Assembly (NCBI GenBank): GCA_963727805.1
Contig: CAVSHF010000003.1
Span: 128,001-192,000, forward strand
Direction of reading: 5' to 3'
Length of the DNA stretch: 64,000 nucleotides
DNA from: an uncultured Nitrospiraceae bacterium
GTDB lineage: Bacteria; Nitrospirota; Thermodesulfovibrionia; Thermodesulfovibrionales; Dissulfurispiraceae
A model generated the notes under the pieces. That model worked only from the letters and a program-made list of their open reading frames with translations. It had not been told where the DNA came from and did no database searches. Shown here one piece after another: positions 1-64,000 of the stretch (its first letter is position 1; every line of letters starts with the position of its first letter). The translations under genes and the position numbers were made by a program.

Positions 1-930
1 ATCCGAATCCGACAGCAGAAGGTGATGCCGTTCGCGAAGCAGCAAAGTCATCTGCTGCATAGCAGAAGGAATCTGGCTGGCAGACCGGGCGGCAGTCAGT
101 ATCTGGTCCACGTTGGTAAACCGGATAGGCTGTGGCGTGTCAGCTTGCTCTGTAGAAGAGGCAACCGGGTAGAGGTTCTGTTGGAGATTGGGATATATCT
201 GATTGAGCGTATTGACCTCGTTGCTGTTCGCAGTATTCGTATTGCTCTGATTGGCAGCGGAAAGCGACGATGCCACCACGCGGTATTTAATTGTTGTCCA
301 AGGCGCTAATAGAATATCGTCCTGATCCATACCCATCATGTTCGCACCCTTTGCACGCAATACACCAACGACCTTGAACGCCACATTCCGAATCCGGATT
401 TCTTTTCCTATGGGGGATTCTTCTCCGAACAACTGTCTTACGATTGTCCGACCGATTATGCAAACTTTATTTACATTGCGGACATCGTGCTCGGTGAACG
501 CTTCACCATTTTCCAGATCAGTCCAGTCCCGAATGTCAAGGAATGCAGGTGTAGTGCCATACAGATAAGTCGGGACATAGTTGCGGTTGCCGAATACCAA
601 CTGTGTCCGGGCACGCACTATAGGTGCCACACTGCGGACAGCGGGGCACTCTTCGACAATCGCATCCGCATCTTGCGGAGTCAAAGTCATTAGGCTGCCA
701 AATCCGAAATTGATGCCGCCGGTATTGGCGGCCCCTGGAATGACCACAAGCGTGTTGGCTCCCATGCTGGCCATGGTACGTTGAATAGCGATGGACGCGC
801 CGTTGCCTATCTCCGTCATCGTGATGACCGCCGCGACACCTATGACTATGCCAAGCGTAGTAAGCATTGTCCGCATGACATTGCGTCTAAGGGCATTGAG
901 GGACGTTTTGAGGATGCCATACCAATTCAT
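1..930 (-). CDS. MacB/FtsX-family ABC transporter permease (runs off the window start; not in the ORF track)
   Basis: Manual translation from ATG at 930: MNWYGILKTSLNALRRNVMRTMLTTLGIVIGVAAVITM...FKVVGVLRAKG...DQDDILLAPWTT, the typical MacB permease N-terminus and periplasmic domain; lies downstream of an ATPase and a MacA-like gene. Confidence 0.92.
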   Translation of the reverse strand, partial: MNWYGILKTSLNALRRNVMRTMLTTLGIVIGVAAVITMTEIGNGASIAIQRTMASMGANTLVVIPGAANTGGINFGFGSLMTLTPQDADAIVEECPAVRSVAPIVRARTQLVFGNRNYVPTYLYGTTPAFLDIRDWTDLENGEAFTEHDVRNVNKVCIIGRTIVRQLFGEESPIGKEIRIRNVAFKVVGVLRAKGANMMGMDQDDILLAPWTTIKYRVVASSLSAANQSNTNTANSNEVNTLNQIYPNLQQNLYPVASSTEQADTPQPIRFTNVDQILTAARSASQIPSAMQQMTLLLRERHHLLLSDSD

Positions 931-947
931 ACGTTATCCCCAGGTTC

Positions 948-1637
948 TCATATACCGAGACTTTGTCCTATCAGTCCGTCCTTGATGTGAACGGTCCGCC
1001 TTGCATGTTGCGCGACGCCCGGATCGTGGGTGACAATGAGGATAGTAATGTCATCGGAGCTGTTAAGCCGTTGCAACATCTGCAAGAGTTCCTCGTTCGT
1101 GCGTGAATCAAGGTTACCAGTGGGCTCATCGGCAAGGAGGACCTGCGGATGGTTGATCAGCGCCCGTGCGATAGCCACCCGTTGCTGCTGGCCGCCTGAT
1201 AGCTGAGACGGTAGGTGATGAAGGCGATCAGCCAAACCCACTTTTTCAAGCAACTCGGCAGCGCGCTGCTTCTTTTGATTCTCAGTGAGGTTCTCCCTTG
1301 CATAGATCAAGGGCATCATGACGTTCTCCAACGCCGTTGTGCGGGGCAGCAGATTGAAAGTTTGGAAGACGAAGCCGATCATGCGGTTTCGTAGCCTTGC
1401 CCGTTCACTCGCATTAAGCTTTGAAATCTCCCTGCCATCTAGCCAGTACACGCCTCCACTTGGGCGGTCCAAGCAGCCGATTATATTCATCAGTGTACTT
1501 TTGCCGGAGCCGCTTGAGCCCATCAATGCCACAAATTCGCCGCGTGATACGTTCAACGACACTCCCATAAGCACTGGCAGGTCGACTTCGCCTAGACGGT
1601 AAGTCTTGCGAATATCGCGCAATTCGATCAGATCCAT
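948..1637 (-). CDS. ABC transporter ATP-binding protein (MacB/LolD-like)
   Basis: Walker A GSSGSGKS, LSGGQQQR signature, LLADEPTGNLD; probable start MDLIEL at 1637. Confidence 0.95.
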   Translation of the reverse strand: MDLIELRDIRKTYRLGEVDLPVLMGVSLNVSRGEFVALMGSSGSGKSTLMNIIGCLDRPSGGVYWLDGREISKLNASERARLRNRMIGFVFQTFNLLPRTTALENVMMPLIYARENLTENQKKQRAAELLEKVGLADRLHHLPSQLSGGQQQRVAIARALINHPQVLLADEPTGNLDSRTNEELLQMLQRLNSSDDITILIVTHDPGVAQHARRTVHIKDGLIGQSLGI

Positions 1638-1644
1638 AACGTTC

Positions 1645-2991
1645 TCAGCGCTTTCCCCGACCCATTTGAGGTGTGAATGGATTCCGTTCCGCTCCGGGAC
1701 CAACCTTGCTTTCAGCCGTCGCTTCTCCGACAACTACCTGTAGTCCTTCGGCCAAATCCCTGTCTTCGACCTCGGTTACTGTGCCGTCAGTCATCCCAAC
1801 GATAACATGAATAGGCTTTACAAATTTGCCTTGCTCTACCCAAATAGTCCCTCTGATATGCGTCGCGCTGTCATCGCCATGCACTCTTTCCCTCTCTGAC
1901 CCCGATGGCCCGGCATGAGTGCGGTCTTTGTGCTTGGCTTCCGGTGAGATCTGGCTTGGTAGAGGGGACCAGCGCAACGCTGCATTTGGAACTAGCAGTA
2001 CGCCGTCCCTGCGGCCGATCTTGAACTTTGCATTGGCGGTCAGGTAGGGCAACAATTTACCATCCTCGTTTTTTGTGTTAACCTCAACAGTATACGTAAC
2101 AACATTCTGCGTCATAGTAGCGTTAAGTCTGATCTTGCCGACCTGTCCATGGAATACCCGGTTAGGCAACGCGTCCACAGTAAAAGTCACAGGCTGCTCT
2201 ATCGAAATGAAGCCGATATCGGCTTCATTAACCGAAAGCCAAACCTGAATGTGCTTTAAGTCTTTCGCAATAAGAAACAGGCTCGTGGCAGACATACTCG
2301 ATACAACAGTCTGGCCAATATTTACTCGCCGGTCAATAATCACACCTCTGACCGGCGACTTGATGGTACAGTAACCCAGGTTCACCTGCGCACTGTCGAG
2401 GCCTGCCTTCGCTTGCTCCACTGATGCCTTCGTTTGCTCTACTGATGCCTCAGCGGCTGCCAGATTGGCCTTGCCGACCTCATAATTGGCCTGATATTGG
2501 TCATAAGCGCTTTTCGCCAGCGCTTCGGATGGTCCGAGTCTCTGAGCCCTGTCCCAGTCTTGCTGTGCCTGGAGTAATTTCGCCTTCATCTGTAGAACAT
2601 TCGCATCTGCGCTGATCTTGTTGGCCTTTGCCTGCTGCAACTGAGCTCTGGCAGCTTTTACAGTAGCCGCATAAAGCGAGTCATCGATTTTCGCCAAGAC
2701 TGTGCCGGCTTCAACAGGTGAACCGTAATCGATCATCTTCTCATATTTGTCTTTACCAAAGGTGCTAATAATGCCAGAAATCTGTGCGCCTACATCCACC
2801 ACTTCCTCCGGTTCAACTGTCCCCGTTGCGCTGATAGTGGCCTCAAGGTTCCCCCGTTTAACCGCTACCGTGCTAAAATTCGGCGATTTGTCACCTTTGG
2901 TGCTAAACCACCACGCACCCGCACTGATCATGGATAGTACTATAGCTATAAGAATTACGGTTCGAATTGTTAGTCGCATGCGCATATGCAT
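1645..2991 (-). CDS. Efflux periplasmic adaptor / membrane fusion protein (MacA-like)
   Basis: N-terminal TM, ATGTVEP..VDVGAQISG, coiled coil, IKSPVRGVII, VPNAALR. Confidence 0.93.
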   Translation of the reverse strand: MHMRMRLTIRTVILIAIVLSMISAGAWWFSTKGDKSPNFSTVAVKRGNLEATISATGTVEPEEVVDVGAQISGIISTFGKDKYEKMIDYGSPVEAGTVLAKIDDSLYAATVKAARAQLQQAKANKISADANVLQMKAKLLQAQQDWDRAQRLGPSEALAKSAYDQYQANYEVGKANLAAAEASVEQTKASVEQAKAGLDSAQVNLGYCTIKSPVRGVIIDRRVNIGQTVVSSMSATSLFLIAKDLKHIQVWLSVNEADIGFISIEQPVTFTVDALPNRVFHGQVGKIRLNATMTQNVVTYTVEVNTKNEDGKLLPYLTANAKFKIGRRDGVLLVPNAALRWSPLPSQISPEAKHKDRTHAGPSGSERERVHGDDSATHIRGTIWVEQGKFVKPIHVIVGMTDGTVTEVEDRDLAEGLQVVVGEATAESKVGPGAERNPFTPQMGRGKR

Positions 2992-3562
2992 AGTAACAAG
3001 ACGTCAGAGAAAGGATAAAGGTTACAACCGGCGAGAAAAACATGTTTTAAGAAAGTACACAAGGTTGTCACAGGTGAACGTTGTTTGAGTTGAGACTAGA
3101 TTGATGATGAAAAAGAATATGCTGATCTATTGCGTTTGCGGCGGCCAGTTGGCAGGATGACATGTTCTTACTTCTACCTTGGCATGATTCTGTTTGCTAT
3201 TGTAATATATCTTGGAATTAAGGGAATAGGAAGGTCTATGTGAAAAGAGGCAAGCCGTAAGATACGTTATTTTCAAGAGGAAGACAATCGGTTACTGCCG
3301 GTGCGAGGTATCGCGCCGAATCAACGACACTAATAACGGCATGAAATTACAAAAATCAAAGCCGCGATAAAAAACGATTCTGAACGACTGATTCGAGAAA
3401 CTACGCCGGTGATTGCCAGTTAACACAAAGCGTCCTTCCAGTATTGGGCGCACTCTTGATTTTAAGGAGTAGTAAATTCTACTACTCCTTTTTTGGAGCA
3501 TAACTAGATATTCTGATATTCTCCAATGACTGGTTAATAAGATGAAGGGCTGAAAGGAGAGG

Positions 3563-4003
3563 ATGATGACTAAGAGTGAACAAGCGGTTTCGCTATTTAT
3601 GGAAGGCTATAACTGTGCGCAGTCAGTTCTGTTCTCTTTTTGTGATGATTTGAAGATAGACAAGGACAAAGCTTTAAAAATAGCGTGCGGATTTGGAGCA
3701 GGCATGGGTAGGAAAGAGGAAGTTTGTGGTGCCGTGACTGGTGGGATAATTGTAATTGGAGCTAAATATGGCAGGGGAGAGAATGATGATCGATCTAGCA
3801 CAGAAAGGACCTATGCAAAAACAAGAGAACTCATGGACCAATTTGCTGAGAGACATGGCACCTTCATTTGCCGTAAATTGTTGAACGGTTGTGAGTTAAC
3901 GACAGAAGAAGGTTATAAACAGTTTAAAGATAACGACCTCATTAACAAGACATGTAAACTATGCGTTCAAAGCGTGGTTGAGATTCTTGAAGGTATTATG
4001 TAA
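3563..4003 (+). CDS. C-GCAxxG-C-C family putative redox protein
   Basis: YNCAQS, GFGAGMG, VCGAVTG, C..C motifs; RBS GGAGAGG. Confidence 0.9.
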   Translation: MMTKSEQAVSLFMEGYNCAQSVLFSFCDDLKIDKDKALKIACGFGAGMGRKEEVCGAVTGGIIVIGAKYGRGENDDRSSTERTYAKTRELMDQFAERHGTFICRKLLNGCELTTEEGYKQFKDNDLINKTCKLCVQSVVEILEGIM

Positions 4004-4385
4004 TAGGGATCATTAAAAAAAATGCACGAAACGGCTTTTATCTTACAACTACATATTATTGGAGATGGCCGTTCTGAATATGATGCAGTGTACAAACAGA
4101 ATTCCTCAGGTGGCTGCTCTCAAGTCTACCAAGTAATCGTTCGTGGACTCAGTATCGCAAATTTGATAATTGCCAATTGAACTATTATAAACGCATTGAG
4201 TCTTTTTCAACACAAGGGAATAAAAAAAGTATTAATATATTCTTTGTTAGAAAAATTGGGTCGCAAGTTATATGCCGACCCGATTTTGATTTATTGAGCA
4301 ATTGCCCTGAATGCCATTCTAGAGCCTTGAATTTCAAGAGGGATGTCAGATTATTCTCTGCACCCTTAGGACTTCAGTGCCCTGA

Positions 4386-4985
4386 CTACTGTACCTTGTA
4401 CTCCTTCAAGATCACGCCATTGCCCTTGATGATAGTTTTTGCTGCTGGAGCGTACCAATAGGTTTTGTTTGCATATGTACTAGCCGTAACCCCTTTCGCA
4501 TTAGTTCCACGTGTGCATTCAACTTTATAAGCCCAGAAAGTTCCTGCCGGCACCGTGATTTGTTCGTAGGCTTCCACATGGTACTTCGCCGTCATCGGCC
4601 AGGACTTAGCATATAGTATGCCTTCATAGTCGTAACTCCAAGACTTGCCAACCTTTAAAGGGAATTGCAAGATAGGGCCGGGGAATCCTTTCGACTTGCC
4701 CGTAATAAGGGTAAGAAACTTATCCTTCTTAAAGGGAGTCGATCCGTTCTTGAGAAAATTATAGACATCTCCCTCCTGCGAAACGAAGGTTATGCGGAAG
4801 TCTGCTGCTGCTTCAGCATTGTCATCCTGGGCCTGCTCACCTTGATCTTTCATGAAGACCCAGTAGTCGCCAGCCGCGTATTTCGGCTGATCAGCTATTG
4901 GAGCTGGAGAGTCAGCTGCTTTCAAGGTGTTCCATGGGGAAAAAACTGTCAGAATGAGGGTGAAAAGAACGATGACTTTCTTCAT
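4386..4985 (-). CDS. Secreted hypothetical protein with an ITVPAGTF beta-rich domain
   Basis: Signal peptide MKKVIVLF...LKA; EQITVPAGTFWAYKV...YWYAP motif; RBS AAGGAG. Confidence 0.75.
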   Translation of the reverse strand: MKKVIVLFTLILTVFSPWNTLKAADSPAPIADQPKYAAGDYWVFMKDQGEQAQDDNAEAAADFRITFVSQEGDVYNFLKNGSTPFKKDKFLTLITGKSKGFPGPILQFPLKVGKSWSYDYEGILYAKSWPMTAKYHVEAYEQITVPAGTFWAYKVECTRGTNAKGVTASTYANKTYWYAPAAKTIIKGNGVILKEYKVQ

Positions 4986-5299
4986 TTTAAACTCCTTGCT
5001 GTTTGATTCTGACCTAATAATCCCAGAATACTCATTCTGGATTAATTACTTCGGTTTAGTGGTCACCCAAAATGTACAAACACGATTGCTCAAATGCTAC
5101 CATAACGATATCATTATTACAACTTTTTATGTTACCAAAGCCATGCCAGAATGCCCCGCGCCTTGGCGCGTGGGATGAATGGCATCCTTGCCGGAGGGTT
5201 ATAAGGGGGACTGGAAGTTCCCCTTATCCTCTGAGGTTCTGGCGTAGTCCAGAACCTACACAGCGGTCTTCCGCTGTGTTATAGATGCCCCGTGGCTAG

Positions 5300-6982
5300 C
5301 AGGCTGTCCGACAATTATCGAAATTAGAGACAAATGACGGATGCCTCGCCATCCTGAAAACATAACGGGGCTATCTGCTTTATACATAGTATCTCCAGCA
5401 AAAGCTTCCTTGGCGTATGGCAGTAGTTGCCCTCTTTCGGAGGCTTTCCTCTTCCCTTCAGGCATTCCCATATCTTTTTCAGATTTACTGCCGTACAGGC
5501 AAGGTTAAATTCCGACCTTACCGAATTAATTCCTCTCGTCAGAAATGTTCGCAATCCTTTGTTCTCCTTGATATCGCCGATCACAGGTTCAACAATCTGT
5601 TGTCTAAGCTTATATATATATCTTGCTGCAGGCGTTTTCATTTTTTCAGTCATCGCATTGCAGTGAACTTCGTGAGGGAACACCTTCAGAGAGCGTATGC
5701 CGTCCTTCTGTTTGGTACACAGTCGCTGATGCTCACATCCCAAGCATCTCTGACCACGATAGACTCTCACCATCTTGTCCCTCTGTCTGTCAAAATGTTC
5801 GCCCAAGAATGTTAGCGGGTGATCAGCAGGACAAATATACTCATCCCTTTGTTTATTGTATGTAAAGTTCTTCTTGTCGTATGGGTTGTTTGCCCGCGTC
5901 CCACTATTGTCAGGCATGTATGCATCTATCTTCCTGTCCGATAGAAATGCAATGTTCTCACCGCTAAAATATCCAGAATCAAAACTCCAAATAATACTAT
6001 CAGCAATTCCGCCAAGATTCTCTGTGGTTTGTATAACCTGAGGTTGCAACTGGCTGACATCTGCAGCATTCTGCCCCACGTCACTAGCCAAAATGAACCC
6101 ACCCTTATCCACTGTCACCTGAGGATTATAAGAAAGCTCTATCCTGCCTTTCTTATTTTTCATAAAACGACTATCAGGATCTGTCGTGCTTACCTGCTTT
6201 AGCCCTTCCTCATTAACTTTGTCTTGAGCTCCTTGAAGACCTTCTCTGAGTCGACCTATAAAAACATGCCCTTCTTCTTTAGCCCTCTTAACATAGTACT
6301 GTGCAGCTTTCTGAACAAGTTTTTTGCCCTGCCGGGACAGTTGGTCGCTACCCCGTAGTTCACCGAACTGCCGATCCTCACTCTCATCAATCTCTGCCCA
6401 CTCCTGAAGCTCACCATCGACAAAGCTTCTCAGAACCGCCAACTCCTCTTTTGTTAATACTCGCCTGTTTGATGCATTTGCCTTCACTTTGGTTCCATCT
6501 GTCGACAGATGCGACAAATCCAACAATCCTTCCTCTTTGGCAAAACTAACTGTGTGCTTGAAGACTTCCTTTAGTAGATCAGGGTTGTTCTTTCTGAAAT
6601 CGCTGATAGTCCTGAAGTCAGGAGTCAGCTTCTCCGCCAAATATATATACACCACGTTCTCTCTGGCATTGCGTGCCAGTCGACGAGATGAGCGCACCCT
6701 GTCCAGAACTCCCATGATCAGCAACTTCACCAGCATTTTTGGATGATATGCCGGATGTCCGGCACCTGAATAGCGGATATCGAAGCAACCATAATCCAGG
6801 GAGTCAACCAATCCTTCAATGAGAAAACAAATATGATCTTCGGGTATCATATCTTCTAAACTCGGCGGCAGTAGCCAGGATTGCCCTCCATACGACTCAA
6901 TGTATGCCATCGGGTGTACTCCTTGATATCGTTCTTAAATATATTCTACCACCGGATAACTTGATAATTGTCGGACAGCCTG
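5300..6982 (-). mobile_element. IS1182-family insertion sequence
   Basis: Perfect 20-bp terminal inverted repeats CAGGCTGTCCGACAATTATC (5300-5319 / 6963-6982) and a 4-bp CTAG target duplication (5296-5299 / 6983-6986). Confidence 0.93.
5324..6910 (-). CDS. IS1182-family DDE transposase
   Basis: LLPPSLEDMIPEDH, PAYHP, PDFRTISDFR, DGTKVKANAS, TTDPDSRFM, DSGY, R..IVEPVIG.IK motifs. Confidence 0.95.
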   Translation of the reverse strand: MAYIESYGGQSWLLPPSLEDMIPEDHICFLIEGLVDSLDYGCFDIRYSGAGHPAYHPKMLVKLLIMGVLDRVRSSRRLARNARENVVYIYLAEKLTPDFRTISDFRKNNPDLLKEVFKHTVSFAKEEGLLDLSHLSTDGTKVKANASNRRVLTKEELAVLRSFVDGELQEWAEIDESEDRQFGELRGSDQLSRQGKKLVQKAAQYYVKRAKEEGHVFIGRLREGLQGAQDKVNEEGLKQVSTTDPDSRFMKNKKGRIELSYNPQVTVDKGGFILASDVGQNAADVSQLQPQVIQTTENLGGIADSIIWSFDSGYFSGENIAFLSDRKIDAYMPDNSGTRANNPYDKKNFTYNKQRDEYICPADHPLTFLGEHFDRQRDKMVRVYRGQRCLGCEHQRLCTKQKDGIRSLKVFPHEVHCNAMTEKMKTPAARYIYKLRQQIVEPVIGDIKENKGLRTFLTRGINSVRSEFNLACTAVNLKKIWECLKGRGKPPKEGNYCHTPRKLLLEILCIKQIAPLCFQDGEASVICL

Positions 6983-7246
6983 CTAGCCACGGGGAGTGTC
7001 ACTTGGTCGCCCATCATTTGTAGGTCTACAATGTCGGAGGTGTTATCCTTCGAAGGGTTAACAGTTGCCGTTACAAACGTCGTGCAATAAGCCTTATCTC
7101 TTAAATGCGCATTATAAGTACCAGACATCCTGATTTTGAGTGTTACTTTCGGACACTAACGTCCAGGCTGAGTTGCCCAAGGTGTTGTATCAGCTGCACA
7201 TAGCATTATCAGATTCTCCCTGGAACAGGACTGCTCTTTTCGGTTA

Positions 7247-7642
7247 TCATCCCTTCATAAGATATTCACGCCAGGGCTTCCAATAGTATTTTTTCCATCC
7301 GAGCTTTACATCCTCGTAGTCATGGTCAGCAACGTTAACATGCACAAGTTCTATGCGGCCCTCATTCCCCGCAGGCCAAAAGCTAAGAACCAGTATGGAA
7401 TCAATATCTTCATGCTTCCAGTGAGCTGCACGCCATGATTGTACAATCAGATGTTTCGACACGACATGAAGCATCTTACCCTCAATCATCCCATCAAAAG
7501 CATTAAATGGTGAACCGGGCCTCGAACTTACCATTACTTTACCGCCAGTAAAAGCCTCATGAAGTTTCGAATCAAGGTACATGTCAAAAAGTCTTTCATA
7601 GGAAGCAGGTAGAGTCACAGACTGTTTGATTGTCGATGGCAT
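7247..7642 (-). CDS. SRPBCC/AHSA1-like domain protein
   Basis: IKQSVTLPAS..LFDMYLD..H..FTG, IVQSWR, LVHVNV, GWKKYYWKPW. Confidence 0.88.
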   Translation of the reverse strand: MPSTIKQSVTLPASYERLFDMYLDSKLHEAFTGGKVMVSSRPGSPFNAFDGMIEGKMLHVVSKHLIVQSWRAAHWKHEDIDSILVLSFWPAGNEGRIELVHVNVADHDYEDVKLGWKKYYWKPWREYLMKG

Positions 7643-8139
7643 TATTTTTTCTCCAAAATATGTAAGTCCAATTTTAGCTTCTTGGATTTTCGCCCATGGC
7701 GATAAAGTCTTTTCCGGTGCAAATAAAGTCTACAGAATTTCTGGGGAGGTTTCAAGTAAGAAACGATTTCGGATTGATGTAAGAGGTAATCTTTTCAGAG
7801 AGAACTTTCTCTGGTAGCACTCAATTATGTATGCCAGCAACAGACAAGATCTCACAGCAATCATCGCGGGAGAGTATACTGAATACACTGATGGGTAAAA
7901 ATGGAATTACTCATGGGTCGACTCTGGCTTCCACCAAATGTTCACCGCCGCGTGGGACTCTCGCCGACTATTTATTGCCGTTACAAATCGACATTATTCG
8001 GATAGCAGAAGGCGCCGATAGAGAGGGGAATCCTTCCTGTAACGTTCATGCCGGCGATTTGCTATAATCTGCTTAGTACCATCATTAATTTATAAGCCTT
8101 TCAAAGCGACAAAGAGGACATCGCAGATGGAAACAGTGG

Positions 8140-8556
8140 ATGACCGCAAAACGGAGTTTTTTCATGATTAGAGCCTGGGGTATCGGGTTCATGATATTGT
8201 TTATTGCAGATACGATGGTAGCCGTAGCTACTCTAATCAATTTTCATCCACGAGTTTTAATGCTTCTCGTGCGGATATCGCCTCTTGTTGCATCATTTGT
8301 AGCAGCTTATCTTGCCCCGCGCAATAAATTTCTCCTTGGAATGTCATTGGCAATCCCTACGGCCATTTTGGGTCTTGTGGTGACTATTGTATACCAATTA
8401 TTTGGCAAGGCAGTAGACTTCGCTGGCTTTGACGGGGGATTAATCCTTCTTTCAGTGTCACTGGCTTATGGCTTTATACTTTGTTCATTGGGTGGCGTAG
8501 CTGGTTACTTTATGGCTAGCATAATCGCAATAGTGAGAAAGAATAAAGGTGATTAA
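8140..8556 (+). CDS. Hypothetical 4-TM membrane protein
   Basis: Four hydrophobic segments in a 138-aa ORF. Confidence 0.6.
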   Translation: MTAKRSFFMIRAWGIGFMILFIADTMVAVATLINFHPRVLMLLVRISPLVASFVAAYLAPRNKFLLGMSLAIPTAILGLVVTIVYQLFGKAVDFAGFDGGLILLSVSLAYGFILCSLGGVAGYFMASIIAIVRKNKGD

Positions 8557-8659
8557 AAAGTTTAAATCTCTTGTATACATACGACATTGCAAAAAGGAGC
8601 CCAAAATCAAAACAGCCCATCTGTCTGCTATCGGATAATTATAGAATCGTTAAGATCAG

Positions 8660-9519
8660 TTACGCTGGGTTAACCCGCCCATTATGATGTTTTACTCTCA
8701 CAAAATCAATTGAAGAATCCTTCGATGCTTGCCAAACATTATAAGATATAAAAGGGAGAAAGATCGGCTAACTCACCGCCGAAGTAATGGCACCGGTAGG
8801 GCATTTTAGCTCACAAGTAAGACATAGAAGGCAACTACGTCCCCATCTTGGCAGTCCATTATTTCTCTCTCTAATATTGTGGGTGGGGCACAATTTACTA
8901 CAAAGTCCACAAGAATTACATTTTTTTTGCTTACATTAAATAACCGACTGTAAATTTGCTCAATCATCCACCGATTGGTCAAAAAACGCTCCAGACGGTA
9001 GATAAAAGGAGCAGGTTTATCAGTTGTAGGAGGATCGCCCTTCATGGCAGTAAGGTTATCGACTATTCTTTCCCCAAAAGTTACTGCCTCAGTTAGTTCT
9101 TTCTCCGTCGGATGTTTTGTAGAGAAAAGATATCCTCGTTGAAGATAGCCCAAAAAATAATTGGCGCCATAGCAACTAAGGTAGCCAAGTTCTTGTGCAC
9201 CCTTCTGAAGCATCGATCGCCGAATGCGGTCACCCGCGTCAAAAGAATATGTTCCATGCAGTAAAAAAACAAAAAACTTCTGACCATTCAAGCTGGGTAA
9301 GCTCTCGATGTAATCCCTTACTATAGAAGGAGGACGAAAATAATATACGGGCGACCCTATGCCCAATAAGTCATATTTCGTAACATCGATTGATGTGCGG
9401 TCCATCAAATTGATGAGATCAACCTGGCATTGTTTTGCTTCAAGACCGGCGGCAATTTGTTTAGCTACCAGGGCAGTTGTTCCTCCCTGCTAGAAATAGA
9501 CGATAGCGATGTTTGGCAT
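8660..9519 (-). pseudogene. EFR1-family flavodoxin/ferredoxin fusion, disrupted
   Basis: MPNIAIVYF*QGGTT (TAG at 9490-9492); flavodoxin GSPVYY motif; frameshift in the T8 run (8921-8928) restores CNSCGLCSKLCP..CLLCLTCELKCP; second TAG at 8768-8770, frame then continues to TAA at 8660. Confidence 0.85.
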
Positions 9520-9761
9520 CTTAATTTTCCTTTCCTACGTCTTTGGCGTTTGATGGGCTAAAAAGAAGATGGGGTATTGATGCCCCACACTACTGTTCAA
9601 AGTCATTGTCTCGTGTTAATTCAAAAATCTCCTTCAGATGATTTAGACTTATTAGAACATCATACGACTTATATACATACAAGTATCACAGAACGAGTTG
9701 TCAGTCAAGCATAAACATGTGCGTCCAGTTTTCTCTGTCCGAAGATTTTGACTGTTCATTT

Positions 9762-11087
9762 TCACTTTGGAGTATGTGGTAACGACGGCTGTTCTGCAGC
9801 AGATTCCATTCCTTGGGCAACTTCTCTAATTATCCCCATTTTGACATATATCGGTCGCACCTTCTCCCTGATATTAGGGAGATGTCTGGCAAACATGACC
9901 GCTCCGACAAGACAGCATGCAGCGCCGAGCAGAAGTGTTTCGCGGGGGCCGATAATGCCCGCCATTGTCCCAGCTCCGAAACTACCAAACGGAGCCATCC
10001 CAATGAAAGCTACAGTGAAGAAACTCATGACACGACCTCTCTTGTCTTCTTCGAGTATAGTCTGGAGTATAGTATTGCAGGACGCGACCAACGTCATTAC
10101 CCCGAACCCGGCCACCACGAGGGATACCAGAGAGAGCGTGATGCTACTCGATACTGCAAAAACAGCTATCCCTACAGCGAACAAAACTGCGGCAAGAACA
10201 ATTAGCCTGCCAAGCCCGAGGACACTCTTGCGCGAGGCGAGGTAGAGGGTACCAGCAAAAGCACCGCATCCAGCCGCTGTCATGAGAAACCCGAAGGTAT
10301 GAGCACCACCGTGGAGAACTTCCTTTGCGAAGACGGGTACCAGAACCGCATATGGCATCCCCGTCAGGCTTACCAAGGCTATCAGTAACAGGATGCTCCT
10401 GATAGGGCCAAATCCGAAGGCGTAGTTGAAGCCTTCTCGAAGTTCATGAAAGACGTTCCGCCGCTGCTCCAAGTGCTGCGGGGTGGGCGCAAGACGCATG
10501 GCGATGAGCGCCACCAATACCGCCAGGTAGCTGGCGCTGTTCAAAATGAAACAAACGCCTTCACCGACCGAAGCGACTAACAGTCCGGCAATGGTAGGTC
10601 CGATAAGTCGGGCACCATTTACCATAGAAGAATTCAGGGCAATAGCGTTGCCGAGGTCTTCTTGGTGAGAGATCATCTCGACGACAAAGGACTGCCGTAT
10701 GGGGATATCAAAGGCATTGACGACGCCGAGAAAAAAGCTTAGCACGACAATATGCCAGACTTGGACAGTCCCAAAGAGGACATCGCCCGCCAGTAGCGCC
10801 GCTTGAAGCATGGCTAAGGCTTGGGTAGCAATCAGCAGGTGTCGTCGATTCCAACGGTCGGCAAGTACTCCAGAGACGGGAGCGAGCAGAAAAGTGGGGA
10901 TTTGACTGGTGAAGCCGACAACTCCCAGCAGGAAGGCAGAACCGGTTAAACGGTATACCAACCAACTCATGGCAACCTGCTGCATCCATGTGCCAACCAG
11001 AGAAACACTTTGCCCAGCAACAAAGAGCCGGTAGTTTCTGGAGCGCAACGCCCGCAGCAGGGTTTTTATCCCGTTAAGGTTTATCAT
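9762..11087 (-). CDS. MFS transporter (MFS_3/EntS-like)
   Basis: RNYRLF..GQ.VS..GTWMQ, GVLADR, RGRVMS; about 12 TM segments. Confidence 0.93.
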   Translation of the reverse strand: MINLNGIKTLLRALRSRNYRLFVAGQSVSLVGTWMQQVAMSWLVYRLTGSAFLLGVVGFTSQIPTFLLAPVSGVLADRWNRRHLLIATQALAMLQAALLAGDVLFGTVQVWHIVVLSFFLGVVNAFDIPIRQSFVVEMISHQEDLGNAIALNSSMVNGARLIGPTIAGLLVASVGEGVCFILNSASYLAVLVALIAMRLAPTPQHLEQRRNVFHELREGFNYAFGFGPIRSILLLIALVSLTGMPYAVLVPVFAKEVLHGGAHTFGFLMTAAGCGAFAGTLYLASRKSVLGLGRLIVLAAVLFAVGIAVFAVSSSITLSLVSLVVAGFGVMTLVASCNTILQTILEEDKRGRVMSFFTVAFIGMAPFGSFGAGTMAGIIGPRETLLLGAACCLVGAVMFARHLPNIREKVRPIYVKMGIIREVAQGMESAAEQPSLPHTPK

Positions 11088-11508
11088 AGAGGTCGATGCT
11101 ATTTATTTAATATTCTTTACGATTGATTTTTTAACCTATGGCAGACGGGTCGGCAACTTCTCTATTTTTGTCAAGTTAAGAATAACGGGCACGTCCACAA
11201 GTTCATAACTATAAATTCTGACGCATTCCCTGGTTTTATTTAGTCACTCTTATTCTTCCCGCTTAAAAATCTCTCTTTTATGACAATATATATCACTGGA
11301 AACTGTCCGTGGCTGCAGACCGCTTGAGCAATGCTTTTATATTTGTCGCTGTCCTCTATCAGGGCTGCCCCAATATTTGCAGTATGAACTCGAACGGCCA
11401 CCGTGCGCCCCGGCCACATAGCTAATAGCGCGAAATATCAAGACATCAGAATGCCGCCATCCCTTCAAACCTTCAGGTGCATCTCGGTGAATATTATTTG
11501 AATACTGG

Positions 11509-12447
11509 TTAAACGGCTTTATGCACTTCAACATACTGCGCTGCGGCCAGCGCAGCTATACAACCATCGGCGGCAGCAATTACTATTTGATTTGCAAATT
11601 TATGTCTCAGGTCACCGACTGCAAATATTCCAGGAACATTCGTTGCACATTTCTCATCAGTGATTACAAAGCCCCGCTCATCCGTTCTTACTGCGGGGGG
11701 GATCAATTTGTTGTTCGGAGTGTAACCGATAAAAATAAAGACCCCGTCCGTCTGCAATTCTCCCCTTTCTCCGGTCTCGGTATTTTTAAATAAGACAAAA
11801 TCGACTGTGTTCCCATTTCCCTTGATTTCCGTAAGAATGGTGTTCCATATTATTTCGATCCGGGGATCACTCATCAGTCGACTTTGAAGTATTTTACTTG
11901 CGCGCAGCGAATTTCCCCTGTGTACGAGGTACACTCTCCTTGTCAGTCTTGACAGATACAATGCCTCCTCGACGGCTGTGTCTCCACCGCCTACAACAAC
12001 AACAGTCTTATCTCTGAAAAAAAATCCGTCACAGGTGGCACAGTAGGAAACCCCAATCCCGAGGTATTCCGCTTCTCCAGGGATGCCGAGCTTTCGTACA
12101 GAACCGCCCGCTGCAAGAATCAGCGCTATAGTATTAATCAGCTCGCCATTGGCAAGCTGGATCGACTGAAGGTCCGATTCAACACTTACAGCGTCAACTT
12201 CTTGCTGGATAACACGCAGGTCATAGGACTGGGTATGATGAACAAGTTTCTCTGTAAGATCAAAGCCAGTTATGCCCTCCATTCCTGGGTAGTTATCAAC
12301 CTCCTTTGATATGGCGATTTGACCACCGATCAATCCTTTCTCGAAGAGGACCGTTTTCAATGCTGCTCTTTTGCAATAGAGCCCGGCTGTGAGCCCGGCA
12401 GGCCCTCCTCCCACAATAACTACGTCATAAATTTCTTTAATCGTCAT
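11509..12447 (-). CDS. trxB: Thioredoxin-disulfide reductase
   Basis: GGGPAG, CATCDG active site, GGGDTAVEEA, GIFAVGD. Confidence 0.95.
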   Translation of the reverse strand: MTIKEIYDVVIVGGGPAGLTAGLYCKRAALKTVLFEKGLIGGQIAISKEVDNYPGMEGITGFDLTEKLVHHTQSYDLRVIQQEVDAVSVESDLQSIQLANGELINTIALILAAGGSVRKLGIPGEAEYLGIGVSYCATCDGFFFRDKTVVVVGGGDTAVEEALYLSRLTRRVYLVHRGNSLRASKILQSRLMSDPRIEIIWNTILTEIKGNGNTVDFVLFKNTETGERGELQTDGVFIFIGYTPNNKLIPPAVRTDERGFVITDEKCATNVPGIFAVGDLRHKFANQIVIAAADGCIAALAAAQYVEVHKAV

Positions 12448-12989
12448 GTTTGATGCCTCTTATTAAACTAGTATATCAAAGTCTTAATGGTCGGCCCAAA
12501 GAAAGACGTATCGACCAGCTGACTGTCAAATTGCTATCCAAGTCAGATGCAGTGCATTATTCCTGGTCGTCATAGCAGATGCACAGCATTATTACTGACG
12601 TCATAGCGGTCTCATGTAGTCCAGTACGCTCGATGATGCTACTGCTGTTGTGTATGTTCTCGTATCTTTTTTGGGGGAAGCTCACATTTGCTTATTAAAA
12701 TACCCTGTGCTTTCTACCACGGGAATTTCATGTTGTCGGGTGCAGGGCGTCAGAACGAAGCGAAGACCCTTACCGACCCACAGGGTTAATGCCCTGTAGT
12801 GTCGTGACTTTGGTTACTTGATGTATAAAAAGCAATGCAATAATTAGCGAGGACGAGTGTGTAATGTTTTTTGCCTGGATGTAACAGGCAGGACAATGCA
12901 GAACCCTAAGCCTATTGTCCCGGGAAAATTGTGAATAGATGATCCCTAGAGACACCCACACGAATTATCGGAAATTCACCGACCTCTTG

Positions 12990-13481
12990 TTACTCCCTGC
13001 CTTGCGGCTTCGGTCTCCATTGCGTTTTCGCTATCCATCCCTCAGTTGACGTTTCAATACGATCGAAACGTGCTACATATGGCTTGATATCCAACAGGGG
13101 GGTCTTGTCCAGCACATCGATCCCTTCGACCAACAGGGTATTGCTGTCTCTCTCTCTCAGCCTTACAATTGACATCCCGATACTGTTCGGCCTGCACGGA
13201 TGCCTCGAAGCGAAAACGCCATGCGGTTCATCGTCAAGGAATGTCGGCCGCACCAACTCAATCTCACCCGCTCTGTCGAGATGATATAGCAGATATATGT
13301 GAGAAAAGCCTTCGATGTCTTTCAAGCCCGCCGCGTACTCCGCAAATACCTCCACGCGGCCTAGTGCGTCCGGCGCGTAAAGAGATTGAATCGGACATTC
13401 GTCTTTGGACTTGTATGGAGTATAGATGATGCCGATTGGTTCTATTATCACAGAGTTAGCATTGCATTGCCCATGTGCCAT
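12990..13481 (-). CDS. tsaA: tRNA (t6A37)-N6-methyltransferase TrmO
   Basis: PIGII.TPY, GVFASRHPCRPNSIG, DVLDKTPLLDIKPY. Confidence 0.9.
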   Translation of the reverse strand: MAHGQCNANSVIIEPIGIIYTPYKSKDECPIQSLYAPDALGRVEVFAEYAAGLKDIEGFSHIYLLYHLDRAGEIELVRPTFLDDEPHGVFASRHPCRPNSIGMSIVRLRERDSNTLLVEGIDVLDKTPLLDIKPYVARFDRIETSTEGWIAKTQWRPKPQGRE

Positions 13482-13567
13482 GTAAAACGGCGATTATTAA
13501 GTCTCCGGGAACATTGACCCGAATCTGATCCATCGATCGTATCACTGATAGCACGATCTGCCTTTTC

Positions 13568-14323
13568 TTATTCTTGCTGCTTTATTCTTTTCGCTACTCT
13601 ATTCCATGATTTTGTAATAAGAAAGCTTTCATCCATATTATTAATCATACGGACGAACTTGTTTATGGGCATGGCTAAAGTCAGCATCTCTTTTGGCACA
13701 AAAGGTCTAGCTGACACATCAAACATTCCCAAGACAGCCCGAGGCCTAGCCGAGTCCTTTTCGAGGTAGGGATATTGCACAATTGTACCGCATCCCGCAG
13801 AAAACGGGCAAAAAACGCCGTTCGGGTCCACCTCATCGTAGTTGGCTAGAGTGAAGAGGCCTGAAAGAACATCCGGAGTTGCAAAAAAAATAGACGCTGC
13901 CGGATTATCTGATTCCTCAAGCAGGTCAAGCCTTTTGAAAACGATATACCTTGCTGGCGCCACAAACTTTGGCATTTTGCTCATCATATCTCTTACGAGT
14001 TGAGGAGTTTTCTTGTACCGCTCGCCTTCGAGTTTGCCCGGCAGACCACACGATAGGAAATATTCGAAATTAGGCATTATTTGATCGGTGAATCCCAGAT
14101 ATCTTTTGCCTCCAGCACAACCGATCGAACCGGCTTCAAAGCAAAGCGAAGTGCCTCTTCTTACTCTTGACAGCACTCCAATAATGCACTGGTGTGCAGA
14201 TGGAGGAGGAACCAGTTCTGCACCGCTTTCATAATCAGTGTAATAAAAGATAATTGGCAGTTCGGCGCCGGCAAAATATTTGTTCCATAACTCAACAAAC
14301 TTCGCTTTTAGCTTGGCATCCAT
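13568..14323 (-). CDS. DUF169-family protein
   Basis: ELPIIFYY, IGCAGGKRYLGF, PFSAGCGTI, GMFDVSAR. Confidence 0.8.
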   Translation of the reverse strand: MDAKLKAKFVELWNKYFAGAELPIIFYYTDYESGAELVPPPSAHQCIIGVLSRVRRGTSLCFEAGSIGCAGGKRYLGFTDQIMPNFEYFLSCGLPGKLEGERYKKTPQLVRDMMSKMPKFVAPARYIVFKRLDLLEESDNPAASIFFATPDVLSGLFTLANYDEVDPNGVFCPFSAGCGTIVQYPYLEKDSARPRAVLGMFDVSARPFVPKEMLTLAMPINKFVRMINNMDESFLITKSWNRVAKRIKQQE

Positions 14324-14636
14324 CAGAGCTCCTCTATTCCGCACATATTATTACGCACCTGAAGGTCAGGAACCTCTTCTCCCAGAAATTGTGTTCAACA
14401 GCACCAGTGAAATTCTCGCTATTATAACAGGTCGTACGGTTCATAAGCAGAACGTAGTCAATCATTGTTACGATCGGACACGAATGGTCTTACTGAAATG
14501 TCACTGATGGTTAGCAGGGTCAACACCTCATTTTTCATCGATGCGGATCGCTTTGTGCTACAAGAATTCAGTCGACGAAGCGACCATAATAGATTTTTTC
14601 GGTGATCACTAAATTCTTGGTACTGGTAAAATCGAT

Positions 14637-14762
14637 GACTCTCAGGTGTTGTCATTTCGGCGACAGATTCGCACAGTAATTGATACGACGGAGGATAATT
14701 AGCGCTCTGTGAGATACAAGCGTTAATTGTTACAGAGGCAGAATAGTAAACTAATCGTAGTC
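14637..14762 (+). repeat. 126-bp dispersed repeat, copy 1 (inverted relative to copy 2)
   Basis: GACTCTCAGGTGTTGTCATTTCGGCGACAG...TAAACTAATCGTAGTC matches the reverse complement of 25698-25823 with about 5 substitutions and no gaps. Confidence 0.95.
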
Positions 14763-14845
14763 GGCAAGAAACAAGATTTTATCCCGCAGATTCTCACTAA
14801 GCTTGAGCGTTAAAATTGGCGTCGATGCTTATTAATGTTAAAGAG

Positions 14846-15178
14846 TTAAGGGCATATTTCATTGTAAAGCAACTTGTCACCCCCCCCTGAGATGACCGAC
14901 CATTGAGACGCCTGAACACTCTGGTCTGTCAAGATACGCATCTTTTTTGACTTGCAGTCTATCTCGTAAAGATACTGCGCTCCGTTAGATTTAGCCATGA
15001 CTTTAACGGTATTTGAGGGTGTATGTTCTATGCTCCCAGTGTCATAGGAAAACTGATTGTGATAAGTATCTTCCTGAAGTGTTTTCCAAACGGCCTTATC
15101 GTCAGTGGTGCAGCCCGATGATAGTATAAGGCAGACAAGACAAAATATTGCTGCACCCAAAGGTTGACGTTGTCTCAT
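14846..15178 (-). CDS. Small lipoprotein (surface-adhesin-E-like)
   Basis: Lipobox SSGC; YDTGSI...VKV...LYEIDCKSKKMR...IC; RBS GGAGG. Confidence 0.7.
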   Translation of the reverse strand: MRQRQPLGAAIFCLVCLILSSGCTTDDKAVWKTLQEDTYHNQFSYDTGSIEHTPSNTVKVMAKSNGAQYLYEIDCKSKKMRILTDQSVQASQWSVISGGGDKLLYNEICP

Positions 15179-15867
15179 TTTCGATCCCTCCTTGATACAA
15201 TCACGTTAATGATCAGTAAAAATACCGACTGAGCTCTTACCCCATTGTCCCGCTGATTATGGGTTCGAGCGTGACAAGCATTTCCCGAAATACTCATTTT
15301 GGGCTATTTACCTTTTTAGCTGATTTACAGGTGTAAATTGCCAAGTTATACCAAATTATATAAGTGCAGATCACCAGAAAAAAGGTAACCCCTGCTACAA
15401 ACGAGTGCTAAGCCATGGTTATACGGCAACTAGCATATTTGACTAGATGGCTAAATGTTGGTTTTCAGGTAATTATCAGATGTTGTTTTTCGACTCCGCA
15501 GTAATTGACATTCTTGACGGTATAGTCAAAGACGCCAGGGAGGATATCAAAACGGGCCTTCTTAACCACCCTGTCCTGCAGAGGTAAAGCAGACTAGTGA
15601 TAGTACTGCACCTCTCCTCTAGCACAGTGAAGAGGGAATCTTAAGAACAGCAGTTTCGTTTTTATGCTGTAAGCGGTGAGGATACAGAGAGATCAGAATA
15701 CCGCTGTAACTCCTGACTTTAAAGGAAGCTATAAACAATCTGATCGATAGAGCAATTAAGAGTTCAAAAAGCAACCAGACTATAGCGACATCGCTGCTTG
15801 GCATTACGCGCTAGGCGCACTACAAACAACTGGAAATAAAACATTAGCAATTGTTTTCGTTTACGAG

Positions 15868-17190
15868 TCAGTTGTCCAGTAGTATTATCTGTATATCCAT
15901 GACATTCGTACCGGTCGGTCCAGTGATAAGTAAATCACCTGTCCTACTGAAAAAAGTATACGAATCATTGTTCTGGAGATACTCCCATGCATCGAGACAG
16001 GCCGCTGCTGCTTTTGCGACAGTTTGACCATCCACAAACGCTCCTGCCGCGTCGGTCGCTCCATCGGTGCCGTCGGTGCCTGCGGAGAGAAAAGTAATAC
16101 CCGAAAGTCCTTTTATTTCTATTCCGAAAACAAGGGCAAGTTCCGTATTCCTTCCTCCCTTGCCGTTTCCTCTAACCGTAACAGTTGTTTCTCCCCCGGA
16201 GATAAGGCATGCCTTATCTCCGGAATTCAATGTTTTTTTAAAAGCAATCGCTTTTCTTGCAAGCTCCCGGCCAACGACTGACGCTTCACCTCTTAATTCG
16301 TTCGAAATGACCGTCGTTTTGTATTCCAATAACTCTGCGGCCTTTCTGGCTGCATCCGTTGCTATTTTGTTGCTTCCAATAACGATGTTTCTTACATTCT
16401 GAAAAACTGGATCGTCATGCTTCGGCGTTTCAGGTATAAGCCCACGTATACCTTTACCGATCACTTCCCCAACACTTGCCGGTAATCTATCTTCCAGCTT
16501 AAATTTCCGGATCACATTGTACGCATCATTATAAGTTGTTTTATCGGGCGCTGTGGGACCCGATGCAATCATATCCATTCTGTCTCCTATAACGTCAGAG
16601 AGTAGCAGTGATATAATTGCTGCCGGTTGGGCTGCTTCAGCTAGCCTGCCTCCTTTAACCGCAGAAATGTGCTTTCTCACTGTGTTAAGCTCATAAATAT
16701 CGGCCCCGGCCTTAAGAAGCAGGCTGGTGACATCCTGTTTATCAGCCAGGCTGATGCCTCTGTAAGGCGCGACGAGAAGAGCAGATCCTCCTCCTGATAT
16801 AAGACAAATCACGAGGGTATTTTTATCCGCCTCTTTGAGCACCCCCACAATTTTCTTTGCGGCTTTCAGTCCGTTTTCATCAGGCAGTGGGTGCCCAGCT
16901 TCATAGGTTATAATTTTGCTATTTCGGTCCCCCGACATAGAATGACCATATTTTGTCACTATTATTCCGCCGGCAAGCAAGTCTCCGAGATTGGCTTCGA
17001 TTGCTTTTGACATGAGCGAAGCCCCTTTGCCGAAACCTATGACGATAAGTTTCCTGAAATTACCGCTCTTGTATGCCGAGCTAATCGTATCGGTGTACGA
17101 AGCCACTGCTTTAAAAGGGTCCACTGCCAGAAGCGATTTACTGAAAATCTCTCTAATGATAAGCCTGGGGCTTTCGCCTGCCATTATCAT
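15868..17190 (-). CDS. Glycerate kinase type 2 (MOFRL family)
   Basis: GFGKG, AGHPLPD, LISGGGSAL, RKHIS.VKGG, SDVIGD, GGETTV, GGRN, GTDGTDG, GPTGTNVMD. Confidence 0.95.
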   Translation of the reverse strand: MIMAGESPRLIIREIFSKSLLAVDPFKAVASYTDTISSAYKSGNFRKLIVIGFGKGASLMSKAIEANLGDLLAGGIIVTKYGHSMSGDRNSKIITYEAGHPLPDENGLKAAKKIVGVLKEADKNTLVICLISGGGSALLVAPYRGISLADKQDVTSLLLKAGADIYELNTVRKHISAVKGGRLAEAAQPAAIISLLLSDVIGDRMDMIASGPTAPDKTTYNDAYNVIRKFKLEDRLPASVGEVIGKGIRGLIPETPKHDDPVFQNVRNIVIGSNKIATDAARKAAELLEYKTTVISNELRGEASVVGRELARKAIAFKKTLNSGDKACLISGGETTVTVRGNGKGGRNTELALVFGIEIKGLSGITFLSAGTDGTDGATDAAGAFVDGQTVAKAAAACLDAWEYLQNNDSYTFFSRTGDLLITGPTGTNVMDIQIILLDN

Positions 17191-17201
17191 ACGTTCCGTC
17201 T

Positions 17202-18488
17202 TCAGAACCCGGGAACAAACAGCGGGATCACATAAGGCCCTTCAGGGATAACGGCCACACGGCGATCTCCCTGTATCTTCACGCTCTCGGTGACAGTGGC
17301 CAACGGTGATTCGATCACGGTGACTCCTGTAAGTATCTGCTGCTCTTTTGTCAATCCCTCGGCATAGAGAAAAATATTAGCCCTTTTCATGGCCTTGACC
17401 TGCATCTCCGTCTGCCATTCATCGATAGCCGCGTACTTTTTCTCAATGATTCCACGGAGAAACATTTCCGGTCCTTCGTCAGTAAGGCACACTTGCGCTT
17501 CAGCATACTCGGGCGACCCAATTCCCTCGGAACATGCAGAGACAATGATAAGGTCACCGCCCGTCTCAAGTATATCGAGGGCACCCACCATTCCCTTGAC
17601 TGTCTGGTAATAAGTCTTATCTAGCGGGTAACCCGCAGCACTGGTCACGACGGTCTTGAATCTTGTCTTAAGTCGGATCTCCGCATAGGGCCGCACGAAT
17701 GAGACCGCTTCAAGGTGGCTCTTTTCGATTTCGCCGAAGTTGACAAAGGATATCCGGCGGTCCTCATCGATGATGGTATTGACAGCCAGGCACCTTCCCA
17801 CCATTTGCACTATCTCTATCTGAGCAGCGTGTAGAGGGTTTCCTTCGATAATACAGTTTGTAGCCCTGCAATCCTCCAGAACCCGAGCACAGTGGAACTC
17901 ACGTATTGTCTTTTCATGTGCAATGCCCGGGGCGACAATTTTTCTTCCGCCGGAGTAACCTGCCATAAAATGGGGCTCCACAAGCCCGACGACAATACGG
18001 AGATCAGACTGGATAAATCGGCGATCCAGCCTGGCCTCTATGCCGCCCGATGTAGTCCCTATGTATTGATGATCATCATCCCGCCGCGCAAAATGGTTGG
18101 CGACGGTCACGGTGTCGAGTACCCAGTCGCTTCCGACCAGTTCACGAAGCTCATCCCCTTCATTAGGCCTGTGGAGACCCGTTGCAACAAGAACAGTGAT
18201 CGCATTAGGGGCCATTCCAGCATCGATAAGCTCTTTTATCAAGGGCGGGAGAATAAGGTCGTTCGGTACAGGCCGCGTAATATCGCAGATGAGGATGCAG
18301 CAACTGCGGCAGCCCTTCGCTTCTTCACAGAGCGTTTTGCCGTTCACCGGATTCGCAAACGCAGCCTTGATAGCTCCCTCAGAGTCTTTGAGGAAAGGCA
18401 TGGCTTTTTTTTGGATCAGCGTCACATCAATATCCTCCGGAAGGTCAAGAGACAGTCCGGTTTTACCATATTTCATATTAATATTCAT
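17202..18488 (-). CDS. larA: LarA-family nickel-pincer-dependent 2-hydroxyacid racemase/epimerase
   Basis: DITRP, ATGLHR, EPHFMAGYSGGRK, FH and YQTVK motifs correspond to LarA catalytic and cofactor-binding residues; probable start 18488 after GGAGG. Confidence 0.9.
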   Translation of the reverse strand: MNINMKYGKTGLSLDLPEDIDVTLIQKKAMPFLKDSEGAIKAAFANPVNGKTLCEEAKGCRSCCILICDITRPVPNDLILPPLIKELIDAGMAPNAITVLVATGLHRPNEGDELRELVGSDWVLDTVTVANHFARRDDDHQYIGTTSGGIEARLDRRFIQSDLRIVVGLVEPHFMAGYSGGRKIVAPGIAHEKTIREFHCARVLEDCRATNCIIEGNPLHAAQIEIVQMVGRCLAVNTIIDEDRRISFVNFGEIEKSHLEAVSFVRPYAEIRLKTRFKTVVTSAAGYPLDKTYYQTVKGMVGALDILETGGDLIIVSACSEGIGSPEYAEAQVCLTDEGPEMFLRGIIEKKYAAIDEWQTEMQVKAMKRANIFLYAEGLTKEQQILTGVTVIESPLATVTESVKIQGDRRVAVIPEGPYVIPLFVPGF

Positions 18489-18502
18489 GTCCGATCCTCC
18501 AT

Positions 18503-19207
18503 TCACATACCGAGGTATGCCTGTCTAACGTGATCGCTCTTCAGCAATTCCTGCCCTTGCCCCTCCATGACTATGCGGCCTGTTTGAAGAACGTAGGCGC
18601 GGGCGGAAATCTCGAGGGCTTCATAGACATTCTGTTCGACAAGCAAAACAGTGACGCCCCGGGCATTGATCTCCTTGACAATCCCGAAGATCTCCGAGAC
18701 CAGTTTTGGGCCCAGTCCCAGTGATGGCTCATCCAGTATCAGCAGGGTAGGGTTGGACATCAGTCCCCGTGCAATGGCTAGTTCCTGCTGCTCTCCGCCG
18801 CTGAATGTATCGGCGCGCTGCCCCTTCCGCTCCTTCAATATAGGAAACAGATTGAAGACGCTTTGCAGATGCTTTTCGACATCAGCCTTGGACCGGACGG
18901 CATAGGCCCCTAACATGAGATTGTCCAGAACGGACAGCCGACCAAAGAGCTTCCTGCCCTCAGGGACCATGGAGATGCCCATTTTTACTATATCAAAAGG
19001 CTGGGTCGTATGAATCGGGGCATTCTTGAATAGAATTTCCCCTTGTCGCGGATGAATTAGACCCGCAATGGTCTTAACTACGGTGGATTTTCCGGCACCA
19101 TTGGAACCGATGAGGCTGACGATCTCTCCTTCGTTGATCCTGAAAGAAATGTCCTGAACAGCCAGAAGTCCTTTATAGCCCGCGGATATATTATTTAAGG
19201 AGAGCAC
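18503..19207 (-). CDS. livF: HAAT ABC transporter ATP-binding protein (LivF-like)
   Basis: GSNGAGKST, VPEGR, FSGGEQQ, LDEPSLGL, LLVEQN. Confidence 0.92.
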   Translation of the reverse strand: MLSLNNISAGYKGLLAVQDISFRINEGEIVSLIGSNGAGKSTVVKTIAGLIHPRQGEILFKNAPIHTTQPFDIVKMGISMVPEGRKLFGRLSVLDNLMLGAYAVRSKADVEKHLQSVFNLFPILKERKGQRADTFSGGEQQELAIARGLMSNPTLLILDEPSLGLGPKLVSEIFGIVKEINARGVTVLLVEQNVYEALEISARAYVLQTGRIVMEGQGQELLKSDHVRQAYLGM

Positions 19208-19931
19208 AGTACTTTTCCCCTAGATAGGCTTGAATGACTTCTCGGTCCGAGCACACTTCTTTTGGCGTGCCTTCCATGATTTTTTTACCGCTGTTCAGGA
19301 CAACGACACGGTCGGATATCTGCATGACGGCCTCCATCACATGCTCAACTATGACCAGTGTAATTCCTAAGTTCCTGATTTTCCTGATGAGATCAATTAT
19401 CTCTCGCAACTCGACTTTAGTGAGTCCGGCCATGGATTCGTCCAGCATGAGCAAACGCGGCTGAGTGGCCAACGCCATAGAGACCTCCAGCCTCTTTTTA
19501 TCAGCAATGGTCAGCTCAGTCCCAAGGGAATCCCTTTTTTCATAGAGACCCGTGAAAGTCAGTATCTCGCCAGCCTTTTCCATGGCCGGGTTGATCCGTC
19601 GATAACGCAACAGCGCACCCGTCGTAACGTTTTCGAGGACCGTCATTTCGCTGATCACCTCTACAATCTGAAAAGTGCGTGCGATACCAAGGTTGCAGAC
19701 TTTGTCGGGCCGCATGCGCGTTATATCCTTGCCGTAGAAGGAGACGTTCCCGCTGTCCGGCTTGTAGAAGCCGGTAACGCAATTGAACAGGGTGGATTTC
19801 CCGGCCCCGTTGGGACCGATAACGCTGACGATTTCCCCTTCTTCAACAAAGAAGTGGATATCGTTGTTTGCCGCGAGACCGCCGAACCGCTTCGACAACC
19901 CGGCGACTTTCAAACAGATCGCTTTGTTCAT
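19191..19931 (-). CDS. livG: HAAT ABC transporter ATP-binding protein (LivG-like)
   Basis: KRFGGL.AN, GPNGAGKST, ARTFQ, VEHVM, VIQAYLG. Confidence 0.92.
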   Translation of the reverse strand: MNKAICLKVAGLSKRFGGLAANNDIHFFVEEGEIVSVIGPNGAGKSTLFNCVTGFYKPDSGNVSFYGKDITRMRPDKVCNLGIARTFQIVEVISEMTVLENVTTGALLRYRRINPAMEKAGEILTFTGLYEKRDSLGTELTIADKKRLEVSMALATQPRLLMLDESMAGLTKVELREIIDLIRKIRNLGITLVIVEHVMEAVMQISDRVVVLNSGKKIMEGTPKEVCSDREVIQAYLGEKYCALLK

Positions 19932-20893
19932 TTCAGTTTCCTGCCTAGCCTAGAAAAAAGCTTCCAGACCCCTTCGGGGTAGTACATGGAAATCAGCGTG
20001 ATCAATAACCCGTATATCAGCATGTCCACGCCTGTTCCCTTGTACCCAAGGGTAACACGGGTGTATTCTGATGCAGGTATCAAAATAGCCGCTCCGATCA
20101 CTGGACCCATTATACTGCCCGCCCCTCCAAGCATCGAAATGAGAACAATCTGGATAGACGTAGCGAGAAGCATGACGCTCCCGGGATCGATGTAAAGAAT
20201 ATATTGAGCGTAAAATGTGCCGGCCATGGCACTCAGAAAAGCGCTTATCATAATAGCCATGAGACGGTACAAAACAACATTAACACCCAGGACTTCCGCA
20301 ATTTTATGACTCTCCTTGATAGCGCGGAAATAGTAGCCCATTTTAGAGGTGGCTATGAAATAACAAACAGCCAGGGAAACTAGAAGAAAGGCAAGCATGA
20401 TATAGTAATAAGGAAGTTTTGAAGAGTTGAACAGGAAATTAGCGAAGGACTCGTCCTGCATGGGCAAGGACAGTCCTTCTGCAGCACCCACTATTTGCCA
20501 GTTGTTGAAGACAATCCTGACTATTTCTGCAAATGCAATACTAGCTATCGCAAAATAGTGGCCCCTTAGGTTGGAACAGGGATATCCGATACCTGCCGCC
20601 ACCAAAGCAGCGGCGCAGCCCCCTGCGATGAGTCCTATCCACGGGTTAACCCCATGGGCGATCGACAAATAGGAAGAAGTATAAGCGCCTATGCCGAAAA
20701 AAGCCGCCTGCCCGAAAGAAAACATACCGGCATAGCCGCCCATGATGTTCCACGCGACTCCCAGCATGCCAAACATGTACACGAGGATCATTACATGAAT
20801 ATGAAAGGACTCGCGGACAACGAGAGGAAACACAATGAGCAGCAAAAGTACGACGACTCCCGCAATACTTTGTCGACTTGCGAATTTGCGCAT
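19928..20893 (-). CDS. livM: HAAT ABC transporter permease (LivM-like)
   Basis: WNIMGGYAG.FSFGQAAFFGIGAY, LRGHYFAI, GGAGSIMGP. Confidence 0.92.
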   Translation of the reverse strand: MRKFASRQSIAGVVVLLLLIVFPLVVRESFHIHVMILVYMFGMLGVAWNIMGGYAGMFSFGQAAFFGIGAYTSSYLSIAHGVNPWIGLIAGGCAAALVAAGIGYPCSNLRGHYFAIASIAFAEIVRIVFNNWQIVGAAEGLSLPMQDESFANFLFNSSKLPYYYIMLAFLLVSLAVCYFIATSKMGYYFRAIKESHKIAEVLGVNVVLYRLMAIMISAFLSAMAGTFYAQYILYIDPGSVMLLATSIQIVLISMLGGAGSIMGPVIGAAILIPASEYTRVTLGYKGTGVDMLIYGLLITLISMYYPEGVWKLFSRLGRKLK

Positions 20894-20896
20894 GCG

Positions 20897-21757
20897 TTAC
20901 CAGCCCAGCAGACCCTGCGGCCTTATCCAGATTGTTATGAGATATATCATGAAAACAATGGCGTATTTATAAGATGGGTCAAAGAAAAAGCCGCCTAATG
21001 TCTGAGCCAAACCCACGAGTATTCCGGCAATAAATGCCCCCTCAATGCTGCCGAACCCGCCGAGTGCCACGACACAAAAAGCGATAGTCCCAAACAAGCC
21101 TCCTACCTGAGGATAAACGTAGTAATACGTGGAAAGGAAGCCCCCTGCCATTCCGACAAGGGCCGCACCAATTCCGAAAGAGAGCGAGTTGATGCGCTCG
21201 GTATTAATCCCCATGAGAAGGGCCGCCTCGCGGTCCATCTCCGTTGCCAGAATCGCCTTGCCGGTTCTTGTCCTCTGCAGGAAAAAAAACATGCAGACAG
21301 AGGCGATTACGCTGCCGACGGAGGCTGCAACTTTAGGGATGCTCAGGGCTATGCCTCCGATGTGCCACGTACCTTGTAGTATTGTGGCAGGCAAAAGCCG
21401 AAAATCAGGAGTCCAGAAATAAACGGCCAGATTGGAGATAAAGATACTCACTCCGAAGGTCACTACCAACTGGGCCAGCATGGGACCCCGCATCACCTTG
21501 CTTACAATGAAGCGGTAAATCAGCAAGCCCATGATAAACATGCCTACAAAACATATTGGAATGGAAAAGATCGGGTCGATGCCGTATAAGGTAAAGAGCC
21601 AGAAGGAGGTAAACATGCCAAGCATCAGGAATTCGCCGTGGGCGAAATTCACGATATTCATGACACCCCAGATAAGCGTCAAGCCTATGGCGATCAGTGA
21701 ATACATCAAGCCGATTAATAAACCATCGGCAAGCTGCTGAAGCAATTGATCAGGCAT
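20897..21757 (-). CDS. livH: HAAT ABC transporter permease (LivH-like)
   Basis: GLTLIWGVMNIVNFAHGEF, LGGFGSI.GA, RPQGLLG. Confidence 0.92.
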   Translation of the reverse strand: MPDQLLQQLADGLLIGLMYSLIAIGLTLIWGVMNIVNFAHGEFLMLGMFTSFWLFTLYGIDPIFSIPICFVGMFIMGLLIYRFIVSKVMRGPMLAQLVVTFGVSIFISNLAVYFWTPDFRLLPATILQGTWHIGGIALSIPKVAASVGSVIASVCMFFFLQRTRTGKAILATEMDREAALLMGINTERINSLSFGIGAALVGMAGGFLSTYYYVYPQVGGLFGTIAFCVVALGGFGSIEGAFIAGILVGLAQTLGGFFFDPSYKYAIVFMIYLITIWIRPQGLLGW

Positions 21758-21772
21758 GGAGCCGTTCCGCTC

Positions 21773-23047
21773 CTACTTTCTTCCTTCCCATGCAGGAAAC
21801 GGCCAGACTACCGCCTTCGAAGCTGAATCAAAAGGCCAAATCGTTACATATTCCTGATTGAGTATCTGCACAAGCGTTCCCCGCGCGTAGATGTTCTGGT
21901 GTGATTGCGGGTCGAACTTGATTCCCTTCCATGGGTAGATAGTGTGGTTGCCGGGGATATCAGTATCTTGCAGAGCTTTCACGATGGCTTCCGGAGCTGT
22001 GGACTTCGCCCGGTTGATGGCCTCGGCAAGGACAAATGGGGCCATAAAGCTCCGGGCGGCATTTTCACTCATGTCTATGCCATATTTCTTTCTGAAAAGT
22101 TCGTTGACCTTGGCCACGAGTGGTTTTTTCTTGGCAAGATCGAGCGCAAAAGTCGACCGGACAATCATGTAGTTGCCATCAGCTTTTATTGCCGCCAGGT
22201 AGCCCGGCTCGATATAACCCGCCATAGTCATAATGCCTTTAGGTTGAAAGCCTTTTTCCTTAAAAGTTCTGGTAAAGAGAATGGCATCTGTCACATACGA
22301 AGCATGCATCAGCACGTCCGGCTTGCTTACGATTAGCTTGCTCACCTCGCTGGACACGTCTGTTGCGTTGGCTGGGTAAGCTATATCAGCAACAACTTTA
22401 TAGCCGAATTCGGCGGCATATTTTTTGTATGCCTTGCCGGCATTGGAGCCGAATTCAGTATTTTCGTAAAGGACAGCGACATTATGAACCGCCTGTCCGG
22501 TCTTCTTTTCAAGGTCCTTCAGGAACTGGAACTGGTCCCGGGCAAAAATATCGTCGTGGGGGCTAACCCTGAAAAAGTACTTGTATCCCCTTTCCGTAAG
22601 TGTAGGAGATGAAGAATCGGAGCATACGTATGGAATTCTCAGCCTTTCGGTAATCTGGCTGGCAGTTTTCGTTACGGCACTCTGGTAGGCCCCGATCATG
22701 GCAACTACCTTTTCCGAGGTGATCAGCCTTTCGGCCTCGGACATGCCGTTTTTCGGGTCCCCTTTGGTATCGGCATATACAATTTCGATTTTTGCACCAC
22801 CCAAGTTCGGCAGCCCCGCACTCTCCGCCAAGGGAAGATCAAGACTGTATTTCCCGTTAATAATATCCACCGCCAGATCGACTCCCCTCCTGCAATCCAG
22901 ACCAGTTGAGGCGATATTGCCAGTCAGGGGATAGACTGCGCCGATTTTGATGACCTGCTGCTGTGATTGCGCGGAAACGGAAAAAACTAAGATCAGCAAC
23001 AACGATAATGCGACGGACAAAACTCTGATAGACTTATTCGATGCCAT
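21773..23047 (-). CDS. HAAT ABC transporter substrate-binding protein (LivK/J-like)
   Basis: Signal peptide, IKIGAVYPLTG, GAYQSAVT, YFFR, ENTEFG; probable start MASNK at 23047. Confidence 0.92.
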   Translation of the reverse strand: MASNKSIRVLSVALSLLLILVFSVSAQSQQQVIKIGAVYPLTGNIASTGLDCRRGVDLAVDIINGKYSLDLPLAESAGLPNLGGAKIEIVYADTKGDPKNGMSEAERLITSEKVVAMIGAYQSAVTKTASQITERLRIPYVCSDSSSPTLTERGYKYFFRVSPHDDIFARDQFQFLKDLEKKTGQAVHNVAVLYENTEFGSNAGKAYKKYAAEFGYKVVADIAYPANATDVSSEVSKLIVSKPDVLMHASYVTDAILFTRTFKEKGFQPKGIMTMAGYIEPGYLAAIKADGNYMIVRSTFALDLAKKKPLVAKVNELFRKKYGIDMSENAARSFMAPFVLAEAINRAKSTAPEAIVKALQDTDIPGNHTIYPWKGIKFDPQSHQNIYARGTLVQILNQEYVTIWPFDSASKAVVWPFPAWEGRK

Positions 23048-23458
23048 CACACTCTTCCTCCTACTCGTATTTTTCATTTCCAACCCTATACGTTTCACAG
23101 GATTTTGGCAGAAATAGTTGAACTGTCTCGAACAGAGAAATTAAAAGGTTGCCTACTGTCGGAATCTCTTTCATCGATAAGAAAATAACAATAAACGCAT
23201 CAAAATACAATGGCGTGAATTAACAAAACTGGACAGATTATGGGGTTGCCAAAGTTCCGCACGAGTAACACTAATGGGTTAGACCCTGCCCGTCATCCGA
23301 TAGCTGTCATGTCCCTGCCCCCATTTTAGAGGAGATTAACCGGCTATTTACCTTTAGGATCTGTAGCCAGGGTTCAGTAATAAACTCCTGATTGCAGGCA
23401 TGACTCGATGCCTCTTGTTCACTGAGTCCCTCCGTGGGTCAGTGGAAACTTTTCCCGG

Positions 23459-23486
23459 TTGACAAAGAACAACACAATGATAACAT
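23459..23486 (+). promoter_or_regulatory. Putative sigma70 promoter of the beta-hydroxyacid dehydrogenase gene
   Basis: TTGACA, 16-bp spacer, TGn-TAACAT, about 30 bp upstream of the start. Confidence 0.45.
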
Positions 23487-23516
23487 TGAAGTATACCAAT
23501 TTAGAAAGGACAATAA

Positions 23517-24356
23517 ATGATGATAATTTCAGTGTTAGGGTTAGGCATTATCGGAAGCGCCTGGGCGAAAAATCTGATCTCAGATGGCCATGCCGTGCGA
23601 TGCTGGAACCGGACGCCTAAAGATTTCCCCAACTTTTACGCATCCATTCAGGAAGCGGTAGAAGGAGCGAAGGTGATCTTTATCGTCGTCGCCGATCCTC
23701 CGGCAGTGCAGTCCGTTCTGGATAAGATTCAACCCAAGCTTGGCAGCGGAGTATTGGTGATCCAATCAAGCACAATTTCCGCCAAATGGACTCGACTCTT
23801 TGCCGAACAGGTGCAGCGGACAGGCGCATTGTTTTTAGAAGCGCCCTTCACAGGAAGCAAACTTGCAGCGGAGCGGCGTCAAACCGTTTATTATCTGGGT
23901 GGTGTACCGGAAGTCGTCGATAAGGCGCGCCCAGTTCTCGAACCTATATCTAGTGCCATCCTCCATATCGGACCGCTAGGTTCCGCCAGTTCGCTGAAGC
24001 TTGCGATGAACTTGAACATTGCCGGCGTCGCCCAAGCTTTGTGCGAGAGCCTGTCTTTGTGCCGGGCGGCGGGAATCCCAGATGAAGTCTATTTCAATGC
24101 ACTTGCGCGAAATGCTTCCCGTTCGGGAGTTTCGGATCTCAAAGAACCTAAGCTGCGTCAGCGCGATTACACCCCGCAGTTTTCACTCAAGCACATGGCG
24201 AAAGATCTTCGCCTGGCATTGGAGACCGCTGCCGATCTCGCATTGTCACTCGAACAAACCGGACATCTTAAAAAAATCTACGACCAGGGAATGTCAGCCG
24301 GGTGGGCGGATGATGACTTCATCGGACTCATGCGGCTCCTGGATGAAAAACCATGA
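23517..24356 (+). CDS. NAD(P)-dependent beta-hydroxyacid dehydrogenase (3-hydroxyisobutyrate dehydrogenase / tartronate semialdehyde reductase family)
   Basis: GLGIIG, WNRT, SSTI, EAPFTGS, catalytic K in SLKLAMN, F.LKHMAKDL. Confidence 0.9.
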   Translation: MMIISVLGLGIIGSAWAKNLISDGHAVRCWNRTPKDFPNFYASIQEAVEGAKVIFIVVADPPAVQSVLDKIQPKLGSGVLVIQSSTISAKWTRLFAEQVQRTGALFLEAPFTGSKLAAERRQTVYYLGGVPEVVDKARPVLEPISSAILHIGPLGSASSLKLAMNLNIAGVAQALCESLSLCRAAGIPDEVYFNALARNASRSGVSDLKEPKLRQRDYTPQFSLKHMAKDLRLALETAADLALSLEQTGHLKKIYDQGMSAGWADDDFIGLMRLLDEKP

Positions 24357-24670
24357 GGTTTGATTTATGTCTGCCTAAGGGTAGCACGGATATAATGGGT
24401 AGGGCTTGCATTACTGCCCTTCAGTTGCAAAGCCAAGATTCATAGAGTGAAAATAAAGAGTACATTTCAGGTACTGTAAACACTGAGAAATATTAACGGC
24501 ATTCCTCATTACCGTATGGGCTCACAAGTCTGCGAACTGCAAATGGAAATGATTATATTGCAACGCAATAGGAACTCGTTATACAGTTACTAATGGAGTT
24601 GAAAATAGTGCCTCCTACGTGCACTATAATAGAGACGATTAATCCAAATAAAAGTTTAATGGAGGCGATC

Positions 24671-25069
24671 ATGGCAACAGCGAAGAAGTCTAAGCAGCTG
24701 AGCATCGAGATGCCGAACAGAGTGGGATTGCTCGCGGCAGTCGGTACCACACTTTCAAAGGCTAAGGTCAACATCGAAGCCCTCTGCGCATACGAGATGG
24801 CAGGCACGGCCTATTTCATGCTGATTATTACCGAGCCGGCGAAGGGAAAGAAGGCGCTTGCAACTCTGGGCGGCAACATAACCCTCGACGATGTGATCAC
24901 CGTCGAGATCCCAAACAAGAGAGGAGCGATCGAAAAAGTCGCCGGGAAGATCGCGGAAGTCGGGATCGACATCGTATACATATACGGCACCGCAGGCAAC
25001 TGCAGGAACCCTCTTTGCGTCATAAAGACGACCGATGACAAGAAGGCTTTGAAGGCCCTTAACAAGTAG
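24671..25069 (+). CDS. Tandem ACT-domain protein
   Basis: KQLSIEMPNRVGLL..V...L....VNI and a second ACT repeat; GGAGG upstream of ATG 24671. Confidence 0.85.
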   Translation: MATAKKSKQLSIEMPNRVGLLAAVGTTLSKAKVNIEALCAYEMAGTAYFMLIITEPAKGKKALATLGGNITLDDVITVEIPNKRGAIEKVAGKIAEVGIDIVYIYGTAGNCRNPLCVIKTTDDKKALKALNK

Positions 25070-25210
25070 GACTCTATACTGCTGTTAAGGCATTATCTTG
25101 ACGGCAAGACGGAGAGGATTACCGGTGGTGCTGGTAGAAAAGGTGATAATCGCGATGCCTCGACGGGTTGAGCGGCCTAATGGCCGTATCCCTGCGAAGG
25201 CATATGACTA

Positions 25211-25495
25211 TCAGCTCAGGTGTTTATTGACTAATTTTGTCATCTCAAACATCGAGACCTGGTGCTTCCCGTCGAATACGGCCAAAAGATTCTCATCTGC
25301 ATTGATATTTCTCTTGTTCTTTGCATCCTGAAGATTATTTTTCTTTATATATTCCCAGAGCTTCTTGGTTATAACTGTCCTTGGAAGTGGCTCATTACCC
25401 ACTATCTTTGCCAACGCCTCACTCGGCTTCATAGCCTTCATAAATGCCGGATTAGGGGCTCTATATTTTGAATCTTTCCTTTCCGATTCTTTCAT
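25211..25495 (-). CDS. Stand-alone SWIB/MDM2-domain protein
   Basis: FMK..KPS..LAKIVG..PLPRT..TKKLWEYIKKNNLQD..NKR.I.AD..L..VF..VSMFEM. Confidence 0.93.
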   Translation of the reverse strand: MKESERKDSKYRAPNPAFMKAMKPSEALAKIVGNEPLPRTVITKKLWEYIKKNNLQDAKNKRNINADENLLAVFDGKHQVSMFEMTKLVNKHLS

Positions 25496-25697
25496 TATTA
25501 TTCTCCTTATGTTTGTAGATTTAACGTCTGAATTCCTTTATTTCAGAACGTAGGTCTTCTAAAAGTATACACAAATCCAGCCCAAAAGTGAGATATTCTA
25601 TATTGAGCGGGCAGAACGTATTCGATCAGTGCTAGATCGGAAGCGTAAGGTTCTCCTGTCTGTCCCCGGCGAGAGATCGCAGCCGACCCTCAGACTG

Positions 25698-25823
25698 GAC
25701 TACGCTTAGTTTACTATTCTGCCTCTGTAACAATTAACGCTTGTATCTCGCAGAGCGTGAATTATCCTCCGTCGTATCAATTTCTGTGCGAATCTGTCGC
25801 CGAAATGACAACACCTGAGAGTC
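25698..25823 (-). repeat. 126-bp dispersed repeat, copy 2
   Basis: Reverse-complement match to 14637-14762. Confidence 0.95.
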
Positions 25824-26123
25824 TTCAGTGGTGGTAGAAACACAAATTTGATGGTTACTGAAATAATATGACAATTCCGTGCACTCGACGGCCGAGATAT
25901 CCTTCCCGTGAGTCACACAAACAGAACATGATATAATTATCAGTAGGAAAAGTAGTAACAGGAGGAGTGTTATCCAGATGATGAATACCATGAACGAAAT
26001 ATTAGACTACAAATATCCGCGAATGCGCCTTTGACACCAGCAATGCCTGAGCGACGCATTAGATTGACGCCGAATGAAACATATTCGTCACGACGATAAA
26101 ATTCTCGATTAACGGAGGTGGTT

Positions 26124-27152
26124 ATGCCGGTAGCTGATTACAAGATCTATTGTCAGATGCTCGATAGGGCGCGGGGGCAACACTTTGCCTACCCCGCCAT
26201 CAACGTGACATCGCTCACGACTGCAAATGCTGTTCTCGAGGGCCTTGCCGAAAGCAAGAGCGACGGCATCATCCAGGTCTCGACTGGCGGCGGAGCCTTT
26301 GCGTCGGGATCTTCCTTAAAGGACATGGCTCTTGGGGCAATCTCGATTGCCGAACATGTGCATCGCGCGGCGGAACGCTATCCGGTCTATGTCGCCCTCC
26401 ATACAGACCACTGTCAGGCGGACAAACTGGACAAGTTTGTCATTCCTCTTGTGGAGGAGACCGAAAGGCGGAGGGCAGCGGGCAGGTCTAACCTCTTCAA
26501 CAGCCATATGTTCGATGGAAGCGCCCTGCCGCTCAAAGAGAACCTCGATATTTCAATCAAGCTACTGGAACGCTTCCATAGAAATGAACTCATCCTCGAG
26601 ATCGAAGCCGGGGTTGTCGGCGGAGAGGAGGACGGCGTGAAGGGTGAGGCAGGTGTGAAGCTCTACACGACATCTGAGGACACCCTTGAGGTTGCTCGGC
26701 AGTTGAATGCCATCAAGGGCGCTCGGTATCTCCTTGCTGCGACTTTCGGCAATGTCCATGGCGTCTACAAGCCCGGCCACGTCAAGCTTAAGCCCTCAAT
26801 CCTGAAGGACTGCCAGGATGCCGTTGCGAAGGAGTACGGTGAAAAGGCGCGTTTTTATCTTGTCTTTCACGGCGGCTCAGGCTCGGAACTGCGAGACATT
26901 CATGAGGCGATCGATTACGGTGTCGTCAAGATGAATGTGGACACCGACACCCAGTATGCCTTCACCCGTTTGATCGCTAACCATATGCTGAAGAACTACA
27001 ATGGCGTTCTTAAGGTGGATGGAGAGATGGGGGACAAGAAGGCCTATGATCCCCGAACATACCTCGCCCTGGCCGAATCTGCCATGGCAGAGCGGGTCAA
27101 ACAGGCGGTGAGCGATCTACGGGCTGTCGGAACCACTATGTTTAAAAAATAG
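26124..27152 (+). CDS. fbaA: Class II fructose-bisphosphate aldolase
   Basis: AYPAIN, LHTDHC, SHMFDGS, GGEEDG, FGNVHGVYKPG, VFHGGSG, KMNVDTD, KKAYDPR. Confidence 0.95.
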   Translation: MPVADYKIYCQMLDRARGQHFAYPAINVTSLTTANAVLEGLAESKSDGIIQVSTGGGAFASGSSLKDMALGAISIAEHVHRAAERYPVYVALHTDHCQADKLDKFVIPLVEETERRRAAGRSNLFNSHMFDGSALPLKENLDISIKLLERFHRNELILEIEAGVVGGEEDGVKGEAGVKLYTTSEDTLEVARQLNAIKGARYLLAATFGNVHGVYKPGHVKLKPSILKDCQDAVAKEYGEKARFYLVFHGGSGSELRDIHEAIDYGVVKMNVDTDTQYAFTRLIANHMLKNYNGVLKVDGEMGDKKAYDPRTYLALAESAMAERVKQAVSDLRAVGTTMFKK

Positions 27153-27559
27153 TACAACTCATATGGATAACAGATCTCTATTTCACGATTCATCTTCTCC
27201 GCAGTTAAAGATTGCGTATGTGGGGTACTATCGGAAATATAGTTCCCTTGGATGTTAACTGCTTCTAATCGTCTGCACTCGAGAAACATAATAAAAAAAA
27301 CCAAGATATTCACTTGGACCAAGGACGCAGACACATCTTTGACGAAGTTGAAAAATGTAAAGAACTGTTAGGGACAGGTCACAAGTTGCTGATATGACCC
27401 GTTTTACAGCTATAGCAAGTTGTGGGTGAAGACAGTCGGAATCCAGGCCAGCCCTCTTTACTCATGTCTTGGGAAAGCACATTCTTACCGGTGGGTTGCA
27501 TTACAGCGATCGTTTTGTCCCAAATGAGAGTTTCTCAAAAGATCCGGCTGTCAGAGGTC

Positions 27560-29625
27560 TTATTCCCCAGCACTGAACAACACCACGATTGAATGTGGTT
27601 GTACGAGATACTTACGGGCCTGCACAACCGGCGCGTCATCCCATTCTAGGATGTCCTCCGGCGATTCAAGAAAAGTATCTATGCACCGTCTCCACTGGTT
27701 CGCCGCAGTGGGCGGGATTTCAAACTGAAGAGGTTCTGTATAGGCATGCATCATCACATGGGTCTGCAGGTTCTTTGCACTGTTAAAGGCAGTAAAGGCA
27801 AGACTATGAGAGTATTCTGCCCAATCAGGGTTATCAAGCCTGACGCCATGCCATTTGACCTGTGCCTGAGCAAGAAGTTCGTTCAGGCTCAGGTCGTCAT
27901 CCCCTTCGGGGTTCAGGCGGCGCAGCCTGAAAGCGATCAGTTCTTTAACAAAACGGTGGAGGCCCTTATGCTTGTCACACAGGCTCCAGTCAAACCAGCT
28001 CAGTTCATTGTCCTGGCAGTAGGCATTGTTGTTGCCGAGCTGGGTCCGTCTTGTTTCATCCCCCATCAGAAGCATGGGTGTGCCAAGGGCAATGAGGTTA
28101 AGCGTAAGAAAGTTTTTTATCTGCATACATCGTAACTTCTCAACCCCAGGGTCATCGGTTGGACCTTCAAAGCCGCAGTTCCAGCTCAGGTTATTGTCAT
28201 TGCCATCCCGGTTTCTTTCCCCGTTTGCGAGGTTGTACTTTTCAGAGTACGTAACGAGGTCGTTCAAGGTAAATCCATCATGACAGGTAACGAAATTTAT
28301 GCTCTGCTCTGATTCAAGTTCTTCATGGCCGAATATGTCCGGGCTGGCAAGCAGGCGGGCTGAGAGTTTTGAGACAGAGCCGTCGTCCCCTCTCACGAAG
28401 CTCCTGATATCGTCCCGGAACTTCCCGTTCCATTCCTTCCAGCTGTCGCTTATGAAAGAGCCGAGTTGATAGAGGCCACCCGCGTCCCATGCCTCAGCAA
28501 TAAGTTTTATCCCGGCAAGCACGGGGTCTGTCTCTATATCAAGTAAAAGAGGCGGCTTTGCTAGCGGCCTGCCCTTCTCATCCCGTGAGAGTATAGACGC
28601 CAGGTCAAACCTGAACCCATCCACATGCATTACCTGCACCCAGTAGCGGAGGCTATCAAGGATCATCCTCCTAACGATAGTCTGGTTTGTGTTAAGGGTA
28701 TTGCCGGTCCCGGAATAGTCGGCATAACGTGTCTGATCAGTCTCGAGCATGTAATAGACGCTGTTTTCAAGGCCGCGCCAGCACAGTATAGGCCCTGTAT
28801 GATCGCCCTCGGCAGTGTGATTATAAACCACATCCAAAATGACCTCTATACCTGCCCTGTGCAGGGCCTTTACCATATCGCGGAATTCATTAAACGGCCC
28901 AAGATGGTCCTTCCGTGAGCTGTAACCCCGATGCGGTGCAAAGAATGAGATCGGACAATATCCCCAGTAATTGACAAGCCCCTGGGGGCAGTCCTGTGGG
29001 TCAAACTGGAAGACCGGCAGCAGTTCAACCGCAGTAACACCGAGGTCCTTCAGATACGGGATTTTCTGAGTTATGCCAGCGTATGTCCCCCTTTTTCGGG
29101 CTGAACGCCCGAATTTTGATGCTTGGTAAAGCCTGCGACATGCACCTCGTAGATGACTGTTTTTGAAAAGGGTCTCCTGAGGGGTCTGTCGTTCTCCCAG
29201 TTATAGCCTCGGAGGTCTATAGCGATACTCTTCATCGCCGTGGCACAGTTATCCCCCGGCAGGCTCGCCTTTAAGCGGTCATAGCCATCAGGCACGGCCA
29301 CCGCTTTTGCGTAAGGATCAAGAAGAACCTTTTCAGGGTCGAACCTGAACCCCTTGCTCTGTTCTGAGGGCCCGTATGCTCGGTAACCATATATCTGCCC
29401 GTGTCCGATCCCTCCAACAAACACATGCCAGTAGTGGTAAGTATTGTTAGTTTTCGGACAGAGACGGATGACCTGGGACGGCCTCATGTCATCGGCATTA
29501 TCAAAAAGTAGGAGTTCTATCGCAGTGGCGCTTTTTGAAAAAACGCTGAAGTTGGCTCCGTCAGGATAGACTACGGAGCCAAGCGGATAACTGCTGCCAC
29601 TGGCTGTATTTGCGGGCATATTCAT
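27560..29625 (-). pseudogene. glgX: Glycogen debranching enzyme GlgX, split by a single-base frameshift
   Basis: N-part (YPLG..GANFSVFS, LLDPYA, IYEVHV.GFT) and C-part (DVVYNH, DGFRFDLA, EAWD, HDGFTL); one base missing at the C5T5 run 29087-29096, restoring it gives EKRGTYAGI..KIPYLKDLGVTAVELLPV..NYWGY. Confidence 0.9.
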
Positions 29626-30020
29626 TCAGTCTTTGGATCCTTTTGCAAGCTAATGTTGAAAAGCTCTAATGTTTTTAAAGAGTAACATAAACTGAAATTA
29701 ATTTGCGTCTGCCCATAAGAGTCTCTTGCAAAAGTATGTTTGGTGCTTCCCTTTAGCCCTGACGCTTTAGGAGTGCTATGGGCATTAAGGATAAACTCGA
29801 TATTGTCGCAGTTCAATTGCTGCAACGCGCATGCCGCAATTACTAGGTCTGCAGTGGAAGAGTTTTTCCTGCCTTTCTTGATTCACGGGCGAAGCTTGTT
29901 GACGTCTGCCGGGCAGCCGAAGTCGTCTGCAGGCAAGTACATATTTCTCCTCACTGTATACTTTTCCGGTGTGTGCTACAATAAATTCTACTTGGTAGAT
30001 GCCAAGGGAAATATAGTACT

Positions 30021-31133
30021 ATGAATAATAAAGCTGCGGATGATCTTATCAGCATTGCCGGCCGGTTTACGACAATCGGTACAGTCACAGCCGTTCAGTC
30101 CTTCGGGAACGGCAATATCAACGACACGTTCCTCGTGACACTCGATTCCGGAAAAGAACGACGCTTTATTCTCCAGCGCCTCAATACACGTGTTTTCAAC
30201 CGTCCAGAGCTGGTTATGCAAAACATACGCACTGCCACCGAACATATCCATACGCGGTTGTTGAGTGTTCTACTGGACGAGGGCCGACGCTGGAAGACTC
30301 CATGCGTGCTTCTTTCCCGTGACGGGCAAGACAACTGGATCGACGCACAAGGCTCGTTCTGGCGTGCAATCAGTTTTATAGAGGACTCTGAGACATTCGA
30401 TACCATCCAGAGCATATCGCATGCGGAGGAGGTTGGGTTTGCGCTCGGGATGTTTCATAAACTCGTCAGCGACCTGCCGTCCGAAATGCTTTCAGATACG
30501 CTGGAAGGGTTCCACATTGCGCCCCGCTATCTCTTGCACTTTGACGAAGTCTTGAGAGGAAATCAGCCTGGCAGTTCGCTGGAAATAGGATATTGCCTTC
30601 AGTTCATCGACAAGTGGCGGTTACGCGCGGACGTGCTCGAAGAGGCAAAAGCACGCGGCGATCTTCGCATCCTAACAATGCACGGCGATCCCAAGATCAA
30701 CAATGTTATGATAGACACCGCAACGCAGCAGGCCGTCGGTATGGTCGATCTCGATACAGTCAAGCCCGGACTCGTACATTATGACATCGGCGACTGTCTC
30801 CGTTCCGCGTGCAATCCTCTGGGTGAGGAGATCGAGCACTGGGAGACGGTCCGCTTCGAGCCTGATCTCTGCCGGGCCATTCTGCGCGGTTATCTCCCCC
30901 AGGCACGAAGCTTTCTCGCGGCAGATGACTATGAATATCTGTTTGATGCGGTCCGCCTCATCGCATTCGAGCTCGGCCTGCGCTTCTTCACTGACTATCT
31001 GGAAGGCGATGTCTATTTCAAGTCGAGGTACGAAGGTCAAAATCTGCTAAGGGCACTCATTCAGTTCAGGCTTGCCGAGAGCATCGAATCGCAGGAGACA
31101 GCCATCCGCGCCATCATCAGCGAATTTAGATGA
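30021..31133 (+). CDS. Aminoglycoside-phosphotransferase-fold sugar kinase (N-acetylhexosamine kinase-like)
   Basis: GNGNINDTF, ILQRLN, HGDPKINN, DLDTV, ELGLRFFTDYL. Confidence 0.85.
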   Translation: MNNKAADDLISIAGRFTTIGTVTAVQSFGNGNINDTFLVTLDSGKERRFILQRLNTRVFNRPELVMQNIRTATEHIHTRLLSVLLDEGRRWKTPCVLLSRDGQDNWIDAQGSFWRAISFIEDSETFDTIQSISHAEEVGFALGMFHKLVSDLPSEMLSDTLEGFHIAPRYLLHFDEVLRGNQPGSSLEIGYCLQFIDKWRLRADVLEEAKARGDLRILTMHGDPKINNVMIDTATQQAVGMVDLDTVKPGLVHYDIGDCLRSACNPLGEEIEHWETVRFEPDLCRAILRGYLPQARSFLAADDYEYLFDAVRLIAFELGLRFFTDYLEGDVYFKSRYEGQNLLRALIQFRLAESIESQETAIRAIISEFR

Positions 31134-31566
31134 ATCAACTGACCTCTTCCCGCAGATATTCCTCTCGGATCTTCCCGTCCCCTGTATATTGGACAGACAA
31201 TAAAAGGCAATGCATTTTGCCATCGACTTCGGATGTTATGAGCGTATTATGCAGCTACAGGTGATTGCTTGAGAGAAGAGAGTTTCAATATGATATCGAA
31301 AAACTTGATTCCGATCCCCATTGTGTGAGAATTGCCCATTATATTTCTAGCCCTTTCTATAATGGAATGATTCCCCTCGCAAGGTCGCTTTTCATTTTCA
31401 AGAAAACCTATAACGTATTAGGTGAGATGAGAAGTATATTCCTTTATTCGATTGTCTCAATTAATGTGACAGAGAGGTGACTCAATTTTCCCGTAATAGC
31501 AAATTGCTTGGGAGGGGGTATCGCTGATATGGTTTATGTTCGATAAACTCCTGTGTCTAGGTCAGC

Positions 31567-32166
31567 CTATCGGTGATTCTGCATACGTTTTAATTGCACA
31601 GAGGCGGTATTCATAGCCTGTTTTGTATCTGCGTCAACAGGGATAAAGGCGATTAGACTCTGCCACGTAGAAATGGCATCCTGAAGAAAACCACTTCTAT
31701 ATTCCTGGAGCCCCTTTTTAAACAATTGACTTCTGCACTCTTGAATCCTCTCCCGCAAATATTCTCTATTAAAGGGTAGTTGCTGGGGGATGTCTTTAAA
31801 GTATTTATAGTTGCGGAGAAGAACCGCGTAACTTTTTCCTGCAATGGAATAATCATTACTCGCAAAGGCCCTGTCGGCGGCATTTATTATGGTACGAATG
31901 GTCTTGACGTACTGATCGAGGAGACTCTTTTTTGTTTGGTGTTTATGGTAAGTGTTTCTGTAAAGATCTAACGCGTTCTGATAATCACCCTTGGCCATAA
32001 GTACAGTTGCTTCAGACTGTAAATGGCTCTCTTCTGTATTACTGAGATCGGCATCATTGCGACTCTGCTCAACATCAGCCTTCTTCTCATGCGTGCAAGA
32101 AAGAAGGAGAAGGAGAAGGATGACACTGCACACAAAGTTTACCTGTATGAAATGTCGTTTTACCAT
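31567..32166 (-). CDS. TPR-like lipoprotein
   Basis: Lipobox LLSC; helical TPR-like repeats (GDYQNAL, GLQEYRSG..AISTW). Confidence 0.75.
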   Translation of the reverse strand: MVKRHFIQVNFVCSVILLLLLLSCTHEKKADVEQSRNDADLSNTEESHLQSEATVLMAKGDYQNALDLYRNTYHKHQTKKSLLDQYVKTIRTIINAADRAFASNDYSIAGKSYAVLLRNYKYFKDIPQQLPFNREYLRERIQECRSQLFKKGLQEYRSGFLQDAISTWQSLIAFIPVDADTKQAMNTASVQLKRMQNHR

Positions 32167-33689
32167 GTTATGTGTGTCACCTGTTGTGACAATGAAGGGT
32201 AGTTGTTTTCCACAAGTGATATGAAGGTATCTATGAGGTGAGGATTGAACTGTCTCCCTGATGAATCGATCAACTCCTGCAGGGCCTCTCCTCGAGAACG
32301 AGCCTTCCTGTAGGGTCTTTCGGAAGTCATTGCATCATAGGCATCGGCAATCGAGATTATCGCTGCAAAAAGCGGTATCCCTTCTCCGATCAACCTGTCG
32401 GGGTAACCCTGTCCGTTGAACCATTCGTGATGGTGCCTGACAGGAGCCATGTATTTGTGAAGGGAAGGTGCTCTTGAGAGAATGTCAGTTCCATAGTCTG
32501 GATGCAACATTATCTCTGCGTATTCAGCGGCATTAAGCTTAGTGGTCTTTCTCAGGATGGCATCGGGGATCTTGATCTTGCCGACGTCATGGAGAAGGCA
32601 GGCTATTTCCAGATCTGCAAGCTCTTCTTTATTAAGTCCTATTTCTCTTGCAAGCCACAGTGATAACTGTGCAACACGCACGGAGTGACCGTGTGTATAT
32701 GGATCCCGAGCATCTATCGCCGCTGCAACTACCTTCACCATGGAGACATAAGACTCCTCAAGATCCCGTGCATATTCATTGAGCCTGTCGCGCTGTTGGC
32801 TGATCAAGCCAGTCATCTCATTGAAATTTTTGGTCAGGATTCCCAATTCATCCCTCGAATAGATTCTGAGAGGCTTGTTCTGATTTCCATTCTTGAATTT
32901 CTCTATCCCGGCAGAAAGCGCTTTAATCGGTCTGGTCATTGTTGATGACAACGCAATACAAGCAACAGTGCCACAGATTAAAATCATGCCGAACACAGCC
33001 AATATTCTGTTCCGGGCGGCTATCTGTGCAGTATCGAGCGAGGATCTGTTTATGCCCAGTACTACTAGGCCAAGTTGATGATTCATAAAATATATTGGGC
33101 AGGTCACCTCGAACAAAACCCCGGACGAGCCTTTCACCTCCCTGATTAACAATCCCTGGTCAATCGCCTTGATTATCTTACCTTCTGACTGCTCGATCTT
33201 TTTCCCTCCCATGTTAATATCACTGTGCACCACCGCCCTCATATTTGGGTCAAGAATCATTATATATTCAACATCACTGTTAGTACTCTTTGATTTATAA
33301 ACGATATTATCAAGTCCCAACAGATCATTGGACATAAGGCTGTATGCTCCGACAGCCGCAATGTTCCTGCTCAGCGACGAAGCTCGTTTCGTAATCTCAT
33401 CCAGCATGGATTCTTGCATGATTTCAACAGTTGCAACATAAGAAGCTGCCGTTGTCAACCCCAGAAGCGTAAGTACAAGAACACATACTTTCGATCGCAG
33501 AGATGTGAAGGACAATTTCATGCTGAAGTGCATTCTCTCTATATGTGCCCGCAGTAACAGAAGGCGTGGCAAAGTAATTGTCTTCAGGAATTTTAGGGCT
33601 ACAGTATTTGAGGCCATGTCGTTACCTAATCTCTTAAATATGCTTTCGTCAATCCATTTATTGCTATGAATCAGCCAAAGGCTACTCAT
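32160..33689 (-). CDS. Membrane sensor HAMP + HD-GYP phosphodiesterase (start uncertain, possibly 33521)
   Basis: Two TM segments, HAMP (DELGIL..FNEM), RDPYTHGHS, LLHDVGK, HHE..G.GYP, ADAYDAMTS.RPYR. Confidence 0.92.
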   Translation of the reverse strand: MSSLWLIHSNKWIDESIFKRLGNDMASNTVALKFLKTITLPRLLLLRAHIERMHFSMKLSFTSLRSKVCVLVLTLLGLTTAASYVATVEIMQESMLDEITKRASSLSRNIAAVGAYSLMSNDLLGLDNIVYKSKSTNSDVEYIMILDPNMRAVVHSDINMGGKKIEQSEGKIIKAIDQGLLIREVKGSSGVLFEVTCPIYFMNHQLGLVVLGINRSSLDTAQIAARNRILAVFGMILICGTVACIALSSTMTRPIKALSAGIEKFKNGNQNKPLRIYSRDELGILTKNFNEMTGLISQQRDRLNEYARDLEESYVSMVKVVAAAIDARDPYTHGHSVRVAQLSLWLAREIGLNKEELADLEIACLLHDVGKIKIPDAILRKTTKLNAAEYAEIMLHPDYGTDILSRAPSLHKYMAPVRHHHEWFNGQGYPDRLIGEGIPLFAAIISIADAYDAMTSERPYRKARSRGEALQELIDSSGRQFNPHLIDTFISLVENNYPSLSQQVTHITW

Positions 33690-33999
33690 CCTGTCCTAAG
33701 GAAGTTTTTATAAACTCGATACCTATTGAGTTATCTTTATCGTTTCGCCAGACGATTTTCCCGGAAGCTGAGGGATCAACCACATGAATTATTGATCCGA
33801 CTCCCAGTTTGATTTTGCACGATAATTTCATTCCTGATTCTGATGCATCAATTATTACAGCACCGAATTTGCGTTTGCAAAAGACAAACTCCATTGCTGC
33901 ACAAGCATGGATGGGAGCCTCCTTGCGCCTGCCCATGAATGCAACGATACTTGTCCTTGTTTTCCGAGTATGATAAGCGCTAAAGGAATTTTGAAACAT
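33682..33999 (-). CDS. PilZ-like domain protein (degenerate RxxxR motif)
   Basis: RRKEAP...DASESG...KIVWR...IGIEF. Confidence 0.7.
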   Translation of the reverse strand: MFQNSFSAYHTRKTRTSIVAFMGRRKEAPIHACAAMEFVFCKRKFGAVIIDASESGMKLSCKIKLGVGSIIHVVDPSASGKIVWRNDKDNSIGIEFIKTSLGQDE

Positions 34000-34191
34000 G
34001 ATGCCTCTCTGTTTTTTATAAACTTTTATTCCTTAACTGCAGAGAATGATTACTGAGCCATAAATGCGATCAGCAGAAGAGATAAAAAATTCATCTTAAT
34101 CGCAAATCTATGACGTCTCTATACTTAAATTATAGTTGAACTTGATCTCATAATTATGGCTCCCACAGCGTAAAAACAGGAATTTACTGCT

Positions 34192-34211
34192 TTGGTGATA
34201 ATGATCACAAA
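34192..34211. promoter_or_regulatory. CRP/Rex-like palindromic operator
   Basis: TTGGTGA-taatga-TCACAAA upstream of the PilZ/HD-GYP operon; similar site at 52938. Confidence 0.4.
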
Positions 34212-34970
34212 AAGTGTGGATGGCATTAAATTACGTTTTAGCGATTAATTTTGGAGATTATCATTTCTGCGGTAATCGCGGGAAGAAGGATTTTCAGGTT
34301 GTGATCCACAGAAGGTGAACGGAGATGATTTTGAGGACGCAGGTGTTATCATCTTCAATCAATGAAAATGCTGTTTCGCTCTTTCCTGCTCAGCAGTCGA
34401 TGCAGGTTTCTTCCGGAATTTCACGCAGGAGCAAAGGAAGTCCTAAAAACATTCGACGGAAGGCCGAATGCCCGATTTCGGGGAGATTCGTAAAGTTACG
34501 GAACAAAATCTTTAATAATGAAGAAATGAGGCCGGTGTCATGTACTGTGAGGATCTGATACTGCGATGAACACCTCCTTCAATTGCAGGAGTGAGGATTT
34601 CAAAGGAAATCTGTCGGTAGCAGATAAGTCTGCGAGATGTGTTGTCTTTCTTGACATCCCGATTCAGACTGGATCCCTCGCCGATATAATTGGACCCATC
34701 TTAAATAGCCAGATTTTGGCTTTGTAGGATGAATGACACCAGTCTATACGCTGTGCGGCATACGTTCTACGAATTTCGGATCATCGCGGCCACTGATTTC
34801 GGAATGATCGCGATCATTTTTTATTTAAGCAATTCCCTCAGGTGGAGGTGTGGCTTTAAATGCGACGGTGGCCGGGATGGAAATCTATCTTTGCCGTGCA
34901 GCGCTTGTTATAAGATAGCAATAGTCCACGTCACTAAATAGTGGATGCCTATGTTGCCCTCAATCAGATA

Positions 34971-35942
34971 TTACGGGTTCCAAAGATACATGAACTGAAC
35001 ACCCGAAAAAAGCAGCAGTCCATCGGCATTTATCGAAATCAGATTTACGGTTGAGCCGGGCGACTCAGCCTGATATCCGGAATAGATATTAGACTTGTAT
35101 GTCTTGGGTCTGATATAGGTGGCAATTCTGGCCTGCTCGATATGCAAAGAAATTTTCATGGCATCGACCGCTTCGTCCAGATAAGCTACCTGATCGATAA
35201 GATTTGCCTGAAGAGCATCCTGTGCCGTAAGTATGCGTCCATCAGCCAATATCTTTATCTGAGGCATGGTGAGATACCTCTGCCTGTTTGAATGGACCAC
35301 GTCCACGAATTGGGCATAGAACTGGTCAATTATATCCTGTAGCATCTTCTGCTCTTCTGGCGTGCTCGCGCGGAAAGGAGACCAGAAATCTTTTTTTGGG
35401 GCCGATTTGTATGTCTCCTCCGATACTCCTATCTTTGATAGAAGGTCCCCTACGTTAGTCTTCATTGCCACAACGCCTATACTTCCGATGACGGAAGAAC
35501 GGCTTGCAATAATCCGGTCGGCAGAGGCCGCTACGTAAAAGGCTCCCGACGCACCGACCTCCATTACATAAGCATAAACAGGCACCCTTTTTTTCTGCCT
35601 GAAGCTCATGACCTCATGGTAGATGGCGTCGCTGGCGGCAACAGTCCCTCCCGGAGAATTAATCCTGATTATCACGCCTACTACATCTGGGTCCTCAACG
35701 GCCTTGTGCAACGCTTCTCTGAAAAAGGCGACCTTCGACGACCTCTTTAGAATAAGACCTTCTTTCTCCTCCTTGAAGGAGATTATGCCATCGAGATCGA
35801 TCAGCAGTATTTTGGGATTGCCCGTGCCTTCGAGAATCTGCTCTTCAAGCGGCTTCGCCTCGGGCAGGAGGGATACATTCAAGCCGGTGCAGCCCGAAAG
35901 GATCAGTATCGCGAGGATAAACAAAAGCATGATTTTATTCAT
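34971..35942 (-). CDS. sppA: Signal peptide peptidase SppA (lipoprotein form)
   Basis: RINSPGG, GASGAFYVA, GSIGV, KKD, DGRI; lipobox LSGC; start 35942 after GGAGG. Confidence 0.92.
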   Translation of the reverse strand: MNKIMLLFILAILILSGCTGLNVSLLPEAKPLEEQILEGTGNPKILLIDLDGIISFKEEKEGLILKRSSKVAFFREALHKAVEDPDVVGVIIRINSPGGTVAASDAIYHEVMSFRQKKRVPVYAYVMEVGASGAFYVAASADRIIASRSSVIGSIGVVAMKTNVGDLLSKIGVSEETYKSAPKKDFWSPFRASTPEEQKMLQDIIDQFYAQFVDVVHSNRQRYLTMPQIKILADGRILTAQDALQANLIDQVAYLDEAVDAMKISLHIEQARIATYIRPKTYKSNIYSGYQAESPGSTVNLISINADGLLLFSGVQFMYLWNP

Positions 35943-36045
35943 ATCGACCTCCTGGCAGCGATGCATACTATGCCTCTGCTCAAATTATATCAACGAAAGG
36001 CATTATTCACGATTCAGTAAAGTGGGGCTTGCTCCTATAGTAAGA

Positions 36046-36290
36046 ATGCGCAGGTCATATGCGAGCATTAACTTTATGACCGCGCATGACGGATGAGTTG
36101 GAATTGCAGCGCTGAGGGCCAACAGACAACCCTAAACTCATCAAACTACGCGAACGCCAGAAGCGCAATTTTATTGCGAACCTCTTTATCTCTCAGTGGG
36201 TGGCCATGCTGCTGCGGGAGATGAGTCGGAACGGTCCCAGCAAGGCAACAACACATATTGCTAGGATAAGGAAATATTGTTGAGCTGGCT
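36046..36290 (+). pseudogene. Degenerate internal fragment of a second glgX
   Basis: RRSYASINFMTAHDG, then SWNCSAEG.TDNPKLIKLRERQKRNFIANLFISQ..MLL.GDE..SQQGNN.YC*D, with frameshifts and an internal deletion. Confidence 0.75.
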
Positions 36291-36533
36291 CATGAGGGAA
36301 ATATAAGTCAGTGCTATATTCAGTTTATTAGCCTTGCCCCTCCCGTGCAATTAATAAACTTCGCATTCCTGATGCTAGGTATAGGTGGAGATACTTATTA
36401 TGCACTTCTCATGCTTATCCAAAAAACATTCTGGGCGATCTATCAGCAGTCTACAATGCTTATGTATGCGCAGACGTAGCCAACTTGAGACTAAGAATTC
36501 ATAATAATTTCAAGTAAAATGTATAAAACAGTA

Positions 36534-36743
36534 CTATTCTTTCACCGGCAAAACGTGAATTGCCTTGATGATAAGCTGCACCTGATCGCCTTTTTTCATC
36601 TTCAGGGCTTCAAGCGATTCTGTTGTGAGTACTGATGCCATTTCGGCGGGTATTGTCACATCAAACTTCACCAGGGACATGATATCGCCCTTCTTGACCG
36701 ACTTAACCTTTGCCGATAGGGTATTCCTTGCTCCGTACTTCAT
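36534..36743 (-). CDS. TOBE/molbindin (Mop-like) molybdate-binding protein
   Basis: MKYGARN.L...V..VKKG.IM..V...SVLTTES...L....GD.V..IIKA; RBS AAGGAGG. Confidence 0.9.
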   Translation of the reverse strand: MKYGARNTLSAKVKSVKKGDIMSLVKFDVTIPAEMASVLTTESLEALKMKKGDQVQLIIKAIHVLPVKE

Positions 36744-36907
36744 AGCAACCTCCTTGTGAAGAGTATCATGCATATTAGCATATTGGTCCATGTCTGAGTA
36801 AAATCTAATGGATCGGATAAAGAAATCGCTGAAAGCGTGATCATAGTATTATTAAGATAAACGAATGTAATTTATTTTATAAACATTATTCAATAATTCA
36901 TTATTGT

Positions 36908-39055
36908 CTAAGGGAAAGAAAGCAGCAAATCAATCGCTTCACTGTCAGATTCCAGGGTTACGTAACCGTTCTTTGTCGTGGATCGCACTTCACAGGGAAC
37001 TGCTTTGAAACTTGGATATCCTGATATTGGATCCTTTAATTCCGGCGGGATGATTGAATTGACATGAGCCGCAGGCCATGCGCCGACCTGGTGGCTTCCC
37101 CCGCCACCCGACGGCGCATGAACTGTGCCTTCGCAGATATCAGAAGTTAATTTGGCCGTTAGCGATATACTGCCGTATTCCGTCATGAGTATTACAACAT
37201 CTCCGCACTCAATCCCTCTTTTTGTGGCATCAGAAGTGTTTATTTCGAGAACCAGATCGTTCTCTTCTGCAAGTTCCGGGCGGTCCAGATATTGTGAATT
37301 GAACCTCGATTTCGCGCGCGCGCCAGTAGTCAGCATTAATTGCATGCCATCGCAATCGTCACACTGATAGGGATGAACATACACCGGCAAAGGATCGTAA
37401 CCGTATCGCTTCAGCAAAGTAGATTCAAATTCGAATTTGCCCGATGGTGTCGGAAACCCTGGCTTGCCATCTGTTCGAAGGTTCCCAGATTTGTGTTTTC
37501 CGAACCTACTTTGAGGAAGACGCAAATCGACGGCGTGGTTTTCATATAATCTCTTCAAATACTCGGAATTCACACCGAAGGCCTTTCCCCTGCATTCCCT
37601 TCCGGACTTCGGGAACATATCGCCGTAACCGAGCCTGTCGGCAATATCAGCCAGAATTGCGGAATCACTCCTCGCCTCACCGACTGGATTTATTACTTTG
37701 TGGCGGAGACGGACATGTTTCCGATATGTCTGATATGAATTAATCTCATAATATGTTGCGGCCGGCAGGATGACGTCGGCCCATTTCGATTCAGCAGTCA
37801 TGAATCTGTCAATAACTACCATGAAGTCGAGCTTTTCGTACACACGCTGCCATGTGTCCGGATCTGTATGAGAGAGAAACGGTGAGCCTCCAATCAGGAG
37901 GAAACTACGCACTGGGTATGGATCATCATAAAGTACTGCAGCAGCCAAACCTGAAATATGTGCCTTACCTGTCAGGGCATAAAAGAGAGGATGGTCACTT
38001 GCTCCGAGAGCTGGGCTTTCAGCGTCTACTATATTTTCACGAATAGTATGATGAGGATATTCATTTATGGAAAGGCCTCCTTCCGAATCTATGCTTCCAA
38101 GAAGCGCCATTAGTGAGTAAATCGCCCGACCTGTCTGAGTGCCGCTCGGCGCGTATTCAATGCCGCTATAAAAATCTACCGTGACACGGGCAGACCTAAC
38201 GATCATGGTTGCAAGTTCGGTGATGACAGCTGCGTCGATGCCGCATATGGCACCGGCTACCTCCGGACTGAAGGTTGCTGCATATTCCCGAAGCGGTTCA
38301 AATCCGCTTGTCCACTGGGACACGAACTCTTTATCGTACCAATTCCCGGTGATGATAAAATTTATCAGTGCCAGCGTGAGTGCGCCATCAGTACCCGGAC
38401 GTACGGGAATCCATAGATCCGCATTTTTAGCCAAACTGTTGCGTCTCGGATCGATTACAACAAGACGGGCACCACGCGCCATCGCTGACTTAATACGTCG
38501 TTTCTTATCGGGAAGCCCGTCTTTAAGCGGGTTGGTTCCCCAGATAATAATAACATCGGCATTGTCGATATCTGGGCTGATATGAGACCCATGAATACCC
38601 AAAGTTGTGACCGGTGCGAGTATGCGGGATGAGACATAACATAACGACCCACAATCCATATCGTTAGGGGAGCCGAATGGGGCAAGCATCTTTCCGTAAA
38701 AGTCAGTCACAGAATCTTCCAGTGTTCCGGCGCCCATATAACTTGCTACAGCCCTGGCTCCATGAATATCTTTGATGTTTATTAGATTTTTGGCTATTTT
38801 GTGGAGGGCCTCATCCCACGTTGCCCGTCTGAATGCTGCGGTGCCTTTAGGTCCGGTGCGAATCAGGGGTGTCTTTATGCGGTCGGGAGAATAGATTATC
38901 TGCGGAGCAAGCATACCTCGCTTGCAGAGATTGCCGTATGAAGGGTTGGCATCCGGCTTGACCGATATGAGCTTCCCGTCTGAAACTGAAACACAGACCC
39001 AGCACCCTTCGGGGCACAGTCCGCAGATCGCTGGCCATTGCCGAATTTCCTTCAT
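36908..39055 (-). CDS. Molybdopterin (bis-MGD) oxidoreductase catalytic subunit, cytoplasmic
   Basis: CGLCPEGC...LCKRG Fe-S motif, DR.KTPL.R, WGTNP, VIDPR, ADVILPA, C-terminal MGD-binding domain; no Tat signal. Confidence 0.9.
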   Translation of the reverse strand: MKEIRQWPAICGLCPEGCWVCVSVSDGKLISVKPDANPSYGNLCKRGMLAPQIIYSPDRIKTPLIRTGPKGTAAFRRATWDEALHKIAKNLINIKDIHGARAVASYMGAGTLEDSVTDFYGKMLAPFGSPNDMDCGSLCYVSSRILAPVTTLGIHGSHISPDIDNADVIIIWGTNPLKDGLPDKKRRIKSAMARGARLVVIDPRRNSLAKNADLWIPVRPGTDGALTLALINFIITGNWYDKEFVSQWTSGFEPLREYAATFSPEVAGAICGIDAAVITELATMIVRSARVTVDFYSGIEYAPSGTQTGRAIYSLMALLGSIDSEGGLSINEYPHHTIRENIVDAESPALGASDHPLFYALTGKAHISGLAAAVLYDDPYPVRSFLLIGGSPFLSHTDPDTWQRVYEKLDFMVVIDRFMTAESKWADVILPAATYYEINSYQTYRKHVRLRHKVINPVGEARSDSAILADIADRLGYGDMFPKSGRECRGKAFGVNSEYLKRLYENHAVDLRLPQSRFGKHKSGNLRTDGKPGFPTPSGKFEFESTLLKRYGYDPLPVYVHPYQCDDCDGMQLMLTTGARAKSRFNSQYLDRPELAEENDLVLEINTSDATKRGIECGDVVILMTEYGSISLTAKLTSDICEGTVHAPSGGGGSHQVGAWPAAHVNSIIPPELKDPISGYPSFKAVPCEVRSTTKNGYVTLESDSEAIDLLLSFP

Positions 39056-39343
39056 AAGTCCACAACAGCCAAGCTGATTGATACTGTGTCAGGTATAACT
39101 GGACGGAAAAGAACTGTCATGGATAATGTCTCAGGATCGAAATGTCTGCTTTGCAATGCGCACATAGACCTAACTTTAAGATACATTGCTACTATATATC
39201 AAATAGTATTTGTCTATATAATTACGGCGATTAATAGGATATTAGATAGTGAAATTTGCTAATGATATGACGAAAATGACGCGCACTTCACATGGTTATC
39301 CAAAAAATGATCCTGTGCGAATTAAAGTGAAGTGAATGGGCGG

Positions 39344-39928
39344 TTACTTCGGCACGCTCTTTTGGGAGAGCTTCCCTCCCGTCCGCAGGTCTTTTCCGTA
39401 CAGCATAATATAATGGACATTGGGCCCGGTCAGACCGTCGGAGGAATTGATGTAAATCTTCTCTAAAACGGCAGGCCGGCCATTGATGGTGACCTCAGCA
39501 CGGATGGCATTCCCCGCTTTTCTTACGATGATGTGCTCCTTAGGAGCGGCCATCAAGGTCATTTTATAACCGTTTACTGACAGGTCAGGCTTAATGTCAA
39601 AGCCGTAGCCCTTCTCTTTCTCCATCCAGTTGAGTGCCTCTCTGCGACCATCTTCAGCGAGCATGATCCAGTAAGCGCTCACCGGTTCCTTGGGGTCCAG
39701 CTTGCCATCGGAGGTGAGCCGGGCGTCGTAATGCACGACGTTGGCATTCTTGCTATGTTCGATAGTGAACAGTGACTGAGTTTTATCCCGGGCCTCGGTC
39801 TGTGCAGTAGCCTTCTTAGAGGCCTCAGCGGAAGCTGGTTTCCTTTCCTCGGGCGTTGCCCAGCTAACAAAGGAAAATGAGACGATCAGCAATGCGGGAA
39901 CGACTAACCAACCTATTGTTTTTTTCAT
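39344..39928 (-). CDS. Secreted DUF4833-like protein
   Basis: Signal peptide; LFTIEHSKNANVVHYD, PVSAYWIM, LNWMEK..YG, V.YI.LYG. Confidence 0.75.
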   Translation of the reverse strand: MKKTIGWLVVPALLIVSFSFVSWATPEERKPASAEASKKATAQTEARDKTQSLFTIEHSKNANVVHYDARLTSDGKLDPKEPVSAYWIMLAEDGRREALNWMEKEKGYGFDIKPDLSVNGYKMTLMAAPKEHIIVRKAGNAIRAEVTINGRPAVLEKIYINSSDGLTGPNVHYIMLYGKDLRTGGKLSQKSVPK

Positions 39929-40415
39929 GGGACCTCCTTCCTGGATGAGGGTTTAACCACAAACCACTTTGTCGAGGTGATCTTTATTGTTCTCCTGTTG
40001 GACTGCACACTGCTGCAAATGGTTGTGGATGACTCAGCCTTTGAAATAACGGTGGCGATAGCCAGATTGATCCCGGCGTATACCTGGCAACTAAGCAGAG
40101 TCCGTTTCGATAGGCTTATGCCAAAAAAACGTTTTGTCATAGCGCCGAATGAATAGGCATGTCTGTTCAGTCGGGCGAACCTTTTAAGGAGCTTGTTACC
40201 AAAGTCATGCCCCTGAGTTAATGGGAAGTGTATCACATTTGCGTAAGTATAATTCTATTTTACAATACTTCAAAAGGCGCTGGGATAGTAAGGGGAGTGG
40301 TGATTTGCAATGAAACCAAACATTCCCAAGAAGACACAATGGCCCGCTGCCAATTCTTATGCAGAGTATAAATGAAATTCGTTAATTTATTCCCTTTATC
40401 CTTCTGTGCGGTGTT

Positions 40416-41845
40416 TATCTTAAGGTTCTTCTTGAGAATGATGAGATAAGGGAAAGCCTCTCCAACCGATTTCGGTTCATCATGGTTGACGAATACCAGG
40501 ATACAAATTCAATTCAGGGTGACATCGCATATCAACTGGCCCGGAATCACGGCAATATTGTGGTGGTCGGTGACGATGCCCAGAGTATATACGGCTTTAG
40601 AGGGGCTACTCATCAAAACATCATGGCGTTTCCCGATAAGTTCGAGGGGTGTCGGATAATCAAGCTCGAAGAAAACTATCGCAGCGCCCAGACTATCCTC
40701 GATGTCGCCAATACCGTACTTGAAAACATGAAACACAAGTACTCAAAATGCCTCGTATCCATCAGGAAGAAACAGGGGCATAAACCACAGCTTCTCTTCC
40801 TCCGCGATTCCCATGAAGAGGCCGAATGGGTCGCCGACAGAATAAAGAAACAGATGGACCAAGGGATTTCCCTCGGTCATCAGTGCATCCTTTTCAGGTC
40901 GATGTACCTCTCGATTGCGGTCCAGTCTGAGCTGAGCGAGAGAAACATTCCTTACGAAACCTATGGAGGGCTCAAGTTTTACGAAACTGCTCATGTCAAA
41001 GACCTGATGGCCCACCTCAAAGTGATATCAAACCCCAAGGATGAACTATCATGGAATAGGGCGCTGATACTTATCGAAAGAATAGGGGCCAAGACGGCTG
41101 ACTCTCTTACCGATGAAATAGTCAAGTATGCGTCTCTTCCGGAAATAATAGGGCATGTCCTCTCAAAGCATGTCAGGAAGCAGAGCCACGGAGAAGGGCT
41201 ATCAAAACTGAGGGCAGCACTGGACATTATAGATTAGGAGAAAGAGGATGTTGGCGACAAATTCGAAGTCATTATGGATTACTACAGACCGATATTGAAG
41301 GACAGATTCGACGACTGGCACTTGGGGCTAAACGACCTTGAGGCATTAAGGCAGATAGCAGCTAGATACAATTCGTTGGAAGAATTGCTTGAGGATTTCG
41401 GCATAGAACCTCCGGAGAGAGGGGTCTGGCGGATCGAACCTGAGACAAAAGAAGAGGGGATGCCTCTCGTGCTCTCTACGATCCACTCTGCAAAGGGTCT
41501 CGAATGGGACTGCGTATTCCTGATGGGGCTCATTGACCGCGTTCTTCCAGGACTTTTTCCCTTGACGACGAGGAATCGATTGAGGAGGAGCAGCGACTGT
41601 TCTATGTCGCTATAACCAGAGCAAAGAACAGGCTCTTTCTGACCTTGCATCATGAAGGGAAAAGGGGGGAATTACCCAGTTCAATAAGATGTCGCGGTTC
41701 GTCGACACTCCAGGACTTTTGTCGCTGCTTGAAACAAAGAATGCCTCAAATACAAAGTCTCGCGAGAAGCGGAGGTAAGTGTCGTGATGGCAAAAATCTA
41801 CGACAAAAAAACCTTCTGCACAAGATCATGGATAATTACAAATGA
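40416..41845 (+). pseudogene. UvrD/PcrA-family helicase, N-terminally truncated and disrupted
   Basis: VDEYQD, VGDDAQSIYGFRGA, LEENYRS, STIHSAKGLEW and (other frame) EEEQRLFYVAITRAK; no Walker A; in-frame TAG 41235-41237; frameshifts near 41550 and 41665. Confidence 0.88.
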
Positions 41846-41947
41846 TGAACATTAAGGCAAGTCTCTTTCGTAGACTTTTGACATACTCCCCGCCCTAAAG
41901 AGACGGGGATTCTGGGTATCGACAGCCACAGCCTGCCGAAGCAGGTC

Positions 41948-43098
41948 TTACGCAGCCTCCTCCCTGAGGCGATGTCCCGCCTCATACTTCCCTGCCGCAA
42001 AGAGTCGCAACCCTTCACGGTGAATATTTACTGATGCATTGGCATCACGGTCATGCTGAATCCCGCATGAAGGACATATCCATTGCCGATCCTTTAACCC
42101 CAGCCCTTCATGAATGTGTCCGCAGTGTGAGTAGATCTTGGAGCTCGGGTAGTACCTGCCTACCTCCACTATGGCACATCCGTACTTCAGGCCCTGCCAC
42201 TTGAGTATCGTGACGAAATCACCCCAGGCAAGGTCTGAGACCTTGCGTCCCCACAGGGCCTTCATCCCCTGCAGACTCAAATCCTCGATACAGAGCACAT
42301 CGTAAGTCTTGGCAAGCTTGGCAGCAGTCTGGACTGCCAATCCCTCCGCATGCTTGCAATTCTGCGGTACAGCCTGGCTAGAGCAAGTCTCGCTCGTCTC
42401 CGACCGTTACTGCCTTTCTTTTTCCTGCTGACATTGCCACAGGACTTCCTGAGTTGTTTGATCTGCTTCATTAGCGGGTGGGGAGCTGAGATCGTAGTCT
42501 TGTCTGAAAGGGTCACAAACGTTGTAAGCCCAAAGTCCAGACCTGCGGTGTTACCCGTCACAGTCTGCCTGGCAACGATTGCTTCGTTCAGAACTGAAAA
42601 TACTATCCAGTAATCCCCAACTGCGTCACGGACGATTGAGACAGTCTTAATCTGGCCTTCCATCGGACGTGAGTTGTGGAATTTGTACGAACAGCGCCCT
42701 ATCTGAATATGGTTGTCATCGAGCAGCTTCCATCCAGCTTGTTTGAGGGTGAAGGATTTGTACTTGACCCTCTTTTTGAACTTGGGCGGAGCGACTCTGC
42801 GGCCAATACGAGTCTTGCACCATGAGAAAAATCGCTGGTAACTCCTGTCGATTCTCTCGATCACGTCCTGCACTGACTGGGAACCAAGCAATTGCCACTC
42901 TGGTCTTACATGCTTTCTCATCAACGCAATCCGATGCTTCAGACGTGACGCAGACAGGTGTTTGCCGAACATCCGGAAGTCCCGACGGTGCAGGGCTATG
43001 CAGTGATTCCATATCTGGCAGGCAACGATGCGTTGCCGGTCCAGACGCTTGTTTCTGTCAGCTGCGTAGAGCTTGTATCTGTAGGCTTGACGCATCAT
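41948..43098 (-). pseudogene. tnpB: TnpB RNA-guided endonuclease, frameshifted
   Basis: HTH N-terminus (AYRYKLY), RuvC-I GLDFG, RuvC-II IEDL, RuvC-III DRDANA; single-base frameshift at about 42332-42336; first Zn-finger Cys appears as Tyr (SSKIYSHCG). Confidence 0.9.
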
Positions 43099-43123
43099 TA
43101 CCTCCTATAGTATCATTTGGTCT

Positions 43124-43525
43124 GTGAATAATTCAACAGACTTGAGACATGGTAGACACTGTGTATTCCATATGCACGTACACTTGGTCTTTGTTGCCAA
43201 ATACCGCCGTAAGGTATTTACTCCAGCGGTTATTGCTACCCTGCAAACAGTCTTCGCAAAAATATGCGAAGACTTTGAAGCAGCACTGGTTGAATGTGAT
43301 GGAGACTACGACCATGTGCACTTGCTGATCAATTACCCTCCCAAGACCTCCGTATCTAGGTTGGTTAACAGTCTCAAGGGGGCATCCTCACGCAGACTAA
43401 AAACCAAACACCCCGGACTGAAGAGATTCTACTGGAAGGGGACTCTTTGGTCTCCCAGCTACTTCGCCGCCAGCTGCGGCGGAGCACCAATCTCTATTAT
43501 CCGGCAATACATCGAAAATCAATAA
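43124..43525 (+). CDS. tnpA: IS200/IS605 Y1 transposase TnpA
   Basis: HLVFVAKYRR, DHVHLL (HUH), LKGASSR, LWSPSYF, catalytic Y in RQYIENQ. Confidence 0.93.
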   Translation: MNNSTDLRHGRHCVFHMHVHLVFVAKYRRKVFTPAVIATLQTVFAKICEDFEAALVECDGDYDHVHLLINYPPKTSVSRLVNSLKGASSRRLKTKHPGLKRFYWKGTLWSPSYFAASCGGAPISIIRQYIENQ

Positions 43526-43610
43526 CTGCCACGACACGGCTTATATCTTCGCCGTGAACAGACAGGGTTTTACGCCGCCCCCTGATAAAAAGGCAGAGCA
43601 TCAGAGTAAT

Positions 43611-43760
43611 ATGTGCGGGAGATATGATCTTCATTCTGAGCCACCTGTGATCCTGAGAGAGATCAGGATTGACCACTTCGCCATCGATTCTAATCCCGGT
43701 TTCAACATCGCGCCCACGCGTAAAATACTTATAGTCAAGGATGAGAGGAAGAAACATTGA
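43611..43760 (+). pseudogene. N-terminal remnant of an SRAP (YedK/HMCES) protein
   Basis: MCGRY...PGFNIAPT..ILIV, then stop after 49 aa. Confidence 0.75.
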
Positions 43761-44028
43761 TATGTACATTGCACTTACTAATCGATAGCAAAATAAGAAG
43801 TGACAAGATTATTACGATAGCGATATGCTGTCTCAATAATGCTCTTGAGTTTTGATGCAGCAATGGTTGATAATTCAACATTCTTGCAGGATTAATTTAC
43901 TGGCTCACAAACAAGTGTTTTAGAGATAGGAAAGGAGGACAATAACCGTAGAGAATTCTACATATGGCGAGGTTGTGTTTTAATCTGGGCCGCCATGAGA
44001 AATGATGACGCGGATAAAGGAGATTCGG

Positions 44029-45399
44029 ATGGTAAAGAAGATACGGTCGATCAATCCCTTCACCGGGGACGTGATGAATGAGTTCCAACTTATGTCCCCA
44101 AGACAAATCAATGATGAAATCGCTCTTTCGCGGAAGGCGTGTTCAGTGTGGAAAACCACGCCGGTGGAAGAACGGACGGGTTACATAAAGCGGCTCGCCG
44201 GGCAGCTTAGAGTTGAGAAAAGGATATATGCAGAGCTGATGACCAAGGAGATGGGCAAGCCTATTCGGGAATCGCTTGCCGAGGTCGAAAAATGTGCGTG
44301 GCTGTGCGACTACTATTCAGAGGCAGCTTCACAGTTCCTCAAAAAAGAGTACATCAAGACTGAGGCGGTGAAAAGTTACGTAACATTCGAGCCCCTCGGC
44401 ATCGTGCTTGCGATCATGCCCTGGAATTTCCCGTTCTGGCAGGCCTTTAGGTTTGGCATCCCAGCAATCTGCGCCGGTAACGTTGTTGTTCTTAAGCACG
44501 CATCCAATGTGCCGATGTGCGCGCTCGCCATTGAAGAGGCATTCAAAAAGGCCGGTTTCCCAGACCATGTTTTCACTACGCTTCTCATAGACGCAAAGGG
44601 TGCAAATAAACTTATCGATCAGGATAAGGTCGATGCGGTGTCACTTACGGGAAGCAATAAGGCTGGGATGGAAGTTGGAGCCCGGGCTGGGGCCAGGATA
44701 AAGAAGATTGTACTGGAACTTGGAGGTTCTGATCCGTTCATTGTGCTGGCCGATGCGGATGTCGAAAAGGCTGCTAGGATGGCGGTTAGCGCCCGGATGA
44801 TCAACGCCGGCCAAAGCTGTATTGCGGCAAAACGCTTCATCATTCACGAAAAGATTGCCAATGAGTTCAAAACTATATTTTCCGGTCGCCTCAGGGAGAT
44901 TAAGATTGGCGATCCTATGGACGATTCGACCGATATGGGACCTCTTGCCAGGCCTGACATAGTTACAATCCTTAACGAACAGCTCAAGGATGCAAGGGAG
45001 AAGGGCGCTGAAGTTATGCAGCCCGGACACGCCTTCAGCAGGGGTTTTTTCTTTGCGCCCTGCGCTGTATATAATCCAACGAAGGACATGAAAGTTCTGA
45101 CCGACGAGGTCTTCGGCCCGATCGCGCCAGTCATTGTTGTGAAGGATGAGGACGAGGCAGTCGGGCTCGCAAACGACACGGAATACGGCCTCGGCGCATC
45201 CATCTGGTGCAGAAACATCGAGAGGGCGGAGAGGATCGCCGTTCGGCTTGAGGTTGGAACAGTAGCGATCAATGACATGGTTAAGTCCGATCCTCGCCTG
45301 CCCTTCGGCGGTGTGAAAAAATCCGGGATTGGCAGAGAGCTGTCTCACTACGGGCTGAAGGAATTCGTGAATATCAAGAGCGTTGTGGTGAAAGAGTAA
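44029..45399 (+). CDS. NAD(P)-dependent succinate-semialdehyde dehydrogenase (Sad/GabD-like aldehyde dehydrogenase)
   Basis: [66 protein letters not shown] before 44029. Confidence 0.92.
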
Positions 45400-45530
45400 T
45401 GATGTAGGCATCCGTTCTGTTCGTAAGGCAACTTGAAGAAGAGGGTGTGGAGTACGTCTTCGGCTGGCCTGTGGAAGAAAATCTTAACTTCCTCGAATCC
45501 TTCTTCACCTCATCGATTACCCTGCTATGA
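45399..45530 (+). pseudogene. N-terminal remnant of an acetolactate-synthase-like TPP enzyme
   Basis: MM*ASVLFVRQLEEEGVEYVFGWPVEENLNFLES, translationally coupled to the SSADH stop. Confidence 0.75.
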
Positions 45531-45670
45531 AAAGGTGTGGAAATATGATAACACAAAAAAACTTGACTGAAATCGACAAAATCGGCTTAATTTTGTCACA
45601 TTTTCAATTTATTGTGGTAGACTTGTTGCTGAAAAAGACAGCTTGGTCTAATAATTGTGAGTAGACAAAT

Positions 45671-46135
45671 ATGGAACACTATATCTCAGAAGTAACTCGA
45701 AGAGCGATCATTGATCACCTCACAATCTCTGGACTCAAATGGAGTGGCAGACTGCAAGAAGACGAATTCCTTGGTCGTCTTTATGATTTGATCTCTATGC
45801 CCTCGACAGATCGCCGAGTTTGGAATGTAGCTAGTGAAATTATCCAGCACCGGGTGATTTGGAATGACTGGACTGATGATTGGGTATTAACCGATCCTCG
45901 CTTTAACTTGCTATATGAATCCGATGAACGATTCCTGCGATTTCTATGCGAAACAGTTCATCCAGTGGTGCGGCCTAATACATACGAGGCTCTATACTTA
46001 GTAGACTATTATAACGACAAACTTATAAGGGACGGCTGGCGGATAGTTGAGGTGAAGCTCATTTCAGGGAAACCAATCTTCAATCATCAGCAGGCAGATG
46101 AGGCATCCATGATGGGGTCGGCCCTTGACAATTGA
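45671..46135 (+). CDS. AbiJ N-terminal domain 3 (AbiJ_NTD3)-like protein with no effector domain
   Basis: ISEVTRRAIID..WSGRL.E.EFL.RLYDL..MPSTD.R..QHRV..DW.DDWV.TD.RF.L..DE.FLRFLCET.HPVVR..ISGKPIF pattern, recognised from memory of the family. Confidence 0.7.
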   Translation: MEHYISEVTRRAIIDHLTISGLKWSGRLQEDEFLGRLYDLISMPSTDRRVWNVASEIIQHRVIWNDWTDDWVLTDPRFNLLYESDERFLRFLCETVHPVVRPNTYEALYLVDYYNDKLIRDGWRIVEVKLISGKPIFNHQQADEASMMGSALDN

Positions 46136-46401
46136 CATGGCGAATTGTTGTTCACAACCGAACAGAGATGCGATAAAACAGAGCTAAGCGGAAACTGAAA
46201 ACATCGAGCCCAGGGAGTACAAAGTGCCATTGTGGCAGTGCCAGCAAACAGTAGCAGGCTGACGGCAAAATCGCTGTAGGTGGCCACTCTATGACGGCCA
46301 CTGCATTAGTTGCTTGAAGTATACACATAACCTTAGGCATATGAAACAATGCCACTTTCATGCCGAAGTCTATGGACATGGCTGTTCCAACAAGCAGTTA
46401 G

Positions 46402-46935
46402 TCAGTAATTTGTGATGTTATTGATGGCCTTCAGTTGAAAATCAGCATCTTCCCAAATTTTGTGGATTGAATCTTCCCCTATGCTTTTCCAGTATTGACC
46501 AGTCGGTGCATAAATGTGGGACTGGGTCGTAAATCGATATTTGAGGACGATACGTTCAACGTCCTGTCCAACATAAATACGTCCTTTAAGCCCGGAATCA
46601 AAGAAGGGAAATTCCAACTTATATCTCCACAATAAAAGACCGTCCCTATAGATCGTCAAAAGATCTGAATAAGCCTGCACGAGATCCTTTTCTCGCCGCG
46701 TAGTCGTCTGGTCTTTTAGCTCTGCAATTTCGATAGAAAGCTCTTGTATGCGATCCGCAACCTGTTGGTAAGAGGCTCCTGCATCAATCGAGGCTTTTAC
46801 GCCCTGAGCCGTGGCGCTTATTTTCCTATATTTGTTTTTATCTATCCCAGGTTCCGATGAGCATGCTCCATTAAAAAAACAGACGATGAACAGCATTATT
46901 AAGAGGTAGTGACGTTTCTCCATATTAATTTTCAC
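46402..46935 (-). CDS. Hypothetical lipoprotein
   Basis: Hydrophobic leader ending NGAC; 177-aa ORF. Confidence 0.7.
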   Translation of the reverse strand: MKINMEKRHYLLIMLFIVCFFNGACSSEPGIDKNKYRKISATAQGVKASIDAGASYQQVADRIQELSIEIAELKDQTTTRREKDLVQAYSDLLTIYRDGLLLWRYKLEFPFFDSGLKGRIYVGQDVERIVLKYRFTTQSHIYAPTGQYWKSIGEDSIHKIWEDADFQLKAINNITNY

Positions 46936-47779
46936 TCCAAAAACGATAGCAACAATATATAAATATATGATAGCTGCTATCCCTTTTTTTATTCGGATAG
47001 ATTGCCACTTGGCGTCCGATTAGCACAACGTGCAACAATTTTCTTGTCGTTTGGGTCCGGGGAAAATAGATCAGATTTGCTGAGGTGATATCCATATTTG
47101 TGTTCCTTTGTCACGTTTGCAGGGGACCCCGAAATTCCTTTCGTCTGGGATTGTGAGGAACAGCCGTCAAATCTGCCTCTATTTCGATCTTACCATTGCT
47201 GATTGAAATCTGCACAATTATATCACGATTTCATCGGAGTGCTACAGGAAGAAAATTAGATTTTATCAGATAGCGCACATCGCTATGGATGATGGAGATA
47301 TCCACCTGTGGCTAGCCGACTTCGAAAAGCCTCTTGCGTTTTTCATTTCAGTGTTTGTGACCCGCTGGGCTTATGCACAGCAGCAATCGGAGATCTCTCT
47401 TTGATAGTGTACGCTTATCTGACGACTTATATGCTTTTTTAATAAAGTTAGATGGGTTCTAAAATAAGATTGCCCGATAAAATGCCCACATTGACGCATA
47501 CTTGCCTTCCCTGCGTTCCGGGTCAAAACGATAAAGGGCATATATTACTCCTAGCGATATCCCACACAATATTATCAGATCGGGCATTGTATCAGTGCAC
47601 TCCTTTCTCGTTGCGGCTTTAGTAATCTTCTTTCTTGTGAGGATGTTCTAGTCTAGCAAAGAAACGCACCATTGTATCTTATGTAATATTATAACCCCTT
47701 ATGATTAGAGAAACTATCAGTATATTGCTGATTATGTTGTAATACTTTATTGCAATAGCTTGGAAGTGTTCATCTGACA

Positions 47780-48161
47780 GTGATCCTGTCCAGAGTGTAA
47801 AAGAAGTCAATGAATGAAATTATACTGGACAGCGCTTAAAGGAAGCAGCTAAGGCACGGGGTGAGGCAGAAACAATATTAAGTCGTTAAGAAATCTGAAG
47901 GGGAAACACTTAGCCAAAAGCTGCTAGGCGAGGCCCTCGCGAATCAGCTTAAGGCAATTATCGTTGGACTCCAGTCTTCGCCGGAAGATTTTTCAGAAGA
48001 GCATACCTGACACAATATTGTGATACTTTAAAGTCGATCGGAGAGGTTGGGAAGAGCAACACGATATTCATCCCACATGGTCCTGCAGCGGGCGGGGACT
48101 TATCGCTCACATCCGCAATGCCATGCTGGCTGGCAAACGCGGCAACAATCACGTCGGCTTA
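47780..48161 (+). pseudogene. C-terminal remnant of an SPFH/band-7 (HIR-like) protein
   Basis: Across frameshifts: KSMNEI..QRLKEAAKARGEAE.IL.VVKK.EGE...L.G...ANQ.KAI..GL..S / [22 protein letters not shown]. Confidence 0.7.
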
Positions 48162-48422
48162 AAACAAGAGCCAAAGGGGGAGTAATTCAGAGTGCCCGCC
48201 CGGAGAGTTGCCTGCTAAGTTAGAGCGGATAGAACAAGTTGGCCTGAGGAAATGTCCACAGTTCAATTGCTAGCAGTTCAATCCCTCAACATTGAGGAAT
48301 TCAAATGGGGAATAGTGAGGACAAGAAAAAATTGGGGGACTTGAGATGAGTGGCGAACTACTGGGGAAATGGGACTCGCTTTGTTGTCTGAGATATAATG
48401 ATATGATTAACCAAAGAGGTAC

Positions 48423-48758
48423 ATGATGAAAACTATCGTCTTACTTTTTGTCATCGCAATAACAACACAAGCATTAGGTGCGGAAAGAGGTTACAAAGAC
48501 TGGACGAACGCGAATAAGAATGAGTCCTTCCATATTGATAATTAGGGTACAACAAAACAGCAATCTCCTGATATTGATCCCTTAGTGAATAGAGCAAATG
48601 AACTAATGGATGGTAATCACTGTGACAAGGGCAGATGCCCCGAGCTTCATGATATAACATGGAAACTTCAAACCTTCTGGCTTAACGCTAGCTATGACGA
48701 TCGCAAGAGAATAGATTCTGTTAGGATCGCTACTGAAAAATGTTGTGGGAAGCTTTAA
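48423..48758 (+). pseudogene. Small secreted Cys-containing protein interrupted by an in-frame TAG
   Basis: RBS AGAGGT, signal peptide MMKTIVLLFVIAITTQALG, TAG at 48543-48545, frame stays open to TAA 48756-48758 (HCDKGRCPEL...EKCCGKL). Confidence 0.55.
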
Positions 48759-48956
48759 GTAGTAGAAAGCGTCAAAGTGGCTGTATAAACCCGATATGGC
48801 ATTTTCATTCCGCTCTGGTTTTTTTTAGCAATTTTATCAATCGTTTCAATGACGGAGTGGCAACCTCAAATATAGTTAGTGACCAATGTTTTGGGCCAAA
48901 ATTGCAGGCCAATGGTGGTTCAGTGTTTCATGCGGGCTACAAAACAGACCTAGCAC

Positions 48957-49138
48957 TGTCAACACTTTTGTCAAAACATGTCGAAGAAATAGACACTATT
49001 TATTAGAAATCAACGGAAGTAAAAGAGATAGCAGAAGACACATAACAATATGATAAATAAATGTAATTAGCCCGGCACTTCTATAAACAGGACATTTCTA
49101 CTTTGCCGAAAAGAGGACATTTCTAAATTGCCTTGACA
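48957..49138. mobile_element. Probable ISNCY-type MITE / paired IS ends
   Basis: Begins TGTCAA and ends TTGACA; tandem subterminal AGGACATTTCTA repeats on the right and repeated TGTC motifs on the left; no ORF. Confidence 0.5.
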
Positions 49139-49174
49139 CTACAGTGTATAAAATAATAGTGCATAAAATAATAG

Positions 49175-49203
49175 TTGACATCATAGCTCAAGTATTATAT
49201 AAT
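49175..49203 (+). promoter_or_regulatory. Perfect-consensus sigma70 promoter
   Basis: TTGACA (49175-49180), 17-bp spacer, TATAAT (49198-49203); AT-rich upstream tandem ATAAAATAATAGT x2. Confidence 0.85.
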
Positions 49204-49209
49204 TAAATC

Positions 49210-49444
49210 AGAGAGAGGGAACTCTCTCTACACCTTTCTCCAAGTAGGGGTGTTTGATACGGGAGAAGGGAGCTTCGAAAGAGGCTGAAGGGGCTGCATT
49301 AGACAGTCCCTGGTTAGCTGAGGGGAATGTAGTTATGGATGGTAGTCGTATCCATCAGCTAACCGAAGAGGTTGCCAGAAGTTTTCTGGCACCCTTTAAA
49401 AAGTGAGGTAGGCGGCTTAAGTGCCATCTACCTCTTGTTTTTTG
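49210..49444 (+). ncRNA. Uncharacterised ~235-nt highly structured non-coding RNA (candidate)
   Basis: Starts 7 nt after TATAAT; six consecutive hairpins (two with GNRA loops) plus a terminator; no ORF in the track. Confidence 0.7.
49405..49444 (+). terminator. Intrinsic terminator
   Basis: GAGGTAGGCGGC-ttaagt-GCCATCTACCTC followed by TTGTTTTTTG. Confidence 0.8.
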
Positions 49445-49560
49445 TAATGCGTCATCTGTTGTTGATTCTATTTATGTCACATTAAGGGGTTAGATGATTT
49501 AAACGCCGTTAAGTGGTGAATTGTGACCCATGAGAATAATCCGCTGCACATGCAATAACA

Positions 49561-50376
49561 ATGATAAACATTAAACTGATAGTGCTTCTTATAGCCATAC
49601 TTATAATATTGATTCTGATTCTTTCCGGCCGCAATCTCCAAAGGAACATGCTTTACTATCCGAGCACGCATTTGCCCTCACAAGCCTCTCTCTCAGCTTA
49701 TAATATGCAATTCTGGCCTTCCGACTCGAACAACTATCGCGGGTTCATTAGTACGGTGCAAGCTAACAAGTCAAAGGGAACGATAGTAGTTTTCCATGGA
49801 AATGCTGGCACGGCAGCGGACAGAATATATTATGTGAAAGCATTGACCTATCTCGGATATCGAGTGATACTCGCGGAATATCCTGGATATGGAGCGCGAA
49901 AGGGGGAGTTGGGAGAAGAGTCTTTTGTGCATGACGCTAAAGAGACCCTGCAACTAGTTTCCGAAAAATATGGGGGTCCGATATTTCTATTAGGAGAATC
50001 GCTCGGCTGCGGCGTTGCTGCGGCGATTGCGAAGGAATCGCCCACAAAGATTGATGGAATAATACTCATCACTCCGTGGGATACGTTGCTATCCGTAAGC
50101 CATGAAAAGTTTCCCTGGCTTCCTGTTTGGCTATTTATGCGGGATAAGTATGATACAATTGGCAATCTGAAAGCCTATCCGGGAAGAAGTGCAATAATTG
50201 CAGCTGAACGGGATGAAGTGATCCCAATACAACACGCACAGGCACTATTTAGATCACTGTCAGGCTCCCATAAGATGTACACAATCAAAGGGGCAGGTCA
50301 TAACGATTGGCCGGGAATGGTGGACCTCGAATGGTGGCGGGAGATAACGGATTTCGTTCAAGGCAGGGTAATGTGA
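49561..50376 (+). CDS. Alpha/beta hydrolase (ABHD13/17-like)
   Basis: FHGNAG, EYPGYG, GESLG nucleophile, ERDEVIP, GAGHND. Confidence 0.92.
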   Translation: MINIKLIVLLIAILIILILILSGRNLQRNMLYYPSTHLPSQASLSAYNMQFWPSDSNNYRGFISTVQANKSKGTIVVFHGNAGTAADRIYYVKALTYLGYRVILAEYPGYGARKGELGEESFVHDAKETLQLVSEKYGGPIFLLGESLGCGVAAAIAKESPTKIDGIILITPWDTLLSVSHEKFPWLPVWLFMRDKYDTIGNLKAYPGRSAIIAAERDEVIPIQHAQALFRSLSGSHKMYTIKGAGHNDWPGMVDLEWWREITDFVQGRVM

Positions 50377-50529
50377 GTTTTGCGGGTCAGCTAGGTTTAT
50401 ATGCTGATTTCGGCACTTCAATAAATGCATATCAGTATTTGTCCTACACAAGAGCTTATATTTACCCTACAATAAAATCAGTTTATTCCTGATAAAAAGT
50501 CCCCATCTAAAGAGTTAAAATATATACCA

Positions 50530-50892
50530 ATGAAACTGAGAAGGACAAATCTGCTTTCCGTCCAGACAAGATGGATATTATTTATCATTGGCATTCTCAC
50601 AAGTTTAATATTTGTTTTTATTGTGAGCTTCCACGATTATTTGCCTGAACATCCCCCTCATTACCTCCTTCTTGCTGAGGATAAACTCAAGCAGTTGTTC
50701 AAATCAGTGCCCGTAAAAGATAAGGAAATTGTAAAATCACATAGTTTTTTTCTTATTCAAACAGAATATGACTCATCCCAGGCTGCTGCCCATCGATACT
50801 CAGCTTCAAATAGGATTGTCGTTCCAAATAGCAATAAACAGTTCGCGGGATCCCTTTCTCTCTCCGCTAATCTCTCGCCTCCTGCAGCCTAA
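50530..50892 (+). CDS. Hypothetical single-TM protein
   Basis: N-terminal TM segment; 120-aa ORF. Confidence 0.45.
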   Translation: MKLRRTNLLSVQTRWILFIIGILTSLIFVFIVSFHDYLPEHPPHYLLLAEDKLKQLFKSVPVKDKEIVKSHSFFLIQTEYDSSQAAAHRYSASNRIVVPNSNKQFAGSLSLSANLSPPAA

Positions 50893-51017
50893 TTCTCTCT
50901 TCACCGAATAAGATCGTCATTACGAATGTCTATAAGAAGGGACATGTTGAAAGGATAGATTTGCAGACTTTAACTGTGTCTTTGTTTAGAACGTGGATTT
51001 GATCAATGGAGGTATGT

Positions 51018-51455
51018 ATGTTTACCGTAAAAGTCAGTAAGCCAGTGGTTCGCACAGCCGGCTTTATTAATAAACCGCGTGAAATCAATGTATCGAGAAA
51101 TACTCGCAATATTCTTGTTGTGGATGCCGACCGCAATGTACTTAAACAGATTTCGCAAAGTTTTGCCATCTGCGCAAAACACTATAACATTTTAACAGCC
51201 CACAATGGACGGGAGGCAGTGGAAACACTGCAATCAAATCCGGTAGATATTCTGCTTACTGACTTGCATGTGGCGGCCATTAATGGTTTTTCGCTAATGG
51301 ATTACACGAGATTCTATTATCCTGCCACACGGATATTTGTTATGTCGGAAGGTGACCCATCAACAATAAAAAACATTGTGAGTAATTTGGGAATTTGTGG
51401 ATACATAAGCAAACCCTATCGGATTGAAATGATTTATAGCGTTTTAAGAATCTAA
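51018..51455 (+). CDS. Single-domain response regulator (REC), paralog A
   Basis: ILVVDAD, A.NG.EA, DILLTD, MSEG, YISKP; GGAGG before ATG 51018. Confidence 0.85.
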   Translation: MFTVKVSKPVVRTAGFINKPREINVSRNTRNILVVDADRNVLKQISQSFAICAKHYNILTAHNGREAVETLQSNPVDILLTDLHVAAINGFSLMDYTRFYYPATRIFVMSEGDPSTIKNIVSNLGICGYISKPYRIEMIYSVLRI

Positions 51456-51673
51456 GTTATCGATAAGAAACGTAACGCCTAATTGCTGGACATTACTCTT
51501 GGCCGCTTTAAGTGATAGGGGAAAAGAGGCAAACTGGAAAAAAGGCCTGTACGATTAACCCTCTAGTGCCTAACCCATTGATAATATCCTTTTTTGCTTA
51601 TAACTTTTTAAAATGGCGGGCAAGGTTGCATACCTGTTTTAGCCCATAAAATACTTTTCAGGAGGTAAGCATC

Positions 51674-52033
51674 ATGTCGACACTTGTGCATTTTGAGATC
51701 CCGGCGGATGATATCCGCAGGGCAAAAGATTTCTATACCAAGCTCTTTGGCTGGGGCATCGAAGAAATAAAGGGCACGGACTACTGGATGATTACAACAA
51801 GCGGCGAGTGCCCCGTTAATGGTGGAATTATGAAAAGGCAGAGCCCGCAGCAAGGGATAACAAATTATGTGGACGTTATTTCCGTTGCAGACCATACACT
51901 TCAGGTAGAACAGCTCGGCGGCAAAATAATAGTCCCGAAAACCGCGGTTCCCGGCATGGGATATTTTGTTGTCTGCCTCGACACTGAAAATAATCCCTTT
52001 GGCCTATGGGAGGGGAATAAAGACGCAAAGTAA
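51674..52033 (+). CDS. VOC/glyoxalase-family protein
   Basis: VHFEIPADD..RA..FY..LFGW, GGI, PKTAVPGMG.F...DTENN.FGLW. Confidence 0.92.
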   Translation: MSTLVHFEIPADDIRRAKDFYTKLFGWGIEEIKGTDYWMITTSGECPVNGGIMKRQSPQQGITNYVDVISVADHTLQVEQLGGKIIVPKTAVPGMGYFVVCLDTENNPFGLWEGNKDAK

Positions 52034-52557
52034 AATTAAATTGTCCTCGGCGAGCTAGGAGAAGACGGTAACGCTAGAAAGGTGCCGACCGCTGATATCC
52101 GTCTTATTCCCCACGTCATTTACTGGTCGTTAATGTGCAAAAGATGGGGCTTAGAAATATTCTATTGATGACTGCCTCTTCGCAACATCAACACTTGTGA
52201 TTACATACTTACATCATGTATTAAGATTGTACTTTTCAAGAAGTATGAAATAAAGGCAGCGTCTACCGCAATTTTTAATACTCTGTATTTTGGACAGCAG
52301 CTTGTTGTTTCGCGGAGTAGAAGCCATCACTTTTGTCATAATCTCATTATCAGATTTCTCTTCACTGACCTTTCCGTGAGGAATAAGCATTCCACCAGGC
52401 TGCATATCATTTTTTATGTTTTTCGCAAATGTCGCAATGTCATGAGGGGTACATATTACCGCAACAGGTCCGACTTTTAAATCGCTGCACATAGTTGAAC
52501 ATCGAGGGCGTCAATAATGCTGACAGTGGCAGTAATCCCCCTTGTTTCATATCTAAC

Positions 52558-52788
52558 TCACTCTCTCTCCGTTTTCATTAAACTGTATTTGTATCCCGGC
52601 ATATCATGGATACGTGCAGCATAAATTGCGGGAACGGGCGCTTCGTCGCAATAATTCATGTCCCGGTCATTTTGCATTTGTGGATATACACAACATGACC
52701 CTCGACTTTCCATTCTCCATATGAAGCACGTGATCGACAGTACGACAGGTGTGATTATCAAAAGCCACCACAGTAGATCATTGTACAT
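52558..52788 (-). CDS. Small hypothetical membrane protein
   Basis: RBS AAGGGGA; N-terminal TM segment. Confidence 0.5.
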   Translation of the reverse strand: MYNDLLWWLLIITPVVLSITCFIWRMESRGSCCVYPQMQNDRDMNYCDEAPVPAIYAARIHDMPGYKYSLMKTERE

Positions 52789-52937
52789 TTTTCATCCCCC
52801 TTTTGATTGAGGCAATGCTGGCCATGTACTCAACTCATCCTAAAAATAGCCATGAAAGCCCCTTATAATTGTCTTTTAATTCAATTATCTCAAAACGACA
52901 TCAATAATAATAGCCATAAAATGAGGAAGGTGAGGGT

Positions 52938-52957
52938 TTGGTGACATTAATCACCAA
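52938..52957. promoter_or_regulatory. Palindromic operator TTGGTGA-N6-TCACCAA
   Basis: Perfect 7-bp inverted repeat with 6-bp spacer, CRP/Rex-like geometry. Confidence 0.45.
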
Positions 52958-53467
52958 CAGCAATGGTCTGTATCTGACCGATTGGCAATTGCCAGCAATT
53001 CACAGATATGTCCTCTTTTATGCATGATAATTGATATCACATTATTATCGGCAAAATATATATTTTCTAAAGTCCCTATATTTTCAGCCCAAAGAGGTTG
53101 TCATGTATCAAGAACTACCCTGCAGTTAAGGAATATCAATATCACGGTTTTCAGAACGATGTTTTAGATCCGGACTGCATAAATAAGTCCTTGAAATTAA
53201 TTCAGATTATCATAGGTCAGTACATTTCAAAAATTTGGGCGTACATCGTTTTTCGTCCCAAAATCACACATCGGCCGCCTGAAATTATCTGGTAGGATTC
53301 CGTTCTGGTCAGCTGGAAAACAGGCAAGATTTCTGCTGTAAATGAGTACCTATAGTTAAATCATGCACCAAATAACCCAGAGTCTGAAGAAAATGCCGAT
53401 CTAAGCTTACAGATGCAAGTTGCCTTACGTACTGGCGCAGGGGGCGTGGCTCAAACTGACCTCACCA

Positions 53468-53815
53468 TCATAGCTTCCCCTGAGTGAAATGAAACTTGTG
53501 CAGAGCCCGATGTACAACCGGAGCCAGCAGAACTCCCGCGACAACGATGACGACCAACCCGCAATAAAGAGCGTATAGACCGGCAAAGAGCTTTCCACCG
53601 AATGTCAGTGGTGTGTTCACGGGCCCCATTCCTCCCAATAGCATTGCTGCATTGAGAAACGCGTCGATCCAGCTAAGCCCTTCAATGGCATGATAGCCGA
53701 GCATACCGATGGCTAGCGAAATCAGTACAAGAGACGCCCCGACGGCAGTGCTACGGGCAAGGCGTGCCATAAACTCTCGACGTGAAAGAAGCGGTTCTGA
53801 CTTGTGCTCAAACAT
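53468..53815 (-). CDS. Small 2-TM ion-channel-like membrane protein
   Basis: IGMLGYH..EGLSWIDAFLNAAMLLGGMGP..GKLFAG.YAL pore-helix-like pattern. Confidence 0.75.
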   Translation of the reverse strand: MFEHKSEPLLSRREFMARLARSTAVGASLVLISLAIGMLGYHAIEGLSWIDAFLNAAMLLGGMGPVNTPLTFGGKLFAGLYALYCGLVVIVVAGVLLAPVVHRALHKFHFTQGKL

Positions 53816-53980
53816 TGGCCACTGTGAGTCTCAATGTATTTGCTTTCTTAAGATTATTTTTATGCAAGTGCTGCCTTTTGATGATTATTATAATAATAGG
53901 GGGGTAAGCAGTCAATGAAGGACATCTATTCTGAGGTCATCTTCTTAATTTTCATGCGGATTAATGCTGTCCATCAACAA

Positions 53981-54035
53981 TTAATCAGAGGGTGGCGTAA
54001 ATCCCCGTCATTGAAGGCGGGGATTTAAAATCGTG
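53981..54035 (+). mobile_element. Solo IS605/IS609-type left-end remnant
   Basis: TTAAT-CAGAGGGTGGCGTAAATCCCCGTC-ATTGAA-GGCGGGGATTTAAAATCGTG aligns with the left end of the element at about 43530-43588. Confidence 0.6.
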
Positions 54036-54297
54036 CCGTCTGTCTTTTATGTTAGTCAAATTCAATAAGATGAACGAAAGTTCACTGTGCTATTATGTGA
54101 GCATGCTAGTGTGCAAGTGTTACAGATACAGATTGAAGACGCGGCTGCACATGATAAAGATTTGTATTGTGGATCAGCAAAATTATGCCCCTTGCCATTT
54201 CGTTCACTTTACATGTGAAGTCGATTATCGTCCATGCATTTTCAATGAATGAGGCTAGTGTAGCTACATAACAAATGTCACACTGGGGGCAGGTACC

Positions 54298-55188
54298 TTA
54301 TCGCTCTGCCCTCCTGCCAGGACTAATAACCGGATTGCGGATTGTACCAATTCGCTCGATCTCGATCTCAACAATGTCACCAGCCTTGAGAAAGATAGGC
54401 GGTTGCCGCTTGAACCCCACCCCCGAGGGGGTCCCGGTAGCAATAAGATCGCCTGGTCGCAGGGTCATCAGTGAGCTCAGGAAAGCAATTGTCCGCGCTA
54501 CTGAGAAGATCATATCTCGTGTGTTACCATTCTGCAGCGTGACACCATTCACGCGTGTGAATATCTGTAAGTTCTGCGGATCGGAAATATCAGAGACTGG
54601 AGCGATCCCTGGGCCCATTGGAGCGAAAGTATCAGGCACCTTTCCTGCCATCCATTGACTGCTTTGCATTTGAAGGTCACGGGCACTGACGTCATTCATG
54701 ATGGTGTAGCCGGCAACACAGGTGAGCGCCTCGCTTTCGGACACCTCCTTGCATCTTCTGCCAATAACGACTGCAAGTTCACCCTCGTAGTCAATCTGCG
54801 TGCTGACACGGGGCAATACAATGGGACTGGTCGGCCCACATAAGGCATTGCGGAATTTAGCAAAAATTGGCGGAAACATGGACGTACTCATCTGCACTTC
54901 CATAGCGTGCTCATGGTAATTCAGCCCCAGGCAAATGATCTTTTCAGGATCAGGAACAGGAGGGCCAAGTTCGACCTTTTCGAGAGGGATAAGCTGCTCA
55001 CTTTTCATCTGAAAGGCATCTCGTGCCTGTTCAAGCAATTGATTAATAGTGGAGGCTCCTGCTTCGAGAAGAGCGCGTACGGTTGACGGGTAGACTGCGG
55101 GATTCAGTGTAGCAGCATCCAGAAGAACGGAATCGGATAGGATTCCTGCTCGCCATAAACCGTGTGATCGATAACTCACAATGTACAT
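54298..55188 (-). CDS. Fumarylacetoacetate hydrolase (FAH)-family protein
   Basis: KIICLGLNY..H, DYEGELAVVIG, NDVSARD, GK..DTFAPMGP, TGTPSGVG. Confidence 0.93.
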   Translation of the reverse strand: MYIVSYRSHGLWRAGILSDSVLLDAATLNPAVYPSTVRALLEAGASTINQLLEQARDAFQMKSEQLIPLEKVELGPPVPDPEKIICLGLNYHEHAMEVQMSTSMFPPIFAKFRNALCGPTSPIVLPRVSTQIDYEGELAVVIGRRCKEVSESEALTCVAGYTIMNDVSARDLQMQSSQWMAGKVPDTFAPMGPGIAPVSDISDPQNLQIFTRVNGVTLQNGNTRDMIFSVARTIAFLSSLMTLRPGDLIATGTPSGVGFKRQPPIFLKAGDIVEIEIERIGTIRNPVISPGRRAER

Positions 55189-55474
55189 AGATACTCCTTA
55201 AGGCATTAATGATGGCCGCTTGAAATATGGATCATTATACCATGCTTGTTAGGCTCATATATCAGGAAGTAATTTGCAAACATGCCCCCGTTTGACTTGG
55301 ACTTATTTTGACATATTATTGTGATGCATGAAGTAGGGCGGGACGTGCCCATGTAACGCCTGCGGAGAGAAGGGCCGCTACTGTATCGACTCTGTCGATG
55401 CAAAAGTCCAATCATTGAACAGAAAGCTCTCGCGTCTCGGTAGTCTTGAGATGCATGGGAATTTATTACCGTGA

Positions 55475-55927
55475 CTAAGTCACATGCTTAAAAGCACTGT
55501 CGACGGCAGCTTCCGCTGTATCTGCTTTTATAATTCCCTGGAGCTCCCAAGTGTTAATCCCGATGACGGGCTTTCCCATTTTGAGCGCAAAGGCTAGCTC
55601 TGAGAGTGTTCCGTACTCGCCCCCGATGGCGATCAAGGCATCAGACGTGCGGATGATTATAATGTTTCGACCTTCTCCGAATCCAGTTGCGACAGGCACA
55701 TCAATGTATTGATTTGCCATTTCTTTTGTTGCCTGCGGCAGAATCCCGATGGTGGTGCCCCCTGCGGCCTTCGCTCCGCGAGCCGCACCCTCCATAACAC
55801 CTCCGAGACCTCCGCAGACCAGAAGGGCCTCGCGGGTAGCGATCAATCTGCCGACTTCTTCTGCAATACCGGTCAAAGAGGCATCGGCCCTTCCTGAACC
55901 GATTACTCCGATAATTCGTTTGGTCAT
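55475..55927 (-). CDS. TIGR00725 / LOG-family Rossmann-fold protein
   Basis: IGVIG, CGGLGGVM, IGILP, GRN, GGEYGTLSE. Confidence 0.9.
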   Translation of the reverse strand: MTKRIIGVIGSGRADASLTGIAEEVGRLIATREALLVCGGLGGVMEGAARGAKAAGGTTIGILPQATKEMANQYIDVPVATGFGEGRNIIIIRTSDALIAIGGEYGTLSELAFALKMGKPVIGINTWELQGIIKADTAEAAVDSAFKHVT

Positions 55928-56392
55928 ATCCTCTTCCCCTTCTTTAAGCGGTCTTATTAACAGGCTATTCTAACATGCAGACACACAGATGATCATGCGA
56001 GGGACAAGGAGATCTAATGCGCTTAAAGAAAGGTACCTATGATATGTTGAATGGGATTCTCGCATGATAGGAGGAAGGAGTGAATCACACCTAAAAAGGT
56101 CTTAATAATTGTGACGGGCCAGTGAGGCCTTGCAAGTTATTGCAGCCATATCCCTTTAATAGCACTAAGGATTTCCAGTTAAATAGAATAGCCCGTCTTC
56201 CAGGAATTGAGATGATCTGAAACGCTTTCGAAAGCTTCTCGATATTGGACATAATAACGGGGAGCGGCCGTGCTTAAGCCTGGATACTCTTTGGCAGAAC
56301 AAAGAACAAATTGACGTCCTGTTTTATAACACCTTCTACCGGAGCCTATCCCCCATGTCGAACAACGATGCGTTGCTTCTTTTATCGACAAT

Positions 56393-56830
56393 TCAGATTC
56401 TTAAAACGCTATAAATCATTTCAATCCGGTATGGTTTGCTTATGTATCCACTAATTCCCAAATCACTCAACTTGTTTTTTATTTCCGATGAGTCACCTTC
56501 TGACATAACGAATATTTGTGCACTAGGATAATATAATCTAGTGAGGTCTATGAGTGAATAACCACTCGCGGCCGCCATATGAAAGTCGGTAAGCAGGATA
56601 TCTACCTGAAATGATTGCAGTATTTCTACCGCTTCCAATCCATTTGAGGCTGTCAAAATGTTGTAGTGCTTTGCACAGATGGCGAAACTTTGAGAAAGCT
56701 GCTTTAACACAGTGCGGTCGGCATCCACAACAAGAATATTGCTGCTATTTCTCGATACGTGGACTTCACATGGTTGATTATTAAATTCGAGTGCGTGATC
56801 TATGGACTGACTCACGTTTGCGATAAACAT
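56393..56830 (-). CDS. Single-domain response regulator (REC), paralog B
   Basis: Same motifs as 51018-51455 and identical C-terminus GYISKPYRIEMIYSVLRI. Confidence 0.85.
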   Translation of the reverse strand: MFIANVSQSIDHALEFNNQPCEVHVSRNSSNILVVDADRTVLKQLSQSFAICAKHYNILTASNGLEAVEILQSFQVDILLTDFHMAAASGYSLIDLTRLYYPSAQIFVMSEGDSSEIKNKLSDLGISGYISKPYRIEMIYSVLRI

Positions 56831-56920
56831 ATATGCCTCCATTGATTAGATCAACACTCAAACACAAAGACGCCGCTAAACTATGCAAAATATATTCTAA
56901 ATTATGTTGAGTGATAATCT

Positions 56921-57190
56921 TTAATTACAAAAGTTGAGTCCTGCCCTGTTTTCCTCGACCCAGACTACTCTGGCCTTTGTCTTGGGGTCTGCAATATGCA
57001 CTGTTTCTCCCTGCCGCAGCTTTGCACTTGATACGAGACCCAACCCACGCTCGCTAAGATCAACTATTTTACATGTCCATCTATGCCCAAACGCATTAGA
57101 GCATTCAGTAGTATAGTTGCATTTAAGTCTTGGCCAACGTCTGGTTTCTCCTTCGCGTAAGTGGTCTAAATAATTTTCGAGTGTACCCAT
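56921..57190 (-). CDS. PilZ-domain c-di-GMP receptor
   Basis: RRWPR (RxxxR) and DLSERG (DxSxxG), ARVVW. Confidence 0.85.
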   Translation of the reverse strand: MGTLENYLDHLREGETRRWPRLKCNYTTECSNAFGHRWTCKIVDLSERGLGLVSSAKLRQGETVHIADPKTKARVVWVEENRAGLNFCN

Positions 57191-57207
57191 TCTATATACA
57201 CCCCCCG

Positions 57208-57360
57208 TTATAATATTGACAGAGCCGGCACTAGGACCGTCAAATGTGTAAGATGTGAATCATAGTCTGATGCAGCAGACTTATAAGCCGTTGACATGAC
57301 TATAAGAAGCAATTCGATGTGTATTTGTGCTTTTAATATCAAGCAGTTCAGCATTCGCAT
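57208..57360 (-). CDS. Putative 50-aa small protein at the head of the PilZ-REC unit
   Basis: GGAGG at 57363-57367 then MRMLNCLILKAQIHIELLLIVMSTAYKSAASDYDSHLTHLTVLVPALSIL*. Confidence 0.35.
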   Translation of the reverse strand: MRMLNCLILKAQIHIELLLIVMSTAYKSAASDYDSHLTHLTVLVPALSIL

Positions 57361-57380
57361 TACCTCCGTCCTTTATATAA

Positions 57381-57395
57381 GCAATTTACATGCCA
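57381..57395 (-). promoter_or_regulatory. Sigma54 (-24/-12) promoter
   Basis: Minus strand TGGCATG-TAAA-TTGC(T) with exact GG-N10-GC spacing. Confidence 0.65.
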
Positions 57396-57922
57396 CATTT
57401 GACAATGATTTGGATTCGGGGAGGGATCCCCTGACAGCTCCAGAGCAATTATTGACGTCTATTATGTAGAAAAAGTATCAATATATAACATATTATCAAT
57501 GAGATATAAGATGATAATGTATCCTAGCCACAACTTAAAACTGTTCTATGTGGTTCAACTTGACGGACACGGTTGCCTGAGGCATGCGATAGAATATTGA
57601 CAGTATGATGTGCATTTATTACTAAAACGATTCACAAGTGCCTGAAAAGCGGAAGAGTTGATAAAATATCGATAGGTCAAGTCAATAGCAAGTCTTGCAA
57701 TCGTTCAGATAACGCAGATCGCACGTATTCATTGAAAGTTTTTATCCCTAGATTCACAATCGCTAGGCTTATTGCACATCGCGTAGAATTTTGGCCCGTG
57801 CATACTAAGACTAACTGATTTCACAACCATGTGTTGAGAAAATTAGCAGATGGATGGAAGGTTCTCAAGCACGAATACTTGGATTCTGTTGCTTGCGATT
57901 GAAACGCGTAATCGCAAGTCAT

Positions 57923-58105
57923 CTATTCTGAGTTTCTTTCAGCAAAAAAGCGCATGAGAAATTCCGCATCTTTTGGGGGTAAATCGAACTTTAAACAAGC
58001 ATCGCCGATTAATTTAGTCAGACTCATGTTAGGATCACCGAGACGTTCATCGGATATCCACTTAACTGCCCTTCGCAACTGCTCTCCCTCAGGAAGAATA
58101 CTCAT
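57923..58105 (-). CDS. Small conserved-looking hypothetical protein
   Basis: MSILPEGEQLRRAVKWIS...A..KFDL.PKDAEFL; RBS AAAGGA. Confidence 0.75.
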   Translation of the reverse strand: MSILPEGEQLRRAVKWISDERLGDPNMSLTKLIGDACLKFDLPPKDAEFLMRFFAERNSE

Positions 58106-58574
58106 ATATCATCCTTTCAAGACTTTATTTGTTGGCTGTCAGTTAGTCAGTCCAATTTTACTGTTAATCAAGATCAAAGTTGTACAGGGTTCCGTAAGCA
58201 ACGTCGTCTCTCATAATTACCATTGTGCCAAACTTTTTCCCTTTTCCGACGAGGCAATTCATAAATTGTCCGATGATCCGATCCTTTTCCTTTATCTCGA
58301 TTCCTGCCCCGTCTTTTACTTTTTTATTCTCACTAGGTTAATCATTTATAGCCCTTCTGTGCAGGTCTTCTTGTCTTGTTGACTATCAACCCATAGTCAT
58401 AGAGTCAGTCTACCTTAACGTCACATGTCTGACGGTTTCATGCAATGTGTTTCGGGCGACCGGAATAATGCAGGATCTCATTTCTGACCGTAGCATTACT
58501 GCCCATCTGCCACCTCAGCGTCTTGGGATACAAACAAAACCTCTTCGCGCAGCATTCCCTATCTTGACGAAATC

Positions 58575-58832
58575 TCATTTTTCTGTTGCCTGATTAATTG
58601 CCTTTTTTGTTTCAGCATTTCGCGCATCATTCTGATTCAGCGCGCTATCGACTGAGCGACGGATTGCAGCACCATCATACCCTACAACGCCAGCCGCTTC
58701 AAGACTGCGGGAATCAGCCCTGCCAGGCGCAGCCGGAGATGCGGATTCTGAATTCGATGCCTTGGGCTTATCGGCGCTACAGTTGATCACGAAGACTGTT
58801 ACACATGATAGAAACGCTGCTAATACTTTCAT
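58575..58832 (-). CDS. Small hypothetical lipoprotein
   Basis: MKVLAAFLSCVTVFVINC leader followed by a low-complexity linker. Confidence 0.6.
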   Translation of the reverse strand: MKVLAAFLSCVTVFVINCSADKPKASNSESASPAAPGRADSRSLEAAGVVGYDGAAIRRSVDSALNQNDARNAETKKAINQATEK

Positions 58833-58938
58833 TTCGAGCTTCCTCTGGGGATCACATAGGTACAATACTTTGTCTTTATAAGGCTCATTTACTGCCTCTC
58901 ATCATCGAGTTTTTTGGGATGTTGTTCTGATGCAATTT

Positions 58939-60270
58939 TTATGATCTCTTCAGGAACTGTACATCTGTCATATGCGTTGAGCAAGAGATGCACGGATCAT
59001 AGGCACGGACGAGCATTTCGACATGTTGGGTAATCTCATCTTCGCTCAGGTCGATAATCTGAGGTACCAGTTGCCGCATATCATGTTCGATATTATTAAG
59101 GTTCTGATTGGTAGGAATAATGCAATTTGCATCGGTGATTATCCCCTTGTCATCTATTGCATAATTATGGAAAAGAAGGCCTCGCGGCACTTCGACGGCA
59201 CCCACTCCATTGCCTGCCCTGACAGGTATGTTTTCGCGTTCATTCACGCCTACTGTGATTACCTCTTCATGATTAATGCCGCTTGCCGTCAGTTCTTCAA
59301 TGATGTAAATAGCATTCTTTACGCAATGGACTGATTCGACTAATTGGGCGACTGTATTGAGAAACGGATTTATGCATTTTGGCTTTAACCCGACGGCCAA
59401 AGCCGCTTCTTTAGCTGAAGGATGCAGTTTGTCATAGTTCAGGTTAATCCTCGCCAAAGCACCAACAGCGTATGATTCCCTGCTGAGCCTCGTATGCTTG
59501 GCCGATGAATGGGGAACGATAAATTCATTAGTGATCTTTCTGTAGTCTTTTTTGTCCATTTTTACGCCATCCGTTGAGGCAATGGTTCCTGACAGAAAAG
59601 GATATTCGTCGGTATTGTTTGACAGTGCAACATATTCCGTGTCCCGTTCAAACTCAGGGAACGTAAGGGATGAGATCAGTTCAACGGTCGCATCCATATC
59701 AGCCTGCAGAGTAATCATCTTATTAAGCATAGATTCCAAATCTTGCTTTCCGGGAAGCTTTGTGAATCCCCCGATGATTGCTGATATAGGATGGACGTGC
59801 CTACCAACTAGTATTTCGCAGGCTTCATTGCAGACCTGTTTCATCCTGAGGGCCCTCCGAACAACTTCTGCATGACTTTCCATTAGCGGAAGGAAGCTCT
59901 TAACGCGTAACAGGTCAGGCACCGCAAGGAAATAGATGTGCAGGATATGGCTATCAAGTATTTCATAATGGAGCAGGAGTTTTCTGAGCTTTATCGTTTG
60001 TACCGTGGGTGTTATGCCGAGTGCATCCTCTGCAGCCTGGATAGAAGCGAGGGTATGGCCGCAGGCGCAAATACCGCAAATCCTGCTCGTTATGTGCTGA
60101 GCCTCAAAGATGGAACGGCCCCTGAGCATTCCTTCAAAAAAGCGCGGTGCTTCAACAATGTCAAGTCGGCATGTCTCCAGCCTGCCCTCTTGAACCTTTA
60201 GGATGATCTTCCCATGGCCTTCCACCCTAGTGATATACCCTGTCGAGATATTGACATTCTTATTTGCCAC
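58939..60270 (-). CDS. hydA: Group 3b [NiFe] hydrogenase (sulfhydrogenase-type) large/alpha subunit
   Basis: TRVEGHG, L1 RICGICACGH, EVPRG.L.H, L2 RAYDPCISCSTH plus a C-terminal extension. Confidence 0.93.
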   Translation of the reverse strand: MANKNVNISTGYITRVEGHGKIILKVQEGRLETCRLDIVEAPRFFEGMLRGRSIFEAQHITSRICGICACGHTLASIQAAEDALGITPTVQTIKLRKLLLHYEILDSHILHIYFLAVPDLLRVKSFLPLMESHAEVVRRALRMKQVCNEACEILVGRHVHPISAIIGGFTKLPGKQDLESMLNKMITLQADMDATVELISSLTFPEFERDTEYVALSNNTDEYPFLSGTIASTDGVKMDKKDYRKITNEFIVPHSSAKHTRLSRESYAVGALARINLNYDKLHPSAKEAALAVGLKPKCINPFLNTVAQLVESVHCVKNAIYIIEELTASGINHEEVITVGVNERENIPVRAGNGVGAVEVPRGLLFHNYAIDDKGIITDANCIIPTNQNLNNIEHDMRQLVPQIIDLSEDEITQHVEMLVRAYDPCISCSTHMTDVQFLKRS

Positions 60271-60271
60271 G

Positions 60272-61012
60272 TTATCGCAACTCCCTGCATGTATTGTACA
60301 TGTCCATTTTATGCACTATCAGTTCAACCGGCACCGCATATTTGCTGAGCACGTCACGTGCACCCCGCTCATTGGGATTACTGATCATGCCGCGGCAGCC
60401 ATAGCAAATGTTACCGTTATTGACACACCACGAGTTGCAGCCTGCCCTAGTAATCGGTCCCAGACAGCTCACACCCTTATCATACATACACACATTCTCA
60501 TTCAGTTTGCATTCTATGCAGACAGGGTAGTCAGGAACTGCATACGGTATCCCCTGCATGACGGCTTTTAAGACGGTCAGGACCTCCGGGATATAGACAG
60601 GACAACCATTGATAAAATAATCGACCTTGACCACCTGATGGACAGCTCTCGTCATGTCGGTCGGGAACAATTTAAAACGCTCTCCGTATACGTACTGGCC
60701 AATCTCGGCAAGATTGAAAGTATTTTTCATGCCGTTAACACCGCCGATGGTAGCGCAGGAGCCATAAGCAATAAGGATCCTCGATTTTTTTCTTATCTCG
60801 TTTATCCGTTCAACTGCGTGTTCGTCGGTAATACTTCCCTCTATTATCGCGATATCCAGATCGCCATCCCATGTTTCCGACAGGACCTCTCGGAACTCAA
60901 CGATCTCAAGCATCCCCAGCATATCAACAACGATATCTCCCATATTGGTCACCTGCAGCTGGCATCCTTCACAGCAGGCAAAGTCGAAAAAGGCGGTTTT
61001 GGGTTTCTTCAT
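60272..61012 (-). CDS. hydD: Group 3b [NiFe] hydrogenase small/delta subunit
   Basis: CCEGC, EGSI, GSCA..GG, GCP, C..C, CLGP.TRAGC...C...CYGCRG. Confidence 0.9.
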   Translation of the reverse strand: MKKPKTAFFDFACCEGCQLQVTNMGDIVVDMLGMLEIVEFREVLSETWDGDLDIAIIEGSITDEHAVERINEIRKKSRILIAYGSCATIGGVNGMKNTFNLAEIGQYVYGERFKLFPTDMTRAVHQVVKVDYFINGCPVYIPEVLTVLKAVMQGIPYAVPDYPVCIECKLNENVCMYDKGVSCLGPITRAGCNSWCVNNGNICYGCRGMISNPNERGARDVLSKYAVPVELIVHKMDMYNTCRELR

Positions 61013-61013
61013 C

Positions 61014-61850
61014 TTAAAGGGCCTCGCTTAGGTTCTTGATCCTATCATAGAAGAAGACCGGTCCATCCTTGCAGCAATAAAGGTGCTGAAACTGGCACCG
61101 GCCGCATTTACCCACTCCACATTTCATATGCCGTTCGAATGACATCATTATGCGGTTTTCCGGGATGTGCTTTGCCAGGAGTTCCTTTATCACGAAATGG
61201 TACATTACCGGAGGACCCACCACTACTGCTACAGTTCTATCCGGTTCGATATCAACCCCTGGTATGAGTGTGGTAATGACTCCCACATTGCCAGCCCAAT
61301 CAGGCGGTGCCCGATCTATTGTGCAGGCGAAATGAACATCAGACCGCCGTGTCCATGTGGCAATGTCATTTTTGAACAGCATATCCTGGGGGGACTTACA
61401 TCCAAGGAGTATATGCATTTTCCCGAAGTCTCGGCGGTTATCGATGACATAATTAATCAATGAGCGCAAAGGGGCTATCCCCAATCCTCCGGCAATGACC
61501 AGCAGATCATTACCCCTGAGCACCCTCAGCGGAAAACCATTACCATAAGGTCCCCTTATACTGATCTCATCTCCCTCCCTAAGTGTATGCAGGTGTGTTG
61601 TCACCTTTCCTGCCGCCCGGACACAAAGATCAAAAGATTCTTTTCCATTTGGTGCAGATGCGATTGAAATGGGTGATTCACCGATACCCAAGAGGGAGAC
61701 CATGATAAACTGCCCAGGCTCGTGGTTAAGTGACTGACCGGATGATAAAGCGAGTTGGAACAATTTCTCAGTCTCCCCCGTTTGTTCAACACGGAGGATT
61801 CTGGCTTGCCTGACCATATAATAAGAATTTTCTATAACCAGCCTTTCCAT
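61014..61850 (-). CDS. hydG: Group 3b hydrogenase gamma subunit (FAD/NAD(P)-binding, 2Fe-2S)
   Basis: PGQF, GESPISI, RGPYGNGF, AGGLGIAPLR, GPPVM, ERHMKCGVGKCGRC..CKDGPVF. Confidence 0.9.
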   Translation of the reverse strand: MERLVIENSYYMVRQARILRVEQTGETEKLFQLALSSGQSLNHEPGQFIMVSLLGIGESPISIASAPNGKESFDLCVRAAGKVTTHLHTLREGDEISIRGPYGNGFPLRVLRGNDLLVIAGGLGIAPLRSLINYVIDNRRDFGKMHILLGCKSPQDMLFKNDIATWTRRSDVHFACTIDRAPPDWAGNVGVITTLIPGVDIEPDRTVAVVVGPPVMYHFVIKELLAKHIPENRIMMSFERHMKCGVGKCGRCQFQHLYCCKDGPVFFYDRIKNLSEAL

Positions 61851-62890
61851 ATCTTCGCTTCACTTTCCTTGACTAATGCCTGAATAGTTTCTTTAAGCCT
61901 TATGGAGGCCATGCAAGTCCTGCTGCACCTTCCGCATCCCGTACAAAAAAACCTTCCATATCGGTCTAAAGGATACCTGAACTTACGGTAATAACGGTGC
62001 CGTTGTCGAGCAGAGCGCTCCTTGCGGAAATTTTCTCCTCCAGCAACCTTGGCGAAAGGTTCAAGCTGGCAGGAGTCCCAGACGCGGTAACGCCTGCCTG
62101 AGGTGAGGTTCAGGTCAATCTCATCCCGTATATCGAAACAATAACAAGTAGGACAAACCGTTGTGCAGTTCCCGCAGGCCAGACAGCGTTCCTGAAGATC
62201 TTTCCATACAGTGCTCCCGAAAGACCGGTCGAAAAGATCGGAGATCTTTTTTGGTGTAATAGCAAGTTCATTCCTGAAGACGGCCTTCTTGTTCTCTCTC
62301 AGGTCTGTCAAAGCCAACAGGTGCAAATCATTCGCTTTGATAAACATAGCGGTTTTTCCAACAATATCTTCACCACGCTGTGTAGCGATATGAACTATAA
62401 AATAATCACCCAGATCACTAAAAAACAAATCATAGCCGCCTGTCGGCAGATAGGTGTTCATTGATGCACAGTTGGCGTACTCATCGCAATATATGTTGCA
62501 TTCAAGGCCAATTATATCTATATGCTTCTTGCGGAGCAGATAATGATAGTCCTTTGGACTCTCTGAGAATATCATGTTAAGACACTGGATGGCAGCAAGA
62601 TCGCACGTATGGACTCCGAAGAGCGTGATTACTTCAAGGTCCGCTATTGCCTCAACAACTGATCTCTCACCAAGATCGAATTCCAGAAGGGTCTCCCGTT
62701 GTGGCATAAAGTATTTCTTGGGCGGTAGGATGGTCGGGACATAGGGTATTGAGATTGCCCCAGCCGACACAACAGTTTCGAAGGAATAACTACCCCATCC
62801 CTTTGAGACCGGCGCAACCACCTTGCTGAAACCAGCCAGCTTTGCAATAAAATCGTCCATGCGATCTTTATTTAGTATCACATAGCTCAT
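61832..62890 (-). CDS. hydB: Group 3b hydrogenase beta subunit (4Fe-4S dicluster, AsrA-like)
   Basis: PPKKYF.P, CLACGNCTTVCPTCYCF, WDSC, CTGCGRCSRTC. Confidence 0.9.
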   Translation of the reverse strand: MSYVILNKDRMDDFIAKLAGFSKVVAPVSKGWGSYSFETVVSAGAISIPYVPTILPPKKYFMPQRETLLEFDLGERSVVEAIADLEVITLFGVHTCDLAAIQCLNMIFSESPKDYHYLLRKKHIDIIGLECNIYCDEYANCASMNTYLPTGGYDLFFSDLGDYFIVHIATQRGEDIVGKTAMFIKANDLHLLALTDLRENKKAVFRNELAITPKKISDLFDRSFGSTVWKDLQERCLACGNCTTVCPTCYCFDIRDEIDLNLTSGRRYRVWDSCQLEPFAKVAGGENFRKERSARQRHRYYRKFRYPLDRYGRFFCTGCGRCSRTCMASIRLKETIQALVKESEAKIWKGWL

Positions 62891-63359
62891 ATCAAGCCGT
62901 TTTTTCTATCTGCATTAACACACATATATAAACATTGTACCTCAAATATCACTTCCTGTGAAGGCAATCAGACAAATAAAAGGATTCACCATTGCAGATG
63001 AGTCCACACAGGTCAAATCTAGCAATGTCACATGGGTGTAATGGTCCTCAATCCTTACCAGTGGAATGGTTGATGCAGTGATCCTTACAGTCGATATAGG
63101 GCCGCCGGTGCATAGTTGTACCTGATGTAAATATATTTTAACTGGAAGCTTTAAAACGAAACAAAATCTGAACCCAGTAACTGCATAGATTGTTCTATAT
63201 TCATCGAACTCACCGTTCGGATTCAGGACGGAACGGATAAATTGACTGCCTGATATCATGTCATCGGGTTAAATCGGCTAAATTATCCTCAAACAGCATC
63301 TGTCCTTTAATCTCGTTAATCCGCAGTGAACAGACATGGATCCCATTTCGAATTAAGAG

Positions 63360-63950
63360 TTATCCTGTTGCAACAGTCGGACCGTAGGCATTATGAACAC
63401 AGGGATGTTTGTAGTGCTCCGTTTTGTAATAATCAAGCAGTCTTTTTACCAGAAGGTGAGGATTCTTGCCATATATTATTTTGGCGCCCGTTCTCTTTTT
63501 TATGATTTTGACAATATTCTTTATTGCGGAGGTAATGCCTCCAGTCCCGATAAGAACACCTATCAACTTACCCTCATCATAGGCTATCGAGAATTCTCCT
63601 AGTGTGCCAGAACGTCCACCGATTATGATAACCACATCAGAGCTTCTTATATTTACAACCTCTCTTCCCATAAGCCCGCTTCCCGTAAATATGAGTACAT
63701 CATGATACTCAAGAGGTGAATGGTATTTATGTAAATGCTCCCATTCGCTCAAGGCTGGTGAAATGCCAACGACGATGCCGCCCGCCTCATGCGCCCCTCT
63801 GGCTGACTCCAGTGGCAACCCCGGACATGCTCCGGTGATGGTTACGCACTCGTTTTGCGCGATGGCACGGCCTAGTTCATATGCGATATTTTTTTGACTT
63901 TTCGAGAGGGTGCCTGTTGCGGATCCCATGACACCAATTTTTAATTTCAT
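63360..63950 (-). CDS. LOG-family (SLOG/TIGR00725-like) protein
   Basis: IGVMGSA, TGACPGLP, GISPA, GRE..N, GGRSGTLGE. Confidence 0.88.
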   Translation of the reverse strand: MKLKIGVMGSATGTLSKSQKNIAYELGRAIAQNECVTITGACPGLPLESARGAHEAGGIVVGISPALSEWEHLHKYHSPLEYHDVLIFTGSGLMGREVVNIRSSDVVIIIGGRSGTLGEFSIAYDEGKLIGVLIGTGGITSAIKNIVKIIKKRTGAKIIYGKNPHLLVKRLLDYYKTEHYKHPCVHNAYGPTVATG

Positions 63951-64000
63951 ATTTTGCCTCCCAACCGTTAATTTTCATACCCATTCGTCTCTGACTTTAG

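Follow-up and report, generated by a model that had tools for sequence, protein, structure and literature searches.

A seven-gene operon of a Nitrospirota bacterium with a predicted role in glycerate import, racemisation and phosphorylation

The analysed window, a stretch of 64,000 nucleotides from the genome of an uncultured Nitrospiraceae bacterium, contains a real and intact operon of seven genes in the order SBP-livH-livM-livG-livF-larA-gck, which is located on the minus strand between positions 15868 and 23098. All seven genes claimed for it in an earlier note on this DNA were indeed found as open frames on that strand. They encode a periplasmic binding protein of the HAAT family (SBP, 21773..23098, Pfam Peripla_BP_6), a LivH-type permease (20897..21757), which has NCBIfam UrtB/LivH matches under the cut-off and is 70-95% identical in the cassette relatives, a LivM-type permease (19928..20893), two ATPases of the LivG type (19191..19931) and the LivF type (18503..19207), the latter three assigned by family profiles and cassette relatives, a predicted nickel-pincer 2-hydroxyacid racemase of group 2 (SAR/LarAIp-like; larA, 17202..18506, Pfam Lar_N and LarA_C), and a class II (MOFRL) glycerate 2-kinase (gck, 15868..17190, DUF4147 and MOFRL). 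The intergenic gaps, in gene order and with the longest open frames taken, are 15, 3, -4, -17, -4, and 11 nt. Ribosome-binding sites suggest that the true starts of the SBP gene and of larA are the ATG codons at positions 23047 and 18488, respectively. The seven genes are presumably co-transcribed. A scan for promoters and terminators stayed at chance level (9 versus 11.1 and 10 versus 9.7), therefore no promoter is claimed.

The DNA block that is shared with relatives comprises positions 15863..23221 of the minus strand and has a nucleotide identity of 85-89%; its extent was determined with blastn against the loci L112, L101, L102, L012, L016, L118, and L114. Upstream of the longest SBP open frame, the homology ends after about 120 nt, at a site that is occupied by garR and hyi in many relatives. 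Divergently oriented to the operon, a gene for a beta-hydroxyacid dehydrogenase is present on the plus strand (23517-24356), the product of which stays under every equivalog cut-off. It had previously been regarded as a tartronate semialdehyde reductase (TSAR), a view that could not be upheld. The protein reaches 115 of 341 bits with TIGR01505 and 107 of 397 bits with PRK11559, the two TSAR models, its best PDB match is 3PEF, which is not a TSAR, its identity to the GarR-type reductases of the cassettes is 26%, and an orthologue is present in none of the 21 loci with full context. Among the relatives compared, a DNA match to this region was found in L114 only, with a length of 118 nt. The dehydrogenase is thus probably a mere neighbour outside the system.

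By sequence (E 3e-98), profile, and fold, the closest PDB match of the SBP is 8WCH, with an identity of 42%; the predicted model used in the fold search had a pLDDT of 64 and served for that purpose only. 8WCH is SAR11_0655, the binding protein of an L-pyroglutamate ABC transporter, the contacts of which are given in Supplementary Fig. 8 of PMC11485210. Judged from its sequence, the SBP belongs to a sister clade of the L-pyroglutamate binders, and its predicted ligand is glycerate or a small polar carboxylate resembling it. The five-gene HAAT architecture is common to both systems, but SAR11_0655 is found in a pxpABC context, in contrast to larA/gck/hyi/garR here, and several clade-invariant residues of the SBP are changed compared to oxoprolinase-linked relatives. 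Five plasmid-encoded relatives were used for comparison, four of them with an annotated oxoprolinase or hydro-lyase context. These four are 43-46% identical to the SBP and all adjoin oxoprolinase/hydantoinase or hydro-lyase genes, and K144, S160, E215, and H265, which are invariant within the clade, differ in the plasmid relatives. A genome-wide profile search for PF03746 yielded zero matches, so that no pxpA was found in the genome, and oxoprolinase is not among the recurring neighbours of the cassette loci.

The LivJ/LivKHMGF system of E. coli also belongs to the HAAT family and has the same gene order. However, the identity between the SBP and LivJ is 23%, the score of 76.5 bits misses the LivJ/LivK family cut-off of 477 bits, and every one of the LivH/LivM/LivG/LivF-like proteins is under its NCBIfam equivalog cut-off, so that all five genes fall short of the Liv equivalogs. 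The ligand contacts of LivJ, which we take to be S79, T102, Y150, Y202, and the amine-binding Glu226, can be compared with S140, S163, F216, and Y268 of the SBP at the first four positions, and an acidic residue is missing at the position aligned with E226, in a loosely aligned region. The suggestion that the SBP does not bind Leu, Ile, or Val is in agreement with its different closest relatives and with the missing amine-binding Glu.

C2 inversion by LarA enzymes occurs via NPN hydride transfer. The LarA of the operon is above the Pfam cut-offs for Lar_N (180.6 bits) and LarA_C (59.5 bits), and all NPN-binding, catalytic, and carboxylate-site residues are retained (R78, H112, H179, K189, H205, Y300, Q301, K304). 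Its best PDB matches are 9EID and 9EIA (E 2e-100), which represent LarAIp of Isosphaera pallida (LarAH2 or SAR; also 9EIF), with a score of 340 bits compared to 202 bits for the next entry. The four specificity positions of the pocket read F180-M181-W364-Q365, and three of them (M, W, Q) are shared with LarAIp, as are the NPN-binding and catalytic residues. The difference is a Phe in place of Leu174, as in the group-2 member Snov_3500, which has the same listed key residues at the positions compared. By the LarAIp score and the group-2 key residues (F/L-M ... W-Q/E), LarA is assigned to group 2. Two other assignments were rejected, i.e., the group-1 lactate racemase equivalog NF033504 (342.7 versus 460 bits; Met at the second pocket position, not F-F-W-T/E/Q) and the malate/tartrate racemases LarAH5 and LarAH6 (265.7 versus 462 and 284.5 versus 500 bits; Gln365, not Lys, at the T359-equivalent position).

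The published specificity rule assigns F-F-W-E/Q to lactate racemases and a Lys at the last position to malate racemases, and it ties a Gln at the last position to the glycerate preference of LarAH43 of Enterocloster asparagiformis, for which glycerate is the substrate with the highest kcat/KM (PMC11770544, Table 2). LarAH43, compared here by its published description, also has a Gln at the T359-equivalent position, but it belongs to another subgroup, the lactate racemase group, and its physiological role is stated as undetermined. The F-M-W-Q pocket is common to the whole LarA clade, including 56 loci that lack both this SBP and the kinase, and therefore it is not diagnostic of glycerate. In vitro, LarAIp acts as a racemase on lactate, 2-hydroxybutyrate, and glycerate, the first two being its top substrates (PMC11851776); its efficiency with glycerate is 26% of that with lactate (published supplement), and it was inactive on malate in a published assay. 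The LarA studied here is probably also promiscuous and would accept lactate as well. larB, larC, and larE are absent from the window, as had been noted, and each is encoded elsewhere in the genome above cut-off (C5:325915, C3:1012231, and C5:952425, respectively); larC was present in all 22 genomes tested.

MOFRL kinases yield 2-phosphoglycerate and prefer D-glycerate. The kinase of the operon has 2B8N as its best PDB match (E 5e-96) and is under both archaeal equivalog cut-offs. The class II consensus motif, as defined in PMC2063504, was found at residue 373, and together with the DUF4147 and MOFRL domains it identifies the protein, at the sequence level, as a class II glycerate 2-kinase. Characterised class II kinases form 2-phosphoglycerate, and that of T. 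tenax has 100% activity on D-glycerate and 30% on L-glycerate and does not phosphorylate lactate (PMC2063504). No second MOFRL gene was found in the genome, which also contains an enolase gene. The same kinase family funnels C3 acids to 2-phosphoglycerate in the clusters gcl-hyi-glxR-ttuD-pyk of Pseudomonas and ttuABCDE of Agrobacterium vitis, and the hyi plus TSAR pair of such clusters also occurs in relatives of the cassette. However, the cassette contains neither glyoxylate carboligase nor tartrate dehydrogenase, and it adds an ABC importer as input and a racemase.

Synteny was analysed for loci dereplicated at 97% SBP identity, and at least 5 kb of downstream sequence were required for the downstream test. 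Downstream of the transporter, larA is present in 28 of 33 loci from several phyla; in the remaining five the transporter occurs without larA. Because the linkage of transporter and larA recurs across phyla, it is more than chance. Full context was available for 21 loci, which contain gck in 10 cases, hyi in eight, TSAR in eight, and at least one of the three in 11. All three are missing beside the cassette at the other 10 loci, and at eight of 13 after dereplication at 90%. For comparison, 49 group-2 larA loci without this SBP (at least 12 kb) had one gck, one hyi, and no TSAR. The proposed conservation of SBP-liv-larA synteny therefore holds, and the kinase is often included. The cassette hyi and TSAR genes tested exceed the curated cut-offs, and the TSAR examined resembles GarR (1VPD, E 4e-135). 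Sister LarAs adjoin GlcD-type FAD dehydrogenases, and the cassette L168 is adjacent to genes for a lactate permease and a GlcD-type protein, with a class V aminotransferase nearby.

A survey of 301 genomes of the phylum found the SBP in 12, of which 11 also encode this LarA. hyi is present in 13 of the 301, i.e., in 10 of the 11 other SBP genomes and in three of the 289 without SBP, a distribution among kin that are not independent; in 18 further genomes outside this sample it was above cut-off in only three. MOFRL kinases occur in 202 of the 301 genomes, and this background makes genome-level co-occurrence of gck uninformative. Glyoxylate carboligase was above cut-off in none of 22 genomes with the cassette or larA, so that Hyi and TSAR are probably not fed from glyoxylate. 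In the genome studied here neither hyi above cut-off nor a GarR-type reductase was found, and a GyaR-like reductase is encoded elsewhere. At two loci, L009 and L010, a 89-90% identical larA is flanked by genes for a DASS transporter and a tartrate dehydrogenase (TDH) above cut-off. Both are nested in the cassette clade in a quick LarA tree (SH-aLRT only, 95 rows, long outgroup), which was used solely for this placement and from which rows with fewer than 400 aligned residues or an internal stop in the match had been dropped; L053 is absent from it. An apparent TDH at L015 shares 40% identity with the enzyme of L010, is under the cut-off, and adjoins asd; it was rejected as probably LeuB.

We propose, with a probability of roughly 60%, that the operon serves the import of D/L-glycerate, its racemisation, and its phosphorylation to 2-phosphoglycerate. 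The HAAT-type ABC importer would take up D- and L-glycerate, the group-2 LarA would turn L-glycerate into D-glycerate, and the 2-phosphoglycerate formed from the latter by the class II kinase would enter gluconeogenesis via enolase. Where the cassette is more complete, hydroxypyruvate would be a second source of D-glycerate, through Hyi and the GarR-type reductase. From the pathway reading of the earlier note, glycerate is retained as the best guess, both for the SBP ligand and for the putative in vivo substrate of LarA, whereas sugar acids, malate, and gluconate are unsupported because they do not fit the pocket signature.

The main rival view, conceivable albeit unlikely, is that the core is a general importer and racemase for short-chain 2-hydroxyacids, mainly lactate, which feeds a D-specific FAD dehydrogenase, and that the glycerate genes are lineage accessories. 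The substrate preference of LarAIp, the tighter link of the SBP to larA (28/33) than to gck (10/21), and a GlcD-type oxidase in six of the 49 related larA loci without SBP are in line with this, as are the neighbours of the L168 cassette and the GlcD-like and GlcF/LdhH-like proteins of this genome, both under cut-off. However, a lactate permease was not found in this genome, the co-oriented enzyme genes here and in the closest relatives are gck, hyi, and garR and not lactate dehydrogenase, the T. tenax kinase does not accept lactate, and the clade-invariant polar SBP residues S160, D161, E215, and H265 would suit a more hydroxylated ligand. We give little credence to import of hydroxypyruvate or a related oxo acid, with LarA mainly repairing internal L-glycerate from non-specific reductases or racemic tartronate semialdehyde. 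Hyi and GarR-type TSAR at the operon head in many Nitrospirota, the aminotransferase near L168, and LDH, tabulated as reducing hydroxypyruvate to L-glycerate (PMC10970406), would fit, but transporter-larA-gck occurs without hyi/TSAR in this genome and at L012, L015, and L016, and one TSAR with published kinetics strongly favours D-glycerate (PMC3031564).

A role of LarA as tartrate (or malate) C2-epimerase, which would make meso-tartrate for decarboxylation by TDH to D-glycerate and thus supply the kinase, is similarly improbable. The L009/L010 arrangement, the MOFRL kinase TtuD in the Agrobacterium tartrate cluster, and TDH above cut-off in nine of 22 tested genomes speak for it; against it, the Lys of malate/tartrate racemases is missing from the pocket, LarAIp is inactive on malate, and TDH above cut-off was found neither in this genome nor in any of nine tested genomes with an operon-leading TSAR, nor as a neighbour at any of the 21 full-context SBP loci. 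Least probable, with hardly any weight, is a transporter for pyroglutamate or branched-chain amino acids with a physical and not a functional tie to larA and gck. The L-pyroglutamate binder as nearest solved SBP and the five loci without larA agree with it, but the contexts and deviating residues of the four annotated plasmid relatives, the negative pxpA search, and the remote similarity to LivJ do not.

The description of the pathway as a new racemisation was overstated, since glycerate racemisation in vitro by LarA enzymes has been published (PMC11770544, PMC11851776), and the new part appears to be the physiological context only. Literature searches, which covered few subscription journals, retrieved no paper on this gene context for LarA, glycerate racemase, or glycerate kinase operons, and yielded no pertinent work on the uptake of glycerate by ABC transporters or on the stereochemistry of GarR. 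The Desguin 2020 survey lists no associated genes for LarA group 2 (Table S1), in contrast to larA inside a transporter-kinase operon here, and its supplements contain no match for COG2379 or 'glycerate'. Many in vitro substrates of LarA enzymes are known, but their physiological significance is stated as undetermined (PMC11770544), and group 2 holds the sole LarA enzyme with solved substrate complexes (PMC11851776). A much bolder and rather doubtful extension of the glycerate reading would be a horizontally mobile module by which anaerobic bacteria of soil and peat scavenge DL-glycerate, with a retooled pyroglutamate-binder lineage as the first glycerate ABC SBP, the first physiological glycerate racemase, a two-subunit UxaA/GarD-family dehydratase of Syntrophales that would convert L-glycerate directly to pyruvate, and LarA setting the balance between the L-form for energy metabolism and the D-form for gluconeogenesis. 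All parts belong to known protein types, hence the surprise is moderate. The cassette nevertheless offers a candidate in vivo role for group 2, namely glycerate racemisation in conjunction with a kinase that prefers the D-form; if true, a racemase activity known to date from in vitro assays only would thereby acquire a physiological function. For those HAAT binding proteins that are annotated in databases as 'branched-chain amino acid', it would also suggest a new class of ligands, and L-glycerate or hydroxypyruvate would be an overlooked carbon source in anoxic soils.

The seven minus-strand genes form an unbroken series with intact frames and intergenic gaps of -17 to 15 nt, as tightly coupled as the earlier note had described them. 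The order is the gene for the HAAT-family periplasmic binding protein (SBP, 21773-23098), livH, livM, livG, livF, larA (17202-18506), and gck (15868-17190), which encodes a class II (MOFRL) glycerate 2-kinase. All families were confirmed with Pfam and NCBIfam profiles, and none of the transporter genes reached a Liv or Urt equivalog cut-off in these sets. The most likely reading, with a probability of about 0.6, is that D/L-glycerate is imported, racemized by LarA, and phosphorylated to 2-phosphoglycerate. The ABC system would take up glycerate of either hand, dispersed larBCE genes would supply the nickel-pincer cofactor, LarA would equilibrate L- and D-glycerate through hydride transfer, and the kinase would draw D-glycerate into 2-phosphoglycerate. 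Where encoded, hydroxypyruvate isomerase (Hyi) and the tartronate semialdehyde reductase (TSAR) GarR would feed hydroxypyruvate into the same funnel. Characterized class II kinases yield 2-phosphoglycerate; for the T. tenax representative, reported activities are 100% with D-glycerate and 30% with L-glycerate (PMC2063504).

The larB, larC, and larE genes, which the earlier note had suggested looking for elsewhere in the genome, were all found over cut-off on two contigs of the host genome (3.89 Mb; marker-based completeness 100%). This genome also contains an enolase gene, DsrAB-like genes, as read from translations, and a gene for a GyaR-like reductase that scores below cut-off. A second larA on contig C3 (2321910-2323181, L007) is malate-racemase-like; its nearest models are the LarAH6 malate racemase and LarAH10, and it stays under both cut-offs. 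On contig C5, the gene for a GlcF/LdhH-like Fe-S protein (953146-954384; L214:2147-3385) immediately follows larE, and a GlcD-like FAD oxidase gene is located at 1195490.

The best solved match of the window LarA is LarAIp, the group-2 enzyme of Isosphaera pallida (E 2e-100), well ahead of the second-best, 2YJG (E 1.5e-58). The residue map revealed that every cofactor and catalytic residue is retained and that the four specificity positions are F180-M181-W364-Q365. The F-M and W-Q-T-M residues are identical to those of Snov_3500, a group 2 entry in Dataset S2 of Desguin 2020, and Table S1 lists group 2 without any associated gene (PMC7583248). Published pocket rules assign F-F-W-E/Q to lactate racemases and Lys at the last position to malate racemases, and tie the glycerate preference of LarAH43 to Gln at that last position; the authors leave the physiological meaning of LarA substrates open (PMC11770544). 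LarAIp is reported to racemize glycerate at 26% of lactate (PMC11851776). Based on the relationship to LarAIp, the retained residues, and these rules, the window LarA can very probably racemize glycerate and lactate. Judged from sequence, the pocket does not discriminate between the two, because F-M-W-Q also occurs in 56 loci that have neither this SBP nor the kinase, versus 33 with one of them (matches listed, before dereplication). At seven loci (L029:6024-7391 and six similar ones), a group-2 larA is paired with a gene for a group-22 nickel-pincer isomerase, which at L029 is over the NF052515 cut-off.

The larA search drew on 19 of the 64 parts into which the genome collection is divided, and among the best 80 of 547 larA relatives the operon's nearest relatives were Nitrospirota MAGs, so that the host, too, is probably a member of the Nitrospirota. 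The SBP search yielded 80 of 95 metagenome loci, and a phylum sample added 11 further regions; loci with this SBP numbered 95 among the matches listed, and 73 after 97% dereplication. The linkage of larA, MOFRL kinase, and liv genes raised in the earlier note recurs at these loci: larA follows the transporter in 28 of the 33 whose downstream sequence is long enough, and the 21 with full context contain gck (10), hyi (8), a TSAR gene (8), or a UxaA/GarD-family dehydratase gene (5; all at 97% dereplication, matches listed). At least one of gck, hyi, and TSAR is present in 11/21 full-context loci at 97% and in 5/13 at 90% dereplication (matches listed), and the 49 group-2 larA loci without the SBP among the matches listed have gck once, hyi once, no TSAR, and a GlcD-type oxidase six times. 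The fullest cassette, hyi-garR-SBP-livHMGF-larA-gck, is common in Nitrospirota; it recurs in a deltaproteobacterial MAG (L053), but with gck ahead of larA, and Syntrophales cassettes have gck upstream of the SBP gene. The hyi and TSAR genes tested passed curated cut-offs, the TSAR being GarR-like. Twelve of the 301 genomes of the phylum sample encode the SBP, and 11 of these also a larA of this kind; of the other 11 genomes with the SBP, 10 have hyi, versus 3 of the remaining 289, and hyi is patchier beyond the sample (over cut-off in 3/18 genomes). All 22 cassette or larA genomes contain larC, and glyoxylate carboligase was over cut-off in none of them.

A two-subunit UxaA/GarD-family dehydratase (about 99 and 387 aa) is repeatedly encoded beside the cassette in Syntrophales and metagenome loci (L021, L023-L026, L157, L158, L175, L177), with L-glycerate, sulfolactate, or tartrate as candidate substrates; its subunit layout is that of SuyAB. 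In genome G069 (L193 and L199), hyi and garR are the last genes of what appears to be a sugar-acid operon with an IlvD-family dehydratase, a DapA-family aldolase, and a Tct-like transporter, and a separate cluster encodes tartrate dehydratase, tartrate dehydrogenase, and an MFS permease.

The E. coli LivJ protein is 23% identical to the window SBP, which retains the carboxylate-binding Ser/Thr and two aromatic residues; the amine-binding Glu is not conserved, at a loosely aligned position. The contact positions follow the LivJ numbering. For the SBP, this is in agreement with the earlier view that the importer does not serve branched-chain amino acids, and the ligand is likely a small polar carboxylate that lacks an alpha-amino group. 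Transport of pyroglutamate or amino acids is very improbable. Sequence, profile, and fold comparisons all give SAR11_0655 (8WCH), an L-pyroglutamate binder, as the closest protein of solved structure (PMC11485210). Plasmid relatives with 43-46% identity adjoin oxoprolinase/hydantoinase or hydro-lyase genes in all four annotated records, a fifth record without annotation standing outside this count. In the alignment, 30 dereplicated cassette SBPs and the window SBP differ invariantly from the five plasmid relatives, including at K144, S160, E215, and H265, and pxpA had no match in the host genome.

Lactate or mixed hydroxy acids as substrate are unlikely but have several points in their favor: sister LarAs adjoin GlcD-type enzymes, one cassette (L168) adjoins a lactate permease, and the host has GlcD- and GlcF-like genes. 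That oxo acids are imported and LarA repairs L-glycerate is improbable, and the same is true for a tartrate epimerase. Tartrate dehydrogenase converts meso-tartrate to D-glycerate. At two Acidobacteriota loci (L009 and L010; L200, L201), a larA nested within the cassette clade and 89-90% identical to that of the window is flanked by a DASS anion symporter gene on one side and, on the other, by a tartrate dehydrogenase gene over the TIGR02089 cut-off. This arrangement may reflect tartrate/malate epimerase activity, or a LarA recruited to a route from tartrate to glycerate. However, neither the host genome nor the nine tested genomes with garR-led operons have a tartrate dehydrogenase over cut-off.

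The DNA block 15863-23221 is 85-89% identical to relatives and stops just upstream of the SBP gene, where the relatives have garR-hyi. SerA is 79% identical to that of a same-genus genome and 62% to that of G087, from another family, whereas the cassette kinase has the opposite trend (56% and 83%); the SBP is 89% identical to that of G087. The same-genus genome lacks the cassette and has its kinase gene in a different context. The reversed identities and this absence fit a horizontal gain of the cassette that replaced a resident kinase. Decaying copies with broken larA or truncated gck were found in G095 (L108) and G033 (L107), and larA is interrupted in G155 (L102) and G245 (L106), possibly by assembly errors.

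The divergent dehydrogenase gene (23517-24356, plus strand), which the earlier note had included in the system, is probably a bystander. Its product is 26% identical to cassette TSARs and matches 3PEF best, the gene falls outside the shared block, and an orthologue is present in 0/21 full-context loci. Elsewhere in the window, a glgX-like glycogen debranching enzyme gene (27560-29625, minus strand) is in two frames, split near 29070-29100. An IS200/IS605 element (40482-43525; tnpA 43124-43525, tnpB 41948-43098 in two frames) lies beside a partial UvrD-like helicase ORF, and a DDE transposase (DUF772 and DDE_Tnp_1_6) is encoded at 5324-6910 (minus strand). At 45671-46135 (plus strand), a short ORF whose sole domain is an AbiJ N-terminal one is possibly a defence-gene remnant. 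Four genes at 58939-62890 (minus strand) encode a NiFe hydrogenase that includes FAD/NAD-binding and Fe-S subunits and is similar to cytoplasmic enzymes of the sulfhydrogenase type.

Every protein of the operon belongs to a known family, and glycerate racemization in vitro has already been published. In a literature search covering few subscription journals, neither an operon combining larA, glycerate kinase, and HAAT genes nor a glycerate ABC binding protein was the subject of any paper retrieved. The glycerate reading of this operon is directly testable.

Follow-up and report, generated by a model that had tools for sequence, protein, structure and literature searches.

The window, the whole 64,000-nucleotide stretch analysed here from the genome of an uncultured Nitrospiraceae bacterium (G000), contains a gene-like unit of 234 bases. 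It has a promoter and a terminator of its own and seven hairpins, and belongs to an uncatalogued family of structured RNAs of narrow range. The best explanation, to which we give a probability of about 0.4, is that this RNA titrates a protein, most likely RNA polymerase. To our knowledge, few bacterial RNAs outside Rfam are large, covarying and encoded on their own; several such RNA classes turned out to serve core processes.

Extent and fold of the RNA gene

An initial annotation had proposed a perfect promoter followed by six hairpins and an intrinsic terminator, and all these elements with their coordinates check against the sequence (Table 1), the terminator stem having been missed by a simple terminator scanner because of its internal mismatch. 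Perfect TTGACA-17-TATAAT sites occur just five times on both strands of the 3.89-Mb genome, and 15 of the 16 genomic copies of the RNA have a TTGAC -35 box in this place. A different type of promoter, with a TG-extended -10 box, was seen in four other RNA copies. The palindrome TTGA-N9-TCAA over the -35 box is not enriched genome-wide and differs from the GAAC-N4-GTTC boxes ahead of both lexA genes.

The segment 49205-49450 is predicted to fold with -108.6 kcal/mol (z = -7.8; 0 of 200 shuffled sequences were equally stable), with ensemble pairing probabilities of 0.89-1.0 for the outer pairs of H1-H5 and 0.56-1.0 for H6. The loop of H3 is GAAA in 12, GCAA in three, GUAA in one and GCGA in one of 17 copies. 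In homologues the stem of H5 continues for three further pairs before the A-rich interior opens, and in this interior (49323-49352) GAA or AAA faces GUA in about 9 of 16 copies, which, read by eye, we take to be a possible bulged-G (loop E) motif. The inner H5 helix ATGGAT/ATCCAT that had been drawn at this place is not retained: its probability is 0.01-0.04, it is complete in one of 17 homologues, and its T49355 is also used by the outer stem.

Table 1. Features of the RNA gene and of the adjoining insertion sequence end (positions in the window unless a locus is named)
Feature	Position	Strand	Remarks
Sigma-70-type promoter TTGACA-17-TATAAT	49175..49203	+	12/12 match; -35 TTGACA 49175-49180, -10 TATAAT 49198-49203
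TTGA-N9-TCAA palindrome over -35 box, possible operator	49175..49191	.	in 9/15 promoters (10 counting TCAG)
Predicted 234-nt non-coding RNA	49210..49443	+	probable start 7 nt past -10 box; end at U-tract
H1, 5' hairpin	49210..49229	+	both-side change in 4/8 pairs; 92.6% of cells paired
H2, 9-bp stem, short inner GTA/TAC helix, variable loop	49233..49270	+	both-side change in 2/12 pairs; 93.1% paired
H3, GNRA-capped hairpin	49271..49286	+	97.1% paired; GNRA in 17/17 copies
H4, hairpin, 7-nt loop with near-invariant C, A, A, A (columns 93, 94, 97, 99)	49290..49310	+	97.1% paired; both-side change 0
H5, 13-bp basal stem, A-rich interior variable in length and sequence	49312..49364	+	both-side change in 5/13 pairs
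H6	49369..49395	+	mid-stem A.C mismatch kept in 15/17 copies; G-C in window copy
AU-rich single-stranded linker, conserved	49396..49404	+	columns 200-205 near-invariant
Intrinsic terminator hairpin and U-tract	49405..49443	+	stem 49405-49434, U-tract 49435-49443; 97.3% paired; loop UUARGU in 14/17
Orphan right end of ISNCY-type element (likely IS1202 family, ISTde1-like)	49085..49138	+	two 23-nt repeats, terminal TTGACA, no transposase left
ISNCY right-end loci	window 49085-49138; L004, L012-L023, L028, L115; G000 C3:2118489, C5:484554

Is this structure maintained by selection? In an alignment of 17 copies (A3), whose pair counts are inflated because it was fitted to the model structure, 94.8% of the cells are paired and both sides have changed in 15 of 64 pairs. 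None of 500 shuffles reached this, and slid controls gave 42-53%. An earlier alignment (A2) included the hybrid L077 and gave an inflated 21 pairs. A test that takes kinship into account, based on 8 disjoint leaf pairs, counted 17 compensatory changes as compared to 1.7 expected from random column partners (0/10,000), and stem columns show differences at half the rate of unpaired ones (0.12 versus 0.24). Compensatory changes, which had been named as the check to be made in homologues, are found in the stems; H4 shows no both-side change and hence has no covariation support of its own. The suggestion that G-U pairs and GNRA loops point to the + strand was borne out for the G-U pairs, as 100 cells hold G.U and 19 A.C; in addition, folding favours the + strand in 14 of 16 copies. 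Given this G.U excess and the better folding, the structure is under selection on the + strand RNA. A possible pseudoknot or switch between CTGCATT and AATGTAG did not stand up to the comparison, since the pairing is complete (7/7) in one of 17 copies, reaches 6/7 in one more and 0-5/7 in the other 15, and three 5' bases of it are already locked within the H4 stem.

Covarying stems in homologues and the absence from Rfam support the proposal that the unit is an independent gene, read from the + strand, for a structured RNA that does not code for protein. The Rfam search (Rfam 15) gave no match at the gathering threshold in the window or in 20 related loci, and hits at E values up to 10 were sub-threshold noise, the best being STnc400 with 24 of 80 bits over H6 and the terminator alone. 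ARAGORN detected neither a tRNA or tmRNA in the window nor a tRNA-like domain; the tmRNA gene of the genome is located at C3:2111330. The RNA resembles sponge RNAs of the CsrB/RsmZ type in being multicopy, in its beads-on-a-string hairpins and in the terminator at its end, but these carry many unpaired GGA motifs, whereas at most one or two are present here, in the H1 loop, and CsrA (PF02599) has no match in G000, a 100%-complete genome. Bacterial Y RNAs, the partners of Ro60, share with it a helix with a conserved irregularity (compare the A.C mismatch of H6), but an Rfam match and a tRNA-like domain are both absent, and Ro60/TROVE (PF05731), whose gene is as a rule next to that of the Y RNA, has no match in G000. 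Resemblances to Y RNA, SRP, hammerhead, attC and REP were not supported. ProQ was not found in G000 either. Searches of the literature, several of them dominated by unrelated papers, found no description of the family, and the main text of PMC11109978, as far as accessible, mentions neither Nitrospira nor Thermodesulfovibrio; motif tables in its supplements or in other papers could contain the RNA.

The window copy contains a 23-codon open reading frame (49335-49406) after a purine-rich stretch, and in about half of the copies frames end at the same stop close to the terminator, as would be expected of an mRNA for a small peptide. However, start codons, lengths and frames vary between copies, the H5 and H6 loops carry insertions and deletions whose lengths are not divisible by three, and no open reading frame on either strand is conserved across the copies; this reading is most improbable.

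Concerning transcription, 5-19% of the sequence words occur in eight metatranscriptomes. One of four RNA libraries compared with the locus yielded a single identical contig of 210 nt (49277-49486, depth 2.7) that extends 43 nt past the terminator, and the three others contain homologue pieces over the RNA and also over the promoter, the insertion sequence (IS) end and the next gene; such contigs give neither transcript ends nor levels. Transcription of a 234-nt RNA appears highly probable. The expectation of strong expression had been derived solely from the promoter sequence, and the library contigs do not bear it out.

Distribution and genomic surroundings

How widespread is the RNA? BLAST searches found two further copies in the window's genome and more in relatives. 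From 15 copies a covariance model (R1) was made; run on all 68 genomes of the taxonomic family, it identified 16 full-length copies spread over 10 genomes, namely three in G000, four in G003, two in G004 and one each in G001, G007, G013, G033, G059, G105 and G107; 15 of these 16 match the model by construction, and the independent ones are the copy of G105 and one metagenome copy found via an exact pattern. A match in G026 and a second one in G033 were left out of the tally as terminator-only. Carriers are confined to two genera of Nitrospirota, both known here from metagenome-assembled records: the genus of the window (g1; G000 and 4 of 7 others) and a second genus (g7; 5 of 10). Matches of the terminator type alone (21-25 bits) were found in 4 of 150 genomes of the order and none in 150 genomes of the phylum, samples that overlap the family set, and the RNA was not found in viral contigs, phages or plasmids. 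Sequence-pattern matches came from Nitrospirota records, two of them Dissulfurispiraceae. Pairwise identity among copies is 63-98%, and 68-84% between the window copy and the others. A weakly supported tree does not unite the three G000 copies and places four of the five g7 copies in one clade within those of g1, a pattern that suggests old duplication or transfer.

It could be argued that such a unit is functionless or acts purely as DNA, a cassette of promoter, palindromes and terminator spread by duplication. Its patchy range (10/68 genomes) would fit, as would the state of the copies in G003, where three further copies are damaged, so that 3 of 7 are deleted or broken. The compensatory changes, the one-strand excess of G.U, the GNRA loop in 17 of 17 copies and the retention of the promoter among copies as diverged as noted above argue against it, and we regard it as very unlikely.

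According to the initial annotation an IS-end-like element directly abuts the gene. The element itself is real and matches the right terminus of a complete ISNCY element in G003 (L167; 90.6% identity, 53 nt) whose transposase passes NF033594, but it ends 36 nt upstream of the -35 box and is outside the RNA gene. On either side of the intact relative there is a direct repeat of 17 bp, a target duplication, which extends up to a -35 box. Repeats of 15-17 bp are given for the ISTde1 subgroup of IS1202 in the part of a preprint available to us (bioRxiv 10.1101/2022.12.17.520857), and the 17-bp repeat would fit this subgroup. Removing two chance look-alikes and one left end from 20 matches left 17 right ends, 8 of which have an exact TTGAC 16-18 nt downstream (6 of 14 among loci picked for the IS end alone); of the other ISNCY ends in G000, 3 of 5 have TTGAC at 15-16 nt. 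Since the same ends precede -35 boxes at unrelated loci, the adjacency is better explained by insertion next to promoters than by an RNA belonging to the element, and these positions suggest an IS group that may target sigma-70 promoters. No paper on promoter targeting by this IS group was found among those judged by title or the start of the abstract.

These observations bear on the proposal that the RNA serves a mobile element as its guide or scaffold, similar to omega-RNA or bridge RNA, or is part of the adjoining IS. In 5 of 15 copies an IS-like end is found 10-36 nt ahead of the -35 box; one copy has an IS110 gene at a distance of 1.5 kb, and the window copy has IS605/TnpB at 6 kb. However, the RNA is located outside the IS, whose end faces away from it, has its own terminator and contains no variable guide of fixed length. 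Neighbour scans did not place it, as would be expected for omega-RNA or bridge RNA, inside an element at a fixed position beside TnpB, IscB or an IS110 recombinase, and no transposase or nuclease is common to the loci. A target-site duplication around the cassette was not found at a consistent position in 18 loci, and the absence from phages, plasmids and viral contigs also speaks against such an origin. With the IS end explained by insertion at promoters in general, the mobile-element or guide reading is largely refuted, and we consider it quite improbable.

The copies retain promoter and terminator but not the genes around them. Flanking genes differ nearly everywhere and no protein family is common to the loci; a riboswitch or leader was ruled out on this ground and because the downstream gene faces either way. 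The g1 copies reside in IS-rich regions with shared scraps of cargo (uvrD-SRAP-ligD, an AbiJ fragment, DUF6933), none of which is constant. That the RNA is an RNA antitoxin or a defence-linked RNA whose protein partner was lost or moved would be in line with the toxin-antitoxin and Abi-like cargo around g1 copies, which includes PIN, RelE, DUF6933 and, 3 kb upstream in the window, an N-terminal AbiJ fragment. Yet no protein family recurs at the loci, no conserved toxin open reading frame is adjacent or antisense, and DUF6933 occurs in 5 of 68 genomes, just 2 of which have the RNA. Tandem repeats as in type III antitoxins are missing, as is a conserved small open reading frame on either strand. 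An antitoxin or defence-linked RNA thus appears improbable.

The AbiJ fragment is an isolated gene for AbiJ N-terminal domain 3 (PF18860; window 45671-46135), and an 85% identical copy is found near a deleted RNA copy in G003. Control by the SOS response was rejected, as GAAC-N4-GTTC boxes are missing from the promoter of the RNA, although one G003 copy is preceded by a lexA-uvrD-SRAP-ligD block and the window copy by a part of this block. Both lexA genes (L180, L181; G000 C5:887790, C3:2171385) have a GAAC-N4-GTTC palindrome in their promoters, likely the LexA box of the lineage. In the window the uvrD-SRAP block (40482-43760) is broken by an IS200/IS605 element with TnpA at 43124-43525 and TnpB in two frames (41948-43098); the intact order lexA-uvrD-SRAP-ligD is present in L166.

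Neighbouring 6S-like genes

The sole recurrent genetic link of the RNA is to a 6S-like gene. The housekeeping 6S is encoded at C3:383618 (82 bits), and 6S is present in 63 of the 68 genomes. At 2 of 5 loci the element upstream of some RNA copies matches the middle of RF00013 with 29-30 bits, short of the cut-off of 46.4, and is, judged by its sequence, a diverged 6S-like paralogue and not the housekeeping 6S. This paralogue was found in 25 of the 68 genomes; a long hairpin usually comes after it, and it stands directly ahead of 3 of 11 full g1 copies (G000b, G003a, G003b). In G000b the RNA starts 10 nt after the 6S-like gene and has no -35 box of its own, a spacing with which both RNAs would be one transcript. 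Upstream of G003d a remnant of the long hairpin is preserved, and a further G003 locus (L028:3260-3520), in an island beside tRNA-Pro, contains a hybrid in which a 6S-like RNA is fused to H6 and the terminator. From the neighbours in G000b and G003, the remnant and the hybrid we infer a probable ancestral cluster in g1 of 6S-like gene, long hairpin and RNA. A 6S-like gene directly upstream is lacking in 13 of the 16 full copies, including the window copy, which has none in its vicinity either, and is found at none of the five g7 copies; of 30 6S-like loci, one holds the RNA.

Apart from the canonical gene G000 has at least four 6S-like genes (C3:2325489, C3:991769, C3:109044, C3:437882). Three of these four are followed by a hairpin of about 100 nt with conserved closing strands, and two have in common a conserved sequence upstream, possibly an operator. 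Moreover, a 6S-like element is found in the leader of an rRNA operon (G000 C1:52716-52940), between a perfect promoter and boxA/16S, in one of the three G000 operons and in four relatives (L110, L111, L112, L125).

The RNA itself differs from 6S (SsrS, RF00013) and its paralogues, such as 6S-2 of B. subtilis. All are stand-alone structured RNAs of about 200 nt with a sigma-70-type promoter. However, 6S is a single rod with a central bubble that mimics the open promoter, whereas the window RNA consists of seven separate hairpins, the longest of 53 nt, does not match RF00013 up to an E value of 10, and is patchy in distribution where 6S is near-universal. Pairing between the RNA and 6S or 6S-like RNAs was clearly beyond shuffles in none of 15 combinations.

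Possible modes of action

How could such an RNA act? It is likely that the cassette of promoter, hairpins and terminator yields a stand-alone RNA of 234 nt, which would then act in trans by binding and titrating a protein with its folded surface and not by pairing with mRNAs. The fixed unpaired bases are structural (the GNRA loop, the H4 loop, the A.C mismatch, the A-rich linker), no long seed is conserved, and the long loops vary most, which suits a protein-recognised fold more than a base-pairing seed. Thus, of the functions offered by the initial annotation the protein sponge or scaffold is the best remaining one, on anatomical grounds, and we consider action through protein binding probable. 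RNA polymerase would be the most likely single partner, an assignment that as such is tentative. The recurrent link to a 6S-like gene speaks for this partner, whereas the lack of a 6S-type rod and the large share of copies with no such neighbour speak against it. 6S acts by titrating the polymerase (PMC4211561, available in part), and Ms1 and CoRP are RNA-polymerase-binding RNAs other than 6S (PMC11077062, likewise available in part). Like the RNA described here, Ms1 and CoRP are lineage-restricted, long, structured intergenic RNAs, CoRP having homologues in a single genus only (PMC11077062). Compared by description, CoRP differs in its length of 516 nt and its conserved synteny with a tRNA, whereas the window RNA has 234 nt, is multicopy and lacks synteny (PMC11077062).

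The main alternative is a set of sibling sRNAs that depend on Hfq and either pair with mRNAs via a loop or the AU-rich linker or sponge Hfq. Hfq is encoded in G000, the 3' end of the RNA, a terminator with a U-tail, suits Hfq, and the best conserved part is the 3' hairpin with the U-tract and the preceding AU-rich linker. Moreover, multicopy sibling sRNAs are well known, and the Qrr, AbcR and OmrA/B sRNAs are likewise dispersed paralogues with a promoter and a U-tailed terminator (PMC4211561, in the part available). On the other hand, the window RNA is longer than these sRNAs and almost fully paired, its larger loops, in H2 and H5, are the most variable ones, and no conserved seed or target was found. 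Among 3,153 crude start regions no mRNA target was better than shuffled segments; in this crude comparison, made without accessibility, the best duplexes of nearly all of 12 segments did not surpass those of shuffled ones, and no clear top target was common to the three paralogues. We consider Hfq-dependent siblings rather unlikely.

For the preferred reading, titration of a protein and most likely of RNA polymerase, a more far-reaching version can be imagined, in which the RNA would represent a new class of RNA-polymerase regulators. With its seven hairpins it would be the partner of extra 6S-like genes and move together with them as an all-RNA cassette, adjust the transcription of the host in trans and exchange 3' modules with the 6S-like gene, as seen in the G003 hybrid. 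This version is speculative and, taken as a whole, doubtful.

In these bacteria the RNA is multicopy and lineage-restricted, with a link to 6S-like genes whose number has grown to one canonical and at least four diverged copies in G000. As an accessory gene it would have been duplicated and moved within IS-rich variable regions. Should the RNA bind the polymerase, the few RNA types known to do so (6S, Ms1, CoRP) would gain a further member, and polymerase-binding RNAs could then be accessory, duplicated cargo.
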